A stretch of DNA of 56,444 nucleotides from a virus (lineage: Duplodnaviria; Caudoviricetes), in the IMG/VR virus record IMGVR_UViG_3300045557_000058, positions 1 through 56,444 of that record, one strand, 5' to 3'. Position numbers and translations under genes: made by a program. Under the pieces are notes generated by a model, which was given only the letters and a program-made list of their open reading frames with translations, did not search any database and was not told the DNA's origin. Positions within the stretch are counted from its first letter, which is position 1, and each line of letters begins with the position of its first letter. Positions 1 through 56,444 of this stretch are shown piece by piece.

Positions 1-513
1 TTAAAATCGGCCCATGATTCCGGCATTGATCTCATAGCCGCCGCTGTGCTTTATCCCGCCAAGCACAAATACGGCGTCTTTTTGCACAATTATTCCTGCC
101 GATTCAGTGCCGGCGTAGGCGCCTATCCCCCATCGTTTATTTGCCTGTTTTTCCAACTTCGCCAATAAGGATTTTAGTTCGTCGATTAATTTCTGCTGAC
201 TCAGCAAGTCCTTTTTCATCTGCGCGATTATTTCGTTCGAGAGAATCAGCATACTCTCTGACTTCTCCAAGCTGGATTTCAAGCTCTTGACTGTATTTTC
301 GGCTTCGGTTATTTTCTTCTGTAAGCCCAAAATTAAGCTGTTCGAGTTTATCCCGCGCTGCTGTAAGTCGTTGGTTATTTGCGTTTGCCTCGTCGAGAGC
401 GATTGCCATTCGTTGTATTGTTCCTGCGTCATTGTGTAAGTAGCCGCGCAGCCAATACCCGAACCCAACAAGCAGAACGACAGCAATAGCAATAACAATA
501 TTTTTTTGCCCAT
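1..513 (-). CDS. Exported coiled-coil protein with C-terminal beta-strand anchor; putative outer-membrane spanin component
   Basis: N-terminal signal (MGKKILLLLLLSFCLLGSGIGCAA), long heptad region, Gly/aromatic-rich C-terminus ending in Phe; last gene of lysis cassette. Confidence 0.6.
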   Translation of the reverse strand: MGKKILLLLLLSFCLLGSGIGCAATYTMTQEQYNEWQSLSTRQTQITNDLQQRGINSNSLILGLQKKITEAENTVKSLKSSLEKSESMLILSNEIIAQMKKDLLSQQKLIDELKSLLAKLEKQANKRWGIGAYAGTESAGIIVQKDAVFVLGGIKHSGGYEINAGIMGRF

Positions 514-520
514 TACTCAT
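137..520 (-). CDS. Putative inner-membrane spanin (Rz-like)
   Basis: Single N-terminal TM (IVIAIAVVLLVGFGYWL) plus coiled coil; SD GAGGTG upstream; ATGA overlap with upstream ORF; overlaps partner ORF in another frame. Confidence 0.6.
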   Translation of the reverse strand: MSNGQKNIVIAIAVVLLVGFGYWLRGYLHNDAGTIQRMAIALDEANANNQRLTAARDKLEQLNFGLTEENNRSRKYSQELEIQLGEVREYADSLERNNRADEKGLAESAEINRRTKILIGEVGKTGK

Positions 521-759
521 TTCACCTCACCCCTCTTAATTTCATCTGTCAAACTGTATCCGCAATTGGTACAAAAGCATTGCTCGGCGCCGGTAGTTTT
601 TGCAGTATACCAATTAAGATATTTGGTATTGCATCCGGGGCAGTTACTTCCTCGTACAGGTAATTCCCGCACCCCTGACTGCAGCCGTAAGTTACTATCC
701 CCCGGCTGTTTGTTTTGATCACCATCGACGCACGGCAAAATAGGCATGTTATTTCGCAT
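517..759 (-). CDS. Small zinc-ribbon protein (possibly frameshifted half of a double Zn-ribbon)
   Basis: CPGC...CTNC motif; fills gap between endolysin and spanin-like genes; alternative start at 747. Confidence 0.5.
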   Translation of the reverse strand: MRNNMPILPCVDGDQNKQPGDSNLRLQSGVRELPVRGSNCPGCNTKYLNWYTAKTTGAEQCFCTNCGYSLTDEIKRGEVK

Positions 760-1318
760 CCCAAACCGCTAGCCCCCATTCGTCAATAATATCCAATACC
801 TTTTGGGCGTAACGTGGATCCGTGGCATATCTATGTGCAACGGACCTGATTTGTGATTCAGGCGTACTGGCGTCCAGCTCGGGATAGACGCGGGCGCCGC
901 TTTTCTCGTAGACACGAAAAAACTGCTGACAATAACCATGAACCGCTGCTCGTAAATCGGGATACATTTGAAACCAATGTTTTTCAGTTCTGCACATGCC
1001 GTAACGATATTCCGGTGTTTTGATTTCAAGGCATGGCAACTGCAGGCATTTCCTGCCGAAATAATTGTTTGCATAAACAGCCAGTATCGACGTTCCCCAG
1101 CCTGACTCTAAAGCCGCCTGTGCGATAAACACAGACGGCCAAAGCCCGTAACCAGGAACAATCTCTTGTGCGACCGGACCCATTTTGTCGATAAAGTCTT
1201 GCTGCGGGGAGGCGTTGGCAACCGAGAAGAACGAAACCAACGCCATAATCGCAAGGGCAATCAATAGAGGGATTACAATGTTTTTGTGCTGTGACGGTTT
1301 GATTAACATGTTTCCCAC
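749..1318 (-). CDS. Glucosaminidase/FlgJ-like (GH73) endolysin with N-terminal signal or TM segment
   Basis: AQAALESGWG, NNYFG, YATDPRY motifs; hydrophobic N-terminus ending ANA. Confidence 0.88.
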   Translation of the reverse strand: MGNMLIKPSQHKNIVIPLLIALAIMALVSFFSVANASPQQDFIDKMGPVAQEIVPGYGLWPSVFIAQAALESGWGTSILAVYANNYFGRKCLQLPCLEIKTPEYRYGMCRTEKHWFQMYPDLRAAVHGYCQQFFRVYEKSGARVYPELDASTPESQIRSVAHRYATDPRYAQKVLDIIDEWGLAVWDAK

Positions 1319-1836
1319 CCCATTTGATTAGCATAGGCTTGCGCAGCCGCCCGGAGTTGATCGCCGCCAGTGCCAGGTACGTCGCCGTTGCGCAAAAACC
1401 ACAAATCCCACCGCGTTTCCGGATCTCCGCTGCCGGGACCGTAGCCGTCGATCGTTGCCATTTCCTCATGAGTGGGTGCGTGCTCCCTGTCAATCGGCCA
1501 GCCCATGCCGGAACATACAGCTGCAATAATTTGCGCCTGCCTCTCGATTTGAATTTCTGTCGGGGCTTCCGGTCCGAGGTCTTGCGTATTTCCCTGGTAG
1601 CAGCAGCAGATTGCTGCTCCTATACTGTCAGAGTTGCGGCGCCAGCAATGGGCCTCCACATCGCTCAAAATCAGATTCGGCATTACGATAGTTCCATCCC
1701 CGAGATTGTTGATATCGTAATCGGCGAATGGCTGATTATGATGGCCTGCGGACCAGTGGCTTATAATTCGTATCAGTCCACTATTCCGCTCCGCTGCGGC
1801 CAGTTGGCGAAGTTCTTCCAATGTTACCTGTTGCAT
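1303..1836 (-). CDS. N-acetylmuramoyl-L-alanine amidase-like endolysin
   Basis: HWSAG, AHCWRRNSDSIG, THEE motifs of Amidase_2-like enzymes; in lysis cassette. Confidence 0.75.
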   Translation of the reverse strand: MQQVTLEELRQLAAAERNSGLIRIISHWSAGHHNQPFADYDINNLGDGTIVMPNLILSDVEAHCWRRNSDSIGAAICCCYQGNTQDLGPEAPTEIQIERQAQIIAAVCSGMGWPIDREHAPTHEEMATIDGYGPGSGDPETRWDLWFLRNGDVPGTGGDQLRAAAQAYANQMGWETC

Positions 1837-2098
1837 TGTTCATTCCTCCACATTGCAAAAATGTTGGCATTTGTCCCTGATTAGTATTGAAACGTGAATC
1901 GGTATAATACTTGGCCAGAATTGCAAGGGAACCGCTGGCCAGCGCTGCAATACCTGCCCAAATCGCGTTTAAATCAAATTTATATCCTGCTAAAGCGTTT
2001 GCAAAATAGCCGATCAAAAAGCAAATGAAAAGGATCGTAACCATAATGATTACGATCCCTGGCCACGCTTCGCAGATTAACTGCAGCGTTTTTTTCAT
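1781..2098 (-). CDS. Putative holin (2 TM)
   Basis: Two hydrophobic helices, directly upstream of endolysin. Confidence 0.65.
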   Translation of the reverse strand: MKKTLQLICEAWPGIVIIMVTILFICFLIGYFANALAGYKFDLNAIWAGIAALASGSLAILAKYYTDSRFNTNQGQMPTFLQCGGMNNATGNIGRTSPTGRSGAE

Positions 2099-2106
2099 AT
2101 GAACTC

Positions 2107-2370
2107 CTAACTACCGCCCCGCCCCTGAAACAATGACAGGAATTTGTCAACAATCCATCCCGCTGCGCCTCCGATAGCTCCAGCGGTGATGTAAATTCCA
2201 TCAATGCGGCGATGCGCCGATTTGGAACTTGCTTCGATTGTTGCGATTTTTATTCCTTGCTCCCTGATATCATCGCAATGATCGGCAACAGTTTTCATCG
2301 TTGCATCCTGCTTTGTTTCAATTCTGGCAAGGCGGTCTATTACTTCTTTCTGAAAATCATGTTCTGGCAT
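2107..2370 (-). CDS. XhlA/hemolysin-like lysis protein (holin-like)
   Basis: RLARIETKQD coiled coil, KSAHRRID motif, C-terminal hydrophobic segment. Confidence 0.7.
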   Translation of the reverse strand: MPEHDFQKEVIDRLARIETKQDATMKTVADHCDDIREQGIKIATIEASSKSAHRRIDGIYITAGAIGGAAGWIVDKFLSLFQGRGGS

Positions 2371-2383
2371 GGTGGTTATCTCC

Positions 2384-5300
2384 TTAAAAGAAATTTTGTT
2401 TTTTGGGCTTTTTCTCCGATGGAAGATCGACGCCTTTTAGTTTCACGTCAATGACGCCTTTTTTGGTAACTGACAACGTACCACCACTACGAGCAATCAC
2501 CATATCGAAATACTGCTGCCCCATTGCCATTTTGCGACGATCTTCCGGGTTGAGCGATGCAAGAAACTCTTTACGCTCGGAAACCTTGAGCCCGGCTGTC
2601 GGGTTCATCGACTCCATGCTGCGCTCTATCCCTTCCTTTGTACCGCCGGCAAGTTTGTATTGTTCAAGATACTTCACCGCCGCCTGCTCATCCTGGTAGC
2701 GTAACGCCTCTTTATAGTTGCGCAGCGCCTCGGATTTTGGCGAATTGAAAAACCCTTCGCCTTTTCCTTTGCTTTCCATGAATCGCTGTTTTGTTCCCAT
2801 GAATGAATAATAAGCAGCTTGAAGCGGATCCGACTTCTTGACAACACTCCAATCAATCAGGGAATAGCCTCGGCTCGGCAAACCAAATACCGATCGATAT
2901 TCATTACCGAGCGCAATTGAGCTGGCAAGGTACAACCCTTTATCGCGTATCGGTCTTGGCTTTCTCCAATCAGGGAATACACTTTCCCCGTATATCATTT
3001 CCGCTGCTACTTTAAAATACGGAGTTATGCCGGACAGAACAATGTTAGTCGGGGCCGCTGCCATGTCAGCGGCAATTTCTTTGAGCGATTTACGGCCGGA
3101 TAACCATGCGTCATAGTGCTGCATCGGAGTATCAAGAGACACCCATCCGAGCAAATCAGCAAGAGCTCCACTTGCTTTAGCATAGCGAACCTTGCCGTCT
3201 TGATCGCGGCCTAGAATGATGTGCATTTTATATTTAACACCATCCTCTAAGTCGCGTTCTTCCTCAGGCCACATCCACCAGTTATATGTTTGAATGAGCG
3301 CCCAAAGAAACGTTGCTTTAACCATGAACGCCCCGGCCTTTACCGCCGCAAAAGGAGCCCTGCGAAGTGCTTGCCCTCCAATTGCACCAGCAACGTCCTG
3401 CGCTGTACTGCTGTCTACCGTGGCATTTCTGATCATTTGAGCATACCTGGTAGCGTTGACCTCTTTCCATGACCAAAACGGCCATATAAACGAACGCATA
3501 TCGCGGCCCATTTCGGAAATAGAATCATACGCCCCAAGCAGTTCGTTTGACAGCTTAAATGCTCTATCGTATCGATTATCCAGTGCCATTACTGACGCCG
3601 GATCACTGGCGCCAAACTCGTTCGGAACCCCGGACCCTTCCATTTGTTCAACATAGTCAAGGAATTTTGCGTAGCGCATAATAGCCTCGCGGAAGTCCGT
3701 TGCCTTTCGAGCTCCTTGCCAGTACGTCTGCCATACCTTAAACGGCAGCTTGGAAAGTTTTTTCTCTCTTTCCATCAATCGATCGAACGTAGCTAGTTGG
3801 TTAACCTTGCCTGCTTCCTGTGTTTGCAACAATGTTTCAAACCCACCACGATTGAACCATTCTTGCATGTGCGGCGACATTTCTTTTCCGCGATAGAATA
3901 CTCCATAGAGTTCGCGGGCCGCCGTCATGGTTTTCTTCATGGCTTTTGTTCCTTGCGCGGCAATTACCGCGTCAAGATCGCCAACCATGTTATTGAAGTT
4001 GTACGATAGGAAGCGATTCGGCATTTGCAGCACAGCTTGCTTCCATTTCCCCTGCAATTTTGTCAGGCCGTTCAATACCCAACTGCGATAAGCATGTGCA
4101 GGGACAATTTCCTCCAGAGTAGAGGCGACCTCCACAGGGACCACCATTTCCTTGCGACGACCGCCTTGCAGAATGGCACGCCGAATTTGATTTGCCGGGA
4201 TGCCAAGCTCACTAACCGCCTTATCAGCGATTCCCTGGGCAATGTGCTCCGGAATTGTATATCCGGTATAGAAGATATTTCCTTCTCTTGGCTGCCATGT
4301 TTCGTATCCTTCCGGAACTAGATCGCGCCAAGAAAGATGCTCGTCCCCCAATCGCTCCTTGATCGCCGCGGCCTTTTCCCTTAATCCCTTAAACATGAGC
4401 CCGGCTGTCATTTTGCCGGCTTCGTTATCGGTGTGCATTACCCACGACAGATAAGCGAAAAGCCTGTTTTTGGGTAGATCAAGCTGCTCTTGGCTTTCAT
4501 GTGAAACGATCAGAGCTTCCAAAACGTCGTTGAATTTACCATTGTTCGGCAGTTCATCGTTATAGGCAAGTTCGGCGAGTCTATTCATGGCCATTGCTTG
4601 CTTCTTGGAAAGCTGATTCCATGATTTTATCCCTTCGATTTCGCCCTGTTCATCAATCAACGACTTAATAGTGTTGTGCTCATTGGATGCTGTTGCAATT
4701 CGCTGCAGATCGCTTTGAATATCGTACTTGTCCGATACCATCTTGATCACTTTGGCGATTTCAACGTCATACATCATTTGCCCCATGACTTCCATTTCCG
4801 GCTGCAAGTAGTCAGTTAAGATATTTTTCGTCGAGCCTTCGCGAGACTTCAAAAATCCTCTGTAACTTGGCGTCCTGATTTGAGTACCCAAGACAGGATC
4901 AAGACGCTTTTTCAGCTCGGCATAATCCAGAACGATATGGTGAAAATAGGTGTCACCTTTTTTCAATCGATCTTCGACATCAAATCCAATCGCCTTCATA
5001 GAATTTGCATACTTCTCTTTGAAGTCATTCCAAACTTGCTTTCGCGTATCCAAAGCCTGCTGAATCTCCGGTGTAACTGCTGCATTGACGGCATCATATT
5101 GTGATTGGAAATTGTCTTTCGTCAACCCAAATGGCAGATCATATTCGGGGCTTTCTGCCAGGTCAGCTGCCAGATCGTCAAACACAACTTTGTGCGAAAA
5201 GATTTGATAGTCTTTTTTGTTTTTAAGAGTTGAAACGATTTCCCGAATTGCTTTTACCGTTGTGTCAGTAGCAACTCCTTTTTTATGCTCGAGCTGCGTC

Positions 5301-8300
5301 AGCCCAAACTCCAACGGAGCAAATTCAGCGCTTCTTGGTAACGTGGAATATTTGCGCGAAGCATACGCCCAAAAACGCTTCAAGCTGTCTCGCAGTTTTT
5401 CGCCGGTTGGAATCTCCGGAACTTCCGATGATTGTTCAAACTCGAAAGCGACACCGCGATCCATCCCTGGAATTACCGGTTCAAACGATTCAGGAACTTC
5501 CCTTTTAACCGTTTCTGGCTTAACAAGTATTTTTGTTCCCCGACCGGTATCCCGAGATATCCAGCCGCTTTCGACTAGCTGCTCAACGGTTTTCTTTCCG
5601 CCGGCGTCTGCGTCGGCAGGAATCACAACCGTACTTGCCTCGATTCTTTGACCACCAAGACGAATGGCGCCGCGATTATTGTTTACTGTTTTTTTGACTT
5701 CACGCCAAACTTTTACCATTAAATGCTGAAACTTGCTCCACAAATCTCCGAGCACTTCCCGCATTTTCTGCATCCATTTTCCGCCGTTGGTGATCCCGGA
5801 TTCGTAGGCGGCGCGGCCAATCCTGACTAAATCACGCATTGCTTCTGGCGCTGTCATGTCATTGTGCTTAGAAAGCGCTGGAATTAAATGTGCGATATTA
5901 GCCGGGAATGAATACAAGACATTCGCATTACTACCGTCAAACGTGCCTCGATTGTTGATTGATTTGATTTGGGTTGGATCAAATGAAACGTACATTGTGC
6001 GAGGTTCCCCGGAATCGTCGTCGAGTGCGTTTTCAATAATCGCCCCGTCATGCCCATCGATAAAAGCTTTTTTTAGCTCCTGCTCAATCGTTACCCCGCC
6101 ATCATTTTTGTCAGTTATATATACCGGGTCTTTAATATCCAAATAGACCGGCATAACAACGGACTTACCGGTAATTATCTTTGCATTGTCGGCCCAATAC
6201 CTTGCGTGTTCTTCGTCTTGTGCAAAAAAGAATCCATAATCTGTACCCGTCCCTCTCCCGGAAGAAGAACCAAGCAACGAATCTAAAAACTCCGTGAACT
6301 CTTCTCCCGTCCCGTGATACACAATAAGCGGTTTTTTGTTGCTTCCAACCACTGCCGACGCCCTATCGTAGCCTGGATTATTGACGTGCTTCAGCAGTTC
6401 TGATACAGTAATGGTAGAACCTCTACTGTTGGGCAGATTATTCTGTCCTCGGGCCGGTCCTTGCGACTGGCTTACCGCTGATGACTGGACTTGGGCGCTC
6501 GCCGCCCATCCTTTCTGCGGAGTAGAGGGTTTTATTTTTATTGCCTCAAGGTAATATGGTTTTGCGCCTTGCGGTGTTTCTCTGACGCGAAGTTCCGCAA
6601 CGTACGGGTCGGACCCGATGTTTATTGGAGCGTACATTACGTGAACAAACGGAATCTGCTCGTTGTCGTGTTTATTGGTTTCCGTGGAATGAAGTATCGC
6701 GTTTTCGACAACATCACGCAAAGAGACGACAGATTGAATCGTTGGCAGGTCGTAGTGCTTGACTGCGTAGTGCGTCGTTTCGCTGATTGTTTTGTTGGAT
6801 ATTTCAAGCACCCATCCCGTGTCTTTATTGGCAACCGAGCCTTTTACGCTTCGCCTTGCCCATTCTCCGATGGCGGCGGCGGCGGTAGCAATATTCTTTG
6901 ATCTAGTAACTTCCATTCCGGTAATTTCGATTACTGGCACGGGAGTTTTTTCATTTTGTCGCCAATCGCCAAACCATGCTCTGAAAAACGGGGACTTCTC
7001 ACCAACGCTTTGCCAGTAATGATTTGCCCAGTGTTGAACCCACGGTTCTTGCAGCATTTTGCTGGACATTTTTGCAACAGAAACATGTTGCGTTCCGGAA
7101 GGGGCTGGCGCAAATATTCTCGTAGCTCCGGCATTATCTTTTGCGACTCGCTTGACTTCGTTCCATACCTTGCCCATAACGTTTTTGGCCTTGCCCCACA
7201 AATCGCCCAGCAACTCTTTCATTCTGGCCATCCATTTGCCGCCGTGCGATGTTTCTGCATATACTTTGCGGCCAATAGCAACAAGATCATTGAACGCTTC
7301 CTTGACGGTCATATCGGAGTATTTGCGAAGCCCGGGGATAAGACGGAACGGGTCGACGCCGGAGCTAAGTTGCGACAGCATCGCGCTTGCTTCTGTCCGG
7401 TTCACGTCGGCTACAGGATAGCTATCGAACAGATTATTAAGCGTCGTTTCGCCGTCTTTGCCGACAGGAACGAAATACCTGGTCACGTAATTTACGCGCT
7501 CAGTAAATACGCCTGCCCTTCTAACGATATGGTCGAAGCGCGGCAAGTCATATTTCGGGCTTGTCAGTTCAATACGGTAATCACCAGACACCCTTGCCCT
7601 GCTCAATCTCCATCCATTTGCCAGTGTTACAGTCGATGCGTTATCAATGATCTCCGTTATGGCATCTGCAGGGGATACTGTTGACGTTTCCTTGTCGACG
7701 CCAAGACGGGATAATACGTTGTTGATATCTTTGTCATTAATTCTCCGGCCAAGATACCGGCTGCCGTCTACCGTCTGGACACGAACAACCCTGTTTGTCG
7801 TTTCGGGTAGTCTGTCCCATATTGGCAGTATGGCGCCGGTAATAAGGTGGATTGTTTCGTCGATATATTCCGGGGTTTCGCTATAGGCTTTTTCCCACTG
7901 TGTTGCCGCTTCGTCCGGATCGAGCTTTACCCAATTTGAGTTCTTCTCAAATTCGGCTTTAGTTACTTCGTTCGTCTGCGTGATCGACGGGCCACGCAAC
8001 CGAACAGCAGCCTCAACACTACCGCTGCTATAAGTTCTATTTCCAGCATCGAAAGCAGCCCAGACCTTTCCACTCTTGGCGTTTTGGAAAATGCCGATGA
8101 AGTTTTTCTGCGCCGTTGCGTCGCCGTGCGTCATGCGTTTATTTTTATGTTTGGCAATCAGTTTGGCGTATTTCGTTTCGGCTCCGCCCTTTGCGGTGTG
8201 AACGATTCTCTCTGATTCCAGTTCAACTTTGTCGGCACGGAAGTTTTGCAGACCCGTTTCATAAGTTCCGCTAGCAATTGCAGCATCGATATTGCGCACC

Positions 8301-11300
8301 ATTCTTTCATGGAACGCGTTAAACACGGTGTTCTGATCTTCCTTTTCCAGTGACAGTATCCGGTTAAGGAATTTGTTTATATCGCGGAGCTCGTCAGTCT
8401 GCTTTAGGCTTCCCTTGTCGTCGAGAATCTTGGAAAGGCCCATTTTAGCGAGAATATCCTTTGCATCTAGCCCCGGAACATTCCCTCTAATCAAGTCAGT
8501 ATAGAATTTTTCCATAGCGTCGAACGCATAGAAGCCTTCCAGGTTATCCGTGTCCTTGAACATACCTTGACCGCCAGTTTGTCGCTGCCCTCTGGTAAGG
8601 GCTCCGAGCTGATCAAGCCGCCGTGCGATCGAGGAGACGAATCTCTTTTGCCCCATAAGGTCAGTAGTAACCAGCACATAATGCGGCGCCGATACCTGAT
8701 TTGTTCTGTGGGTGCGGCCAAAACCCTGAATAGCTTTATCCGCTCTCCAACCGGGCTGCAGCAAATAGTGAACGCGCCTGTTTTGATTTTTAAAGTTGCG
8801 ATCAGCGTGATAGCTGCGTCCAGTTCCGCCGGCATCGGAGAAAACAAGAATTGGCTTCTTGCCGTTGATAAACAAGTCGGCGTCGGCCTCCGCGATCACC
8901 TTGCCGCGCCGCTGCTCTACCATTTTTGTTTGACCGGTTTTATCAGCGACGCGAACAAAGCGGCGGCTTCTGCCGGTAACTTCGGCAACCTTTTCATCAC
9001 CAAAAGTATTCAATAGAATTTCGAGAGGTCCGTCCGGAACGCGAATTGATCCGAGTTCGTCAAGGAGTCTTTCTCGCAGCGCGACAGCTTCCTTACTGAC
9101 AACCGGATTTCCTTTCGAGTCAAAGACAGGCCGCGTTCTCATGTTTCTGTTTTCATCCATGTACTGCTCAAACACTTGAACAGGGAAGGATTTTTCAAGG
9201 AAGTTCATCAACGCCTCTCTTGGCGTCAAATCCAAGTCCTCTAATGTTTCGTTTTCTTCCAGCTGCGCTGCCTTGCGGTTCGTTTCGGCCTCGTTTGTAT
9301 TCACCAGCTGCAGCACAACCGAATTGCCGTCTTTGATATCTTTCGATATCGATTCAATAACTGACGGCATTTGCATGGACGTAATGACCTGGTTAAAGAA
9401 CCGCTGATTTGCGCCCCAGAACGCCGACATAATCCGGCCTTTTGCCATGCCGTTTTTACTACCGGAAGATTTGTTTTCCATTCCGGTTATTTCTACGGCC
9501 TTTTCGATATTCTGCAACACAATTTGCCACGCGTTGGCCAGTTTGTTGTAGATATCGGTTTGCTCCAGTGTGAGCTTATGTTCCAGCGTTCCATAGGTAA
9601 CACCATCATAAGACAAAGAACGTTGGATATAACTACCCAACGCCTTCATATCTCTGGCGACAAGTTCCATTGCGGCAAGCCCGCCGCTCTCAATGCTGGA
9701 AATGAAATGATCACGCGAAGCAAAAGGAGTGCCTTCGCCCCATAATCCGAGGCGTTCCATGTACGACAGGTTTGATACTTTTGTCGCACCGGTCGCCGAG
9801 ACATAAAGAATCCGCGCTTTGGGCAGCATTTTTTGCAATTCAATACCGGCAAGCCCCGTTTGCGACGCGTTCTTTGTCCCTCTGGCGCCCTTTTCGCTGA
9901 CGGCGTTTTGCATGTTGTGCGCTTCATCAAAGACAACAACACCGTCAAAGTCAGGTCCGAGCCACTTGGCAATTTGTTCGAGCCGGGATTCCTTGCCTTC
10001 CTTCTTTTTAATTCCACCATCCGGAGCAACTTCTGCGCCGATGGTGAGAAGTTTGTAAGTGGAAAACAGGATACCGGTTTTTTGTTTGATATCACCCTTG
10101 ATTTTAGCCAATTCAAAAACGTCCTCTTTATCCTGCCCGATGCCGGACCAATCGCGCCTTGCATCGATATAGAGAGAGGGCTTTTCTGAAACCCAAACCG
10201 CCTTTTTGCGTCCGTGGCCGAAGTTGTCCAAGATTATGCCGGAAATTTCACGGCCCTTGCCAACACCGGTGCCGTCGCCGATCATGAAACCTTTTCGTAG
10301 TCCGCTCGGCAAAATCTGTTCATGAGCCTGTCCTGCGTATACGATTGACTCTAACTGTGCTTCGGACAACAACCCATTATCAATAACAGACTTTGGCAGT
10401 TTTGGGGCGTATGTTGGTAACGGCGGCTCTACAGAAGCCATTGCTGCGCTCTGGACAAGTGGCGACGGATGTTTTTTCGCCCCAGGAATCGAAAGGCGCT
10501 GCGGCTTGTACGAATCGTAAATGCTATCCGTAAGCTCGCCTTTTTGTTTCTCCTGATCTTTAGTTACAACGCCCAAAGAAATAGGGGCCGCTTCCGCGTC
10601 CCCTACCAGCGTTCCGCCATGTATAGGTTTAGACTGTCCAGCAGCTCTGTCGCCGCCTGGTTGATCGTCTTTCCCTTTAGCCTGTCCTTGTCCACGTTTA
10701 GTGTTTTCATTATGGCCTCGGGTTCCCACGTTGTCAGTGCTTCCAGCTGTCCCGATATGTCCCTGTTTCGGTTTGGGTTGATTCTCAGGTCGTTCAGTCC
10801 GTATTCCATCAGACTGACTATCCCCAACATCGACATGTCCGGGCTGACGCCGGCTTTCGTCAGGAGTTTGATTGCGTCCCGATTCGCCCCGGCCTTGTTC
10901 ATCCAATCTATTTTCTGCCAATCTTGCATTTCTAATCGCCCCCAACATGTCTAGTGCGTCAATTACGTCGTTGTATGATGCGGTCTGCGTTTGCGTTGTC
11001 GGTCCGGTTTTGTCGATCACAATAATCCGATTATCAAACGTGGTGCCGTACTTGACGTATTTTTCGCCAGACAATGCGATATTTGCGCGAACGTTGTACT
11101 TACCTTTGACCTGTTTCCACCATTCGGCGTGAGCAGCCGTTTCTCCCAGCCCTTCACCGACAACGGCAACAAGCCGGCCTCCGTCATTGAGCCGCGAAAG
11201 TGCTTGGTCCAGGTGACGATATACATTCGCGGTTTTCCTCTCCCCGGCTACCCGTCCGGCCGTAGAAGAAAATGGAGGGTTCATAATTATTATATCAGGT

Positions 11301-14300
11301 TTCACGTCGTTTGGAAGAATATTGTCTAACTGTTCTGCATTTTCTCCAAAAACGCGATCAAATCCCATTGTGGAAATAATATCGCGGCGCCGCTCGGACA
11401 GCTCATTGACGATTGTTTTTGCGCCAGCAGTTTTTCCGTAAATCGCGATACCTCCAATTCCGGCGCTTGGTTCCAAAACGGTGTCGGCTGCGGTAATGTT
11501 TGCCGTCCAAGCAACCGCGAAAGCAAGGTCCGGGGGAGTAGAAAACTGCTGAAATTCATCCTGTTCTGCTGTCCGTTTGGTTTGTGTCGGCAGCTTTGCG
11601 ATAACTTCCTTGCGCAGCCGTTCAATGGTATTTTGGGCGTCGCTGGCCGTACCGGTTGGGTTGATTTTTTCGGATTCGATAAACTTGTTTACCCCGCGCT
11701 CCATCGCGTCGTATGCGTCCTTCGAAGTGTAGCGGCCTTCTGCCTGGGTACCGCCGAAATGTTTATCGGCTTCGGAAAACAGTTCGCGCCATGTGATTTC
11801 GTGACCTTCCTTAATCCACGACACTACCTTGTTGGAAAGTCGTGTTGTAGCCGCGGCGTAATCGCTTACCGATTCTTTTTCGCTCGTTTTTGCGACGCGA
11901 TCACTTTGTCCGCTATTCTGTCCACTTTGGGCAATAGGTGTTTTTATGCTTTCGGTGCCAGCGTTTTCGCTACCGCCTTCAAACAGCGCATCAACTTCCG
12001 GGTCGGCTGAGATTTCCGCATCGTTAATAGCATCAATCTTTTCGGCAGCGTATAAAAATTCTTCCTTGTTAGCGAGAACGAATCCTTTTCCATTATTGCC
12101 CATTAGGTGGTAAGCAAAAGCTGCACCTTGCGGCAATCTTCTGGCATTTCTGTATCCGCCATCTATTGCATAATCAATAAAGTCGGCGCGGCCAATAATT
12201 TCTCCGTTGTGATTAACCTTGATTGAATTGATTCGGTTGCGGCGATTTTCAGACTCGGTCTTCGAACGCTTTTCCGCTTTTGCAGCCATAAGTTTTTTAT
12301 GTTCTTCGGGGTATTTGTCTTGCAAATATTGCAGTCGCTCCCCTTGCTTGCGCGGGATTTTTTCTCCAGTGATCGCATCGTATGCCGCCATCCATCGAAC
12401 ATTATCGTTACTGATAAACGCATCGCGCAGCCCGGCATATTTTTCGTAAGAATCGCGTGCGTTCAATATTGTTTGCATGTATGAAAAGTTCAGGTCATAA
12501 AGATTTTTCCTCTCTGGGGTTGCCTTGTCGTATTTTATTGCTTTGCGATAAGCAACTTCTGCGTCTGTTTCTGGCTGAGCAGAAACATAGTTTGGGTTTT
12601 TTGATTCATATTGATCGTTTTTTGCTTTTTCAATTTCTTCAACAGAACTGCCGACAGCCGTTTTCTGGTCGGCAATGGCAGCCTCAACCTGTTCGCGTTC
12701 AAACCTCTCCGCGTACCCTTCCCGCGCTATGGATGGGTGTAGCATAACCTCTGACGGGCTAAGCAATCCACCGCTACGCTCTTTGGTTCCCCATCCTTCC
12801 TCTTTGTCGCGTTCAAGTGAGCGAATCATATCTTTCTTCCACGCCTGATAATGATCTTCATCGCTCATTTCAACCGCCGCGACAGCATCGGAAACACTTC
12901 CGGACTTAACGACGCCTTTCTTGCCTGTTTTCAGCGTGTTGCCCTGTTTTGTTTTGATCACGAACATAGAAGGATCGCTATCATCCACGACAACAAAGCC
13001 GTCGTCTTTCCCTGGGCGGGTAACGGTATCGCCAATATTGATTTTATCAGATTTTATTTCATGTTGCGGTTTGGTTGCGATTTCCGCTTCTTTTGTTGAT
13101 GTGATCGCTTTTTGGTTATTAATGGCAGCGTTTTGCAAGCGGTTCCATTTTTCAATTTCTGTTTTTTCCATGTTTTTGATAGCGCCATACGCAGACAAGT
13201 TATGGGCAGGGTTTATGTCGTACTTTGCGGCAAGCTCTTGATGGTACTGTTCAAATTCTTCTTTTGCAGACATTGGTTTCGCTGCAGATTCTTTTTTTAC
13301 CCAAGATTCCTTCGGTTTGTTTTTCATACTATCAAAACTAATACTGACAGTTTTGCCGTCAGCCATCTTGATTGCTATGCCGGATTTTGTAACCTTTGCA
13401 ACCATTCCGGAACCTTTACTGCTGGTTACTTTGTCGCCGACAGAAAACTGATTTTTGACTGTTGCGACAGATTCTTCTGCCGTTTTTGCAACCGTACTTT
13501 CTATTTCTCCCTGATTATTTATAGGTATAGTTTGTGAAATAGCTTTTTCAGCAGCCGAAGCCGCTTCCGCAACCGTGGTGAATTGGCCCAGGCTTTTGCC
13601 GTCACTGAGCGAAGATTCCCAAACGGCCTTGCCTTGTTCATCAACCGATTGAAACACGGCGGCTTTTGCCGTTTCAAAATTATCACCAACTACATCAAAA
13701 AACATTTCCGGCTCTCCCGGCATGGCGCCGGGGTCGATTTTCCACTTTGAATTAGGCGGGGATACGGGGGCTGCGTCGACTTCGTGCTTTTCCGGCTTCA
13801 TATTTACTGTAAAATCGCCGGGAGCCTCTATTTTATTGGCGTTTGCGGCTTTATCGCCAGGATTGCTAGTAACGTCTGTGTTTTCGGTCGGGAGGGGTAC
13901 AGTACCGGGGATATTTGACTTGTTTGCATGCGCGGACGGGTCTATGAACTCCGCAGGGACCGGCATTGTAATTTGTGTGCCATTTTGAGCAGTAAAAATA
14001 GCTTGTCCGTCCGGTGCCATGCCAGAAAAAGTTACATCACCGAATTGATCATCAGGAACAACGTCGCCGATTTTCAATTTCGGTTGCGCCGGTCCTTGTT
14101 CCGGCGTCTGCACTTGCGTCGGAGTATGAACCGGTCCTTGTGCCGGTATTGGTAACTGATTTTGAACAGGGCCGGACCCGCCGCCGGCAGCTCCCATAAC
14201 ACCGCCAAACAATCCACCGCCGGCAACAGCCTGTTTTGTTTGTGGATTCCATTTCGACGGATCGAGCGACCAGACAAATTCCTCTCCCTGTAGTGGAGTC

Positions 14301-15520
14301 TTGTTGGTTCCGGCGCCGGTAACACCAGAGCCGAATCCTTCTTGAAAAAATTCCTCGCCGCCGCCTTGTAATGCGCCGAATCCCATTTTGCGAGCGGTGC
14401 CGGTGATGATGTTTTTCGACGGAGAAAACAGGTTTACACCCTCGGCTGCGTTAGACGCGGCCAATAGGGGAATGTTAAGAGCGGTTTGCTTCCAGGCCCG
14501 AAGTTTTGCATCGTCGATTGTCGGGGCATGATCGGGATCGAAATCCCCTTTGCCGCCGTTCTGCTCGTACATTTGGCGCAGTTCACTTTTGGCCGTTTGC
14601 TTGTCGAACTCACTGGCGTTAGGATCACGCACCACGGCAATATAGCTATTCCATTTTGCCATTTCGTTGTAAGAGCCGCCGCCTTCTGTGAAAGCCTCCG
14701 GTACGGCAGAAAGGACTCTCGCAGCGACAAACGCCTTGCCGAAGTCTCCGATCTGTCCAACAGTATTTTGAAACGCTTTCTGTGCCAACGGATTCGACAC
14801 GATTTTCCCAATCGTTGCACGCCCGGCCGCCGTAGAAAGCGCAGCTTGTCCAAGTCTTGTGATCGCTGCTGTGGTAAGGGCCGCTCCCGACGCCGGCGCA
14901 ACTGCAGCCATCAACATCGATCCAGCCAAAAAAGGTAGTGACGATCCGGCAGCGTTCGCCATGAGCGACGTTGCGCGTCCGTCTGTCCAAAATTCAGGGG
15001 TAAGCATGTGACCAAACTCAAACGGCTTGGCAGACAGTGCGCGTTCCCCTGGTGTTTGTGGAAGGTTTTTGCTAAAATCGTCCATTTCGTCGGCAATCGC
15101 TCGACCGGTATCTTCAAAACCGAGCATGCGAAGCGCACCGCCGGCCCCGCCAACAACACCAGCAACACCACGATTGAACGATTTTCCAACGTCGCTCATA
15201 GTGAGATTGGTAAGCTCTCGCTGAGACGGCGCCTGCGTTATTTCTTCCATGCCAATTACAGATGTATCAACCGGAGGCGGTGGTACTTCATAATCGAGCC
15301 CGGCAACGGGGAGGGGAGTATTCCCCTCCGTTTGCCTAAACGAGCCCATGCTATCAGAAGCTACCGGCTTTATAAATGACGGCGGTGCAATATTGCTTTC
15401 CGCCTGTCGCAGCCCGCCCATTCCGGTATCAGCCGGAGCAGCCGGGGCCGGGTTTTTGAAAAAATCGTCCCAACTATCCATTTCGTTAATGTTGATCGTG
15501 CCGGTTCTTCTTTTTGCCAT
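2384..15520 (-). CDS. Giant polyvalent ejection/internal virion protein (DarB-like): adenine MTase fold + Strawberry-notch SF2 helicase + LPD3-like + ART-PolyVal-like + helical C-terminal domain
   Basis: 4378 aa; LEPSAGIGG (~11450-11480) and NPPF (~11275); GDGTGVGKGRE (~10250-10280), DEAH (~9920), QGFGRTHRTNQ; FRAWFGDW...VYHGT...GFFF...DPTQIKS; position after two ejection-type genes. Confidence 0.88.
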   Translation of the reverse strand: MAKRRTGTININEMDSWDDFFKNPAPAAPADTGMGGLRQAESNIAPPSFIKPVASDSMGSFRQTEGNTPLPVAGLDYEVPPPPVDTSVIGMEEITQAPSQRELTNLTMSDVGKSFNRGVAGVVGGAGGALRMLGFEDTGRAIADEMDDFSKNLPQTPGERALSAKPFEFGHMLTPEFWTDGRATSLMANAAGSSLPFLAGSMLMAAVAPASGAALTTAAITRLGQAALSTAAGRATIGKIVSNPLAQKAFQNTVGQIGDFGKAFVAARVLSAVPEAFTEGGGSYNEMAKWNSYIAVVRDPNASEFDKQTAKSELRQMYEQNGGKGDFDPDHAPTIDDAKLRAWKQTALNIPLLAASNAAEGVNLFSPSKNIITGTARKMGFGALQGGGEEFFQEGFGSGVTGAGTNKTPLQGEEFVWSLDPSKWNPQTKQAVAGGGLFGGVMGAAGGGSGPVQNQLPIPAQGPVHTPTQVQTPEQGPAQPKLKIGDVVPDDQFGDVTFSGMAPDGQAIFTAQNGTQITMPVPAEFIDPSAHANKSNIPGTVPLPTENTDVTSNPGDKAANANKIEAPGDFTVNMKPEKHEVDAAPVSPPNSKWKIDPGAMPGEPEMFFDVVGDNFETAKAAVFQSVDEQGKAVWESSLSDGKSLGQFTTVAEAASAAEKAISQTIPINNQGEIESTVAKTAEESVATVKNQFSVGDKVTSSKGSGMVAKVTKSGIAIKMADGKTVSISFDSMKNKPKESWVKKESAAKPMSAKEEFEQYHQELAAKYDINPAHNLSAYGAIKNMEKTEIEKWNRLQNAAINNQKAITSTKEAEIATKPQHEIKSDKINIGDTVTRPGKDDGFVVVDDSDPSMFVIKTKQGNTLKTGKKGVVKSGSVSDAVAAVEMSDEDHYQAWKKDMIRSLERDKEEGWGTKERSGGLLSPSEVMLHPSIAREGYAERFEREQVEAAIADQKTAVGSSVEEIEKAKNDQYESKNPNYVSAQPETDAEVAYRKAIKYDKATPERKNLYDLNFSYMQTILNARDSYEKYAGLRDAFISNDNVRWMAAYDAITGEKIPRKQGERLQYLQDKYPEEHKKLMAAKAEKRSKTESENRRNRINSIKVNHNGEIIGRADFIDYAIDGGYRNARRLPQGAAFAYHLMGNNGKGFVLANKEEFLYAAEKIDAINDAEISADPEVDALFEGGSENAGTESIKTPIAQSGQNSGQSDRVAKTSEKESVSDYAAATTRLSNKVVSWIKEGHEITWRELFSEADKHFGGTQAEGRYTSKDAYDAMERGVNKFIESEKINPTGTASDAQNTIERLRKEVIAKLPTQTKRTAEQDEFQQFSTPPDLAFAVAWTANITAADTVLEPSAGIGGIAIYGKTAGAKTIVNELSERRRDIISTMGFDRVFGENAEQLDNILPNDVKPDIIIMNPPFSSTAGRVAGERKTANVYRHLDQALSRLNDGGRLVAVVGEGLGETAAHAEWWKQVKGKYNVRANIALSGEKYVKYGTTFDNRIIVIDKTGPTTQTQTASYNDVIDALDMLGAIRNARLAENRLDEQGRGESGRNQTPDESRRQPGHVDVGDSQSDGIRTERPENQPKPKQGHIGTAGSTDNVGTRGHNENTKRGQGQAKGKDDQPGGDRAAGQSKPIHGGTLVGDAEAAPISLGVVTKDQEKQKGELTDSIYDSYKPQRLSIPGAKKHPSPLVQSAAMASVEPPLPTYAPKLPKSVIDNGLLSEAQLESIVYAGQAHEQILPSGLRKGFMIGDGTGVGKGREISGIILDNFGHGRKKAVWVSEKPSLYIDARRDWSGIGQDKEDVFELAKIKGDIKQKTGILFSTYKLLTIGAEVAPDGGIKKKEGKESRLEQIAKWLGPDFDGVVVFDEAHNMQNAVSEKGARGTKNASQTGLAGIELQKMLPKARILYVSATGATKVSNLSYMERLGLWGEGTPFASRDHFISSIESGGLAAMELVARDMKALGSYIQRSLSYDGVTYGTLEHKLTLEQTDIYNKLANAWQIVLQNIEKAVEITGMENKSSGSKNGMAKGRIMSAFWGANQRFFNQVITSMQMPSVIESISKDIKDGNSVVLQLVNTNEAETNRKAAQLEENETLEDLDLTPREALMNFLEKSFPVQVFEQYMDENRNMRTRPVFDSKGNPVVSKEAVALRERLLDELGSIRVPDGPLEILLNTFGDEKVAEVTGRSRRFVRVADKTGQTKMVEQRRGKVIAEADADLFINGKKPILVFSDAGGTGRSYHADRNFKNQNRRVHYLLQPGWRADKAIQGFGRTHRTNQVSAPHYVLVTTDLMGQKRFVSSIARRLDQLGALTRGQRQTGGQGMFKDTDNLEGFYAFDAMEKFYTDLIRGNVPGLDAKDILAKMGLSKILDDKGSLKQTDELRDINKFLNRILSLEKEDQNTVFNAFHERMVRNIDAAIASGTYETGLQNFRADKVELESERIVHTAKGGAETKYAKLIAKHKNKRMTHGDATAQKNFIGIFQNAKSGKVWAAFDAGNRTYSSGSVEAAVRLRGPSITQTNEVTKAEFEKNSNWVKLDPDEAATQWEKAYSETPEYIDETIHLITGAILPIWDRLPETTNRVVRVQTVDGSRYLGRRINDKDINNVLSRLGVDKETSTVSPADAITEIIDNASTVTLANGWRLSRARVSGDYRIELTSPKYDLPRFDHIVRRAGVFTERVNYVTRYFVPVGKDGETTLNNLFDSYPVADVNRTEASAMLSQLSSGVDPFRLIPGLRKYSDMTVKEAFNDLVAIGRKVYAETSHGGKWMARMKELLGDLWGKAKNVMGKVWNEVKRVAKDNAGATRIFAPAPSGTQHVSVAKMSSKMLQEPWVQHWANHYWQSVGEKSPFFRAWFGDWRQNEKTPVPVIEITGMEVTRSKNIATAAAAIGEWARRSVKGSVANKDTGWVLEISNKTISETTHYAVKHYDLPTIQSVVSLRDVVENAILHSTETNKHDNEQIPFVHVMYAPINIGSDPYVAELRVRETPQGAKPYYLEAIKIKPSTPQKGWAASAQVQSSAVSQSQGPARGQNNLPNSRGSTITVSELLKHVNNPGYDRASAVVGSNKKPLIVYHGTGEEFTEFLDSLLGSSSGRGTGTDYGFFFAQDEEHARYWADNAKIITGKSVVMPVYLDIKDPVYITDKNDGGVTIEQELKKAFIDGHDGAIIENALDDDSGEPRTMYVSFDPTQIKSINNRGTFDGSNANVLYSFPANIAHLIPALSKHNDMTAPEAMRDLVRIGRAAYESGITNGGKWMQKMREVLGDLWSKFQHLMVKVWREVKKTVNNNRGAIRLGGQRIEASTVVIPADADAGGKKTVEQLVESGWISRDTGRGTKILVKPETVKREVPESFEPVIPGMDRGVAFEFEQSSEVPEIPTGEKLRDSLKRFWAYASRKYSTLPRSAEFAPLEFGLTQLEHKKGVATDTTVKAIREIVSTLKNKKDYQIFSHKVVFDDLAADLAESPEYDLPFGLTKDNFQSQYDAVNAAVTPEIQQALDTRKQVWNDFKEKYANSMKAIGFDVEDRLKKGDTYFHHIVLDYAELKKRLDPVLGTQIRTPSYRGFLKSREGSTKNILTDYLQPEMEVMGQMMYDVEIAKVIKMVSDKYDIQSDLQRIATASNEHNTIKSLIDEQGEIEGIKSWNQLSKKQAMAMNRLAELAYNDELPNNGKFNDVLEALIVSHESQEQLDLPKNRLFAYLSWVMHTDNEAGKMTAGLMFKGLREKAAAIKERLGDEHLSWRDLVPEGYETWQPREGNIFYTGYTIPEHIAQGIADKAVSELGIPANQIRRAILQGGRRKEMVVPVEVASTLEEIVPAHAYRSWVLNGLTKLQGKWKQAVLQMPNRFLSYNFNNMVGDLDAVIAAQGTKAMKKTMTAARELYGVFYRGKEMSPHMQEWFNRGGFETLLQTQEAGKVNQLATFDRLMEREKKLSKLPFKVWQTYWQGARKATDFREAIMRYAKFLDYVEQMEGSGVPNEFGASDPASVMALDNRYDRAFKLSNELLGAYDSISEMGRDMRSFIWPFWSWKEVNATRYAQMIRNATVDSSTAQDVAGAIGGQALRRAPFAAVKAGAFMVKATFLWALIQTYNWWMWPEEERDLEDGVKYKMHIILGRDQDGKVRYAKASGALADLLGWVSLDTPMQHYDAWLSGRKSLKEIAADMAAAPTNIVLSGITPYFKVAAEMIYGESVFPDWRKPRPIRDKGLYLASSIALGNEYRSVFGLPSRGYSLIDWSVVKKSDPLQAAYYSFMGTKQRFMESKGKGEGFFNSPKSEALRNYKEALRYQDEQAAVKYLEQYKLAGGTKEGIERSMESMNPTAGLKVSERKEFLASLNPEDRRKMAMGQQYFDMVIARSGGTLSVTKKGVIDVKLKGVDLPSEKKPKKQNFF
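5657..5895 (-). repeat. Copy 2 of an ~80-aa internal repeat in the giant protein
   Basis: HLIPALSKHNDMTAPEAMRDLVRIGRAAYESGITNGGKWMQKMREVLGDLWSK...NNRGAIRL; approximate bounds. Confidence 0.85.
7115..7345 (-). repeat. Copy 1 of an ~80-aa internal repeat in the giant protein
   Basis: RLIPGLRKYSDMTVKEAFNDLVAIGRKVYAETSHGGKWMARMKELLGDLWGK...DNAGATRI; approximate bounds. Confidence 0.85.
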
Positions 15521-15536
15521 GATAGCAACTCTCCCT

Positions 15537-16784
15537 TTATCTTACTCTCCACGCACCATTTTCATAAACAAGACCATACGCGTCGGCCAAAGCGGTAACA
15601 TCGTTTTGATACTGCGCTTTAGCTTTACTGCCGTGGGCCGCAGCTGCGCGTGCTTTCCATTGAGCCATGACATTGTTGTTATTGAGAAGGGCGGCAATTT
15701 CTTGCGGCGTTTTCGATCCGCCTTCTTTGCCCTCCCAAAGCTCGTTGGTAAATTTGCTGTAGTTTTTCAGGTTATTGGCCTGTTTGTTTGGATCAACTTC
15801 GTCATCATCTTCGTTTTTACCGCGTCTGCTCTGCCACGTTTGCCCTTTATCGCCAAGAATATCGCGATCGCGCGTATAATTAAACTTTGCCCAATTAAGC
15901 GCATTTGCCGCAGCGGAGTCCGGCGATTGTCCTTTAGTGAACTCTTGGCCAGTGGTAAATTGACCGGTTGCCGGGTTAAACGCGACATTGACCTCCCTGT
16001 CGCCAAGATCGTTGGTTCTGCTCTGATAATTCGGAGCAGCCCATTGAATGAGCTCTGTCGGAACTTTGCCTCCCATCTGCTGAATCTGGAGAATAACAGA
16101 CACGGCGGATGCTCTGTCATTTGATCGAATTGCATCAGCAAGAGAACTACGGAGTTTCGGAAACTCTGCAGCTACCTGCTGCCGCCTATATTCGGCGTCT
16201 TTTTGCTGGTACATTTGTGAGGCAAGTTGATACGCTTGCTGGAAAGGAACGCCTTTTTTCACAAGTCCGGCCGTAGCCTGGTTGACCCAATCCGGGTTAG
16301 GTTGTTGCATCGTCGATGATTGGCCCGGAGCTTGTGCCGGCATTTGTGTTGGAGCTTGCACCGGTCCTGACAAATTCTGTCCAAGCTGCATCGCCCGCCG
16401 TCGAACAGGATCCTGCATGAATTGACGCCCATATTCAGAAAATCCGCCGCCATTTTGCTGTCCGTTATTGCCGATTGTTGGCAGCAAACTTTCTTTGCCG
16501 TAAATTCCGTCCGGGTTGTTTACCACCGGACGGGAGTTCAGGTCGATATTTCCTAGCCCGGGATTTTGAAATCCCATTGCAAGACTGCGCTGTTTATAGT
16601 CCGGAAGCGGTTCTGGCCGCATTGCCGGCGGTGCGGCTGGTGTTGCTGGTTGTTGACCAGACAGGCCGTTTCCCACCATAAATTCGGCTAGTGCATCCTG
16701 TTGTCGTTTCCATTTATCTTCCTGCTCTTGCCGGGCTAGGTAGCTGCCAATAAGCCCGCGGCCTGTTGCCAAAATGTTTGCCAT
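15537..16784 (-). CDS. Putative ejection/internal virion protein
   Basis: 415 aa, Q/G/A/P-rich, helical; between small ejection gene and giant gene. Confidence 0.6.
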   Translation of the reverse strand: MANILATGRGLIGSYLARQEQEDKWKRQQDALAEFMVGNGLSGQQPATPAAPPAMRPEPLPDYKQRSLAMGFQNPGLGNIDLNSRPVVNNPDGIYGKESLLPTIGNNGQQNGGGFSEYGRQFMQDPVRRRAMQLGQNLSGPVQAPTQMPAQAPGQSSTMQQPNPDWVNQATAGLVKKGVPFQQAYQLASQMYQQKDAEYRRQQVAAEFPKLRSSLADAIRSNDRASAVSVILQIQQMGGKVPTELIQWAAPNYQSRTNDLGDREVNVAFNPATGQFTTGQEFTKGQSPDSAAANALNWAKFNYTRDRDILGDKGQTWQSRRGKNEDDDEVDPNKQANNLKNYSKFTNELWEGKEGGSKTPQEIAALLNNNNVMAQWKARAAAAHGSKAKAQYQNDVTALADAYGLVYENGAWRVR

Positions 16785-16797
16785 GATTGTTCACCCC

Positions 16798-17541
16798 TTA
16801 AAACAGCATGCTAAAGTAATCTGTGAGTCCGGGATTGCGCTGCGTCGTTGTTGCGCTGTTTGTCGTTTGCTCCGGTTCAGAGATTGTCTGTAGATATTGC
16901 ATTAATAGCTGTTTCTGGCTGGCGTCAAGTCCGTACATTTTGGCATAATTGAACAAGCTGGAATCTTTACTCGCCTGTTCAGCCGCCTGATACCGATAAC
17001 CGGCCTGCCCTGCCTGGTTCAGCAAACTGTTTGCCTGCAGCATTTCCTGTACACGCTTGTCGTATTCGCTATCGTAGGCATTGTTGACAAATTCGTCTAG
17101 CGTACGGCCTTGCTGCGCGACAAGCTGTTTTTCCTTGTTCTGCCGCATAGAGCTGTCGGCCATGCCGCCGCGCTGGAACCCGCCGCGAACACTATCGAGC
17201 GAACTGCCGAAAGCCTCCTGCATGGTTTGTATTTTCGCATCGAGCCGCTTCTGAAAATACGGGTTTGAATTTACATCAAGATTACCACCGCCAGCGATCG
17301 AAGCGAGTTGCGCATTATCCATGAGAGATTTGTTGCGGTTGTAGTCAGCATCCTGCAGCTTGTTTAGACCGACGCTGAACGTGTTGTTATTCCACGCGTC
17401 AGCGCCGCCAGCGGCAGCATTTGTGTTTTTAAACCAGTCGGTAAGCCCAGAGATTGCACTGTCGGCAATCGTCTTATTCGCTCCCGTCCACTTGCTCAGT
17501 TTGGTTGTCTGGCTGGTGTTTTGCGTCGAACCTCCACCCAT
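16798..17541 (-). CDS. Putative small ejection (DNA transfer) protein
   Basis: Start refined to ATG 17541 (MGGGSTQNTSQTT) with SD GAGGGGGTG; S/T/Q/G-rich termini typical of podoviral DNA-transfer proteins. Confidence 0.65.
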   Translation of the reverse strand: MGGGSTQNTSQTTKLSKWTGANKTIADSAISGLTDWFKNTNAAAGGADAWNNNTFSVGLNKLQDADYNRNKSLMDNAQLASIAGGGNLDVNSNPYFQKRLDAKIQTMQEAFGSSLDSVRGGFQRGGMADSSMRQNKEKQLVAQQGRTLDEFVNNAYDSEYDKRVQEMLQANSLLNQAGQAGYRYQAAEQASKDSSLFNYAKMYGLDASQKQLLMQYLQTISEPEQTTNSATTTQRNPGLTDYFSMLF

Positions 17542-17890
17542 TTGGGACACCCCCTCTATCAAATTCGTAAACTGTGGCAACCGGGCGCAGCACGTCAGGA
17601 TAAAGTTTTTCGACCCCGGAACGGCGAGCTATCGTTTGCAGGTAGCGCACGCCATATTCCAGCATCTTTTCGTCGATCAGATGAAAGTATCGCTGCAATA
17701 CTCCGTGACCGCGCCCAGGAACCACATACAGGTAATCAAGGTACAGCGTATTATTACCGAGCGACAGGATGAAAAACCCGTCCTCGTCAGCATAAGGAAT
17801 GTTGTTTTTGCCGTGTTCGAGAACTTCTTCCGGCGTGAATCGTCCACCCATTCGGTTGCAAAAATCAATGGCCATTTCGTGAATTTCCAT
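17474..17890 (-). CDS. GNAT-fold acetyltransferase-like virion assembly protein
   Basis: LYLDYLYVVPGRGHG resembles GNAT motif A; position between tail and ejection genes. Confidence 0.55.
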   Translation of the reverse strand: MEIHEMAIDFCNRMGGRFTPEEVLEHGKNNIPYADEDGFFILSLGNNTLYLDYLYVVPGRGHGVLQRYFHLIDEKMLEYGVRYLQTIARRSGVEKLYPDVLRPVATVYEFDRGGVPNGWRFDAKHQPDNQTEQVDGSE

Positions 17891-18546
17891 TAACTCACCC
17901 TCATAATGTAGTACAGCGCGACATACGGCTGCATGTTGTTGTGAGCCCCGCCGCCGCCAGCGCTGCCGGTACTTCCTGACGTGGTTTGAGCTACTGCCCC
18001 GCCGCCGCCTCCGGAATACTGATAAATCTGCGGCGCAGAATGTGTGTGTGCTGGAATTTCGCCGATTGTCAATGTATGTGTTTCCGAACCGCCGGTAGTT
18101 CCAAGCGCCTTTGTGGAGCTTACGCCGACAGCAACATTGTTTCGCATGTCCGGTGTACCATTAGTGCCGTCACAAATCTGCCATCCTGTCGGTATGTTTG
18201 CGGGATCACCATAAAACAAATTGATCCACCCGACAGGAAACGAAGCAAAGCCAAATCCGGCTGCCGCAGCCTTGTTTTTCCATTGGCTAGTTTCCTCTTC
18301 GTAGGAAAGAATCTGCCCATCTGCAGGGTCAGTAATTTCCACGTCAGATAAGTTTGTCAGGGAAATTGTTTCGTCCTCGACAGCTGTTAAGCGCGAATCG
18401 ATCTTTTTGGCTGCAGCAATCAGCTTATTGACAGCAATTGCAGTGTCGGTTTGTGCAACTCGGCTTGCTTTTATCAGCTTGCTTCCATCATCATCGATCG
18501 ATGTTGGCGTTACTGGTACAACGGGTATTGTGCTGATCTTGTCCAT
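17890..18546 (-). CDS. Tail collar-domain/short fibre protein (paralog of 20275-20949)
   Basis: FPVGWI...IPTGWQICDGTNGTPDMR...GGSETHTLT...PAHTH...HNNMQPYVALYYIMR. Confidence 0.8.
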   Translation of the reverse strand: MDKISTIPVVPVTPTSIDDDGSKLIKASRVAQTDTAIAVNKLIAAAKKIDSRLTAVEDETISLTNLSDVEITDPADGQILSYEEETSQWKNKAAAAGFGFASFPVGWINLFYGDPANIPTGWQICDGTNGTPDMRNNVAVGVSSTKALGTTGGSETHTLTIGEIPAHTHSAPQIYQYSGGGGGAVAQTTSGSTGSAGGGGAHNNMQPYVALYYIMRVS

Positions 18547-20270
18547 TACACAGCACCCCGCATTTCAAAGTTCACGACAATTCCATACACTTTTACAGGC
18601 TGATCTGCCTTGTCATTGGAAAGCCGAAGTGCGAAGAAACGTCCGGTAACATCGCAATCGACCCACGGCGGCGTTGTTCGTGAAAGTGACATATATCTTG
18701 TTTGCTGCCATACAACCGGCTCATCGACGTTATCCGCGGTGCCTATTTCCACTTTCATGGAATAGTCACCCTCCCTGGATACCATGAACTGAATCCGCGT
18801 TATCCGTTTTAATAACGTCGGATCGTCAAGATCAATTAGTCCGCTTTCGACACTAAAGGCGATATCTCCGCCGTCCTTTGAGTGGCCGCCAAACACATAA
18901 ATGTATCCGTTATGATCGCCGCAAAGGTTCGTCGGTGCATTTTGCAAGTCGCGCGAATCGTCCCATGTAGTCTCGTCTGAATCCCATGTTTCTTCGTCGT
19001 TGTCCCAGCTGTCGTCGGTGTTCTTTTCCCAATACCCAAAACCTGACATTGGCAGCTCTCGGATTGACCATGCTTTTGTGTCGGTATTATAGATGAGCGC
19101 CATATCGTTTGTGTGATCGACAGAGTTGATCGACGTGAACCCGAAGTATAGAAGCGTCGTTTCTTCCATGAAAAAGTTTGTGATATTGTCGGTGTAACCT
19201 GGATCAAGCAGCCGGAAAAACTCTTTTGCGATATCGTCGCCGGCGATTTTCGGCTCCATGAGATCAAAGGAATAAACATTGTCCGGGCCGATAAAGATAT
19301 GCTCATCACCGAGGTTACATAGACCGCCCGGGGCGAGAAGCCCGATGCCGGTGATCGACGGACGCTGCTGAAACACTTCATCGCCGCCAACATAGGAAAA
19401 AATGTTGATGGAACGCTCTTTATAGATAACCAAATAGTTTCCGAGCATGGCCCCGCCCTGAATCCAGTCAACGCCATCTGACAGGTTGACATATCCAGCC
19501 TGTCCGGATCCGTCCGTGTTGTTTTTCCACACGAACGGTTCACGCCACTTTGTCCACCGGACCCGCTGCGGGAAATGTGTCCCGTCCTCATAAATCCCGC
19601 CAACAATCAGGAATCCAGCAAAATTTACAACCATTCTGCACCGGGTTATGCCGCTGCCGCCGTTTTCGAGTCCTGCAAATCCGAGAAATTCCCATACAAC
19701 AGTCCCGTCCGTGACAGTTCCGTTGCTTGTTGGAAACGTCGGTTTGACTGTGCCTGTTGCCCCAGCCGTGGTGCAAATATAGTTGTATCCTTCGTTTGAA
19801 ACAACGTCCCATTTTATTTTTGCTGTGTTTGCCGTCCATTCATCGCCGGTCCTTGACCCAGGCATCGTAACGACGCTTCCGAACCCCGGCCATACTTTCA
19901 GGTAGTCTTGCTGATTTGTGAAAACGTACATATCTTGGATGGTATCGGCGATGATCGGAGATTCTATGTTTCCAGTCAGATCACTATCGGTAATTTTGAT
20001 TGGCGCAGTATCGCCATTGGTGTACTTGTACACGCTTTTTGGAGTATGCAGCATCATATATGAGTCGTCCGTCGTTGTGAAAAAGTTATCGATATGATAC
20101 ACAGCCCCGTCGAGAGGATCAGCGAATAGCTTTCTCCACCCGCCGACCTTCTCTAAGTATCCCTGGACAAACTGCACATTAATCCCGTTTCGCCACTGAG
20201 AAGTAGGCAATTGATAGGCAGGGATTTTGTAGTTTAATCCCTTGTCAATTGGCGATAAATCCTTTCGCAT
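18546..20270 (-). CDS. Tail nozzle/tubular protein B-like (beta-rich)
   Basis: Start refined to ATG 20270 (MRKDLSP), ~574 aa; beta-propeller-like pattern; podoviral position. Confidence 0.65.
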   Translation of the reverse strand: MRKDLSPIDKGLNYKIPAYQLPTSQWRNGINVQFVQGYLEKVGGWRKLFADPLDGAVYHIDNFFTTTDDSYMMLHTPKSVYKYTNGDTAPIKITDSDLTGNIESPIIADTIQDMYVFTNQQDYLKVWPGFGSVVTMPGSRTGDEWTANTAKIKWDVVSNEGYNYICTTAGATGTVKPTFPTSNGTVTDGTVVWEFLGFAGLENGGSGITRCRMVVNFAGFLIVGGIYEDGTHFPQRVRWTKWREPFVWKNNTDGSGQAGYVNLSDGVDWIQGGAMLGNYLVIYKERSINIFSYVGGDEVFQQRPSITGIGLLAPGGLCNLGDEHIFIGPDNVYSFDLMEPKIAGDDIAKEFFRLLDPGYTDNITNFFMEETTLLYFGFTSINSVDHTNDMALIYNTDTKAWSIRELPMSGFGYWEKNTDDSWDNDEETWDSDETTWDDSRDLQNAPTNLCGDHNGYIYVFGGHSKDGGDIAFSVESGLIDLDDPTLLKRITRIQFMVSREGDYSMKVEIGTADNVDEPVVWQQTRYMSLSRTTPPWVDCDVTGRFFALRLSNDKADQPVKVYGIVVNFEMRGAV

Positions 20271-20274
20271 GGGA

Positions 20275-20949
20275 TCACCCCGTTCGCATGATGTAGCAAA
20301 TTGCGTAGTACGGAGGCATGTTGTTGTGGGCGACGCCGCCGCCAGTGTTTCCAGTGGTAGTTCCACCGTCTGGAATGTAGTTGTCGTAATCCTCATTGTC
20401 TCCGTGTTCAGGGATGGTAGCTGTCAACGAGGCCGAAGTCGCATGCGCATGACTCGGAATTTCATCAACAGTCAGCGTATGTGTTGCCGCACCACCGGTA
20501 GCACCTACGGCATAGCTTCCACCTGCTCCAAGAACAAACTTCCCTCGCAGGTCCGGGGTACTATTGTCTCCGTCGCATAGCTTCCACCCTGCAGGAATTG
20601 CGTTCGCCGCGCCGGACCACATAGTAATGATGCCGACAGGAATAGCAGCGGTGATTAACGCCTGTATCACGGAATTTTTGATGCACGGTAGCCAGGTTGT
20701 CGTGGCAAGATCGTAATACTCTTCAATACCGAGAGTATCATTGAAACCGGAAAGCCTATCGACCAGCCCGGACGTTGGCCGTGTGTCTGTTGTCCAGACA
20801 GCCTTGCGCAGCGTTGGCGACGTGGGATAGTGGCAAATTTCTTTCAAAATGTTGATAATCTGCGTTTTCAGCTCACGAATTGCATCATCGCCAAATTTCT
20901 TTTTCGTATTGCCGGCAGGTGTTTCAGGGTCTATTTGATCGAACGCCAT
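20275..20949 (-). CDS. Tail collar-domain/short fibre protein
   Basis: IPVGII...IPAGWKLCDG...TPDLRGKF...HTLTVDEIPSHAH...HNNMPPYYAICYIMR. Confidence 0.8.
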   Translation of the reverse strand: MAFDQIDPETPAGNTKKKFGDDAIRELKTQIINILKEICHYPTSPTLRKAVWTTDTRPTSGLVDRLSGFNDTLGIEEYYDLATTTWLPCIKNSVIQALITAAIPVGIITMWSGAANAIPAGWKLCDGDNSTPDLRGKFVLGAGGSYAVGATGGAATHTLTVDEIPSHAHATSASLTATIPEHGDNEDYDNYIPDGGTTTGNTGGGVAHNNMPPYYAICYIMRTG

Positions 20950-20962
20950 TTAAAACGCCCCC

Positions 20963-21292
20963 TTATTCAATGCGATGAATGTACACGTCATAGGTGTGCG
21001 CCGCGCCGCCATCGCCATTAGTAATCGCAAAGCTGCACACATCGGCCTTACACTCGATAATTGCGGAAACGACATTCCCCTGCGACGCTGACGGAATGAC
21101 AACTTCTTGCATGCTGGCAACGCCGGTTGCAATGTCAGGAGCAAAATTCACTTTTACGCCATAGGTATGCGTCGCATTTGGAACTACCAAAAGGGAAAAC
21201 TTTCTGCACGGTTCAAGATCGACTTCCTTAGTGTTTGCCGTCTGTGACGCAGCAACGGATTTGTCGTTTTCAACCTGGAATCTTGCTAACAT
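20963..21292 (-). CDS. Hypothetical beta-rich virion protein
   Basis: 109 aa ORF with SD GGGGGTG, in tail module. Confidence 0.6.
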   Translation of the reverse strand: MLARFQVENDKSVAASQTANTKEVDLEPCRKFSLLVVPNATHTYGVKVNFAPDIATGVASMQEVVIPSASQGNVVSAIIECKADVCSFAITNGDGGAAHTYDVYIHRIE

Positions 21293-21321
21293 TTTTTACA
21301 CCCCCAAATATAATGGGAGGC

Positions 21322-21822
21322 TTACGCCTCCCACTTCACTAATTTAACCGATTCGATTGTCGCATCCGTCTTGTATATTTCTTCCCTATAAACCCTCGCC
21401 TTTGCATGCAAGATCCCTTTTCGAACAATACCTGCTTGCAGCGGAAACGCCAGCAATTCTGCTTGTGTCAGCGTCTTGGTTGTGTTGTTATACAATGTCC
21501 ACTCTACGTCGGGAAACGGAACATTGAGCGTCTTTGCAGACTGTGCAGCAATAACTGCATCAGAGAGATTTTTCTGCCCCTTTTCGTCGAAATCAAAAAG
21601 GGCACCGAGATATTCGATCGGGGAATTAATCGCGGATTCTCGTGATGCTTTAATTTCTTCCCATTTCGCGTCTTGAATCTCTGATAAAATTACTGGCAGT
21701 TCATAATCATTCGCAACCTGTTTCCAATCCGCGTATTGTGCCAGCACTTCATCGGTAACGATAGTACCGGGCGGCCAAGGCGGAAAGGATTGTTTTTGCC
21801 GAAGTATATCGTTTGCCCACAT
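21322..21822 (-). CDS. DUF4376-like tail fibre-associated protein
   Basis: KWEEIKASRE...FDFDEKGQKNL...WTLYNN pattern; follows fibre gene. Confidence 0.65.
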   Translation of the reverse strand: MWANDILRQKQSFPPWPPGTIVTDEVLAQYADWKQVANDYELPVILSEIQDAKWEEIKASRESAINSPIEYLGALFDFDEKGQKNLSDAVIAAQSAKTLNVPFPDVEWTLYNNTTKTLTQAELLAFPLQAGIVRKGILHAKARVYREEIYKTDATIESVKLVKWEA

Positions 21823-24629
21823 TATTCAAATACCTCCACATAAGCGCCGAGATAACCGGACGTTTGCCATGCGCCCAAAAAGTAGACGCCAGATACGACG
21901 GCAATGCGAATCATAGAACTAGGGAATGGTCTGGGTGATACGCCGTTTGTCCCATTATCGAATTGGATTATCGGACATTCATTCCTTTCGTTTGGAGTTT
22001 GAATGAACGAGAACCGGGCGGATAACTTGTTGCTGGCAAACGGGTTCGACCAGTCAATTGTTGGGTTTGATGCGAAGTATTTCCACCCAAGAAACTTCTT
22101 TCTATTCAAAAGTCCCATCGGGCCGATTCGCATTCCGAATGCCCAATCCGGCATTGCGCCAGAAGGTTCGTTCGGGTGAATCAGTTTCTTGATTGCCGTA
22201 GAAGAAGTTTCGATGTACGCAACGACGACTGACTCCAATTTGTTCGGGAGCGAGTCTCGAATATCAGAATCAGAACCATCGTCTTTTTCGTACATTTTGA
22301 TTTCCGCAATCGCCACATTCCCGCCAGAATACCACGAATTTATGATAAAAAGTCGCCAGTACCGATGCGGCGCAACTTCCTGCGGGATAACAAAGATATC
22401 GTTGTTGGCGGAATTGCTATGCCGGAAGACTCCTGCGGTAACAAACGTCGAATCATCGTCCGAATATTGGATTTCAAAGTCTTTTAAATAGTAGTCGCTG
22501 CCGCCGTACATTCCGGTCATGTCGATTGCAAATGCTTTTACTGCCTTTTCATTCCCTGCGCCGAAGTCATATTTCCACCAGTTCGGTTTCGCGGCAGACG
22601 AGTTGGCGTACCAGCAGGTTCCAGTATTCCCATCGACTGCAAGGTTTGCGGTGTACGTCGAGTTTACCGAATCGGCGGACGCATTGCTCCCAGTCAAAGT
22701 CAAAGGCGAAGTCTTGTAGGACTGTTTTCCTTTATGGGGAATCAATGACTTCTGCATGAGGGCAACAAGTTGCGCCGGGGTTCTGACAGTATCGCGAATT
22801 TCAATGTAATCGATAACCGATGTAGACCCTACGCCACTTGCACACCATCCCAAGTTCAGCGCTGAGAATGCGTTCCATGTCGCAGAATAAGAGACAGACA
22901 GAGAGTAAACTTCTGCCCCATCGATTCGCAGTCGAATGTTCGACCCATCGAATACAAAGGATACATTATATTTCTTTCCATATTCAGGAATGAAACTGGT
23001 GTCATAGTCGGATGAATTGACGGTCATTGCGAACGCTTTGTTGGTCGCACTACCCAACCACGACAACCCGAAAAGTGTTCCGCCAGATACACTGCCACCG
23101 AACAGTCTGGTCGTTGTACTGACATTCAAATCGGAGAATGTAAACTGGACAGTAATTTCTCTTTGGTTTGCTCCGGTCGGGAAGTTGGTAAGGTTACTTA
23201 CACTCAACCCGGCAGACGCATTGCCTTTACATGCGTACCCGGCATGTCCATCGACCCGCGTAAGACCACTGCCAATGTTCAGGTTGTTTGTGACGGCCTT
23301 AGTGTTGCCATTTACGCCAATCGCGCCGTTGGGAATCGCGGAAGTACCATCCCAGTTTGCAAAAGGCCAAAAAGCAATCGTTGTCGTATCAACGATATCT
23401 GCGGCGGTTATCTTGGGGACTACCTTGTCGTAAGTGCCATCTTCCTTCTTGTATACCAATTGGGCAGAACGAGCATTTAGCGCGATTGCCTCTTGCACTG
23501 TGTTAGATACTTCTTTTTCGGCAATAACGCATCGATTCGGGTCAATAAGCGCCTGTAATCCACTGCCCGACAAAACCTTGAACGGACTTACAATATAGTT
23601 TTCTGTGCCGATTAAAGCGCCGCTAGATTCGGTTGGCAATATCCAGATTCTTACTCCGTCTGCGGTTGATGAAAGCAGCATTCCATCACTGTCCGGATTG
23701 CCGAGCGAGTCCTCTTTTTGATTTATTGCGGTCTGTTGCGCCGTTGATACCGGTTTTGCAGTATCAGCCGTGTTGTCGACGTTGCCAAGTCCGATATCGT
23801 TCTTTGTGACTCCGTGCGGGTTTCCGGGTGTCGTGATATGAGCCTGAATATTGGTATTGGCGGGCTCGGCTCCGACTTGCGCAGCCGTAGTTCCGTGAGG
23901 ATTTTCGGTTGAACCGATATGCGACTGAATATTGGCGTTTTTAGGTTCGTATAGAGCGTCGTGATTGTGCTCTGACGGTGTTAAATCCGGTTTGTTTTTA
24001 ATCATGGCCGGACCTTCGGTTGCGTTCCAATCAGCCTGCACATTCACCTGCGCCCCGGGCTCAATTCCGTCAAGTTTTTCTTTATCGTCAGCGGACATGA
24101 ATCCATCTTCCGGCAGGTCCGTTATGCCGGCCCAGGGAACAGCGTCAGCAACCTTTGCCCGATCAACAATACCGTCGCCGTCAGTATCGTAGACGTCCTT
24201 TCTCATATCGCCGCTACCGAGAGCAATCCCATTGGCATCTGTCAGCGACACAACAATATCAATATCCTTCGATCCGTTGAACATGGCAGAGCCGGACGCT
24301 GCACCGGTAAGGCGAATACGACGGGCGTTTAGGAGTGCTTTTGCTGTGTCGGCCGTACCGGTCAGATCACTCTTCACCCGTCCGTCACCAGTACGCTTGA
24401 CGATTTTTGACGCTTCAACCTCGACAGACACGTCAGAAGTTTTTAAAAGCGACTGTTCTAGCTGCGTAAGCCTGCCGTCAAGATTGACGTTTGTCGAAAT
24501 GGCAACAGCAACGCCATTTTCCGAACCAATATAAAGAATACCGCCGTCAACGTCCATTACCGGCTCGCGGGGGAGTATGTTTTCAGGCTTGCCGTGGCAG
24601 CCGCGAAGCTCTAATCTGTCTCTTCTCAT
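21822..24629 (-). CDS. Tail fibre/receptor-binding protein with LamG/ConA-like and discoidin (F5/8C)-like domains
   Basis: 935 aa; GDMRKDVYDTDGDGIVD, NPHG..VG repeats, GLGNVDNT; AVDGN...W...WWKYDFG...FEIQYSDD...RYWRL discoidin motif. Confidence 0.85.
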   Translation of the reverse strand: MRRDRLELRGCHGKPENILPREPVMDVDGGILYIGSENGVAVAISTNVNLDGRLTQLEQSLLKTSDVSVEVEASKIVKRTGDGRVKSDLTGTADTAKALLNARRIRLTGAASGSAMFNGSKDIDIVVSLTDANGIALGSGDMRKDVYDTDGDGIVDRAKVADAVPWAGITDLPEDGFMSADDKEKLDGIEPGAQVNVQADWNATEGPAMIKNKPDLTPSEHNHDALYEPKNANIQSHIGSTENPHGTTAAQVGAEPANTNIQAHITTPGNPHGVTKNDIGLGNVDNTADTAKPVSTAQQTAINQKEDSLGNPDSDGMLLSSTADGVRIWILPTESSGALIGTENYIVSPFKVLSGSGLQALIDPNRCVIAEKEVSNTVQEAIALNARSAQLVYKKEDGTYDKVVPKITAADIVDTTTIAFWPFANWDGTSAIPNGAIGVNGNTKAVTNNLNIGSGLTRVDGHAGYACKGNASAGLSVSNLTNFPTGANQREITVQFTFSDLNVSTTTRLFGGSVSGGTLFGLSWLGSATNKAFAMTVNSSDYDTSFIPEYGKKYNVSFVFDGSNIRLRIDGAEVYSLSVSYSATWNAFSALNLGWCASGVGSTSVIDYIEIRDTVRTPAQLVALMQKSLIPHKGKQSYKTSPLTLTGSNASADSVNSTYTANLAVDGNTGTCWYANSSAAKPNWWKYDFGAGNEKAVKAFAIDMTGMYGGSDYYLKDFEIQYSDDDSTFVTAGVFRHSNSANNDIFVIPQEVAPHRYWRLFIINSWYSGGNVAIAEIKMYEKDDGSDSDIRDSLPNKLESVVVAYIETSSTAIKKLIHPNEPSGAMPDWAFGMRIGPMGLLNRKKFLGWKYFASNPTIDWSNPFASNKLSARFSFIQTPNERNECPIIQFDNGTNGVSPRPFPSSMIRIAVVSGVYFLGAWQTSGYLGAYVEVFE

Positions 24630-24632
24630 AGC

Positions 24633-25334
24633 TCATCCGTCCCATACACCGTAATCATTGCGGAACGTGCCTGCAATCGTAGTGCGTTTTTTCGGGTTTA
24701 CGCCAAGATTGCCCAGCGGATCGCGTCGCAGCATATCAACAGCAGTTACATTCTGGCCGACAATTCCGGAAAGCCATTTACCGAGAATATACCGGCCTTT
24801 TTGCAGCCAGTATTGGCCGCGCTGTTCTTCTTGCAGGAAGTCCAGATATTCTGCTGCGCCAATATAGGCAAGTGCAAGCGGGATTTCTGTCGAAAACAGG
24901 TTTGTCGATGCTATTGAATCCTGCAAATCGTCCGGCCAAAACTCACCGATCACGGTGATCTTGTCGGTATTACCAGGCGGACTTGGGATTATCCGCAGGG
25001 ATTGGTTTTCCCAGACGTAATGAACCGGTACGCCAACAGCAGTTAATGAATCGTAAAGTGAATTTGCCTCAATGATCGAGTACAGCTTTTCAAGCGTCTG
25101 CTTGTTTTCTTCTCCGTTCCAGATCACAGTCTTAACATTTTTCAGGCTGGGAATCGCGATAAGGTTGGCGGCGTCCATTTCCCTGCTTTCAGAAAACCGC
25201 GTCAGTGTGATATCTTGTAATTCGGTTTTGATGCCTTGATTTATGTAAAAAAGAAGTTGCTCGCGGTCAGTGTCGGTGCGCGATATGACAAAGGCAGCCC
25301 GATCAATCAAGTTCTTTCCGTCCAACTTAATCAC
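24633..25334 (-). CDS. Head-tail adaptor / tail tubular protein A-like
   Basis: GVPVHY...LRIIPSP...LAYIGAAEY pattern of podoviral adaptor proteins; position after head genes. Confidence 0.65.
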   Translation of the reverse strand: MIKLDGKNLIDRAAFVISRTDTDREQLLFYINQGIKTELQDITLTRFSESREMDAANLIAIPSLKNVKTVIWNGEENKQTLEKLYSIIEANSLYDSLTAVGVPVHYVWENQSLRIIPSPPGNTDKITVIGEFWPDDLQDSIASTNLFSTEIPLALAYIGAAEYLDFLQEEQRGQYWLQKGRYILGKWLSGIVGQNVTAVDMLRRDPLGNLGVNPKKRTTIAGTFRNDYGVWDG

Positions 25335-25340
25335 TCCTGT

Positions 25341-25375
25341 AAAAAAAGGGTGAGCACAATCGGCCCACCCTTTTT
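25341..25375 (-). terminator. Intrinsic terminator after head genes
   Basis: Minus strand GGGTGGGC-loop-GCTCACCC followed by T7. Confidence 0.8.
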
Positions 25376-25458
25376 CGTGTCTTTAGCTATAAAATTACCT
25401 ACCGCTTACGTCGATTACGCATAACCAGCACCCCCTTTAATGGTGCACGCCGACCGTT

Positions 25459-26253
25459 TTACTCAAATGCTTGATCGAGGCTTACAAGAAGTTGCAATAC
25501 CATCGACGGAGGATTGGCTGCCCCCGCATTGGTAACGTCTAGTTTCAACGAACCGCCGGCAGCAATCTTTTTGTACGTTTCACTCAACGCACCGAGCGAC
25601 AATGCTGAACCTGCCGCCGGATAATTGGTGTCGTTCATTTCTTTTGATACGATCGTATCGGTTCCGTTTTTCAGCACGATCGTTGTTGATGTTTGCGCTA
25701 CGCCAGCCGTTGTGTTGGCAGACGTGGCTGCTGTGGTTAATCCGGCGCACGTTCCATTGTCAATGGAAACATTCAAGGTTGCATCGTTGGCCGCCTTGAT
25801 TTTGCGCGTCAGAACGACAGTAGCCGCGGCCCCGCCGACAGTGAACATTGCCGCTACCGCTGTGTCTGCAGCCAAAGCAGCTCTGATTTTACCAGCAACA
25901 GCAGAAGCGTCGTCGCTTAAGGCAACCGCTACAGGGATTGTTTTTGGCGTTCCGGTCATGCCTGCAGCCGTTACAACGACAGAAGCATTTCCGGCGGTAG
26001 ATACAGTGCCTACGACGGTTGCTGTTTCTACCTGGGCCGTTCCAGCGCCAGAATAATCACTTAGAAGGTTGATCTTTGCGTCAAGAACATCCATCTCATA
26101 TCCTGTCGGAATATGAGCCAATAGGCGGGCGGAAATATCAGCGTCGGCTGATAAGTCCTCGATAGGGAAAAAATACAGTTGCGGCGCAATGCCTTTTCCG
26201 GTGAAATTTTGAGCAACCGCAGACTGCCCAACGCCATAATTTTCAGGAAACAT
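25459..26253 (-). CDS. Putative capsid decoration/structural protein
   Basis: 264 aa A/T/V/G-rich beta protein in head operon, before terminator. Confidence 0.55.
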   Translation of the reverse strand: MFPENYGVGQSAVAQNFTGKGIAPQLYFFPIEDLSADADISARLLAHIPTGYEMDVLDAKINLLSDYSGAGTAQVETATVVGTVSTAGNASVVVTAAGMTGTPKTIPVAVALSDDASAVAGKIRAALAADTAVAAMFTVGGAAATVVLTRKIKAANDATLNVSIDNGTCAGLTTAATSANTTAGVAQTSTTIVLKNGTDTIVSKEMNDTNYPAAGSALSLGALSETYKKIAAGGSLKLDVTNAGAANPPSMVLQLLVSLDQAFE

Positions 26254-26271
26254 GATGTGAGCCCTCCTTTG

Positions 26272-26595
26272 TTAGACTTGACCGAGTGAAGTCCTGTAAA
26301 GCGGATTAGTGTTAAAGAATAGCTTGTAGCAACGGCTTGCGTATTCTGTGTTGCCACTCATCCCTGCCTGCATGCCTTCGCGAAGTAGTGGGTGCGCAAC
26401 CATGATTGACGGCGTAACTCCACCAATTTCGCGAAGCTGTCTGTCTGGCGTAAACCCTTTGGCGTCCAGGCCGCCTAGTTTGGCATTTTCTTGCCGCTCT
26501 TCATAAAGCTGCGCCAGCAGTGCGGACGGGTCTACCCAATTTGTCATGGTAATGATTCCTTCGGGGCTTATCTCAATCTTTCTATCAACAATCAC
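26272..26595 (-). CDS. Hypothetical head-module protein
   Basis: 107 aa, GTG start with SD GGGAG, directly after capsid gene. Confidence 0.6.
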   Translation of the reverse strand: MIVDRKIEISPEGIITMTNWVDPSALLAQLYEERQENAKLGGLDAKGFTPDRQLREIGGVTPSIMVAHPLLREGMQAGMSGNTEYASRCYKLFFNTNPLYRTSLGQV

Positions 26596-26627
26596 AGGAC
26601 TTCACTCCTACATATTAATGGCTACGA

Positions 26628-27497
26628 CTAGGAAATGCCGGTTACGCAGGCTTGCGCGTCTTTCGAGCGGCATTCCAGCGTAGTTTGCGCGGTAATCAGG
26701 TAGTTGTCCTTGTGGCCCGTTTTGGCCAGCGGCTCCATGTGAGCCGGAATCAGGAACCGCATCTTGAAGTATTGCGGATCCAGAATGTCGACGCGAGCCG
26801 TGCTGATAAGGCGGTGCGGCATCCACTCGACAACACCGGCGTCTGACTCGTAGAACTTGACCGGACCGATGACTTTTTTATCGCCCTGGTCGCGGTTTTT
26901 GTTCGCACCGGCATTGAACGTATTGGCAATACGCTTGTTTTTCATGGCTAGCAATGCAAGAGACGGTTTTCCGCCTTTCTCCCACGCAGCGGCGCAAGCG
27001 TCATTGAACTTGGTTTCGCTGAACACGCTGGAAACGGTATTGTTGACCGTGTTGAAGAACGGAATGCCGCCCATCTTCGGTGCAACACCGTCGGCGCCGA
27101 TATTAGCCGCGTCATGAGTCACGATAGCTTTTTCCATCGACAGCGCCAGCTTTTGCGAATGAATATCGATTTGATACGCCACTTCGTCATTAACGCCGTG
27201 TTTCAGCGTGGCGATTTGAGTATCAGACAGCCAGAACGGGGCGTCAAAGATTTGGACGTAGTTGTCCACTTTACCGCGGGCGTTTACCGGGTTAGTGGTT
27301 ACGTCGGCACCTTCGACGATCGGCGTGGAGTCAGGTACCGGCAGCGAGTCAGTCAAACTCGTTACGGTAGTGCTCTTGGCCGTCTTGTTGCCGAACTTGG
27401 TCAGCATTGGCGTGTCGTCGGGGGAAATGTTGGTGATGATATCGGTAATATCTTCGTACATACCGACAACTTGATAACTTAACGATCCGTCAGCCAT
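26628..27497 (-). CDS. Major capsid protein (SU10/DUF5309-like)
   Basis: EDITDIITNISPDDTP, EGAD, NYVQIF, MGGI, AWEKGG, YESDAG, LAKTG motifs. Confidence 0.88.
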   Translation of the reverse strand: MADGSLSYQVVGMYEDITDIITNISPDDTPMLTKFGNKTAKSTTVTSLTDSLPVPDSTPIVEGADVTTNPVNARGKVDNYVQIFDAPFWLSDTQIATLKHGVNDEVAYQIDIHSQKLALSMEKAIVTHDAANIGADGVAPKMGGIPFFNTVNNTVSSVFSETKFNDACAAAWEKGGKPSLALLAMKNKRIANTFNAGANKNRDQGDKKVIGPVKFYESDAGVVEWMPHRLISTARVDILDPQYFKMRFLIPAHMEPLAKTGHKDNYLITAQTTLECRSKDAQACVTGIS

Positions 27498-27516
27498 GAT
27501 TTTTCACTCCTTAATT

Positions 27517-28674
27517 CTAGCCCCTGCCGCGATTGAATCGCTGCTTCAATAGGGCGATTCGTTCTTCTTGTGGCAAATTGTGTTCTGTTTTTGGCCAGGG
27601 TTTTTGTCCCGGCGTTTCGCTTGGTGTTTGTCTGCCGGTGCCAGGCGGCTGCACTACCGGTACAGCTACAGTCTGGGGTTTGGTGGTAATCCCGAGCTTT
27701 TGCTGTTGGTATTTAGCCTTGCAGAATGTGGCAACCCTCGAAAGTGTCGCCGTGTCTCCACTGGCGACCGCGCTTTCAAACGCTTTGAGCTGCACCCCAT
27801 TTAGGATTTGATGAATCCGGGGGATATCGCGGCCCATGTGATCTTTGCCAACTGATTCAAACGCCCACTGTGCCGTTTCCTCGTATAGAGGATCAGCAGC
27901 TTTTTGCTGCGCTTCCCAGCCAGATAAACGCAATTCGCGTTCCTGCTCCTGCCGCTTTACCGCAGCGTCGGCCTGGTCCTGTTCGCTTTTTACCCGTATC
28001 CCATCATAGAGTGCCATGTTATACACAGTGGCTTGCTCTGGCGATAACGGATCATATTCAAAATCAGGATCCTCTTTGCCGAATGCTTCCTTGACCGCGT
28101 TCATTGCTGCTGTCGTGAGTGATTTCGTATCGACAGCCTTATTTGCGGGAGTCTGCGCGGTTTGCTGCGGTAGAATCGCTTGGACGGACTGGAACATTTG
28201 GTTCAATTGTTCTTCCCGTTGTGCAAGGGTTTGCCGCTGCTGGTTCATTTCGGAGTTTTTGACTTCGTAATCGAACCCTTTCTGCGCCAGATTCCTTACT
28301 TCGGACAAAGGTTTTTGAACCACTTGCCCCCGCCAAGTCAATTCAACCATCGGCTCGTCAGGTTGTGTCTGCGTAGCCTGCTGTGCGGTTTGCTGTGCCG
28401 GCGCGGTTTGAACCGTCGTGCGTGCAGGCGCATTATTCGGAGCTCCCTCTGTTCCTGTCAGTACCACGCGCCCATTTTCAATTTTAAATGACTTGTGCTG
28501 CGACGCATCGCGAATGCGTTCCAAAATTCCCTGTTGCTCTTCATTTGGAGTCAGGTCGGTTTGAATCGCTTCCGTTTGTTGTGTGCTGGCAGGTGCGGCC
28601 TGCGCGGGAGTTGTTTCTGCTGCAGGTTGAGATGTCGATGTGTCCTCAACTGCAAAAATGTCGTCGTTGTCCAT
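27517..28674 (-). CDS. Capsid scaffolding protein
   Basis: Acidic low-complexity N-terminus, EV...QKGFDY..K motif, coiled coil; upstream of capsid gene. Confidence 0.75.
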   Translation of the reverse strand: MDNDDIFAVEDTSTSQPAAETTPAQAAPASTQQTEAIQTDLTPNEEQQGILERIRDASQHKSFKIENGRVVLTGTEGAPNNAPARTTVQTAPAQQTAQQATQTQPDEPMVELTWRGQVVQKPLSEVRNLAQKGFDYEVKNSEMNQQRQTLAQREEQLNQMFQSVQAILPQQTAQTPANKAVDTKSLTTAAMNAVKEAFGKEDPDFEYDPLSPEQATVYNMALYDGIRVKSEQDQADAAVKRQEQERELRLSGWEAQQKAADPLYEETAQWAFESVGKDHMGRDIPRIHQILNGVQLKAFESAVASGDTATLSRVATFCKAKYQQQKLGITTKPQTVAVPVVQPPGTGRQTPSETPGQKPWPKTEHNLPQEERIALLKQRFNRGRG

Positions 28675-28724
28675 CGTTAACCATCCTTTGTGCTAGAGTC
28701 CTTTTCAGGTTGCTCTGCTATCTA

Positions 28725-29039
28725 TCAATCCGTTTCCGGTATTGACGACTGTATTTCGGCCAGTGCGTTCTGGCCTCGATTGACAAGTCCGTGAAGGTGT
28801 TCAGCGAATAGATCGATGCCTAAAAGATGTCCGCGAATCACCATCAAATCATCGCTCGATGCCGCCTTGCGGAGCTTGTCTAGGACTTGCTGCTGCTCCT
28901 GCTGCAGCCAAGAGTTCAGCAATTCGCGGATCAATTCCGCCTGCTGCCCCAGGCTCACCCATTGCGCCAGCTCCTGCTGCCGCGACAATTCCTGCTGCTC
29001 TTTGCTGAGCAATTGCTGCCTGCTGGTCCTCTGCCTCAA
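28725..29039 (-). CDS. Small helical protein between portal and scaffold
   Basis: 104 aa helical ORF, TTG start preceded by GGAGG; overlaps portal 3' end by 191 nt. Confidence 0.5.
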   Translation of the reverse strand: MRQRTSRQQLLSKEQQELSRQQELAQWVSLGQQAELIRELLNSWLQQEQQQVLDKLRKAASSDDLMVIRGHLLGIDLFAEHLHGLVNRGQNALAEIQSSIPETD

Positions 29040-30912
29040 TGTCCTCCACCCTCTTTATAAAATCGTGTACGTTTTTAAAGCCCACGTTTTCAATGAGCTT
29101 GCCTGCGGCGTAAGCTACATGCGACCGTTTTGCAATGCCTGCATCAACCAGCTTTTCATACATACCAAGAAGCATTTGTAGGGATTGAATCTCTGCCGCC
29201 TTCGTGCCGGTGCCGATGCCGCTGTTTACGATAATGTCGATCTCGCCGCTGATATCGTCCGGCCTGACAATTCGCTGCTTGTTCGTTACACGCAGAACCG
29301 TTTGCTCGTCCAAAAACGTTTGATTCAGGTAAATCAAACGCCGAAACAGTTTGTTGTATCCTGTTTCGGCAGCTATTCTGGCAATGAGCGCTATTCGTTT
29401 ATTTGCGGCCTGCATGATCGCTTGAATACCTGTGGCCGTCTTGTTGAGACTATCTCTGTCGGTTCCTTGATTGTAGGCAGTAACGCCGACGCGGTTTTCC
29501 AGAATGTTTCTGGCGTATTCCATCAGCTTCAATACTTCCGGGCTGAATGGTTCTTCCGGGCTCCATTTACACACGGTATTTGGATCGCCGTTGATCTGCA
29601 CAACCTTGTGATTTCCGCGGATTTCCGCAGAGTCCCTGACCTTGTTATAGTCGATGAACAGCTGCCTATCGTTGTTCTTAATGACGTTGTAAGCCATTTG
29701 CAGCAGTAGAATCGTGCGAAGGTCTTGAATCTCACGAACCAGGTCAGCTATGCCGCGATGCGCCTGCATCTTGTGCGGGTCGCGCACGGCAGACAAGTCG
29801 ATGAACGGATGCCCGCCCATTGTGTTGACTTCGATTCGGACCGGCGTATCATTGGCCAGCGTCACAATCAGGTCGACAAGTTCCTCGTCCTCGTCGCTAA
29901 GCGACAGTTTTTCGTAGCACTCATATAAAACAACTTCTTTTCGTCCAGGGTCGTTGTCCGAATAACTTTCGTCTTTCACGCTTGCCTTATCGAGCATGAT
30001 TTCATACTGCGATTTTTTGATATCGCCGGCGCCTTCACGGGCTAGTGTGACGTTTTTGAATTTGCCCTGCTTTTCTTGTATACGCAGGAAAGATATAGTG
30101 ACAGGCTTGTGATGAATGACGTAGTTTGCATCTTCCAGCGTCTTTGCGTCCGGATCATAATACAGCTCGGTATTCGGTACGGTTTCTACTACCGGATGAT
30201 TCGCTGTACGTTTCCGCAGTAGGTACCGGACGTGATAAATGGCAAGCCCTGTTTCCGGATCCGGTGGGTTCGTTTGCTTCACCATTTCAACGGTAACAGC
30301 CGGGTCGTTTTTCAGTGATTCGAGTTCTTCATCGTTGAAAACTACCTCGTACCGCTTGTACGTTTCATCGCGTTTCCACCAAACTTTGAGCACACTGTAA
30401 TTTTCAATCAACATTGCCTTTAACCAGTCGAACGATTGCAGCCAGAACTGGTTCTTGCGGTTAAGCTGCCAGTCAATTACGTCCTCCATCGTCTCCGCTG
30501 GCCCGTCGTCCTCTTCTGTCGCGCCCTGCAGGTTGAGAATTTTTTCAGCACTGTGAAAAATCTCCATCAAAGAAGGCATGATCGACTCCACCGTGTCATG
30601 CACGGACGAATCGGACAGATCAAGGATGAAAACAAGGTCAGGGAATCGCTTTTTCAGGTCTGATTTGCTGGACCGGAACGCCTGCTGCCGCGCAATATAC
30701 TTCGGTTCCAATTCTGTTTCATAGTATTTCTTGCCGCGCGATCGATCTTGCTTCACTTGCTCGACGATGCGCTCGATTTGCGCTTGATCCAGAACGTCTA
30801 ACAGGTTGACGCCTTTCAGCTTTTCGAACTGTTCTTCCTTTGTCGACGTGTCAGCGGGTTTGGTATCCCCGACGGTATCCTGTGCTGGATTCTGTACGTC
30901 CTCTAATGTCAT
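28849..30912 (-). CDS. Portal protein
   Basis: ~687 aa; VHDTVESIMPSLMEIF, NKTATGI, RIALIAR, GEIDIIVNSGIG; start refined to ATG 30912 (SD GGGGG). Confidence 0.88.
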   Translation of the reverse strand: MTLEDVQNPAQDTVGDTKPADTSTKEEQFEKLKGVNLLDVLDQAQIERIVEQVKQDRSRGKKYYETELEPKYIARQQAFRSSKSDLKKRFPDLVFILDLSDSSVHDTVESIMPSLMEIFHSAEKILNLQGATEEDDGPAETMEDVIDWQLNRKNQFWLQSFDWLKAMLIENYSVLKVWWKRDETYKRYEVVFNDEELESLKNDPAVTVEMVKQTNPPDPETGLAIYHVRYLLRKRTANHPVVETVPNTELYYDPDAKTLEDANYVIHHKPVTISFLRIQEKQGKFKNVTLAREGAGDIKKSQYEIMLDKASVKDESYSDNDPGRKEVVLYECYEKLSLSDEDEELVDLIVTLANDTPVRIEVNTMGGHPFIDLSAVRDPHKMQAHRGIADLVREIQDLRTILLLQMAYNVIKNNDRQLFIDYNKVRDSAEIRGNHKVVQINGDPNTVCKWSPEEPFSPEVLKLMEYARNILENRVGVTAYNQGTDRDSLNKTATGIQAIMQAANKRIALIARIAAETGYNKLFRRLIYLNQTFLDEQTVLRVTNKQRIVRPDDISGEIDIIVNSGIGTGTKAAEIQSLQMLLGMYEKLVDAGIAKRSHVAYAAGKLIENVGFKNVHDFIKRVEDIEAEDQQAAIAQQRAAGIVAAAGAGAMGEPGAAGGIDPRIAELLAAAGAAASPRQAPQGGIER

Positions 30913-31717
30913 TGGAGATACCCCCTTGTAGTCTGTTTTCAAACGGTTTGGCGTTCGTTACGCCAAAAATGAAAGCAGCCATATATTGAATGGTGTCCAT
31001 AATGTGAGTAAACATGTTATCTGCCGGCTCTTCCGTGAAGATTCCTGCCACTTCCTTGCGTTGGTAGCCGCCGCGAAAGCCGCCAATAATGTACTGCTCG
31101 CAGCGCGGATCAATCAGCAGCATCGGTTCACCGTCCGGCGTGAGTGTTATCAGCAGTTTGCGCAATGCTTCGTCGCGCTTGGTTAATGTGACCTCGCCAG
31201 CCATTACGTTGATTTCGTATTCTGCACGAAGAATGTCATTGCAGCTCTTCTCGTCTGTTTGTGTCCGTGCATTGCCAGCCGGATCACCTACATCGCTAAA
31301 AGAAAAGCCCGGAAACCAAACTTGGCTTTCAGACTTAACGACTTTACCGTGTGCAGTTATGCCAACACCTTCGGATTGCATTTCAGGGTGCAATATGAGC
31401 AGCTGCCCTTTCGGGCTGACTTGGCCGAATGATGTTGCCGGCGTAAGCCCGTAGTCCCACGCACGACAAATCGGCCTGCCAGGAATCGGCTTAATCGGCT
31501 CTTTCGCGACGTGCAGATTGTATTGAAACTCTGGATACCACGGCTTGCCGCGCGGCGCGTTGAAATTGATGTTGTATTCTCGTTCAAAGTCCTGTTCACT
31601 CATGCCGCGCCTAGCCTCCGCTTCAAACTCCGGCGTGCGCTTCTCCGTATCCGCTGTGTAGTGAATCCGCAGAACGTGAACGCCCTGGGGCGTTTTGTGT
31701 TCGGTTATACCTTCCAT
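30851..31717 (-). CDS. terL: Terminase large subunit, C-terminal part (nuclease domain)
   Basis: LRIHYTAD, FEREYNINF, RAWDYGLTPA, GDPAG, HIMDTIQY (RNase H-like acidic motifs). Confidence 0.85.
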   Translation of the reverse strand: MEGITEHKTPQGVHVLRIHYTADTEKRTPEFEAEARRGMSEQDFEREYNINFNAPRGKPWYPEFQYNLHVAKEPIKPIPGRPICRAWDYGLTPATSFGQVSPKGQLLILHPEMQSEGVGITAHGKVVKSESQVWFPGFSFSDVGDPAGNARTQTDEKSCNDILRAEYEINVMAGEVTLTKRDEALRKLLITLTPDGEPMLLIDPRCEQYIIGGFRGGYQRKEVAGIFTEEPADNMFTHIMDTIQYMAAFIFGVTNAKPFENRLQGGISNDIRGRTESSTGYRRGYQTR

Positions 31718-32022
31718 AGCCGCACCTTTAGAACGGGGTACCAGCCGAAACTAAAGTAGTGTTTTTGTGGCCAATCATGCAACAACCAGCCAATCGTCGG
31801 ACAATACCGCCACTCACCGGCCTCGTTAAACGTCCACGAAAACCCGGTTATTCTATTTTCGAAGTAGTACATATCCCGCCATACACATAATGGAATGGGT
31901 ATCATCTTCCCGAAGAAAAAGAATTGGTATGTCGTTAATAGTCGGCAAAAACTGAACCATTTTGGATTTGTCTGTTTATGCAGCCATAAATAGCGTTTGA
32001 TAAATGCTTTGAGCTTTTTCAT
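31705..32022 (-). CDS. Hypothetical aromatic-rich protein inserted between terminase halves
   Basis: 105 aa ORF tightly coupled to neighbours. Confidence 0.55.
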   Translation of the reverse strand: MKKLKAFIKRYLWLHKQTNPKWFSFCRLLTTYQFFFFGKMIPIPLCVWRDMYYFENRITGFSWTFNEAGEWRYCPTIGWLLHDWPQKHYFSFGWYPVLKVRLWKV

Positions 32023-32023
32023 G

Positions 32024-32263
32024 TCAGACTTCCTCCAAGTTGTCCGCGACCATTTGCATGCAAAAGTCAGCCTGCATGTGACCGATCAACTCGCCGCGCT
32101 CGCCAAAGTCTGCATGGTAAGCCGTTGCCACTGTGCCGTCCTTCATTTTGATTGCAGCTGCCATCGTTACCAGTTCATCATTATCAACCATGCGCTGCAG
32201 CTCTGCTATAAGCTGACGTATGCCAGCCCCTTTGCCAATGTGAACTATCTTTGCCATGATCAT
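32024..32263 (-). CDS. Hypothetical protein inserted between terminase halves
   Basis: 79 aa, SD AAGGAGG. Confidence 0.7.
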   Translation of the reverse strand: MIMAKIVHIGKGAGIRQLIAELQRMVDNDELVTMAAAIKMKDGTVATAYHADFGERGELIGHMQADFCMQMVADNLEEV

Positions 32264-32310
32264 GCCTCCTTGTTATAGGAATGGACTTGACGATCATCAA
32301 GCCCTTCCAT

Positions 32311-32976
32311 TTATAACTTGCCAGTGACAAGCTCTTGAAAGAATCCGGCGTTAGCCGAACTAACGGCAGTGATCTTGCCGCCGCCCTGCATTGTCGGTTT
32401 GAGTGCTCCCCATGTTTGACGTCCCCATTCCCAGAACGCGACCTCGTCCAGCATGACATAGGACGCAGTATACTGGCGCATTTGATCCGGTCCCTGTCCG
32501 ATGCCGAATATCTGGCTGCCGTTGCTGAACCGGATAAGCGGCGGTGCTCCCTTGATCGACTTTATCTTTGGCCACGCGTACCCATCCGGTAAACGACGAT
32601 ACATAAACAAAAGGCGCTCTGGACCAATCAGGTACGCAGAGTCGCCTTCTTTTTTGCTTTGAATGAAAATTGCCGATCTTGGACGAAACAGCGCGGCCCA
32701 TAAATGCAAGGCCAGCAGAATCCAGGTCAGCAGCATACGCCTGCTTTTGGGAATGGCCAGCAGGTTTTCCCGCATCCATACTATGCAGACGTGATGCAAA
32801 TATTCCTTATCAGGAAACTGTTTAATCTTGCCGCCGTCGGCTTCGTCGATTGTCCAGCAGCACTCCTTGATAAACTCCCACGGGTCAGTAGCCCACCGTT
32901 TCATATCCTCGCGGCGTTTCTTTTCCCGCAGCAGTTTCAGCTTGCGCTCTTTATCTCTCCTATCCACCAAGCTCAC
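32311..32976 (-). CDS. terL: Terminase large subunit, N-terminal ATPase part
   Basis: PKSRRMLLTW (Walker A variant), FSNGSQI, VMLDEVAFW (Walker B), VSSAN coupling motif. Confidence 0.85.
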   Translation of the reverse strand: MSLVDRRDKERKLKLLREKKRREDMKRWATDPWEFIKECCWTIDEADGGKIKQFPDKEYLHHVCIVWMRENLLAIPKSRRMLLTWILLALHLWAALFRPRSAIFIQSKKEGDSAYLIGPERLLFMYRRLPDGYAWPKIKSIKGAPPLIRFSNGSQIFGIGQGPDQMRQYTASYVMLDEVAFWEWGRQTWGALKPTMQGGGKITAVSSANAGFFQELVTGKL

Positions 32977-33385
32977 GAAGCTCGGCTTCTAATTCCTCAT
33001 CTGTTAGTCCGCCAAGATCATCATCTTTGTCTGGATCACCGGCCCCTGAAAATTTCAGCCTGGTATCAATGACTTTGTTCAGCCGGTCGATGCACATTAG
33101 CTTTTGCCCAACCTTCAAATCGGGGCTATTGCGTAAGTCATTGAGCTGGTTGCGCATATCTTCCAGTATTTCAAGGTCAGTTGTGACTGTCTTTTTAATG
33201 TGTTCAGTCACGACTTCCTTTGTCATGCCGGCGCGTTCGTCGCGATTCGATTTAACAAGATTGCCGATTGTCGCGCTGCTCAATTTGATTCCTTGACTGT
33301 CTAATATTGTCTGAATCTGTCTAATTGAGTGTGTGGCCGACAGACCCATGATAATACTTGCGATTTGCTCAGTTACCTTTGCCAT
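32960..33385 (-). CDS. terS: Terminase small subunit (putative)
   Basis: N-terminal HTH-like, helical core, LTDEELE tail; directly upstream of terL ATPase gene. Confidence 0.7.
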   Translation of the reverse strand: MAKVTEQIASIIMGLSATHSIRQIQTILDSQGIKLSSATIGNLVKSNRDERAGMTKEVVTEHIKKTVTTDLEILEDMRNQLNDLRNSPDLKVGQKLMCIDRLNKVIDTRLKFSGAGDPDKDDDLGGLTDEELEAELRELGG

Positions 33386-33421
33386 ACTGCCCAGCTCCCC
33401 GTCTAATTTGTGTCCAGCTGT

Positions 33422-33643
33422 CTAAAAGACAGATGCACTTTTCAGCGCCGACTGAACCGCGCTCATCTGAATCTTAATGTAAGCCGTCTGCGCTTTCACG
33501 ACAGCCAGCTTTCCGTCAACGTCCGCCTTCTGCTTCAACAACCCCGTCGACTTCTCACCCAGCCCGCGCAACGCTTCTGCCATTTCGAGCAGTTCCCGCT
33601 GCATCGCCGCAACGTCAACAGACTGCCTTTCTTCATTCGTCAC
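33422..33643 (-). CDS. Small coiled-coil protein
   Basis: Start refined to GTG 33643 with SD GGGAGGG. Confidence 0.55.
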   Translation of the reverse strand: MTNEERQSVDVAAMQRELLEMAEALRGLGEKSTGLLKQKADVDGKLAVVKAQTAYIKIQMSAVQSALKSASVF

Positions 33644-33668
33644 GGTAAGACCCTCCCGCCGATCTTGA

Positions 33669-33884
33669 TCATTTGAACACCTTCCCGCGCCCCTGCGTGT
33701 ATCCGTGGCTGCCATGAATTACGCCGGGATTGTTGCTACCAGGGTACTGCGTCATTAATTTGTTGACGCCTTCCTGTCCTTGACAGGTTCCGTTCTCGTC
33801 AACTTTGAGATTCTTTCGCGTGCAATGGCCGTTTGAGAATCGCCAGACACAATCTTTGTTTTCGCAGGTAATATGGACTGCCAT
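33669..33884 (-). CDS. Small Cys-rich protein (DUF1540-like)
   Basis: C-x4-C-x7-C...C; SD GGAGG. Confidence 0.55.
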   Translation of the reverse strand: MAVHITCENKDCVWRFSNGHCTRKNLKVDENGTCQGQEGVNKLMTQYPGSNNPGVIHGSHGYTQGRGKVFK

Positions 33885-33906
33885 TATTTACCCTCCAACG
33901 CAAGCA

Positions 33907-33966
33907 AAAAGGCCAGACGTTTTCGTCCAGCCTTCTCGTGCGACAACTTTAATTGATCTCATTATA
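33907..33966 (-). promoter_or_regulatory. Putative late promoter (-10 TATAAT, no consensus -35) followed by terminator-like hairpin
   Basis: TATAAT on minus at 33961-33966; hairpin AAGGCTGGACG-AAAA-CGTCTGGCCTT+TTT at ~33907-33934; upstream of packaging genes. Confidence 0.45.
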
Positions 33967-34159
33967 TTCAATACAGTAGTGCTTATCAACACAGGGATGA
34001 TGAACGGAAGTCTTTTTGTTATCTCGCTTTGCTCGGCCTTCGGCTCGCCCATCCGAAATTATTTGCCAAACAAACCGGTCTTTTCTGTCTCTCCCTGGTG
34101 GCAAATCATCATTTAAGCCCGTACTTTCGCCACTGTTAAAAATTACCTTCTATGCCCTA

Positions 34160-34189
34160 TTGACATGTATGTATGTACTAATGTACACT
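34160..34189 (+). promoter_or_regulatory. SigmaA/70-type promoter of the divergent island
   Basis: TTGACA (34160-34165), 18 bp, TACACT (34184-34189); spacer carries TGTA x3. Confidence 0.75.
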
Positions 34190-34195
34190 TTAATT

Positions 34196-34326
34196 AATTC
34201 AAAGGGGCTCCTTGACAACTGAACCGGAACTGAACCAGCTGACAGGCTAGGCGAGCGGATGGGAACCTCTGAACCCCATTGGCCACGACCCGAACCAGCG
34301 CAGCCAGGCAGAACCGGACATTCGTC
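34196..34326 (+). ncRNA. Candidate small RNA released by ribozyme cleavage, carrying six GAACC motifs
   Basis: No plausible sense ORF; GAACC at 34221, 34232, 34263, 34271, 34292, 34311; 5' end inferred from promoter, 3' end from hammerhead cleavage site. Confidence 0.45.
34207..34224 (+). promoter_or_regulatory. boxA-like antitermination element
   Basis: GCTCCTTGACAACTGAAC resembles rrn/nut boxA (GCTCTTT(G/A)A(A/C)A); ~10 nt after predicted TSS. Confidence 0.5.
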
Positions 34327-34369
34327 ACCGGACACGGTTTGATAAGTCCCTGCAATGGGACGAAACGAA
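34321..34369 (+). ncRNA. Type III hammerhead ribozyme (U3-A8 core variant)
   Basis: Stem III TTCGT/ACGAA; GUC cleavage triplet (C34326); stem I ACCG-GACA-CGGT; core TTGATAA; stem II GTCCC-TGCAAT-GGGAC; GAAA. Confidence 0.88.
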
Positions 34370-34382
34370 GGGAGAGATTGAA

Positions 34383-34607
34383 ATGATTCAAAAGAAAATA
34401 GTGTCAGTGGTCCTACCTGGGTTCTACTCGGAAAACGCTGCCAAAAAGATCAAGCAAACTTTTACAAATGCCACATATATGAATTTCGTTATTGAGTACA
34501 GCAATTTCGCTAATAACTGCTCGATTACCGTCAGCACCGATTGCCCCAGAACAACAAAAAAGGAACTTTATGACATGTTCGTGTTCTGTGCGCTAAACAA
34601 CATTTGA
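34383..34607 (+). CDS. Hypothetical protein, first gene of divergent island
   Basis: 74 aa; SD GGGAGAG directly after ribozyme. Confidence 0.7.
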   Translation: MIQKKIVSVVLPGFYSENAAKKIKQTFTNATYMNFVIEYSNFANNCSITVSTDCPRTTKKELYDMFVFCALNNI

Positions 34608-34621
34608 AAGGAATGATTGAA

Positions 34622-34996
34622 ATGGCAAACAAAGAAATCCTGCAACTCATTAAGGAGCGCAAACAGCAAACCAGCGATCTCGTCAGATACGCCAACCCCA
34701 AAAGCAAGACTCGCCCCTGCATCGAAAGGGTACTGCAAATCGTCAGCGCCAAGATTCCATACAAAGGACTCACCCGCCCGGTAGTAACCAGCGCAGCCGT
34801 CACTTATTACAGTCGAAACCAAATTATCAAGACAGCCCGCTTTCGCGTCGAAACTGCTTTCCACGGTGCATGGGAAATATCAGCTTATCAACACCTGAAA
34901 GGACGATCAAAGGAAGAGCGGCAGGCAGACAATAACAGCACATTCCCGAGCGGGCTCTTCACCATCTTCGCAGACAGAATTAAGGAGGGTGTTTGA
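34622..34996 (+). CDS. Hypothetical basic protein
   Basis: Start refined to ATG 34622 (SD AAGGA). Confidence 0.65.
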   Translation: MANKEILQLIKERKQQTSDLVRYANPKSKTRPCIERVLQIVSAKIPYKGLTRPVVTSAAVTYYSRNQIIKTARFRVETAFHGAWEISAYQHLKGRSKEERQADNNSTFPSGLFTIFADRIKEGV

Positions 34997-35207
34997 AATG
35001 GCAATGACGGAAAAAGGAATCTCAACCACGATCTCACCGGGACAAGAGCAATATGAAACCTTCAAAAGTCACCTGAACAAAAAACCTTACGTCATGTACG
35101 ACTACCGCGATCACGACGGGCAGCTCTTCTCCTGCGTTCGCCCTACTCTCAGCCAGTGCCGTACGGAACGAGATTATTGGCTGTCACGAAAGCAAGTAGC
35201 TTCATAG
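34989..35207 (+). CDS. DUF3873-like small protein
   Basis: GQEQYETF...YDYRDHDGQLFSCV.PTL..CR..RD.WL pattern. Confidence 0.6.
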   Translation: MFEMAMTEKGISTTISPGQEQYETFKSHLNKKPYVMYDYRDHDGQLFSCVRPTLSQCRTERDYWLSRKQVAS

Positions 35208-35276
35208 GCAGGGTGGGTTTAGGCCCTGTGCGGCGCCGGGAGGCGCGTACCCAAAAAATCTAAAAGGGGTGTTGTT

Positions 35277-35717
35277 ATGTATAATCTGCCAAAAGTTAAA
35301 GTCCAGCTCGTCAAAGACGGCAATATCAAAATTGAACAGCGCCCGGTGATTCTGTCGCCGGACGACGTAGCCGCGATCATGTACCCTGTCGTCGAACTGC
35401 TGGCTGAAGAACACAGTTACGCGCTGCTGCTAAACATCAAAAACCGCGTCAATGCAATTCACGAAGTCAGTATCGGCTCTCTTGGTGCAGCAATTATCCA
35501 TCCGCGTGAAGTATTCAGGGCGGCGATTTTATCAAACGCTGCATCCATTATCTTGGTCCATAACCATCCCAGCGGCGACCCGACGCCCAGCCCCGAAGAT
35601 GTAGATTTGACAAAAAGATTGGTTGAAGCCGGATCCTTGATTGATATCCCTATACTGGATCATATCATCGTCTGTCCTGGGCGGTATGCTAGTTTAAAAG
35701 AAAGGGGCGTGTTGTAA
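35277..35717 (+). CDS. radC: RadC-like JAB/MPN domain protein
   Basis: HPREVF, ILVHNHPSGDPTPSPED, LDHIIV; JAB domain only. Confidence 0.92.
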   Translation: MYNLPKVKVQLVKDGNIKIEQRPVILSPDDVAAIMYPVVELLAEEHSYALLLNIKNRVNAIHEVSIGSLGAAIIHPREVFRAAILSNAASIILVHNHPSGDPTPSPEDVDLTKRLVEAGSLIDIPILDHIIVCPGRYASLKERGVL

Positions 35718-35718
35718 C

Positions 35719-35916
35719 ATGGAAGAAAAAAGCATCTTTGCAAACATCGATTTTCAAAACCCTGACGAATCATTTGACAAAGCAATCGAAGAAGGCCGGC
35801 TCTCTGCCGACAGGGACGCTGCAAACTACGCCGGAAACTATATGTACATGGGCCATGTTGAAGGCGTTGCACAGTTCAAACACATCGACACTCGCATCTA
35901 TCTGGGGAGGGATTGA
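35719..35916 (+). CDS. Hypothetical small protein
   Basis: 65 aa, coupled to RadC-like gene; YMYMG...FKHIDTR. Confidence 0.7.
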   Translation: MEEKSIFANIDFQNPDESFDKAIEEGRLSADRDAANYAGNYMYMGHVEGVAQFKHIDTRIYLGRD

Positions 35917-35917
35917 T

Positions 35918-36163
35918 ATGAACAACTATAGAATCGTGGTAAAAGCCAACGTCGGTTTTACCATCGCAGCCAGCAGCGAAGCCGAAGCGATTACCAAAGC
36001 AAACCTGTTCCGTGACGAAATGACCGAGATCAACACTGTCGAAAACATGATCATTGAAGATGATTCAATTTGCGGCCAGACCATCACCATATCCGGCGTT
36101 GCTGTTTACCTGGACGAAGAAATCACCGCTGACGATATCGAAGATACGGAGGAAGAATCATGA
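35918..36163 (+). CDS. Small acidic protein
   Basis: Start refined to ATG 35918 (SD GGGAGG); D/E-rich C-terminus. Confidence 0.7.
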   Translation: MNNYRIVVKANVGFTIAASSEAEAITKANLFRDEMTEINTVENMIIEDDSICGQTITISGVAVYLDEEITADDIEDTEEES

Positions 36164-36258
36164 CCAGAAAGCTGCTGCGCAAAGACTCTGACGCCCAAGA
36201 TTGGGAACTTTGTTTAACGTTCGTTGCTACCTTTTGCTTTCTTCTGGCCTGTCGGTAG
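36160..36258 (+). CDS. 32-aa peptide with hydrophobic C-terminus
   Basis: ATGA overlap with upstream stop, SD GGAGG; MTRKLLRKDSDAQDWELCLTFVATFCFLLACR; below ORF-track cutoff. Confidence 0.45.
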   Translation: MTRKLLRKDSDAQDWELCLTFVATFCFLLACR

Positions 36259-36306
36259 CAGGAAAACCTAGTTTAGCGATGAATACATACATAAAATAAA
36301 AAAGGA

Positions 36307-36789
36307 GTGTTGCAAATGTTTATGAATCTAAAAAACGGCGAACTGTCAATCAATACTTATCGGCTGCCGGACGCACTATCTGTCGAGCAAGAAGATGTAA
36401 TTGAAAACTTTTTAGGCGAAACAGGGAAAACAATGACCGCCATTGTCAGCATGACCGTCGAATATGAAGGGAAAACATATTACCTGGCACAACAAGCGTA
36501 CTGCGAAAATTACGGCACTGACGGCGAGGTCCGATACTATGCCGACGCTGTTGACGAAAACGGCGAACAATATAAGGTTGTTTGGGATACTACTGTTGCA
36601 TGGGATAACGGAAACGAAGTTGCTGCCATTGAAATGAAACTGAAAGATCGTCGGTATTTTACTGACGAAGAAGTTGCCAAAATGGAAGATCGGCTAAAAG
36701 AGATTGGCGATAACTATGCAGACATTGAAGATGAATCCGGTGCCTGTGATTGGGATAGCCCGGCAAACGTGTACAAATTAGGAGCGTGA
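36307..36789 (+). CDS. Acidic hypothetical protein
   Basis: 160 aa D/E-rich; SD AAGGAG; DES.ACDW motif. Confidence 0.7.
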   Translation: MLQMFMNLKNGELSINTYRLPDALSVEQEDVIENFLGETGKTMTAIVSMTVEYEGKTYYLAQQAYCENYGTDGEVRYYADAVDENGEQYKVVWDTTVAWDNGNEVAAIEMKLKDRRYFTDEEVAKMEDRLKEIGDNYADIEDESGACDWDSPANVYKLGA

Positions 36790-36793
36790 TATT

Positions 36794-36949
36794 GTGGGAA
36801 CTGCAAAAGTGCCTCGAACTATGAATTACCCTGCTGACGTTGATAAAATGCTGCAGGAAATTATGGCCAAAACCGGAGAAAATGCAACAGCCGTTGTCAT
36901 GCGGCTGATTCGCGAAGAAGCGCAGCGGGGCAACGCTAAAAAGGAGTGA
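36794..36949 (+). CDS. Ribbon-helix-helix (CopG/Arc-like) DNA-binding protein
   Basis: 51 aa MGTAKVPRTMNYPADVDKMLQEIMAKTGENATAVVMRLIREEAQ...: beta strand, helix, G turn, helix; below ORF-track cutoff. Confidence 0.7.
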   Translation: MGTAKVPRTMNYPADVDKMLQEIMAKTGENATAVVMRLIREEAQRGNAKKE

Positions 36950-36955
36950 TCCAAC

Positions 36956-37087
36956 TTGGATAATCCATATAACCCGCTCAATATTATTGTCGATCCATCA
37001 CTACCGCCCGGAACAATCAAAATTCGCAGCGGTAAAGAAACTTGGACCATAATCAACATTGAAACGCTAGAAACCGAAGAAAAGTGA
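36956..37087 (+). CDS. 43-aa hypothetical protein
   Basis: TTG start with SD AAGGAG; MDNPYNPLNIIVDPSLPPGTIKIRSG... Confidence 0.45.
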   Translation: MDNPYNPLNIIVDPSLPPGTIKIRSGKETWTIINIETLETEEK

Positions 37088-37145
37088 CCTCCTAGAATCG
37101 GTTTTAAGGCCCTTCTAATTTCTTCCGCTTATGTTTGTACCAATG

Positions 37146-37179
37146 AAAAAGCCCTCGGATTAACGTCCGGGGGCTTTTT
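37146..37179. terminator. Bidirectional intrinsic terminator between convergent transcription units
   Basis: AAAAAGCCCTCGGA-TTAACG-TCCGGGGGCTTTTT. Confidence 0.88.
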
Positions 37180-37184
37180 GCTAT

Positions 37185-37640
37185 TTATTGCGCATAGTGT
37201 TCGATTATGATCCCTTCTGTGTCGGACGGCGTTTCAAATTGTGCCATCATCCTGTCGATAATTGCAGGGTTTAGCCGACGCAATTCAGCGTTTCTCCGTT
37301 TGCACTCGTCTACCGAAGCTCGCACCCAATGAATCGTTACCGGACCCCATTTGCGCGACAGCTGCGTCCACATTCTCCGACGTTCCCTGGTAGTATTGGT
37401 CGCGTCGATGATAACCGCATATCCCTGCTCCAGCAGCGTATTCACCATGACCTGTGCGATTGCCCAAACCATCGGCTCTGCCTCTGGGATAAACTGCTGG
37501 CCGTGCAGCGCCAGCCTGATTGTGTCGGGGCAGACAACGACGGTATGGAGCGGGCTTACCGTGAGCTGCTTTGCCAGTGTGCTTTTCCCGCTACACGGCA
37601 ACCCTACCATGATAGCGACTCGCGAAACATATTCGCTCAT
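37185..37640 (-). CDS. P-loop kinase (AAA_33/polynucleotide kinase-like)
   Basis: GLPCSGKST, PDTIR, IIDATN...RR; start refined to ATG 37640. Confidence 0.85.
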   Translation of the reverse strand: MSEYVSRVAIMVGLPCSGKSTLAKQLTVSPLHTVVVCPDTIRLALHGQQFIPEAEPMVWAIAQVMVNTLLEQGYAVIIDATNTTRERRRMWTQLSRKWGPVTIHWVRASVDECKRRNAELRRLNPAIIDRMMAQFETPSDTEGIIIEHYAQ

Positions 37641-37909
37641 TCCGCTGCCTCGTATGTCGCAGCAAAGGTGTCGGCCTTGCAAGGATACATTTCGCTGTCA
37701 ATCCCAACGATAATATAATCCCCTTTATCGGCATGAAACCAGCCGGTTTTCGTTTCCACGTCGATGCCGTTGTGCTTGAACATGATCTCGCTATTTTCGT
37801 ATCCCTGGCGCACGCGCTCCGGCAGCGCGTCGTAGTCGTCTTGGTTTAGCCGCAGCAGTTCATCCACCGCATAGGCTTCAACAATGATCGGTTTCTTTTG
37901 GTACTTCAT
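37637..37909 (-). CDS. Conserved phage protein (KKPxxVEA...GDYI...YPCK family)
   Basis: MKYQKKPIIVEA, GDYIIVG..SEMYPCKADTF..TYE. Confidence 0.75.
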   Translation of the reverse strand: MKYQKKPIIVEAYAVDELLRLNQDDYDALPERVRQGYENSEIMFKHNGIDVETKTGWFHADKGDYIIVGIDSEMYPCKADTFAATYEAAE

Positions 37910-37919
37910 AATTTACCTC

Positions 37920-38129
37920 CTACTCGTTAATTGCGATTGACGCATTGGCCCACATGACCAGCTCTTGCAGCTTGGTAATTGCGAGGGATTTTTCCCTGGA
38001 CTCAGGGCAGCTGTCATTGATGAGATGCGCAAGTACCTGTGCCTCTGCGCGGATCGCCTTGTATTTAACCTGTTGTTCAGGCGTCGGCGCATGATAGGTG
38101 AAAATGTTTTCGATTTGCTCTTTGTTCAT
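37920..38129 (-). CDS. Acb2/Tad1-like helical-hairpin protein (putative cyclic-nucleotide sponge)
   Basis: FTYH.P...Y..IR...LA..I...CPESREKSLAITKLQE.VMWANASIA. Confidence 0.7.
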   Translation of the reverse strand: MNKEQIENIFTYHAPTPEQQVKYKAIRAEAQVLAHLINDSCPESREKSLAITKLQELVMWANASIAINE

Positions 38130-38154
38130 TGTGATTACCCTCCTATACTATTGT

Positions 38155-38502
38155 TTATTCGATTTGCATGTTGCCAAACTGCCGTTCCAATACCGCTCGC
38201 GACGCGCGAAGTTGCATGACGGTATTTTCGAGGCTTTCGGCCAGGCCGCACAAACTACCTAGCACTGTCGGTGTTACTTTTATTGCCGTATTCGCATCGA
38301 CCGGAATTGGTCCGTTTGTTTTCTCCCTGATCATATCCGCCTCGCTTTGCAGCGCATTTGCGGCACACCAAAGACGATCGATCTGATTGGAAACAGACAT
38401 AGATTCCGATGCAACCGCCTGTCCGACGTGGCGATAGCTTTCTGGAGGAGCGCACGCTCCCATCATTTCAGCCCCGTACGTTTTCACTTGACCGTTACCC
38501 AT
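38155..38502 (-). CDS. Hypothetical protein
   Basis: Start refined to ATG 38502 (MGNGQV). Confidence 0.55.
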   Translation of the reverse strand: MGNGQVKTYGAEMMGACAPPESYRHVGQAVASESMSVSNQIDRLWCAANALQSEADMIREKTNGPIPVDANTAIKVTPTVLGSLCGLAESLENTVMQLRASRAVLERQFGNMQIE

Positions 38503-39151
38503 TGTTTTTTCCCTTCCTTTCACATTTTTCTTTAACCATGCAGGTATCGCATTTCGCGGCCCGAATGAGTATTGCGCCTTCCGCTTCCTCTTCGGTGAGT
38601 AGTGAGCCACAAGAGAATGTCGCTCCGTCCGGGTGTTTGTATATATTCAGGCAATCCTCGTAGTTATACCAGGTCTTGCCGCCATCACGGGAAAAGCATT
38701 TCGAGTTGCGCCTGTTCTGCCATTGCGGTTCGCCGCCATACGAGACGGAAACGTCGTTCCACTCGCTAGGGTCGCTGGTGATCGGCGTCAGGGTTTCAAA
38801 CTTGGCCAGCTTGCTAAACAGGTTTATTGCGGAATGCGCCGAAGCGCCGCTGTGACCTTCCATCGCGAATACATACATCATATTCATGACCGAATCGGCG
38901 AGCATGCCGGAATAGTCACTATCTTTGTCGAACAGCCCGGCCCGTTTCATCTCGTCCCTTGCGTGGAATATCATATTTGACTCCCCGACAGCCTTGCGCA
39001 GCAGGAACATGAGCAGCGCAAGATATTTCCTATACAGATACCACTTTGCCTCACTGAGCTTCCATCCAATTCGCCGCCATAAACTAGGTTTGCACTCTAC
39101 CACCGCGAATGATTTGATCGGTTCTTCTTTTCCTACCGGCTCCATTAACAA
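38495..39151 (-). CDS. Conserved hypothetical phage protein
   Basis: EGHSGASA...LTPIT...EW...QNRR.S..F motif. Confidence 0.7.
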   Translation of the reverse strand: MLMEPVGKEEPIKSFAVVECKPSLWRRIGWKLSEAKWYLYRKYLALLMFLLRKAVGESNMIFHARDEMKRAGLFDKDSDYSGMLADSVMNMMYVFAMEGHSGASAHSAINLFSKLAKFETLTPITSDPSEWNDVSVSYGGEPQWQNRRNSKCFSRDGGKTWYNYEDCLNIYKHPDGATFSCGSLLTEEEAEGAILIRAAKCDTCMVKEKCERKGKNNG

Positions 39152-39480
39152 CCCACCTTTTCAAATTCTTTTACGTCATAATACCCACGCGCAACAAGGG
39201 CAGCGATGCAGATATCCTCTGGCAGTATGATAAACATAACGTCCGGCCATGCTACCACAAATTCCAAGCCGTGCCGCATCGACACAATCCGCGATAGATT
39301 ATCACAGAAAACCCGCCGCATGCTGAATTTGCACTGTTTCATTTTCTCTATAACTCTCCACGCCGCCGCAATGTCGGTACAATAGTTTATTGATCCGTCT
39401 TTCCCTTCAAGGTCCAGTGTTACCGCAACGAGTGAATTATGTTCTTCGGGTGACAGCTCATCCCATTGCATTATTGCCAC
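39145..39480 (-). CDS. Phage ABA-sandwich/BC1872-like protein
   Basis: YCTDIAAAWRVIEKM...ICIAAL. Confidence 0.65.
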   Translation of the reverse strand: MAIMQWDELSPEEHNSLVAVTLDLEGKDGSINYCTDIAAAWRVIEKMKQCKFSMRRVFCDNLSRIVSMRHGLEFVVAWPDVMFIILPEDICIAALVARGYYDVKEFEKVGC

Positions 39481-39640
39481 TCCTTCCGATTCCGAGCTCT
39501 TCTTTTCGCTCTTCGATCCGCGCTGTCAATCTTGCCAGCAGCCTTTCCTCCGCTTCATCCCTGTGTGGTTTGTCGCGCAGGGCGTGTTTGAAAATATACG
39601 CCTGCTGCAAAGTCATTTGCAGCATAATAAACTTGCCCAT
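39458..39640 (-). CDS. Hypothetical protein
   Basis: 60 aa with SD AAGGAGG. Confidence 0.55.
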   Translation of the reverse strand: MGKFIMLQMTLQQAYIFKHALRDKPHRDEAEERLLARLTARIEERKEELGIGRSGNNAMG

Positions 39641-39893
39641 CGGCCAGCCTCCTTTTCTGATAGCCGCTTATCGCCCGCAGTTCGTACAGTTTGGCCATTC
39701 CCTTGCCTGTCAGCCATCCGGTCCTCACTGAAACACCGAACTCGATATAACCTTTGCGGCAAATGCTTTCAAACTTCCTATCTACCTTTTTCGGCGGGTA
39801 CCGGGAATATAGAACTTCGTAGGCGAACGGTTCCGATTTGTCCCGCATGCGGGCCTCGATCAGCGACAGAATTTCCAATAGCCCGATGCTCAC
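39555..39893 (-). CDS. Hypothetical phage protein (winged-helix-like)
   Basis: GYIEFGVSVRTGWLTGKG motif. Confidence 0.6.
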   Translation of the reverse strand: MSIGLLEILSLIEARMRDKSEPFAYEVLYSRYPPKKVDRKFESICRKGYIEFGVSVRTGWLTGKGMAKLYELRAISGYQKRRLADGQVYYAANDFAAGVYFQTRPARQTTQG

Positions 39894-40369
39894 CTTCTAA
39901 AACACCCCCTTTCTGCTGCATATCTCGCTACTTGGATCACCATAGCCCTCCACCAACCAGACACTGTGTTTCGGTACGGCTCATTTCCTGTCTGTTCAGC
40001 GTACATATCGATCGCTGCGTCAATCCAACCCGGGTTTCCGCCGCGCGTTCTTGGCCGCTTCTGTCGCCCCAGCTCCCAACGAATGTGAATTAGTCTATAC
40101 CATTGCGGGCGATTGACCTTCCAATCCGCTAGACAATTTTCAATCGTTTCGCACCAGGCTTGATCGTGCCACGTCGACGACAACCTTAATGCTTTATTTT
40201 CAGTCACCCGCGATATATGCGTCGTCTTTCCTTCGTCCGTCGGTTTCGGCGCTGCGTGTAGCAGTTCTTCCCGGCTGGTTTCATATATCTGTTTTTTTTC
40301 GGGATAGGATAACAGCCAAAACGCGGCCAATTCATCCTGTTCTGCTATCCTATCGCTGAAATTACCCAA
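39890..40369 (-). CDS. RinA/ArpU-like late transcriptional activator (putative)
   Basis: LLSY...REELL...TENKAL.L...IE..L...LI..R, C-terminal HTH-like segment. Confidence 0.5.
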   Translation of the reverse strand: MGNFSDRIAEQDELAAFWLLSYPEKKQIYETSREELLHAAPKPTDEGKTTHISRVTENKALRLSSTWHDQAWCETIENCLADWKVNRPQWYRLIHIRWELGRQKRPRTRGGNPGWIDAAIDMYAEQTGNEPYRNTVSGWWRAMVIQVARYAAERGCFRR

Positions 40370-40631
40370 GCTGCGCTGCCATTAATGTGATTTGTGATAG
40401 CCGCTGGACACTGGCCGACAGCTTAACAAGCAAGGTGATGTTCTGCTGGTCCTTTTTATACGCCTCCCATGCGGTGGCCAGTTCGACAGTTGCCTTTGCA
40501 TATTCCGCACTGACCATAATTGATGTTTTGGCTTGCCGTAAAAGATCGTTCACGTCGGATTCTGCAAGGAATCTCTCTTCCGGTCCGTCTTTGGGTCGAT
40601 GAAGTATTGCTCTCACAGCTCTTTCCTCCAA
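40362..40631 (-). CDS. Hypothetical protein
   Basis: 89 aa ORF coupled to neighbours. Confidence 0.5.
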   Translation of the reverse strand: MEERAVRAILHRPKDGPEERFLAESDVNDLLRQAKTSIMVSAEYAKATVELATAWEAYKKDQQNITLLVKLSASVQRLSQITLMAAQLG

Positions 40632-40888
40632 TCATGTATTGACGCATGTACGAAAGGAATATTTTTATATATCACACGAAGCTGTGTTGCAATGCCCGGG
40701 AAGAATGTTTTGATATACCATTTATTGGCGATAGTAATCATCACATGTCGCATGAATTGAATTTTTTTGTCCTGTTCAGCGATTAGCGCGTTGAGTTCTT
40801 TCGCCTGGTCAGTGGTGATCCGGTGCAGGTTTCTTTTGTTGTTGAATTTCTTTTCAAGGATCTTTGTTGCTGCAGTTACGTCTAACAT
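40613..40888 (-). CDS. Hypothetical protein
   Basis: Start refined to ATG 40888 (SD AGGAGG). Confidence 0.55.
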   Translation of the reverse strand: MLDVTAATKILEKKFNNKRNLHRITTDQAKELNALIAEQDKKIQFMRHVMITIANKWYIKTFFPGIATQLRVIYKNIPFVHASIHDWRKEL

Positions 40889-41595
40889 GTTGTTTCCTCC
40901 TTTTTGTGAGATTCGCGTAGTAGCCGACACAGTTTGTTCAGTTCCAGGCACAGTTCCTTGCGGCGCGGGTAGTTGATATCACATTTGACTTTATTGATCA
41001 CTTTACAAACGTCGGTGATTGCTTGCTCGTAGGTGCTTATTTGTTCCCGCATCCTGCGGTTTTTGTCAAGCAGTGCGGTGCAGGCTTCCAACTTTTTTAA
41101 CGGCTCCCATTTTGACAATCCACTTAATTTGCAATCATCCATACGGTTCAGCGTATCAAATTCGGACTTGTTCGGTTGCTTCATGCACCACTTATTGCAG
41201 TTAGCACAATTTCGCATTGCCGCGCATTGTGCTTCTGCCTGCTCTGCGCGTTGGTTCAAAGCGTCGACTTCGGCAACAACCCGTTTTACTGTTGCTTCAT
41301 TGTTTTTGTGCATTACTGCTATTCGATGGTTGGCGTCAGTCAGTTGTCTTTTATAAAAGCCAATCTGTTCTTCCAGTTCGTCCAGCCGCTTGTTCGCTGC
41401 AGCTTTCCCATTATTGAATCCGTCTTGATATGCCTTTTCCATCGCTTCATCGTCGTGCAGTTCAGCCACCCTTGCATTGGCGGCGGCGAGTTGTTGTTCG
41501 AGGTCGATTTCCCGTTGCGTTTTCCAGCACAGACTGCAAATCGATGTTTCAAGCGCGTTAAGTTTTACCCAGATGTACTTATGCTCACACATCAC
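40882..41595 (-). CDS. Coiled-coil protein with Cys motifs
   Basis: CEH...CSLC and NCANC motifs, long heptads. Confidence 0.65.
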   Translation of the reverse strand: MMCEHKYIWVKLNALETSICSLCWKTQREIDLEQQLAAANARVAELHDDEAMEKAYQDGFNNGKAAANKRLDELEEQIGFYKRQLTDANHRIAVMHKNNEATVKRVVAEVDALNQRAEQAEAQCAAMRNCANCNKWCMKQPNKSEFDTLNRMDDCKLSGLSKWEPLKKLEACTALLDKNRRMREQISTYEQAITDVCKVINKVKCDINYPRRKELCLELNKLCRLLRESHKKEETTC

Positions 41596-41918
41596 TTTGC
41601 GCCCTCCTTTGCTTGCAGCCGATCAATTTCAGCCGCAATTAACGCCCCAGCAATCGTAAGACATTTAATCCTGTTATTCCCGCTTTTATGACCATGCTTT
41701 TTAATCAGCCCCCAGCAATCCCCGTCATTTTCAGCACACGGGTTGCCTCGCTCAAACGGGTCATGTACTTCGGCATCCGTACCGTCACAGGCTAAACTGG
41801 CGGCAATAACGGCAAGCGTGCCATATTCATGTTGACTGTCATGTTCTACTGTCCAGCCCTCTTCCTCGATCTGTCGCCGACGTTCATCAGCAATTAATTC
41901 AGCGCCTGTTTTCATCAT
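41592..41918 (-). CDS. Conserved phage protein
   Basis: IADERRRQIEEEGW..EHD...AGALIAAEIDRL. Confidence 0.75.
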   Translation of the reverse strand: MMKTGAELIADERRRQIEEEGWTVEHDSQHEYGTLAVIAASLACDGTDAEVHDPFERGNPCAENDGDCWGLIKKHGHKSGNNRIKCLTIAGALIAAEIDRLQAKEGAK

Positions 41919-42355
41919 TGCTGCCCCCTCACGATTTTTGTTGTGTACCGGCTCAACGATCGAATCATCCCGTGCATCAAATCAACTCTCTGACCAATCG
42001 TGATGTTTTTCTTGTTGGCCTTTTTCTCCAGTTTGCATTTCCCTTTTTTGTATAAGTACACTCCTATTCCAAAAGGGATCTCAGTTCGTACAGCTTCGTA
42101 CAGCTCGGCCGGCATCACGAAATAGTTATAGTCACCGGCGAATGACAGCTTGCTTTTGCTCCGAAAGTCGCTGGCGGTGATCTTTATTTCATAGCACCGG
42201 AAAACATTGTCGGACGCCATTGTGACAAAATCGCAGTATTGATCACCGTAGCCGGCGCCGAACGATACTTCATAACAACCATATACACCCAGCAAGTGCG
42301 CGCCGACAGCATCGTAAACTGCTTTCTCAATATCTTTTGTCAGCTCTGTTTTCAT
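41915..42355 (-). CDS. PD-(D/E)xK nuclease-fold protein (MmcB-like)
   Basis: CDF...CYEIKIT.SDF...GDYNYFVMP; start refined to ATG 42355. Confidence 0.7.
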   Translation of the reverse strand: MKTELTKDIEKAVYDAVGAHLLGVYGCYEVSFGAGYGDQYCDFVTMASDNVFRCYEIKITASDFRSKSKLSFAGDYNYFVMPAELYEAVRTEIPFGIGVYLYKKGKCKLEKKANKKNITIGQRVDLMHGMIRSLSRYTTKIVRGQQ

Positions 42356-42771
42356 GGTGCAATACCGCAATCCCATTTGTATGTGTGCGGTCCGTTTTTC
42401 CCATCGCATGCCTCTGCAACAAATTTTTCGTATTGATCACCCGTCAATATCCGGACCATCTGATCAATAACCCATGTTTTGTGATGAGCTCCGTCGATCC
42501 CGCCATATTGCACAGCAAGTAGTAAGCTGGCTGTGATTCTTTCCGTGAACTCTTCTTTGCGTTCCAGTAGTTCAACTACCGTACCCGGGTCTATCGCGGC
42601 GATAAAAGCGGCGTTATCGTCAATTTGTTGTGTTGCAAACTTATTACCCCAATGACTTCCGACGTGTATTATATTTGCAACCGAATCATAAACTGACCAG
42701 CCCATTTTCCCCCACGGTCCCGGTGTTGCTTTCTTTGCCAGTTCCAGTAAGGCTTTATCTTGTTCAGTCAT
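42352..42771 (-). CDS. Ead/Ea22-like protein
   Basis: AKKATPGPW...NAAFIAA.DP.TV.ELL. Confidence 0.75.
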   Translation of the reverse strand: MTEQDKALLELAKKATPGPWGKMGWSVYDSVANIIHVGSHWGNKFATQQIDDNAAFIAAIDPGTVVELLERKEEFTERITASLLLAVQYGGIDGAHHKTWVIDQMVRILTGDQYEKFVAEACDGKNGPHTYKWDCGIAP

Positions 42772-43072
42772 GTTGCGCCTCCGCTCGCTTTATTGTTGCC
42801 AAATAATCAAACCATCCAAGCCAGCACGATGCCTTTTGCTCGTTACTGTCGTCGCACTCCGCCCATTTATCACAATCATAATCAAGATCGCTCGGGCAAA
42901 AGTCGGCAAATTTAGCAACGCCTTCGGCGGCAATCAGAAGCATTGCGTCTTTGTTTTCGATTTCCGCCTGTTGCTGTTCAAGCAGATCTGCGATTTGTCT
43001 GCGCTGTTCTGTTGACAAGTCAAGCACATGGGATACTGTCGATATTGCTTCTTTTACCGTCATATCAGCCAT
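42764..43072 (-). CDS. Hypothetical protein
   Basis: 102 aa ORF in coupled accessory operon. Confidence 0.6.
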   Translation of the reverse strand: MADMTVKEAISTVSHVLDLSTEQRRQIADLLEQQQAEIENKDAMLLIAAEGVAKFADFCPSDLDYDCDKWAECDDSNEQKASCWLGWFDYLATIKRAEAQHD

Positions 43073-44160
43073 TATTCACACCCCTCAAATAAATCTTGTC
43101 CGTAAATCCACGGGTGACAGCGTTTTTCGATTAGCTTTATATATTCAGGGTTTATCTCTATCCCGATTCCGCTTCGCCCATACCGTGCAGCCACTTCCAG
43201 CGTCGTTCCCGATCCTACAAACGGGTCCAGTACAGTACCACCTTCCGGACAGCCAGCCAAGATGCAGGGAGTGATTAGCGCTGGCGGGTATGTTGCGAAG
43301 TGCGCTTCTTTGTACGGCTTGGTTGCTACTGTCCATACGCTACGTTTGTTGCGTAGTGCTTTGGGTTCGTAAAGGTTTCCTGATTTTGTCCTATTGAAGG
43401 CTACGGTATTTTCGGTATATTTTTTCCCGCCGTACCGCGTTTTGCCGCGTCCGTCTTTATGAAAAGACCCGTGCGCACGCTTTTCCATATCCCACCCGGC
43501 AGGTATTTTTTGATTCCCTGGTGTTTTTCTTTTCCCGCCTGTTTCATTATCAGCCGTTTCATCATGGCAATATGATCCACCCCTAAACCCGTTGGCCATT
43601 TCATTCTGAACGCAATCCTCTTTGATCGCCTCGGCATCGTAGTAGTATCTCGCCGACTTTGACAGCAGAAAAATGTATTCGTGCGCCTTAGTACACCGAT
43701 CTTTGATTGACTCTGGCATCGGGTTTGGTTTGTGCCAGATAATGTCTTGCCGCAAATACCAGCCATCGGCTTGCAAGGCAAACGCCACGCGCCACGGTAT
43801 GCCAAGCAGGTTTTTTGGCTGAAAGCCGGGAGTACGTTTGAACCCAGTAATTCCGCGATTTCCGTTATGCCCGTGAAATATTTCTCCCCCGGACTGGTGT
43901 CCTTGATTACCTCCGGCAGAATAGCTATCACCTAAGTTGATCCAAAGAGTCCCATCGTCCCTCAATACCCGCCGGACTTCCCGAAATACTTCAACCATCT
44001 TTGTGATAAATTCATCAATCGTTTCTTCCAGCCCGATTTGACCATCTATCCCATAATCACGAAGTCCAAAATAGGGCGGCGAAGTCACGCAGCAGTTTAC
44101 GCTTTCGCTCTCGATCTCACTTATCGCTTCGATCGCATTTCCGCAAATTATACGAATCAC
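43072..44160 (-). CDS. Orphan DNA methyltransferase (N4-C/N6-A, beta class)
   Basis: TSPPY, IIWHKPNPMPES, HFATYP, VLDPFVGSGTT. Confidence 0.93.
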   Translation of the reverse strand: MIRIICGNAIEAISEIESESVNCCVTSPPYFGLRDYGIDGQIGLEETIDEFITKMVEVFREVRRVLRDDGTLWINLGDSYSAGGNQGHQSGGEIFHGHNGNRGITGFKRTPGFQPKNLLGIPWRVAFALQADGWYLRQDIIWHKPNPMPESIKDRCTKAHEYIFLLSKSARYYYDAEAIKEDCVQNEMANGFRGGSYCHDETADNETGGKRKTPGNQKIPAGWDMEKRAHGSFHKDGRGKTRYGGKKYTENTVAFNRTKSGNLYEPKALRNKRSVWTVATKPYKEAHFATYPPALITPCILAGCPEGGTVLDPFVGSGTTLEVAARYGRSGIGIEINPEYIKLIEKRCHPWIYGQDLFEGCE

Positions 44161-44366
44161 GGCCTACGCCTCACCAATTCACGCAGCTCGAAATATTGAT
44201 CAGTCAGATAGTTGATATCCCTTTGCTGTGCTTCAATCTGCAACCGGAAATATGCGTTTTCCGCTCTGTAGCTATACAGTAGGGATCTTGCGGTAAATGC
44301 GGCATCAATGCCAGCAATGGCCAATACGGTTAAGAAAATCGCAAATGCAATGAGTAATTTTTTCAT
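44157..44366 (-). CDS. Small membrane-anchored coiled-coil protein
   Basis: Start refined to ATG 44366 (MKKLLIAFAIFLTVLAIAG). Confidence 0.55.
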   Translation of the reverse strand: MKKLLIAFAIFLTVLAIAGIDAAFTARSLLYSYRAENAYFRLQIEAQQRDINYLTDQYFELRELVRRRP

Positions 44367-45031
44367 TGGCAACCCATTCCTTTCTGTGTGTTTTCGGCTA
44401 CAGACAGGCACGCTTCATCTGGCAGCCCATTGTCAATTCTTTTTTGCAACGTACTTCTGTTTATCCCTTTTTCTTTTGCCCACTGTGACGCTGTTTTTGC
44501 AATTCCGTTTTGCATTAGCAGCCTATTGTTTCTCATGTTGTTTTGTTGGTCCGTTCGCGTGGCCCACCTGCAATTCCCCTTGCTGTACCCCTGATTATTA
44601 TCAATTCTGTCAAGGGTGAGTCCTTTCGGGCATTCTCCCATGTCGCGAAAGAAGTTGGCAAAAGTTTTCCATTCTTCACAACAAACAATCCCGCGCCCAC
44701 CGTAATATTCATAGTGTGTTGCTTTTTGGTTACAGCACCGCTGAATCATTAAATGCCAAATATTATATGTCCTTGTTCCGCACATTCCGTGTTTTATTTT
44801 ATGAAGCTCACCGCCTAGTCTTTTAGTCCACGCAGAAAGTAAACAGCCGCACGACTTTGTGTTTCCGTTTTTTAAATTATTTCCAAGAATAACTTTTTCT
44901 TTTCCACACTCACAGCGGCAGAGCCAGTAATATTGTCGCCGCGCATTTTTATGTGAAAATTCAACGACGGTTAATCGCCCATAAACATTACCAACTAGAT
45001 CAATATTTTTAGGCAATACCGTCACCCCCAT
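44363..45031 (-). CDS. HNH-type homing endonuclease-like protein
   Basis: YGRLTV, WLCRCECG, TKSCGC, YGGRGI, TLDRIDNN.GY...NCRWAT. Confidence 0.85.
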   Translation of the reverse strand: MGVTVLPKNIDLVGNVYGRLTVVEFSHKNARRQYYWLCRCECGKEKVILGNNLKNGNTKSCGCLLSAWTKRLGGELHKIKHGMCGTRTYNIWHLMIQRCCNQKATHYEYYGGRGIVCCEEWKTFANFFRDMGECPKGLTLDRIDNNQGYSKGNCRWATRTDQQNNMRNNRLLMQNGIAKTASQWAKEKGINRSTLQKRIDNGLPDEACLSVAENTQKGMGCQ

Positions 45032-45302
45032 AATAATTTTTCAAATACTCTTCGATGAATTTCTTTACTGCAATGGAATTTTTACCAAAATGTCTTTCAT
45101 AATGGCATTTTTCACACAACACAACTCCGCACTCAACACGGTCCTGTTTGTCCGGTCCACACGGTTCGTGATGAAATTTTTCCCCAGGATCAACCCACCT
45201 GCCGCACAGGACGCAGCAATCATTATCGCGTTCATGAATGTCAGCGTTTAGTTTTGCGAGCTTTTCGCCTTTAAGTCGGACCGGCTTGTTTTTTGCAATC
45301 AT
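45009..45302 (-). CDS. Small HNH endonuclease
   Basis: RD..CVLCG...HH...LCEKCH..RH. Confidence 0.8.
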   Translation of the reverse strand: MIAKNKPVRLKGEKLAKLNADIHERDNDCCVLCGRWVDPGEKFHHEPCGPDKQDRVECGVVLCEKCHYERHFGKNSIAVKKFIEEYLKNYYGGDGIA

Positions 45303-46126
45303 CGCGCCATCATCCTATAATCGTCTCCGTCAAACTGAACGCCCTGACACATTTCAACAATTCGCGAAACAATTGATGCGTCCAGCCGTCGCGACAACTC
45401 TGTTAAATCAAGGTTTGTTGTAATTACAACCGGTAAATAATCTTCGTACCTCCGATTAATTACCTGATAAATCTGCTCCTGCGCCCAGCTCCAACCGTCC
45501 GACCGCTTTACAAATTCCTTGCCAAGATCATCAATGATAAGCAGCGGCACGCGGCAGAGAGCATCCACAACTTTCGAATCTGAATCGTCTTGCCAGCCGG
45601 CTTTAATTCTGGTCAATAACGATACCGCTGTGCCAAACAAAACCGGTATTGCGTCAGCCATTAGACTGTTTGCAACCGCTGCGGCCAGGTGAGTTTTTCC
45701 CGTACCTACCGATCCATAAAGAAACAACCCGCGCGTGTGATTATTCTCCCGAAAACTTTCAGTAAATCGCATCGCGGCGTAATATCCCTTTTGTCGTTCT
45801 TCACTGGATAACTTGAAATTTTCAAAGGTACGTTGCTTAAAACGATCGCCCATACATGAGTCAGCAAAAATTCGATTGATCCGCGCCTGCTTTTCTTTAG
45901 CCTCTTTCATTTCATTGTTTTTTGTAATTTCCGCCTCGATTGCTTTCAATGCGGCCAGTCCTTGTTCGCACTCGCATGTTTGAAACCCGCAATTTATTTC
46001 TTTATCGCCAAGCCGTAAAATGCGCGGAGCTATTTCGTTGCCGCAAAACTTGCACTCATATCCAGAACCCTTCTGGACCCACAGGCTTTTTATCATTTCC
46101 AGCCTTGACGCTTCCACCATGCTCAT
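45299..46126 (-). CDS. DnaC/IstB-like helicase loader ATPase
   Basis: CKFCG...CEC, GSVGTGKTHLA, LLIIDDLGKE, TTN, SRI. Confidence 0.92.
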   Translation of the reverse strand: MSMVEASRLEMIKSLWVQKGSGYECKFCGNEIAPRILRLGDKEINCGFQTCECEQGLAALKAIEAEITKNNEMKEAKEKQARINRIFADSCMGDRFKQRTFENFKLSSEERQKGYYAAMRFTESFRENNHTRGLFLYGSVGTGKTHLAAAVANSLMADAIPVLFGTAVSLLTRIKAGWQDDSDSKVVDALCRVPLLIIDDLGKEFVKRSDGWSWAQEQIYQVINRRYEDYLPVVITTNLDLTELSRRLDASIVSRIVEMCQGVQFDGDDYRMMAR

Positions 46127-46754
46127 CCTCCCATCGTCTGCCGTTTAGCCACGCAGCAGGGGTTTTAATAAACCGCTTTTCCGTTCCGGCCATTTTTATT
46201 TTGTATCTAGCAACCCCGTCCATGACAGCCCCGACTTCCGACTCCTTAATTTTTTTCCAGGCACGTTCAGCGTCGGCCCGTCCTTCGTGTCTCGGAAACT
46301 CTTCATAAAACTTCTCAAAACCGGGGGATATATTATTCTTATCTTTCTTAATGTTATTTATATTCTTGTTTGTGTCCTGTTGTTGTCCTGTTGTTGTCCT
46401 GTTGTTGTCCTGTTTGCTGTCCTTTTCTTCATCTTGCGATTGATACAACGCCCAATTAACAATAGTTACGATGCTTTTTTTGTTGTCCGATTTGATGTCC
46501 AATGTTCGGTTGTTTTTTAACCAATCCATGCAATTACGCACTGTGCTTGGGCTCAAGCCACATTCAGCACTCGCAACGTGCCTACCATATACGAATTGAC
46601 CTGGTTGCAAAATCACCTTTGTCATGCCGACAATCTGCTCGATTTCCTTGTGGGTCGCTTTCATCAAACACCAACAGAACACGCGCCAAAGATTATGATT
46701 CTGCCATACCGCTTTATCTAATGTGCATCGATGCAGTTTCACCCAGCCGTTCAT
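46056..46754 (-). CDS. Phage replication initiator protein
   Basis: GWVKLHR N-terminus, internal iterons, FEKFY..FPR...A..AW...PAAWLN.RRWED C-terminus. Confidence 0.88.
   Translation of the reverse strand: MNGWVKLHRCTLDKAVWQNHNLWRVFCWCLMKATHKEIEQIVGMTKVILQPGQFVYGRHVASAECGLSPSTVRNCMDWLKNNRTLDIKSDNKKSIVTIVNWALYQSQDEEKDSKQDNNRTTTGQQQDTNKNINNIKKDKNNISPGFEKFYEEFPRHEGRADAERAWKKIKESEVGAVMDGVARYKIKMAGTEKRFIKTPAAWLNGRRWEDEHGGSVKAGNDKKPVGPEGFWI
46373..46423. repeat. Iteron array, probable phage origin of replication
   Basis: TGTCCTGTTGT x3 perfect plus 2 partial copies, next to AT-rich tract (~46330-46370), inside initiator gene. Confidence 0.8.
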
Positions 46755-46776
46755 GTAACAAAACCGTCCCTGTGAA

Positions 46777-47133
46777 TTACTTTATTGTGGTTGATTTTTT
46801 ATCATGGGTATTTGCTATGATAATTTCAGCCAATTCATCGACGCATACATACGGTTCTTGGAATGCTTCTGTTCCTGTAAATCTAACAACAATGATCCCT
46901 TGTTTTTGCAAATATCTTTCGCGCTTATAGTCGCTGGCTCGTTGTTCTTTTGTTTTATGAAACTCATGACCGTCAATTTCAACGGCATATTTATGGCCAA
47001 GAATTTCAATAAAGAAATCAACACGATATGGACCAATAACTGTTTCTGGTAGTAGCGTGAGATTAAAGTTCATGCTTTGCGATAAAATCCATGCGTCAAG
47101 AAACCATCGCTGAACCTCGTTCATTTCAAACAC
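46777..47133 (-). CDS. DUF559/Vsr-like endonuclease
   Basis: IGPYRVDF, AVEIDGHEFH, D.KRER.LQ..G..V.RFTG. Confidence 0.85.
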   Translation of the reverse strand: MFEMNEVQRWFLDAWILSQSMNFNLTLLPETVIGPYRVDFFIEILGHKYAVEIDGHEFHKTKEQRASDYKRERYLQKQGIIVVRFTGTEAFQEPYVCVDELAEIIIANTHDKKSTTIK

Positions 47134-47143
47134 TGAATCACCC

Positions 47144-47587
47144 CTATTCCACTTCCCTGAAAACGATGTCCGGATATAGCTTGCGAAATAATTTCCTCTT
47201 TATCAGGTATGATTTTGTTTTTGTGGCCGAAGTTTTCACGTCCTCAACCTCCACCCGCCCATCGGAATACGTCACGCGAAAATCGGCGACGTATTCCATT
47301 TTTCTGACCAGCCTCGCCCCGTCCATATACGCAGCCTGTAAAAGAAACCTCGGCTGCAGTTCGATCTTAGTGACAATCCCGGCTTTTTGCAGAAACAGTA
47401 ATTCGTGGTATCTGTCAGCCTCTTTTTTGCTATCAAATACGATTCCATTTGCCTCTGTTTTCTTGTTTCTATACTTGGCTGGTGTGTTTGTACCGGCCCC
47501 TTGTTTTACCCCGGCTAATTCGCGAAGCTGGGGCCATTTATCCAGCATGTGTTTCGGGATGAATCGAGGATCATCGATTCTGAACAT
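47144..47587 (-). CDS. DUF1064 family nuclease-like protein
   Basis: KYRNKKT..NGIVFDSKKEA, LQPRF.L, YVADF, VEDVK. Confidence 0.85.
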   Translation of the reverse strand: MFRIDDPRFIPKHMLDKWPQLRELAGVKQGAGTNTPAKYRNKKTEANGIVFDSKKEADRYHELLFLQKAGIVTKIELQPRFLLQAAYMDGARLVRKMEYVADFRVTYSDGRVEVEDVKTSATKTKSYLIKRKLFRKLYPDIVFREVE

Positions 47588-48206
47588 TTGCCTTGCCTAA
47601 AATTCCGTAACCGATGATATCGCCCCAGGCATCCTCGCCGCCTTCGCCGTTGCCTTTTGTGATCCGGCTGATTTTATCCAACATGCGGACGATCAATGCA
47701 AGATCGTTATACTGTTCCGGTTTAATCCCGTCCGGGTACAGTTCTTTCAATATAGGGCCAGCAGAAGAAACGGCACTTCCGTACTGTTTTTGCTTTTCCT
47801 CAACCAGTTTGCCAATTTGAGCGCCGATCTCGGCAAAAGTCGGAGCCTCTATCTTGGCTTTCTTTATTCCGAACGTAAGATGAACCTCAATCTCGCCTTT
47901 TTTGTTTTCTACAGCGGTATTGGTGGTTCCGCAGGAAAGGCAGTCAAAGACAGATACCACCATTCCGCAATGCGGACGATCAATAATATTTACCTGTCCG
48001 CATCCTTTGCAGTTAGTCATGAATGGGTTGGCAATAAATTCGTCACGCAAAGGAATCGTTGCAAAAAACTCCATGCCAGGAAGTCTCTCTAAAAACTGTT
48101 TTGTGTTACATTGTGAACAAGTCGTTGCAGGTCGAAAAATACCATCAGGCGGCATCATCTTTATTATTGAACCGCACTTACAGCACTTAGCTTCAACCAT
48201 CATCAT
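47571..48206 (-). CDS. Zn-finger protein fused to nucleotide-modification-associated (DUF1599-like) helical domain
   Basis: Several CxxC pairs; K...YGS...RMLDKISRI...EDAWGDIIGYGIL. Confidence 0.6.
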   Translation of the reverse strand: MMMVEAKCCKCGSIIKMMPPDGIFRPATTCSQCNTKQFLERLPGMEFFATIPLRDEFIANPFMTNCKGCGQVNIIDRPHCGMVVSVFDCLSCGTTNTAVENKKGEIEVHLTFGIKKAKIEAPTFAEIGAQIGKLVEEKQKQYGSAVSSAGPILKELYPDGIKPEQYNDLALIVRMLDKISRITKGNGEGGEDAWGDIIGYGILGKANVQNR

Positions 48207-48547
48207 TCAACACGCTCCAGGCTTGCTTTCTGGCTAAACCCGTTAGGGTAGCGCTTCAGCAGTTTTTCTACGTTCTTTTCCGCAATCTCGTCCAGGGAAA
48301 TATGCAGCGTTGACGCTATGGCTGCGACATAAAACAACACGTCGCCAAGCTCTTTGACAATCTCGTCCTTGTCAAGCAAGTGACCGTGATATACGGCCTT
48401 TTTCACAATGTCGGCTACTTCTCCGGCCTCGCCAGCCACACCCAGGCTATAATTAACAAGCTGATCCTCTAAAATAAGCTCTGCGTTCAGTGTTCGTTTG
48501 GATAGCTGTTGATATTCGTTCAGTTGCATTTGTTCATCTCCCGCCAT
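48203..48547 (-). CDS. MazG-like NTP pyrophosphohydrolase
   Basis: LGVAGEAGEVAD.VKK, ELGDVLFY, N..KL..RYP.GF. Confidence 0.9.
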   Translation of the reverse strand: MAGDEQMQLNEYQQLSKRTLNAELILEDQLVNYSLGVAGEAGEVADIVKKAVYHGHLLDKDEIVKELGDVLFYVAAIASTLHISLDEIAEKNVEKLLKRYPNGFSQKASLERVE

Positions 48548-49001
48548 TTTTTCTGCCGCTCCGCTGCGGCAATCGCTCGTTCTGTTTCGCGCTTTTTCCG
48601 AACAATGTCGTCAATGATCGAACCGGCTGCGTTAATACTGGTTTTTGATTTTGTGGACTCAATAATCCCGCGTCCTTCGTGTCTGTAAATCATGTAATCA
48701 ACCTTCCCTATACGATTGGTTCCGGATTCTTTTTGCCGTGCTTAACAATCCTCCCGGACAACAAACTGTTATGAGCATCGTCCGGCGATAAATACACGTT
48801 TGCCACAATCGCCAAATATAATGCATACCACGCTTCCATGTTCTCGCCTCCTTTGCGGGGCAGCCGCGCCGCCCCGCAATATGTAAATTACTTAAACCGA
48901 ACCAATAAGTGTCCGTCGCCCATCTGTCGGTGGACATAATAGTCTGTTATGGGTTTTTCGGCTCCGCACGTTCTGCACGTTTTCATGTCACTCCCTCCTG
49001 G

Positions 49002-49418
49002 TTAAAACGGGATTGTATCGTCGTCCGGCGCCACATCATGCCCGAACTGACTCGGGTCTGCCGGGTCACTGCTTGGCGCATGCCCCCTCGGGACTCCGCC
49101 GGCCAAGATTTTAAAGTCTTGCACAACAAAGTCAGTTGTGTATTTTTTGGTTCCATCCTTGTCATCATATTGTCTCGGCTGTACCCTCGCCTTGACGAAA
49201 ACCAATGTTCCTTTGCAACTCAGATTTCCAAAAAATTCGCCGCGTTTTTCCCAGGCAGTAACCTGTATAAAGTCGGCGATCGCCTTGTCGGCTTCCTTGG
49301 ATTTGGGCCTATCTACCGCAATCGTTGCCTGCGTTACGATTTTACCAGCCTGCGTGGTCTTAACTTCAGGATCACGGACCAGCCTGCCAATCAAAAACAG
49401 TTCATTTAATCCTTGCAT
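49002..49418 (-). CDS. ssb: Single-stranded DNA-binding protein
   Basis: LIGRLVRDPE, IAVDR, ADFI, acidic tail DDDTIPF. Confidence 0.93.
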   Translation of the reverse strand: MQGLNELFLIGRLVRDPEVKTTQAGKIVTQATIAVDRPKSKEADKAIADFIQVTAWEKRGEFFGNLSCKGTLVFVKARVQPRQYDDKDGTKKYTTDFVVQDFKILAGGVPRGHAPSSDPADPSQFGHDVAPDDDTIPF

Positions 49419-49427
49419 TTTTACTCC

Positions 49428-50264
49428 TTACAGCGGAAATTCGTCGCCGCTATCTGTCGGTGCCACTTCTTCCGCTACCTCCTTCTGTTCTTGCTTGGCA
49501 ATCGGTGGAAACTGGTCCTCTTTGCGCGTCAGATTGTCCTTGATCGCCGCGAACACTTTGCGCAGACGGTCCAGGTCTTGTTCGCTAAAATGTTTCACCG
49601 ATTCTTTGCCGATAAACTTCGCGAGCTGAGACTCCGACACATCAATCGCCGCAAATGCCGCAACCATCTTTTGCGTCCGTTCGGCCAGCGGGATTTTCTT
49701 TTTGCCGGCTGCCAGCGTCTGCTCGCACTTTCCGAGCGCAAAATCAACAATGTCGCCGGGGATAATTCCGAGGATGCAGGCCCTCAGGCGCCGCGCTCCC
49801 TGGTTGGCAACCATTTCGTACACGTCGCGCGGATCATCGAGCAGTTTCGACCCCTGTTTGGTTTTGCGGACATGGGGAACCTGGAAAATCTTCGTCTGAC
49901 GCGTGTTAGTTTCCAAATCCCACGCATACGCCATGACTGTGGATTCCCCGTTTCGCTGTTCCAGTTCTACGACGCCGAAATCTAAGTTTCCCCAGTTTTG
50001 CGCCAGTGTTTCTGCCAGCCGGATCGACGGGCCAGTTACCTCGGACCCGCCGCGTTCGTATTCGTAGGCGGCCACTTCTGCCAATGTCGGGCGCTCGCAG
50101 GCTTTCTCGATCCTGCTGATCGAATCATTAACGTCGCGGGGAAATCTTTTTGCCACGACCATTGCGGCCTGAACTTCCTGCGCCTGCCGGGAAATCATCG
50201 ATTCCACCGGCGCCGTCGCCACTTGTCTCGGCTGGTCAAGTGTCAAACTATTTTGAACTGCCAT
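49428..50264 (-). CDS. Putative single-strand annealing/recombination protein
   Basis: AKRFPR, GPSIRLAE..A..WGN, AWDLETN, RRLRACIL..IP; acidic DEFPL tail; between YqaJ/DUF1351 and ssb. Confidence 0.65.
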   Translation of the reverse strand: MAVQNSLTLDQPRQVATAPVESMISRQAQEVQAAMVVAKRFPRDVNDSISRIEKACERPTLAEVAAYEYERGGSEVTGPSIRLAETLAQNWGNLDFGVVELEQRNGESTVMAYAWDLETNTRQTKIFQVPHVRKTKQGSKLLDDPRDVYEMVANQGARRLRACILGIIPGDIVDFALGKCEQTLAAGKKKIPLAERTQKMVAAFAAIDVSESQLAKFIGKESVKHFSEQDLDRLRKVFAAIKDNLTRKEDQFPPIAKQEQKEVAEEVAPTDSGDEFPL

Positions 50265-51178
50265 TACGCAACCCTCACTTTCGCTACTGTTTTATAGTCG
50301 ATCCCGCTACCGTCCAGGTACGCTTTGAGCTTTACTGCCTGCTGAACCGTCATGTGAGTGAACTCCATTGTGAGATTGAATAGCGGTCCATCTGCCTGTT
50401 GTACCTCTTTGGGTTTTTCCTCTGGCTTTTCTTCCTGTTTTTCCTCTGTTTTTGCTGGCTGCGCCTTGGCTGTCGCGGCCTCTTCGGCCTGTTTCCGCCG
50501 CTGCGCAACGCCAACAATGTATTCGGCCAGGTCGCCAAGCTCGATCCCTTCCAGCCCCGGCACGTCGCCGATGGTGATTGGCGTCGTCAGTTCGAACGCT
50601 TTTGATTGTGCCACGCAGAGTTTTTGCGCCATCTTGATTTTTTGCGCCCGCAACTCTTCAGCTTCGTCCTCGGCCTTTTGCATTTGCAGCAGCGTTTCGA
50701 TCCGCTGCGAAATGTCGGACGTGATGGATTTTTTAGTCGCGGTTTTCAACGTATACTTGTCGATTACACTAACCATCTTGGCGAAGCCGGGCCGAAGTCC
50801 GGCGGCGGCGGTCATTGTTTCAATCCAGCCGGCTACTTCCTTTCCTGCCTTTTCTCTTCGCGCCGCTTCGTACCGATTGATTTGCTCGGCCAACGGAGCC
50901 TCGACTTCATTAAGAACGGCCATAACGTCCTTCACTTCGGCTTCGAACTTTTTAAGCGGAGCCTCAAATTCTTTCTTCGCGTTCTTGCGGAACTCGTCGA
51001 GCTTGCTGCGCTTCCCGGCGATCTCCCGGCGAACCTCTTCCATTTCCTTCAGGTTTTCTTCTGTGACTTCCAGGCCAACATACTGCTCCGCGTATTGTCT
51101 GGCCCAGCTTTTTACCAACTCGTGATTCCACTCAAATTCAGAGACGGACTTGATAACCTGAATTTCCATTGGCGCCAT
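50264..51178 (-). CDS. DUF1351-like coiled-coil protein (Gam-like position)
   Basis: N.ELVK...Y.GLEVTEEN...LDE.RK..KK....P...FE..VK; next to YqaJ. Confidence 0.75.
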   Translation of the reverse strand: MAPMEIQVIKSVSEFEWNHELVKSWARQYAEQYVGLEVTEENLKEMEEVRREIAGKRSKLDEFRKNAKKEFEAPLKKFEAEVKDVMAVLNEVEAPLAEQINRYEAARREKAGKEVAGWIETMTAAAGLRPGFAKMVSVIDKYTLKTATKKSITSDISQRIETLLQMQKAEDEAEELRAQKIKMAQKLCVAQSKAFELTTPITIGDVPGLEGIELGDLAEYIVGVAQRRKQAEEAATAKAQPAKTEEKQEEKPEEKPKEVQQADGPLFNLTMEFTHMTVQQAVKLKAYLDGSGIDYKTVAKVRVA

Positions 51179-51182
51179 TTCT

Positions 51183-51806
51183 TCAACCCCTCATTATCAA
51201 ATTTGGTTTCGTTTTGGTTTCCACGCAGCGCCAGAACTCTCGCTCTCTGTCTATGATCAGCGCTATATCTTCGTCGCTGCGCTCAATCCGGTACTCTTTT
51301 AGGTATCCGCTGATCTCGCCGCTGCCGAGCGTAATCTGTATGTATGCGTACAGATACGCAAACGCAAATCCGGTAGCTGCGAGATAGTGAAGAACCTGGC
51401 AGTAATACGTTTGCGGTATCTTATCCCTCCATTCCTTTAGATTTTTTACCTCTGCGGTTTTGATTTCCAACACTCCTGCCCGGCCCACGGTATCGGTGAG
51501 CGTCCCGTCCAGGGTATAGAACATCCACGGATATTCTTCGCTCCTGCCGTCAATCGGTCCGCCGACAGTCAGGAACGGGTGGGTTATGGCGAAAATTTCT
51601 CTCAGGTGAGCTTCCATTTTGTTGCCGCGCTGGACCTGTGGCTTTTCCGAAATGTCCTCCGGAATCGCTAGGCCGGTCTTTTCTTCCCACAATCTGATGT
51701 TGGTTTTCCATGGGGAGTACCCCAACACGACCCCGGCGTCCGATCCGCCGATCCCTGTTTGCCTGAACTCATTCGTCAGCGTATTCATTTTCAGCCTCAC
51801 AATCAT
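51183..51806 (-). CDS. YqaJ-like viral exonuclease
   Basis: R.TGIGGSD, SPWKT...LWEEKTG, LDG, LEIKT, YYCQVLHY; start may be ATG 51788. Confidence 0.92.
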   Translation of the reverse strand: MIVRLKMNTLTNEFRQTGIGGSDAGVVLGYSPWKTNIRLWEEKTGLAIPEDISEKPQVQRGNKMEAHLREIFAITHPFLTVGGPIDGRSEEYPWMFYTLDGTLTDTVGRAGVLEIKTAEVKNLKEWRDKIPQTYYCQVLHYLAATGFAFAYLYAYIQITLGSGEISGYLKEYRIERSDEDIALIIDREREFWRCVETKTKPNLIMRG

Positions 51807-51911
51807 CCGGGTTTTTGTCTAGCCAGCACCAAGCATCAGAGATTGTCGCAGTTGTGTCGCCGTAAGGCACTCTGGTCCTGTCGGTTCGCATAAATTCGCA
51901 ATCGTCGCAAA

Positions 51912-52061
51912 TCACTCCGACCCCTCCTTGCTCAGATCGATAATATCGGCTGACATTCCATTGATAGCGGCCAGCCGCATAACTCTCTCGGCCTCCGGCA
52001 GTAATTCGTAGTCTTTTCTTGCCAATTCGCCGGATTCGTCAAAGACGATCACCCTCCACAT
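51912..52061 (-). CDS. 49-aa hypothetical protein
   Basis: SD AAGGAGG; MWRVIVFDESGELARKDY...; below ORF-track cutoff. Confidence 0.45.
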   Translation of the reverse strand: MWRVIVFDESGELARKDYELLPEAERVMRLAAINGMSADIIDLSKEGSE

Positions 52062-52141
52062 ACAGCCTCCTTTGATTTTGCGATTGAATTTGGTAAAATA
52101 GACACAGAGACAATATCCTTTGCCACGGGTTTTGACTCACA

Positions 52142-52180
52142 GACACTCTGACGGTCCTAACGTCAGGGTGTCATTTATTT
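52142..52180. terminator. Stem-loop at end of pentapeptide gene (terminator-like on + strand)
   Basis: GACACTCTGACG-GTCCTAA-CGTCAGGGTGTC followed by ATTTATTTT. Confidence 0.5.
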
Positions 52181-52824
52181 TGTTCTGCCATTGTTTTAAA
52201 AAGAGCAATAGCGGCGGCGTATTCTTTGCCATGCTTTGAATCGTCAGCGTAAACGCTTTTTACCCGCGCTTCAAATTCTTCCAGCGTACCGCCTTGATAG
52301 TCGTTCCAACAGCCGCAGCGAATATTGTTAATCGCGACAAAATATATTGTTGTTGCCGACCTGCTACCAATGCCGCCAACGACAACAATCGGGGAACCAT
52401 CAAAGCTGGAACCATCAAAGCTGGAACGAACAAAGCGGGAATCATCAAAGCTGGAACGAACAAAGCTGGAACGAACAAAGCTGGAACAAACAAAGCTGGA
52501 ACGAACAAAGCTGGAACCATCAAAGCTGGAACGAACAAAGCGGGAATCATCAAAGCTGGAACGAACAAAGCTGGAACGAACAAAGCTGGAACAAACAAAG
52601 CTGGAACGAACAAAGCTGGAACCATCAAAGCTGGAACGAACAAAGCGGGAATCATCAAAGCTGGAACCATCAAAGCTGGAACCATCCAGATTTTTTCCAA
52701 AAACAACAATACCTTGCAGCAATTTGTTGCTAAAATCTGCCTGTTTACCGCCAGGTTCATTGTTTAGCCACCGGCCATGTGATTCGATCATTTTGTCTAC
52801 TTGTTCTTGAGTCAGTTTTTCCAT
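52171..52824 (-). CDS. Pentapeptide-repeat protein
   Basis: Start refined to ATG 52824 (SD AAGGAGG); H.RWL...G..ADF N-cap, 19 x S(S/R)Fxx, GGIGSR...IRCGCW..GTLEEF C-terminal domain. Confidence 0.88.
   Translation of the reverse strand: MEKLTQEQVDKMIESHGRWLNNEPGGKQADFSNKLLQGIVVFGKNLDGSSFDGSSFDDSRFVRSSFDGSSFVRSSFVCSSFVRSSFVRSSFDDSRFVRSSFDGSSFVRSSFVCSSFVRSSFVRSSFDDSRFVRSSFDGSSFDGSPIVVVGGIGSRSATTIYFVAINNIRCGCWNDYQGGTLEEFEARVKSVYADDSKHGKEYAAAIALFKTMAEQNK
52393..52686. repeat. 15-bp tandem repeat with 105-bp higher-order period
   Basis: Units such as CAAAGCTGGAACGAA / CAAAGCTGGAACCAT; a block of 7 units recurs. Confidence 0.92.
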
Positions 52825-52841
52825 TATTTGCCTCCTTGTTT

Positions 52842-53033
52842 TTATTTGTCCATGTAAATCAGCACCGGCATCAACAGCCCCACCGCCTGCCAAATTACCC
52901 ATACCGCCCCGATGATCGCCAGCACAGCGATGGCAATAGCAATGCCTGCTGTTGTCGCAACGTCGCGGCGGGTTAGCATAACCACGCCACCCATGCGGCA
53001 ATGATCGACATTCCCACCGTTACGCCTTTCCAA
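52842..53033 (-). CDS. Small membrane protein (start uncertain)
   Basis: Long hydrophobic segment AGIAIAIAVLAIIGAVWVIWQAVGLL. Confidence 0.45.
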   Translation of the reverse strand: MERRNGGNVDHCRMGGVVMLTRRDVATTAGIAIAIAVLAIIGAVWVIWQAVGLLMPVLIYMDK

Positions 53034-53179
53034 AATTCCGATTCAACTCGCTTTACCGCTACTGTCGTTTTCATGACTACCCTCCTTTTCTTTCTGCGCC
53101 ATCAACAGGGCGAGAAGTTCTTTGCCAACATTGGCGTGGCCGGAGTATGTGATTTCGGTAATTACCTTGCGACTCACAA

Positions 53180-53941
53180 TCACCCACTCCTCGTGCAAAT
53201 TTGTTTTGCGCCGTCTCGCAGCGCCATATTGAGCATTCCCTTTATCGCCGGAACGTGTTTTTCGAAAAAAACATACTCTTTGGTTTGGGCCAGCATTTGA
53301 GTATGCTGCTTCATCGCTTCCTTTAGCCCGCCCTGAAGCGTTTGCTTCATTTCGCTGCGCGTCCATTCGTCAAGTTCTCCGGTTTTCCCGACGCGACCAA
53401 CCAGCCGGCCAAACTTGTCAAACATTTCTCGGTATCGCATCATTTCTCCGATGGCAAACTTGGCGCTCATGCTTTGCAGCCCGTTCTGTGCGTACAAATC
53501 CTCAAACAACCGAACGCTCATTACCGAGACTGCCTGCCAAAACCATTCCTCAGACATAAGAGAATCCGTAAAGAGTTTTGTCCGCTTTTTATCCTTCACA
53601 TACCCGCTGTCGGTCAGTCGCCGCAACGCGAAATCGATGAATAACGGCAAATACTGCGCTCGCCATTTTCCGTTTTCAAAGTGATCCGGATTGGCGGCTT
53701 TGTATAAGGTGATGATTCCGTCGCGCGAAGTAACCCCTTTTCGCACGCAATCATCCAGCCACGCCAGCAGCATAGTTTTGGATGCTTCGCCGGTCTTGTT
53801 TTCCATGATGTCGCCGTAATGAATTGCGCGATTTTGCACCACGAATATTTCGGCGGCAATATCAAGTTCCCGGCGAATTTCTTCCACGGCCAACCGCTCG
53901 GCGTAGTGAATTGGGCTAATTAGTGACAAAGTGTTCTGCAT
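53180..53941 (-). CDS. Hypothetical early protein
   Basis: 253 aa ORF, SD GGGGTG. Confidence 0.65.
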   Translation of the reverse strand: MQNTLSLISPIHYAERLAVEEIRRELDIAAEIFVVQNRAIHYGDIMENKTGEASKTMLLAWLDDCVRKGVTSRDGIITLYKAANPDHFENGKWRAQYLPLFIDFALRRLTDSGYVKDKKRTKLFTDSLMSEEWFWQAVSVMSVRLFEDLYAQNGLQSMSAKFAIGEMMRYREMFDKFGRLVGRVGKTGELDEWTRSEMKQTLQGGLKEAMKQHTQMLAQTKEYVFFEKHVPAIKGMLNMALRDGAKQICTRSG

Positions 53942-54791
53942 CCAGCGTCACCCCTTTCTTGGTTCCGATACCTTCCAGTGCGTCCGCCGTTTCCCTGAGA
54001 ATTGCCGCGCCTTCCGACAGGTCAGAAGTAATATCTTCATCTCCTGGTATCGCCCTGGACAGGAACTCGATCTCCTTAACAACCTTGCCGACTTCTCGCG
54101 CCAGCTGTACGATTCTTGACCGAATTTCCGCACGCTTGCCGGCTTTGAATACCGCTTGTGCTTGACCGATTCTTTCGTCGGCCATTTTGTCAATTTCAGC
54201 CTGCGCCTCTTTGAGTTTTTTCTTTGTGGCTTCATAATCCGGCGGGATAACTTCAACCCGCTTTTCAACCGTTACCGTGTCCGGTTTTTTCAAATCAGCC
54301 AGCATTTTTTGAGCTATTTTCGATTTTTCCAGATCCTCTTCTAGTTTTTGCAACCTCTGCGACTGCCGCTGAATCTCGGCGTCTTTGGTAACGCTGGCTT
54401 TTTCAGCTTCTTTCAGCGCCTTGATTGTCGCCGCAAGTTCCCTGCTGGTCATTTCGTCAACCGTTTTCTGTTGGCCGCCTACTTCATGCGTTGCAGCAAG
54501 GAAGTTTTCGCGGTCGGCGGCGGGAACGTCGAGAAGAGCAAAAACTTTAGTTGGTGGCATTTGTAACAGCGATGTTACATTTGAAAACTCTTCGGCTGCT
54601 CTCATGATTCTGCTGGCGTGCATTCTGGTGAAGTCGGTATTCTGTTCTATCCAACCGCCCCACTCACCATGTGCAACTTGTTCTTTTGCCTGTATCAGCC
54701 GCTTGCCAATCTCGATAATGTTTGCCGCCGTTTGTTGCGACAAAATTTTTATTTCTACTACCAGTTGCGGCAGCGGGGTTAGTTCTTTCAT
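53916..54791 (-). CDS. DUF3102 domain protein
   Basis: IIEIGKRLIQAKEQV.HGEWG.W, MT.REL; coiled-coil C-terminus. Confidence 0.85.
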   Translation of the reverse strand: MKELTPLPQLVVEIKILSQQTAANIIEIGKRLIQAKEQVAHGEWGGWIEQNTDFTRMHASRIMRAAEEFSNVTSLLQMPPTKVFALLDVPAADRENFLAATHEVGGQQKTVDEMTSRELAATIKALKEAEKASVTKDAEIQRQSQRLQKLEEDLEKSKIAQKMLADLKKPDTVTVEKRVEVIPPDYEATKKKLKEAQAEIDKMADERIGQAQAVFKAGKRAEIRSRIVQLAREVGKVVKEIEFLSRAIPGDEDITSDLSEGAAILRETADALEGIGTKKGVTLDAEHFVTN

Positions 54792-55039
54792 GTTGCGCCT
54801 CCGTTGTTCGGATTAAGCGTTTCGCTTACCAGTTGACAAAAAGAATCGCCAAGTTCAGAAATATCAACCCCTAGAGCCTTTGCAATTTTTTCAGCTTCCC
54901 ACAAATATAAGTCTCTTTTTAATCGCTTTGTTCGCAAACCAGATAGTGTCTGCATTGAAATTCCTGTTTGTTCAGAAACCCAATTCATACGCTTACCTGT
55001 TTTTTTGAAAGCTGCGTCAAGAGCCGTTTTGCCTGCCAT
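54788..55039 (-). CDS. Cro-like HTH regulator
   Basis: VSEQTGISMQTLS...KIAKALGVDISEL; divergent from CI-like gene. Confidence 0.85.
   Translation of the reverse strand: MAGKTALDAAFKKTGKRMNWVSEQTGISMQTLSGLRTKRLKRDLYLWEAEKIAKALGVDISELGDSFCQLVSETLNPNNGGAT
54814..54828. promoter_or_regulatory. Distal operator TAAGC-N5-GCTTA inside cro 3' end
   Basis: GATTAAGCGTTTCGCTTACC, one mismatch to the site at 55056-55075. Confidence 0.7.
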
Positions 55040-55058
55040 TTTTTCACCACCTTCCGAT

Positions 55059-55164
55059 TAAGCATTTCGCTTACCTGTGCTTATTTTATATCGGCGTTTT
55101 GCTTATGTCAATATATTTTTGAGCGAATCGCTTATTTTTTTTTCGCCAATATGCGATATGCTTA
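55059..55164. promoter_or_regulatory. Immunity switch: four operators and the cro promoter
   Basis: TAAGC-N5-GCTTA variants at 55059, 55091, 55120, 55150; minus-strand TTGACA (55106-55111), 17 bp, TAAAAT (55083-55088). Confidence 0.8.
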
Positions 55165-55173
55165 GTACGGGAG

Positions 55174-55668
55174 GTGAGATTCTTGGCAAAAATTGAAATG
55201 ACTCCTTTAGCAGTCAGGTTAAAACAAATTAGAGAACAACGCGGCTTTACGCAAGAACAAGTTTCAGAAAAAATCAATGTAGAAATCGGCACTCTGTCTG
55301 GCTACGAAAGGGCATATCGAAAACCTAGCCCAGAAATGCTGTCAAGACTTGCTGATCTTTATGTATGCTCTGCCGACTATCTCCTGGGCCGCGTTGATAG
55401 TCCTAACGATGAACTTGTCCGTGAAACTACCGAACCGCTAGACCCGTCCATTGAGCGCATCGGCTTTACTGATCCATCCCCCGCCGCAATGAAAATCGCT
55501 TCGGCGCTGGAATCGGACCCAGAGTTATTGTCATTTTGGGGTGAACTATCAAAGCGCGAAGATTTGCAACTGCTGTTTAGACAAACAAAAAGCATGACCC
55601 CCGAAACGATTCGGAAAGTCATGCGTATTATTAAAGCGATTGAAGATGATGAGGTAGGCGAGGACTAA
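55174..55668 (+). CDS. CI/ImmR-like XRE repressor
   Basis: RLKQIRE.RG.TQEQV...TLSGYE...P..E.L..LA..Y..S.DYLLGR; exact start uncertain. Confidence 0.9.
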   Translation: MRFLAKIEMTPLAVRLKQIREQRGFTQEQVSEKINVEIGTLSGYERAYRKPSPEMLSRLADLYVCSADYLLGRVDSPNDELVRETTEPLDPSIERIGFTDPSPAAMKIASALESDPELLSFWGELSKREDLQLLFRQTKSMTPETIRKVMRIIKAIEDDEVGED

Positions 55669-55670
55669 CA

Positions 55671-55955
55671 ATGTTGCTTTCTCTTTGCAAAAGACTTTAT
55701 CGCACTGGTGAATTGCGTTGTAAAACTGCATCAATCGGGCCGGAAGTGGACGGGTTTATTTACCGTTCACGCAAAGGGAATCTATATATTCTGGTTGACG
55801 ATTCCGTATCTCCCGAGGCCAGAACAAGAGCATTCTTGCATGAAACCCACCACGCCGCAGCCGATATGCCTGCCGGCAAATATGTATTGGGGCTTGATGA
55901 TCGTCGTTCTCGTCGCGAACGGGCGGCGGAAGAATACGCAACTAGGGAATATTAA
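55671..55955 (+). CDS. ImmA/IrrE-like metalloprotease (anti-repressor)
   Basis: HETHH (HExxH), E..A motif; directly after repressor. Confidence 0.75.
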   Translation: MLLSLCKRLYRTGELRCKTASIGPEVDGFIYRSRKGNLYILVDDSVSPEARTRAFLHETHHAAADMPAGKYVLGLDDRRSRRERAAEEYATREY

Positions 55956-55998
55956 ACCGTACTCATCCGCTTTCGGCGGCGGGTGCGGTTTTTGTTTT
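55954..55998 (+). terminator. Terminator-like hairpin after ImmA-like gene
   Basis: AAACCGTACTC-ATCCGC-TTTCG-GCGGC-GGGTGCGGTTT followed by T-rich tract. Confidence 0.5.
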
Positions 55999-56006
55999 AT
56001 TAGGAG

Positions 56007-56444
56007 TTGAATGTTATGGATATTGGCGCGTGGTTAATGGGTTTCGGGCTCGTCGGAGCGATCGCTAGGGATATAGTTAAAATGTATGTTGGTGTAAAAA
56101 ATTCCGATGTAACGGAAAAAGAAAAACTCGATGCTGTTTTTGGCATGTGGTCGCACAAGCATATAAACTTCGCGTCACTTACCAAAGACTTAAAAAAATC
56201 GTTTCGAGTAGAGTATGTATGGAAAGATGTAGAAAAAGGTGGCCCGCGAACGTTACTTGAAGTCTTTCTCTACGCATTGTCGATCGAGGCAGACGTCAGC
56301 CCAAAAGATGGCAGTGTGTTTAGGAAATCGATTAAAGTTTTTGAGTCAGTAGCAAAAAAGCACAAACTTGATGCTAGAGATGATTGTGCCGGATGGTATC
56401 GAGCGTTAAATATTATGGAAGGGAAAGACCCTTTCGCGAAATAG
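56007..56444 (+). CDS. Hypothetical protein with N-terminal TM (lysogeny-module cargo)
   Basis: 145 aa, hydrophobic N-terminus, SD AGGAG. Confidence 0.6.
   Translation: MNVMDIGAWLMGFGLVGAIARDIVKMYVGVKNSDVTEKEKLDAVFGMWSHKHINFASLTKDLKKSFRVEYVWKDVEKGGPRTLLEVFLYALSIEADVSPKDGSVFRKSIKVFESVAKKHKLDARDDCAGWYRALNIMEGKDPFAK

Follow-up and report, generated by a model that had tools for sequence, protein, structure and literature searches.

Self-cleaving hammerhead ribozymes in the neighbourhood of prophage accessory genes are already known, as are the U3-A8 variant of the hammerhead core and neighbourhoods shared by hammerhead and twister ribozymes; they are reported in passages of Perreault et al. (2011, PMC3088659) and of a review (PMC6765202). 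What hammerheads do biologically in bacteria and phages has yet to be settled, according to the part of the review that deals with them (PMC6765202). Also known is boxA-dependent antitermination in phage leaders, for which passages of PMC5725501 describe an RNA loop: the Nus complex keeps boxA attached to the polymerase during elongation, and the loop represses translation of the downstream gene. In the lambda leader, as treated in the same passages, approximately 200 nt separate nutL from N, the spacer is highly structured, and RNase III is cited as modulating the repression (PMC5725501).

Here, we analysed a stretch of DNA of 56,444 bp (in the following, the window), which is a complete or near-complete provirus record, and in it the leader that forms the 5' end of a 2.7-kb island on the plus strand. 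The leader comprises a promoter, a boxA-like element, a spacer with GAACC pentamers and a hammerhead. The original prediction considered it a ribozyme-released decoy or sponge RNA and named an extended antitermination element as alternative; it is this alternative that fits the evidence best. As a whole, the stretch is tentatively best explained as a 5' untranslated leader that belongs to a temperate phage and precedes a small accessory (moron-like) operon with transcription of its own. The host of the phage is probably a Clostridia-type bacterium; the link to the Oscillospiraceae goes through one locus (a MAG) which has a relative of the 124-aa gene of the operon and which may not represent the host of the phage.

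Genomic setting of the leader

The island lies between two gene blocks on the minus strand. The structural block runs from position ~33884 down to 2384 and includes the genes for the portal (28849-30942, minus strand), the major head protein (26628-27497, minus strand), pieces of the large terminase, tail proteins and a polyvalent protein of 4378 aa, which is the giant ORF of this block. A virion RNA polymerase using hairpin promoters was considered for this ORF and rejected, as it encodes the polyvalent protein and no polymerase domain was found. The second minus-strand block, 54791 down to 37185, contains replication and methylase genes. A CI-like regulator is encoded at 55174-55668, and at least four CI-type operator-like palindromes were found at 54814-55162, with none elsewhere near the leader region (34160-34326). 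The island itself is an accessory operon (34383-37087, plus strand) of approximately ten small genes, among them a 74-aa orphan, a member of the 124-aa family, DUF3873 and RadC. It has its own promoter and its own terminator, the latter being a terminator-like hairpin at 37146-37179 (plus strand) that closes the operon and could work bidirectionally. The first gene has a ribosome site (GGGAGAG) followed by an ATG at 34370-34385 (plus strand), as read from the sequence and the list of open reading frames.

The consensus-like promoter predicted upstream of the operon is indeed present: a sigma-70-type promoter at 34160-34189 (plus strand) consists of TTGACA (34160-65), a spacer of 18 nt and TACACT (34184-89), with 10 of 12 matches. 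In the region 33600-37400, 6 promoter-like sites were counted, compared to 4.7 ± 2.2 in shuffled sequences; since this count is near chance, the match alone is weak and the position is the main argument for the promoter, which lies ahead of the first plus-strand gene and diverges from a minus-strand promoter. For a metagenome variant, differences are listed at 34154 and 34173, and both are outside the promoter hexamers. A second TTGACA (34212) was rejected as promoter since no -10 element was found at the proper distance, neither here nor in other boxA leaders. Given the promoter, transcription would be expected to start at ~34196, which results in an untranslated leader of 187 nt and in a predicted RNA of ~131 nt from the start to the cut site of the ribozyme. 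The leader was also predicted to be without a sense ORF, and no credible ORF was found in it, but only an ATG frame of 27 codons with a poor ribosome site (34259-34342) and two short TTG frames. The base composition of 34218-34320 is A+C-rich and U-poor, with 9% T.

Relatives of the region were searched for in several collections. Neither the DNA nor the 385-aa protein (27517-28674) had a relative among the GenBank phages, the plasmids contained no relative of the region, and in IMG/VR no relative was found with four neighbouring proteins, one of which gave just a match of 15 residues, or with two DNA patterns. The portal protein was not found in 300 scored Clostridia genomes and had only distant matches in GenBank phages (~25% identity). 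Comparison of the leader with 401 genomes of the family revealed four short matches (L031, the boxA; L032; L033; L034). The match in L032 is a 20-nt hairpin before a tRNA without a ribozyme core and was rejected as chance. For the 124-aa neighbour of the leader a confident structure model was obtained (pLDDT 90.7), which matched no PDB entry at E ≤0.001 and no Atlas entry.

The hammerhead ribozyme

A type III hammerhead with a U3-A8 core (34339 and 34344) is located at 34319-34371 on the plus strand, as judged from the match to RF00008, covariation and the minimum-energy structure. The match to RF00008 amounted to 41.4 bits with an E value of 1.7e-7 in a search of 801 nt; since the gathering score is 48.5, RF00008 was absent from the gathering scan of the whole window. 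The cut is predicted after C34326, between 34326 and 34327 and 56 nt ahead of the start codon. Position 34326 is also the 3' end that the original prediction had assigned to the released RNA, in agreement with an end set by the hammerhead. The cleavage triplet GUC (34324-26) fits NUH, and the core, which reads UUGAUAA ... GAAA compared to the consensus CUGANGA ... GAAA, departs from it only at U3 and A8. All closing pairs are present, A34327-U34338 (1.1-2.1), G34346-C34361 (10.1-11.1) and A34365-U34325 (15.1-16.1), and the three-way junction is the minimum-energy structure of the isolated 53 nt. The U3-A8 covariation occurs in natural hammerheads, for which earlier proof of activity is cited in a passage of Perreault et al. 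(2011, PMC3088659). Rfam searches revealed no family besides the hammerhead in 33850-34650 (E up to 10) and none in 34500-37400 (E up to 5).

Related pieces of DNA were present in contigs from four wastewater-metagenome runs (three studies), and the changes listed for them are those at least 30 nt away from the contig ends. One diverged relative spans 34233-34378 with ~87% identity. In this contig, 34339 T>C is accompanied by 34344 A>G, which turns U3-A8 into C3-G8, and 34327 A>G is accompanied by 34338 T>C, which turns the first pair of stem I from A-U into G-C. Two double compensatory changes in one relative are good evidence that the ribozyme fold is under selection, and the hammerhead is predicted to self-cleave in vivo. 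Another contig (X3, depth 2) has G8 without C3 and an inserted A beside position 3; it could not be fitted to an active core and may be a dead copy or an error.

In stem III of the hammerhead, the 3' strand overlaps with the ribosome site of the first gene. When the full leader (34196-34385) was folded, the minimum-energy structure (-56.5 kcal/mol) paired boxA with the GUC triplet and with the ribosome site, and the native hammerhead fold was predicted to be 6 kcal/mol less stable. Such a fold is consistent with a conformational switch, in which the boxA sequence CUCCUUGAC, the AACCG of GAACC #1 and #6 and a duplicated ACCGGACA would compete with stems I and III of the hammerhead and mask the ribosome site, so that cleavage and translation would take place only once Nus factors occupy boxA or the leader is unfolded otherwise. 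ACCGGACA is present twice, 14 nt apart, and one copy makes up the loop of stem I together with its 5' strand. However, neither the tertiary contacts of the ribozyme nor co-transcriptional folding enter the calculated energies, and with a z of -1.40 the overall fold is not significant. We consider a switch of this kind quite improbable.

The boxA-like element

The predicted boxA-like 18-mer, GGCTCCTTGACAACTGAA, was found at 34206-34223 on the plus strand, and it recurs in other mobile-element leaders. GAACC #1 is formed by the bases at its end. On the sense strand, the element comes early in the long untranslated leader, ~10 nt past the predicted start and 177 nt ahead of the ATG. An exact-pattern scan of IMG/VR found GGCTCCTTGACAACTGAA in 3 contigs, two of them distinct, and in a DNA search of the 401 family genomes 24 of the 25 bases of 34199-34223 matched one Oscillospiraceae genome (locus L031). 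A scan of 401 genomes of the order that allowed at most one mismatch located the 18-mer in 3 of them, at 4 places, compared to 0 of 401 with a reversed-pattern control. In total, it was found, exact or with one mismatch, in approximately five other mobile-element leaders. All of these sites are on the sense strand, 180-470 nt (by reading) upstream of a co-oriented mobile-element gene, and the genes behind them are excisionase-like, primase-like or helicase-like.

In the rrn operons of Oscillospiraceae, a boxA-type element (...CCTTGAAAAYTGAA...) is located 107-282 nt before the 16S gene in all 23 16S loci and also in the 16S-23S spacer of 18 out of 20 loci. It was the best 16-mer common to leader and spacer in 14 of 20 loci, found without the use of the window sequence, and in two further loci the best shared 16-mer was a shifted overlap. 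Such an arrangement with two sites is the hallmark of boxA: as described in a passage of PMC5725501, the 16S and the 23S genes are each preceded by a BoxA to which NusB/E binds. The 18-mer of the window is identical at 15 of 18 positions to one Oscillospiraceae rrn spacer boxA, from a family that is presumed and may not be that of the host. It is the top match of the whole window to the position weight matrix (PWM), with 14.4 bits compared to 27-33 bits for true rrn sites. A score of 14.4 bits was reached by 29 of 200 shuffled windows and 15/18 identity by 139 of 200, so that, taken by itself, the resemblance to rrn boxA does not exceed chance; furthermore, the 18-mer departs from the Oscillospiraceae rrn boxA at two invariant positions. 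The case for boxA is made by the likeness, the place at the very start of the leader and the conservation across unrelated leaders, all taken together. On these grounds, the chance that the 18-mer is a working Nus site is about one half. No obvious boxB hairpin adjoins boxA in the window. In the 124-aa family, no boxA-like element at ≥14/17 was present at any of the 25 loci; thus, among the loci examined, boxA and ribozyme were seen together only in this window.

The GAACC cluster

Six GAACC pentamers had been predicted in the leader, and all of them are present on the plus strand at 34221, 34232, 34263, 34271, 34292 and 34311. Over the whole window and both strands GAACC is not enriched (108 copies compared to 103.5 expected). 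Locally, the cluster is dense: when the window was shuffled 200 times with a first-order Markov model and both strands were scanned for any pentamer, the maximum within 95 nt was 4 copies in 160 shuffles, 5 in 39 and 6 in only 1. The only other site in the window with at least 6 clustered pentamers is a coding 15-nt tandem repeat at 52393-52684. A kinship of the leader pentamers with this repeat (15 nt x 19.5), which also contains GGAACC, was rejected, as it encodes a pentapeptide-repeat protein. The use of GAACC as antisense of a tRNA T-loop was rejected as well, since the window contains no tRNA or tRNA-like element. The same holds for GAACC as NusA site: a search with an 11-nt motif gave no match, and AUU/AUA are the critical bases according to a passage of PMC2724277.

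The spacing of the six copies is irregular (11, 31, 8, 21 and 19 nt). Copies #1 and #2 are 11 bp apart, which is one helical turn, and this brings DNA binding into play: the 8-13-bp repeats that bear GAACC could be operators downstream of the promoter, and a candidate for the binding protein that would regulate the operon is the RHH-like product of 36794-36949. This protein of 51 aa weakly matches the RHH-type family PF07704 (E 0.012, below the cut-off), and since CI-type operators are absent from the promoter of the operon, another control of the operon is plausible. On the other hand, the spacing is not phased overall, every copy is located downstream of the start site inside the transcribed leader, and the match to PF07704 is sub-threshold and the 51-aa protein without a tie to GAACC. 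Operators at this place are, in our view, improbable.

To a large part, the pentamers belong to longer repeats. GAACC #1 is supplied by the tail of boxA (...ACTGAAC) and #2 by a perfect 9-nt tandem copy of this tail; the 9-mer AACTGAACC is present twice at 34217-34236 (plus strand), with starts 11 nt apart. One metagenome contig matches only 34207-34238, that is boxA with GAACC #1 and #2, and is unlike the window on both flanks, which argues that this block of 32 nt acts as a unit. GAACC #2 to #6 are located in the A+C-rich, U-poor spacer (34224-34318, plus strand), for which structure prediction gives a possible, imperfect long hairpin. Two copies of GAACCGGA and two GAACYGAACCAGC-like copies are arranged in mirror order (A, B ... 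B, A) around this weak hairpin. GAACC #1 and #6 are in the 8-mer GAACCGGA and #2 and #5 within a 13-mer whose copies are 85% alike; in sum, five of the six copies are inside longer repeats. In the predicted fold, the palindromic cores of the repeats pair, CCGG with CCGG and GCUG with CAGC, and form the arms of the hairpin, and the AA of every GAACC is unpaired. An apical hairpin of ATGGG (34259-63) and CCCAT (34275-79) with a loop of 11 nt (34259-34279, plus strand) contains most of GAACC #3 and #4 in its loop; it had been predicted with two pentamers at the loop and occurs in every predicted fold. The outer stem predicted in addition, GGCT..GCG/CGC..AGCC, is complementary as written, but the minimum-energy structure uses GCUG/CAGC and CCGG/CCGG in its place. 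As far as the sequence tells, the six copies are mostly accounted for by the boxA tail, its tandem copy, the mirror repeats and the copies in the apical loop.

The long hairpin has a minimum free energy of -31.1 kcal/mol, which is not significant (z -1.65; 12 of 200 shuffles were as good), and the opposite strand folds better (z -2.22; 8 vs. 1 G.U pairs), although its z-score does not reach significance either. In the diverged relative with ~87% identity GAACC #5 is lost by 34295 C>A, and the motif positions are not clearly better conserved than others, with one change in 19 GAACC-motif positions compared to 7 in 36 other positions. Of the eight changes listed for its leader, three are at unpaired positions, two keep a pair (U.G to C.G and A-U to G.U) and three (34302, 34295 and 34279) would break one if the partner had not changed as well. 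The predicted partners of the latter (34240, 34246 and 34259, respectively) are in the zone at the contig end from which changes were left out of the listing, and 34240 and 34246 vary in another contig. These data are suggestive of covariation in the long hairpin.

The GAACC array could also be without function and have arisen by slippage-type local duplications in a spacer of unselected sequence, as the position of five of the six copies inside longer repeats, the lack of a significantly stable hairpin and the restriction of the array to close relatives would suggest. Yet just one shuffle out of 200 gave a cluster this dense, neither the mirror-like arrangement of the repeats nor the content of 9% T looks neutral, and part of the array is shared with the contig that has other flanks. 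Absence of function is unlikely, although we give it some weight.

The sponge model asks for a multivalent GAACC RNA whose 3' end is released by the ribozyme. In support of it, the cluster is real and locally non-random, the AA of each pentamer is predicted to be unpaired with two copies in a hairpin loop, the ribozyme would define the 3' end, and the contig with unlike flanks retains boxA together with the first two pentamers. Conservation in relatives, however, did not hold: no cluster of at least 4 GAACC in 110 nt was found in any of the 25 loci of the 124-aa family, none was noticed by eye in the approximately five other leader contexts with the boxA 18-mer, and copy #5 is gone in the diverged relative. 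Likewise, the proposed likeness to type III antitoxin or CRISPR repeats was not borne out, as Tandem Repeats Finder (TRF) at a minimum score of 30 found nothing in 34100-34400 and the array is without a long tandem repeat and without an Rfam family. The irregular spacing also speaks against a sponge, and in the literature consulted on the topic we met no RNA-binding protein with a GAACC motif. Taken together, a sponge RNA is very unlikely. The GAACC array is a real local feature of the leader and an unexplained detail, and there is no evidence for a new sponge system.

Discussion

The order of the elements suggests that the stretch may be a Nus-type antitermination leader which is cut off the mRNA by a ribozyme, a reading that we hold with a little less than even confidence. 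BoxA near the 5' end would load NusB/S10 and other Nus factors onto the RNA polymerase, and the polymerase loaded in this way would resist termination through the leader of 187 nt and the many short genes behind it. The hammerhead between boxA and the ribosome site would then sever the boxA-bearing leader from the mRNA, a cut for which no host enzyme would be needed and which would remove the RNA loop from boxA to the polymerase and free the ribosome site. Stem III overlaps the ribosome site, and in the uncut leader the most stable predicted fold has boxA paired with this site; cutting could therefore also unmask translation. The position of the hammerhead between a boxA-type signal and the first ribosome site is the position of RNase III in the lambda N leader, and this raises the hypothesis that cleavage by the ribozyme detaches the antitermination complex from the mRNA and makes the latter accessible to translation.

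A more far-reaching variant is a "load-and-release" module. Here, the nascent leader of boxA, hairpin and hammerhead would load Nus factors, and the ribozyme would free a boxA RNA of ~131 nt that bears a 5' triphosphate at one end and a 2',3'-cyclic phosphate at the other. This RNA would either stay on the polymerase, which would be termination-resistant with its mRNA untethered, or accumulate and act as a decoy; the decoy would draw NusB/S10, or a different protein that binds the GAACC-bulged hairpin, away from the rRNA operons of the host. We regard this variant as rather a long shot; if it were true, bacterial hammerheads would have a concrete task, and a phage would have a regulatory RNA made by a ribozyme.

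In passages of the literature on hammerheads together with boxA and NusB, we found no description of boxA and a self-cleaving ribozyme in the same natural leader; one such study used an engineered hammerhead. Among known repeat RNAs, CsrB/RsmZ, ToxI-type antitoxin RNAs and mimics of CRISPR repeats share with the leader only the idea of a short repeated motif in a non-coding RNA. CsrB/RsmZ have 18-22 loop motifs with GGA, compared to the six irregularly spaced GAACC pentamers of the leader, an array that is absent from the 25 related loci. ToxI and the CRISPR mimics have tandem units of 24-37 nt (34-36 nt) and a toxin or cas gene, whereas the leader has no such units and no adjacent gene of this kind; a scan of 12 neighbouring proteins revealed neither a toxin nor a cas domain.

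Closer are the leaders with the pemK RNA motif (RF02913), in which the identical 18-mer begins a long leader before co-oriented mobile-element genes (L035/L036/L064 and L037). Unlike the leader of the window, they continue with ...ACTGAATA and have the pemK motif ~140 nt further on (70.2 bits in L035 and L064, 63 bits in L037), but neither a GAACC array nor a hammerhead; conversely, RF02913 had no match in the window. To our knowledge, no function has been established for the pemK RNA motif. Since the 18-mer also heads these leaders, it may connect Nus-dependent transcription with several orphan RNA elements that Clostridia mobile elements carry.

Hammerheads of prophages and phages, as described in passages of Perreault et al. 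(2011, PMC3088659) and of the review (PMC6765202), are likewise self-cleaving and located beside small accessory genes. The same passages discuss a hammerhead immediately ahead of ardA, a gene of the anti-restriction type, as well as the processing of phage RNAs that are polycistronic. Relatives of the 124-aa gene are also found next to ribozymes. In L009/L010 the gene is flanked by a minimal type I hammerhead, which was identified by reading, folds to the junction and is absent from the Rfam listing, and by a twister-P5 (twister 60.1 bits); in L023 a type II hammerhead (40.6 bits) follows the gene. Compared to the known phage hammerheads, the window has a single ribozyme in a 5' leader behind a boxA-like element.

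The leaders of lambda nutL-N and of rrn operons, as far as they are treated in passages of PMC5725501 and PMC2724277, resemble the leader of the window in that boxA is near the 5' end and followed by a structured spacer and by an endonucleolytic cut before the ribosome site. They differ from it in that there is no obvious boxB here, that the element of the window departs from rrn boxA at two positions which are invariant in the presumed host family, and that the cut is made there by RNase III, whereas here it would be made by the RNA itself.

Leader hairpin and flanking ribozymes

The GAACC-rich spacer of the operon leader (34224-34318) is predicted to fold into a hairpin that is more stable on the complementary strand than on the sense strand (-41.4 vs -31.1 kcal/mol), with eight G.U pairs in the fold of the complementary strand versus one in that of the sense strand. 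Elsewhere in the window, a dense pentamer cluster was found only in the 15-nt x 19.5 tandem repeat (52393-52684) encoding a pentapeptide-repeat protein (52171-53001, - strand). The word ACCGGACA occurs twice within 34313-34334, spaced 14 nt, and the second copy makes up the 5' strand and the loop of hammerhead stem I; therefore, the first copy could compete for the CGGU strand. The products of hammerhead cleavage carry a 5'-OH, a substrate for polynucleotide kinases, and a polynucleotide-kinase-like gene (37185-37682, - strand) lies at the end of the operon headed by the ribozyme, in convergent orientation.

Predicted self-cleaving ribozymes also flank homologues of the 124-aa gene of this operon in other loci (L009, L010 and L023). 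A hammerhead and twister-P5 pair lies on either side of the homologue in L009 (3925-3975 and 4366-4418), and the same is seen in L010: directly 5' is a candidate minimal type I hammerhead, read by eye and absent from the Rfam listing, and directly 3' is the twister-P5 (60.1 bits). In L023, a type II hammerhead (4747-4815, 40.6 bits) is located ~400 nt downstream of the homologue. Searches of Pfam and PDB gave no match for the 124-aa family.

Regulatory elements and late genes

The boxA-like 18-mer of the window was found again ~140 nt upstream of the pemK RNA motif (RF02913) in the mobile-element loci L035 (motif at 7767-7988), L064 (1501-1722) and L037 (2385-2605, - strand), and therefore RNAs of the pemK motif may sit in Nus-modified leaders.

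The operator-like palindrome AGCNWWTCGCTTA is present at least four times in a cluster (54814-55162) that lies between divergent regulator genes and adjoins the gene of a CI-like repressor (55174-55668). A scan of the whole window at ≤1 mismatch gave eight matches, six of them in this cluster and none near the promoter at 34160.

Among the other genes on the - strand, a single ORF (2384-15520) encodes a polyvalent protein of 4378 aa which comprises a methyltransferase-like region, a strawberry-notch-type helicase (AAA_34, Helicase_C_4), LPD3 and an ADP-ribosyltransferase domain (ART-PolyVal). The large terminase (within 30851-32976) apparently consists of two ORFs (32311-32976 and 30851-31717) separated by two small ORFs (31705-32022 and 32024-32263); the gene may be split here, or interrupted by an insertion. 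Downstream of a divergent - strand promoter (33989-33961; TTGATA and TATAAT, 17 nt apart, 11 of 12 matches), and immediately ahead of the first late gene (33884), lies a 10-bp hairpin that carries a T run (33910-33933); this hairpin was read by eye and not flagged by the promoter/terminator scan. This order of promoter, hairpin with T run and late gene (whole region 33905-33989, - strand) looks like the layout of antitermination-controlled late transcription.

Follow-up and report, generated by a model that had tools for sequence, protein, structure and literature searches.

An operon leader in a prophage carries, a few nucleotides ahead of its first start codon, a compact three-helix motif that resembles a hammerhead ribozyme except for two bases of its core. 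This raises the question of whether the motif is a genuine self-cleaving ribozyme and, if so, what its cleavage would mean for the mRNA that it precedes. The stretch of DNA analyzed here, referred to throughout as the window, comprises the 56,444 bases of a provirus record in IMG/VR that is estimated to be 96% complete. It encodes a portal protein, tail-fibre-like proteins, a DNA methyltransferase, a DnaC-like loader, and a YqaJ-like recombinase, with glucosaminidase and amidase lysis genes at the left end and an HTH repressor-like gene at the right end. Nearly all prophage genes lie on the minus strand, the exception being a short plus-strand operon (34383–37718). The motif sits on the sense strand of this operon, within a 330-bp divergent intergenic region and downstream of a promoter match, and the leader transcript would start near 34196. 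The operon and its upstream region comprise the following features.

34160–34189, plus strand: predicted sigma-70-like promoter (TTGACA, 18 nt, TACACT), from a consensus scan with 10 of 12 matches
34196–34326, plus strand: predicted 5′ leader, identical to the 5′ cleavage product and ending at C17, with an inferred start
34383, plus strand: ATG of the first operon ORF, 13 nt beyond stem III of the motif
34383–34607, plus strand: first operon ORF, a 74-aa orphan, from ORF translation
34604–37718, plus strand: rest of the operon, comprising a 130-aa family protein, DUF3873, a RadC-like JAB protein, and three unassigned ORFs
34989–35207, plus strand: DUF3873
35277–35717, plus strand: RadC-like JAB protein

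The product of the 74-aa ORF has no Pfam or PHROG match, matches only itself among 5.8 billion protein clusters, and has no match in GTDB genomes, while IMG/VR gave one marginal match of 15 residues (L002). The 130-aa protein has 31 database relatives, the closest of which are P0003 (86% identity) and P0004 (79%). As single queries, neither the 130-aa gene nor the portal gene found relatives in IMG/VR, and an alignment of the 130-aa family gave 0 matches in 400 genomes from the class of a Clostridia MAG. A Bacteroidota host, as suggested by DUF3873, was considered and rejected; the wide use of Shine–Dalgarno (SD) motifs and the presence of the glucosaminidase and amidase lysis genes argue instead for a host of Gram-positive type.

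The motif itself had been picked out by a sequence-only reading, which proposed a type III hammerhead with U3–A8 in place of the consensus C3–G8. Its parts are as follows.

34321–34325, plus strand: 5′ strand of stem III, UUCGU, from the sequence, the alignment to the Rfam model RF00008, and the fold; U34325 is U16.1
34326, plus strand: C17, as placed by the alignment to RF00008; cleavage is predicted at the bond that joins 34326 to 34327
34327–34338, plus strand: stem I hairpin, ACCG / loop GACA / CGGU, with ACCG (34327–34330) pairing with CGGU (34335–34338)
34339–34345, plus strand: core strand UUGAUAA, that is, U3 U4 G5 A6 U7 A8 A9, where the consensus is CUGANGA
34346–34361, plus strand: stem II hairpin, GUCCC / loop UGCAAU / GGGAC, with GUCCC (34346–34350) pairing with GGGAC (34357–34361)
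34362–34364, plus strand: core G12 A13 A14 (GAA), from the sequence and the RF00008 alignment
34365–34369, plus strand: 3′ strand of stem III, ACGAA, from the sequence, the RF00008 alignment, and the numbering; A34365 is A15.1
34370–34376, plus strand: SD-like GGGAGAG, from the sequence and the SD usage across the phage

Read directly, the whole element (34321–34369, plus strand) is a type III hammerhead motif with a GUC cleavage triplet and three perfect helices, and the stems, loops, GUC, GAA, and UUGAUAA core named in the earlier reading agree with the sequence base for base. In keeping with the type III topology, stem III is the open one and stems I and II each end in a loop, and stems III, I, and II consist of 5, 4, and 5 perfect Watson–Crick pairs. 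The invariant bases are present (UGA at 34340–34342, A9 at 34345, GAA at 34362–34364, and, at position H17, C34326, not G), as are the key closing pairs A34365–U34325 (A15.1–U16.1) and G34346–C34361 (G10.1–C11.1). The departures from the consensus are C3 and G8, which are replaced by U34339 and A34344, with the Watson–Crick pair between positions 3 and 8 kept as U–A. The structure line of RF00008 likewise pairs position 3 with position 8, and the U–A found there carries no non-standard flag. Because the core reads UUGAUAA, a literal search for CUGANGA would miss the element, as had been pointed out. Stem I is short, with only 4 bp, and neither loop 1 (GACA) nor loop 2 (UGCAAU) fits the UNmYN / RNnA loop-contact motifs, which are typical of fast natural hammerheads without being universal (both are matched by 16 of 27; PMC2632901). 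With both loops outside these motifs, fast cleavage at cellular Mg2+ would be uncertain. Loop 2 does resemble the RF00008 consensus, and it is similar to the UGAGAU loops of the peach latent mosaic viroid hammerheads as given in PMC2632901.

RF00008 (Hammerhead_3, clan CL00010) aligns end to end with 34319–34371 at 41.4 bits, which lies below its curated gathering cut-off of 48.5. The default gathering scan of the window reported nothing, so default Rfam annotation misses the element. The search with Rfam hammerhead models that had been suggested as a check thus gave a full-length match with an E-value of 1.2e-5 (whole window, both strands, all 4227 families), at a score that falls short of the cut-off. 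The corresponding E-values are 1.3e-7 in a 601-nt search and 2.8e-9 in a single-family search of the record, and no other ribozyme match was obtained in the whole window with Rfam at E ≤ 5. RF00008 was also run over the full length of 11 other viral records, ~380 kb in total, with relatives of the operon genes: L019, L020, and nine of the ten loci of the 130-aa family (all except L055). There were 0 matches at E ≤ 0.1, which indicates that scores like 41.4 bits are not background. When the 53-nt piece is folded in isolation, its minimum-energy fold is the exact hammerhead secondary structure (−16 kcal/mol, z −1.8), and 9 of 200 shuffles fold equally well or better. The alignment score, the descriptor search described below, and numbering outward from the core all uphold the assignment as a type III hammerhead with U3–A8 for C3–G8.

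A canonical relative allows the deviations to be viewed base by base. The viral contig L094 (locus 3447–3499, minus strand) carries a canonical type III hammerhead that scores 63.3 bits with RF00008. It has in common with the window copy an identical stem II and five of the six bases of loop II (UGAAAU in L094, UGCAAU in the window), the inner stem III pairs A–U, C–G, and G–C, and a short stem I capped by a tetraloop; like the window copy, it is intergenic and lies on an SD-using phage-like contig. Relative to the window, L094 has U–A for A–U at 1.1–2.1 and C–G for U–A at 3–8, its N7 is C, and its stems I and III are each longer by one whole pair. It is flanked by two genes and followed after about 60 nt by the next ATG, whereas the window copy occupies the leader of a first gene. 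Judged from the two sequences, these differences are the pattern expected of related functional hammerheads. No genes are common to the two loci, and the comparison is therefore evidence at the level of the family and not of orthology.

An orthologous copy of the element was not found in IMG/VR, GTDB genomes, or JGI metagenomes. DNA searches gave no match for 34100–35300 in the phage collection or for 34150–34400 in the plasmid collection, the exact 27-mer covering the core and stem II had 0 occurrences in IMG/VR, and gapped core patterns gave no copy with these stems. Other hammerheads with the same core variant were obtained with a gapped pattern that combines the U3–A8 core with a GUC...GAC stem II. 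The pattern matched 16 stretches in IMG/VR, two of which have all three helices and represent one sequence on two contigs (L004 and L008); 13 stretches in GTDB genomes, none a convincing type III; and 14 stretches in JGI metagenomes, three of which have all three helices (L034, L035, and L042). Since L035 and L042 are identical in their helices and downstream context and differ in loop 2, there are three distinct U3–A8 type III candidates elsewhere: L004=L008, L034, and L035/L042. All three have an AGGAG-type SD and then an ATG 25–30 nt after stem III, the corresponding distance in the window being 13 nt. At E ≤ 10, RF00008 lists one of the four other U3–A8 copies (L035, 35.6 bits) and does not list those on L004, L034, and L042 at those places. 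L034 also has two pistol-like matches (33.0 and 27.1 bits, below the cut-off of 34.5), and L042 has a second hammerhead-like match (27.6 bits, below the cut-off); with these extra matches, the two short contigs look like ribozyme-punctuated prophage gene arrays.

Searches with a canonical core and with the neighboring genes extend this picture. The canonical-core pattern with the stem II of the window matched 43 IMG/VR stretches with 52 motif instances, most of them type I by eye. Three contigs (L078, L091, and L099) carry four hammerhead motifs each, and two of the type I hammerheads on L091 have the identical 16-nt stem-loop II (window 34346–34361). DUF3873 has relatives at two IMG/VR loci, L019 and L020, with no ribozyme match, and the alignment of the 130-aa family found 10 viral loci, none with a hammerhead. 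Two of the latter, L054 and L055, represent one sequence found in two samples and have a Twister-P5 ribozyme match at 60.1 bits, against a cut-off of 37.6, which starts inside the last codons of the 130-aa homologue; from its end to the next ATG there are 27 nt, which include GGAGG. The occurrence of two unrelated self-cleaving classes beside one gene family agrees with published work, according to which twister and hammerhead ribozymes of bacteria are found in common gene neighbourhoods, for a reason described as still open (PMC6765202). The PaP3 phage, which is named as a carrier of a core variant by Perreault et al. 2011 (PMC3088659), gave no hammerhead at E ≤ 0.1 with Rfam.

The position of the element next to the ribosome-binding site was central to the sequence-only reading, which placed the SD 1 nt after stem III and proposed that cleavage opens this site. 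The motif GGGAGAG starts at 34370, with a gap of 0 nt to stem III; the stated spacing of 1 nt holds if the SD is taken to be GGAG. SD-like motifs precede 25 of the 52 crude gene calls in the phage, which makes GGGAGAG a credible ribosome-binding site and bears out the claim that the element lies in the sense-strand leader beside a plausible SD and the ATG at 34383. The proposed opening of the site, in contrast, is not supported by the predicted folding. In ViennaRNA ensembles of the precursor (34196–34430) and of the 3′ cleavage product, the mean probability that the SD is unpaired amounts to 0.88 in the precursor and 0.47 in the 3′ product. In the precursor ensemble, stems I and II form stably (pair probabilities of 0.72–0.98), and stem III has a pair probability of only 0.23–0.29 in the full-leader ensemble. 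A pairing between the anti-SD sequence CUCCUU at 34208–34213 and the SD was seen in one minimum-energy fold; it was absent from the ensemble with longer 3′ context and was dropped.

The leader upstream of the element contains six copies of GAACC, all on the plus strand (at 34221, 34232, 34263, 34271, 34292, and 34311; span 34221–34315, 95 nt). The whole 56-kb strand has 58 copies, and the Poisson probability of at least 6 in 100 nt is approximately 1.5e-9. Of all the features described here, this cluster alone is unusual. The repeats sit in the divergent region just upstream of the minus-strand module leading to the portal gene. The 8-nt sequence ACCGGACA occurs as an exact direct repeat at 34313–34320 and at 34327–34334, and its second copy coincides with the 5′ strand and loop of stem I. 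The predicted fold of the leader is no better than that of shuffles (z +0.37).

From these observations, a course of events can be proposed. The leader would be transcribed from the promoter near 34160–34189, and once 34321–34369 has been transcribed, the three-way junction would form, as in the established hammerhead mechanism. The 2′-OH of C34326 would then attack its own 3′ phosphate, resulting in a cut between C34326 and A34327. The upstream leader of about 130 nt would be released with a 2′,3′-cyclic phosphate, and the operon mRNA would begin at A34327 with a 5′-OH. Since stem I includes A34327 as a paired base, the 5′ end would be a structured one, formed by the ribozyme body (stems I and II) immediately before the SD and the ATG. 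The likely role of the element would be to provide the mRNA with a defined 5′ terminus, independent of promoter and leader, thereby setting its stability and translation; such a role would match the processing of phage and prophage transcripts that has been proposed for hammerhead and twister ribozymes. The stability of the mRNA could be raised or lowered as a result. Pairing at the 5′ end tends to protect an mRNA. The 5′-OH product of the glmS ribozyme is degraded by RNase J1 in Bacillus subtilis (PMC3997798).

The proposal presupposes that the motif descends from a ribozyme and has kept its activity. A chance resemblance without ribozyme ancestry would be in line with a short motif that is present in a single copy and has a sub-cut-off Rfam score. 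However, a descriptor that specifies the type III arrangement, uninterrupted helices of 4 bp or more, U16.1, H17, GAAA, and a core with either C3–G8 or U3–A8 has a single match on either strand of the real window, namely 34321–34369. Among 400 first-order-Markov random windows of the same length, searched on both strands, it has 1 match, which carries a canonical core, and none of the matches has helices of 5/4/5 bp. Given also the whole-window E-value and the placement of the motif on the sense strand, in a leader, adjoining a ribosome-binding site, chance is a poor explanation that we consider extremely improbable, and the hammerhead motif is very probably of ribozyme descent. Descent would also be compatible with a decaying or very slow relic that derives from a real ribozyme but has no useful cleavage rate, so that the leader works, if at all, as structure. 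Several observations can be read in this way: the score below the gathering cut-off, the U3–A8 core and the 4-bp stem I, the loops outside the common tertiary-contact motifs, and the single copy for which no conserved orthologue was found. Moreover, some phage core variants, with changes other than 3–8, have low or undetectable activity according to passages of PMC3088659. Yet decay should strike the helices and the other invariant bases as often as positions 3 and 8, whereas here none of the three helices has a mismatch, the remaining invariant bases have all been kept, and the two changes make up an exact compensating pair. The other U3–A8 copies, too, lie ahead of an SD and an ATG. We consider a relic unlikely.

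A different kind of alternative concerns control over cleavage. The GAACC-containing leader, together with the duplicated ACCGGACA, might serve as a binding platform or as an alternative pairing through which a factor controls cleavage and operon expression. The density of the GAACC copies and the overlap of the 8-nt repeat with stem I speak for such gating, and because the leader is no more structured than shuffles, the repeats could be accessible. On the other hand, it is just as conceivable that the repeats act at the DNA level, as sites bound by a regulator or a packaging protein, for instance, and we regard gating as decidedly unlikely. Gating might employ a pairing in which GAACCG (34311–34316) would pair with CGGUUU (34335–34340) in competition with stem I and the core; the high probability of stem I in the precursor (within 0.72–0.98) means that this alternative pairing is not favoured. 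The repeats could mark an RNA-binding platform that gates the ribozyme, or they could mark the released leader as an RNA in its own right. An elaborated version, which we rate as highly unlikely, is a two-part leader device in which six single-stranded GAACC repeats bind a phage or host factor. Either binding would decide ribozyme folding via GAACCG/CGGUUU and the duplicated ACCGGACA, amounting to a protein-gated natural hammerhead, or cleavage would free the repeat leader as a regulatory or sponge RNA. We favor the reading that 34321–34369 is probably a genuine type III hammerhead, a natural U3–A8 core variant within the 5′ leader of a prophage accessory operon, and we predict that it is likely to cleave usefully in vivo.

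In terms of novelty, the sequence-only reading went too far. Three aspects had been reported in 2011: natural U3–A8 covariation, hammerheads in prophages, and a hammerhead situated 13 nt ahead of a start codon (PMC3088659). U3–A8 also appears in PMC4209133. The element is not a new kind, and knowledge of the ribozyme class is unchanged by it. What the window copy adds is a clean prophage example of the U3–A8 core variant, and, together with the three other U3–A8 candidates, it indicates that the variant recurs directly ahead of the ribosome-binding sites of small phage genes. With a single ribozyme, a short operon, and a predicted promoter, it also offers a simple system for the effects of 5′ self-cleavage on mRNA stability and translation.

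The original activity data for U3–A8 hammerheads are reportedly those of Przybilski and Hammann from 2007. Among the findings presented by Perreault et al. 2011 (PMC3088659) are that C3/G8 covary to U3/A8 in several natural hammerheads, that hammerheads with covarying 3–8 bases are active in vitro, and that hammerheads of bacteria occur by the hundreds in the vicinity of prophage genes, where they often flank a single gene. In addition, approximately 1,300 U3–A8 matches in Penelope-like elements are given by Cervera and de la Pena 2014 (PMC4209133). As presented in these sources, the known U3–A8 variants show the same compensating exchange of C3–G8 to U3–A8, with the remaining core intact, as the window copy. 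The U3–A8 cases of PMC4209133 are minimal hammerheads from eukaryotic retroelements, whereas the window copy belongs to a prophage mRNA leader. A closer parallel in position is HHphage of the haloviruses HF1/HF2, a variant located 13 nt upstream of the first start codon of a polycistronic early transcript, for which a 5′ end has been mapped within 3 nt of the cleavage site (PMC3088659). The distance to the start codon of the first gene is likewise 13 nt in the window, counted from stem III to the ATG. Unlike the window copy, HHphage comes from an archaeal virus and has a variant architecture that needs very high Mg2+, and the passages of PMC3088659 devoted to it do not describe it as U3–A8.

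The biological role of bacterial and phage hammerheads is called largely elusive in the pertinent part of PMC6765202, and our literature search (U3–A8; hammerhead with ribosome-binding site and prophage) found no study of the effect of such a leader ribozyme in phage. The natural systems most similar in setting are the ribozyme-punctuated operons of phages and prophages, in which hammerhead, twister, and pistol ribozymes occupy intergenic positions just before the SD and ATG of small genes whose function is unknown, as in the window; the difference is that the window has a single ribozyme, placed at the head of its operon. The glmS ribozyme shares with the window copy the location in a 5′ leader, where it cuts off the upstream RNA and leaves an mRNA with a 5′-OH, as proposed here for the window. 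It differs in its fold and in its dependence on a metabolite, the window being without a recognisable ligand-binding element. The nearest known functional analogue of the proposed role is RiboJ, a synthetic, engineered ribozyme insulator that is placed in the 5′ leader.

The U3-A8 form of the type III hammerhead recurs outside the window in natural-looking candidates at JGI metagenome loci (L034, L035 and L042) and in a sequence shared by the IMG/VR viral contig loci L004 and L008:

L034, 1008-1058, minus strand: U3-A8 type III hammerhead.
L035, 1324-1374, minus strand: U3-A8 type III hammerhead.
L042, 821-871, minus strand: U3-A8 type III hammerhead.
L004, 9518-9568 (same sequence in L008): U3-A8 type III hammerhead.

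Each of these candidates is followed within 25-30 nt by an SD sequence and an ATG. L034, L035 and L042 have the 10-mer GAGATTGAAA ahead of the ATG in common with the window (at 34374-34383), with an offset of 2 nt, a sharing that may be due to chance. L042 also carries a second hammerhead-like match, and L034 two further pistol-like matches (33.0 and 27.1 bits; cut-off 34.5).

The viral contigs L078, L091 and L099 each contain four hammerhead motifs in 1.6-2.9 kb, typed by eye as type I, and the window stem-loop II (GUCCC UGCAAU GGGAC) is exactly present in two of the L091 copies. The core-like stretch UUGAUAA...GACGAAAC occurs in a repeated element with at least seven copies over L022, L023, L028 and L031, four contigs of a single Thermoguttaceae MAG. 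No clean type III hammerhead was found in this element by descriptor; one register gives a stem I of 7 bp and a stem III of just 2 bp, and the element may represent a hammerhead family that is degenerate or permuted in another way.

The operon leader of the window is itself repetitive. On the plus strand, GAACC occurs six times in 95 nt (34221-34315), on that strand only, with start-to-start spacings of 11, 31, 8, 21 and 19 nt and with half of the copies in the form CTGAACC; the whole window strand holds 58. These leader copies could be binding sites, on RNA or on DNA. The 8-nt sequence ACCGGACA forms an exact direct repeat (34313-34320 and 34327-34334, plus strand), the second copy of which supplies both the loop and the 5' strand of stem I in the hammerhead. 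Extended to GAACCG, the first copy could pair with CGGUUU (34335-34340) in competition with stem I and the core, a pairing that is not favoured in the base-pair ensemble of the leader precursor.

A weak His_leader match, in a 540-nt gap within the operon, is probably noise, and microRNA-family matches on a long hairpin of L004 and L008 are spurious, being drawn by the tandem repeats of GGGAGGUA type, and the complement of these, from which the hairpin is built:

Window, 37047-37182, plus strand: weak His_leader match (28.7 bits, cut-off 49, E 1.2).
L004, 3439-3562, and L008, 7022-7145: long hairpin.

Two window proteins are of note:

Window, 2384-15520, minus strand: single 4378-aa ORF, ~23% of the prophage.
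Window, 34604-34996, plus strand: 130-aa protein, member of an unnamed family.

The former is a phage 'polyvalent protein', with LPD3, helicase domains of Strawberry-notch type (AAA_34, Helicase_C_4) and an ADP-ribosyltransferase of the polyvalent-protein kind. The latter has no match of its own in Pfam or PHROG; its family shows the conserved signature LVRYANPKSK and FPSGLF, and the database holds 31 relatives, among them fusions with a PF26096 domain. A homologue of its gene is accompanied by a ribozyme at two viral loci:

L054, 2866-2918, and L055, 2866-2918, plus strand: Twister-P5 ribozyme (60.1 bits, cut-off 37.6).

This ribozyme starts within the last codons of the homologue and ends 27 nt upstream of the next ATG, with GGAGG in between. 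It shares with the window hammerhead the gene family and the position before an RBS, but belongs to another ribozyme class.
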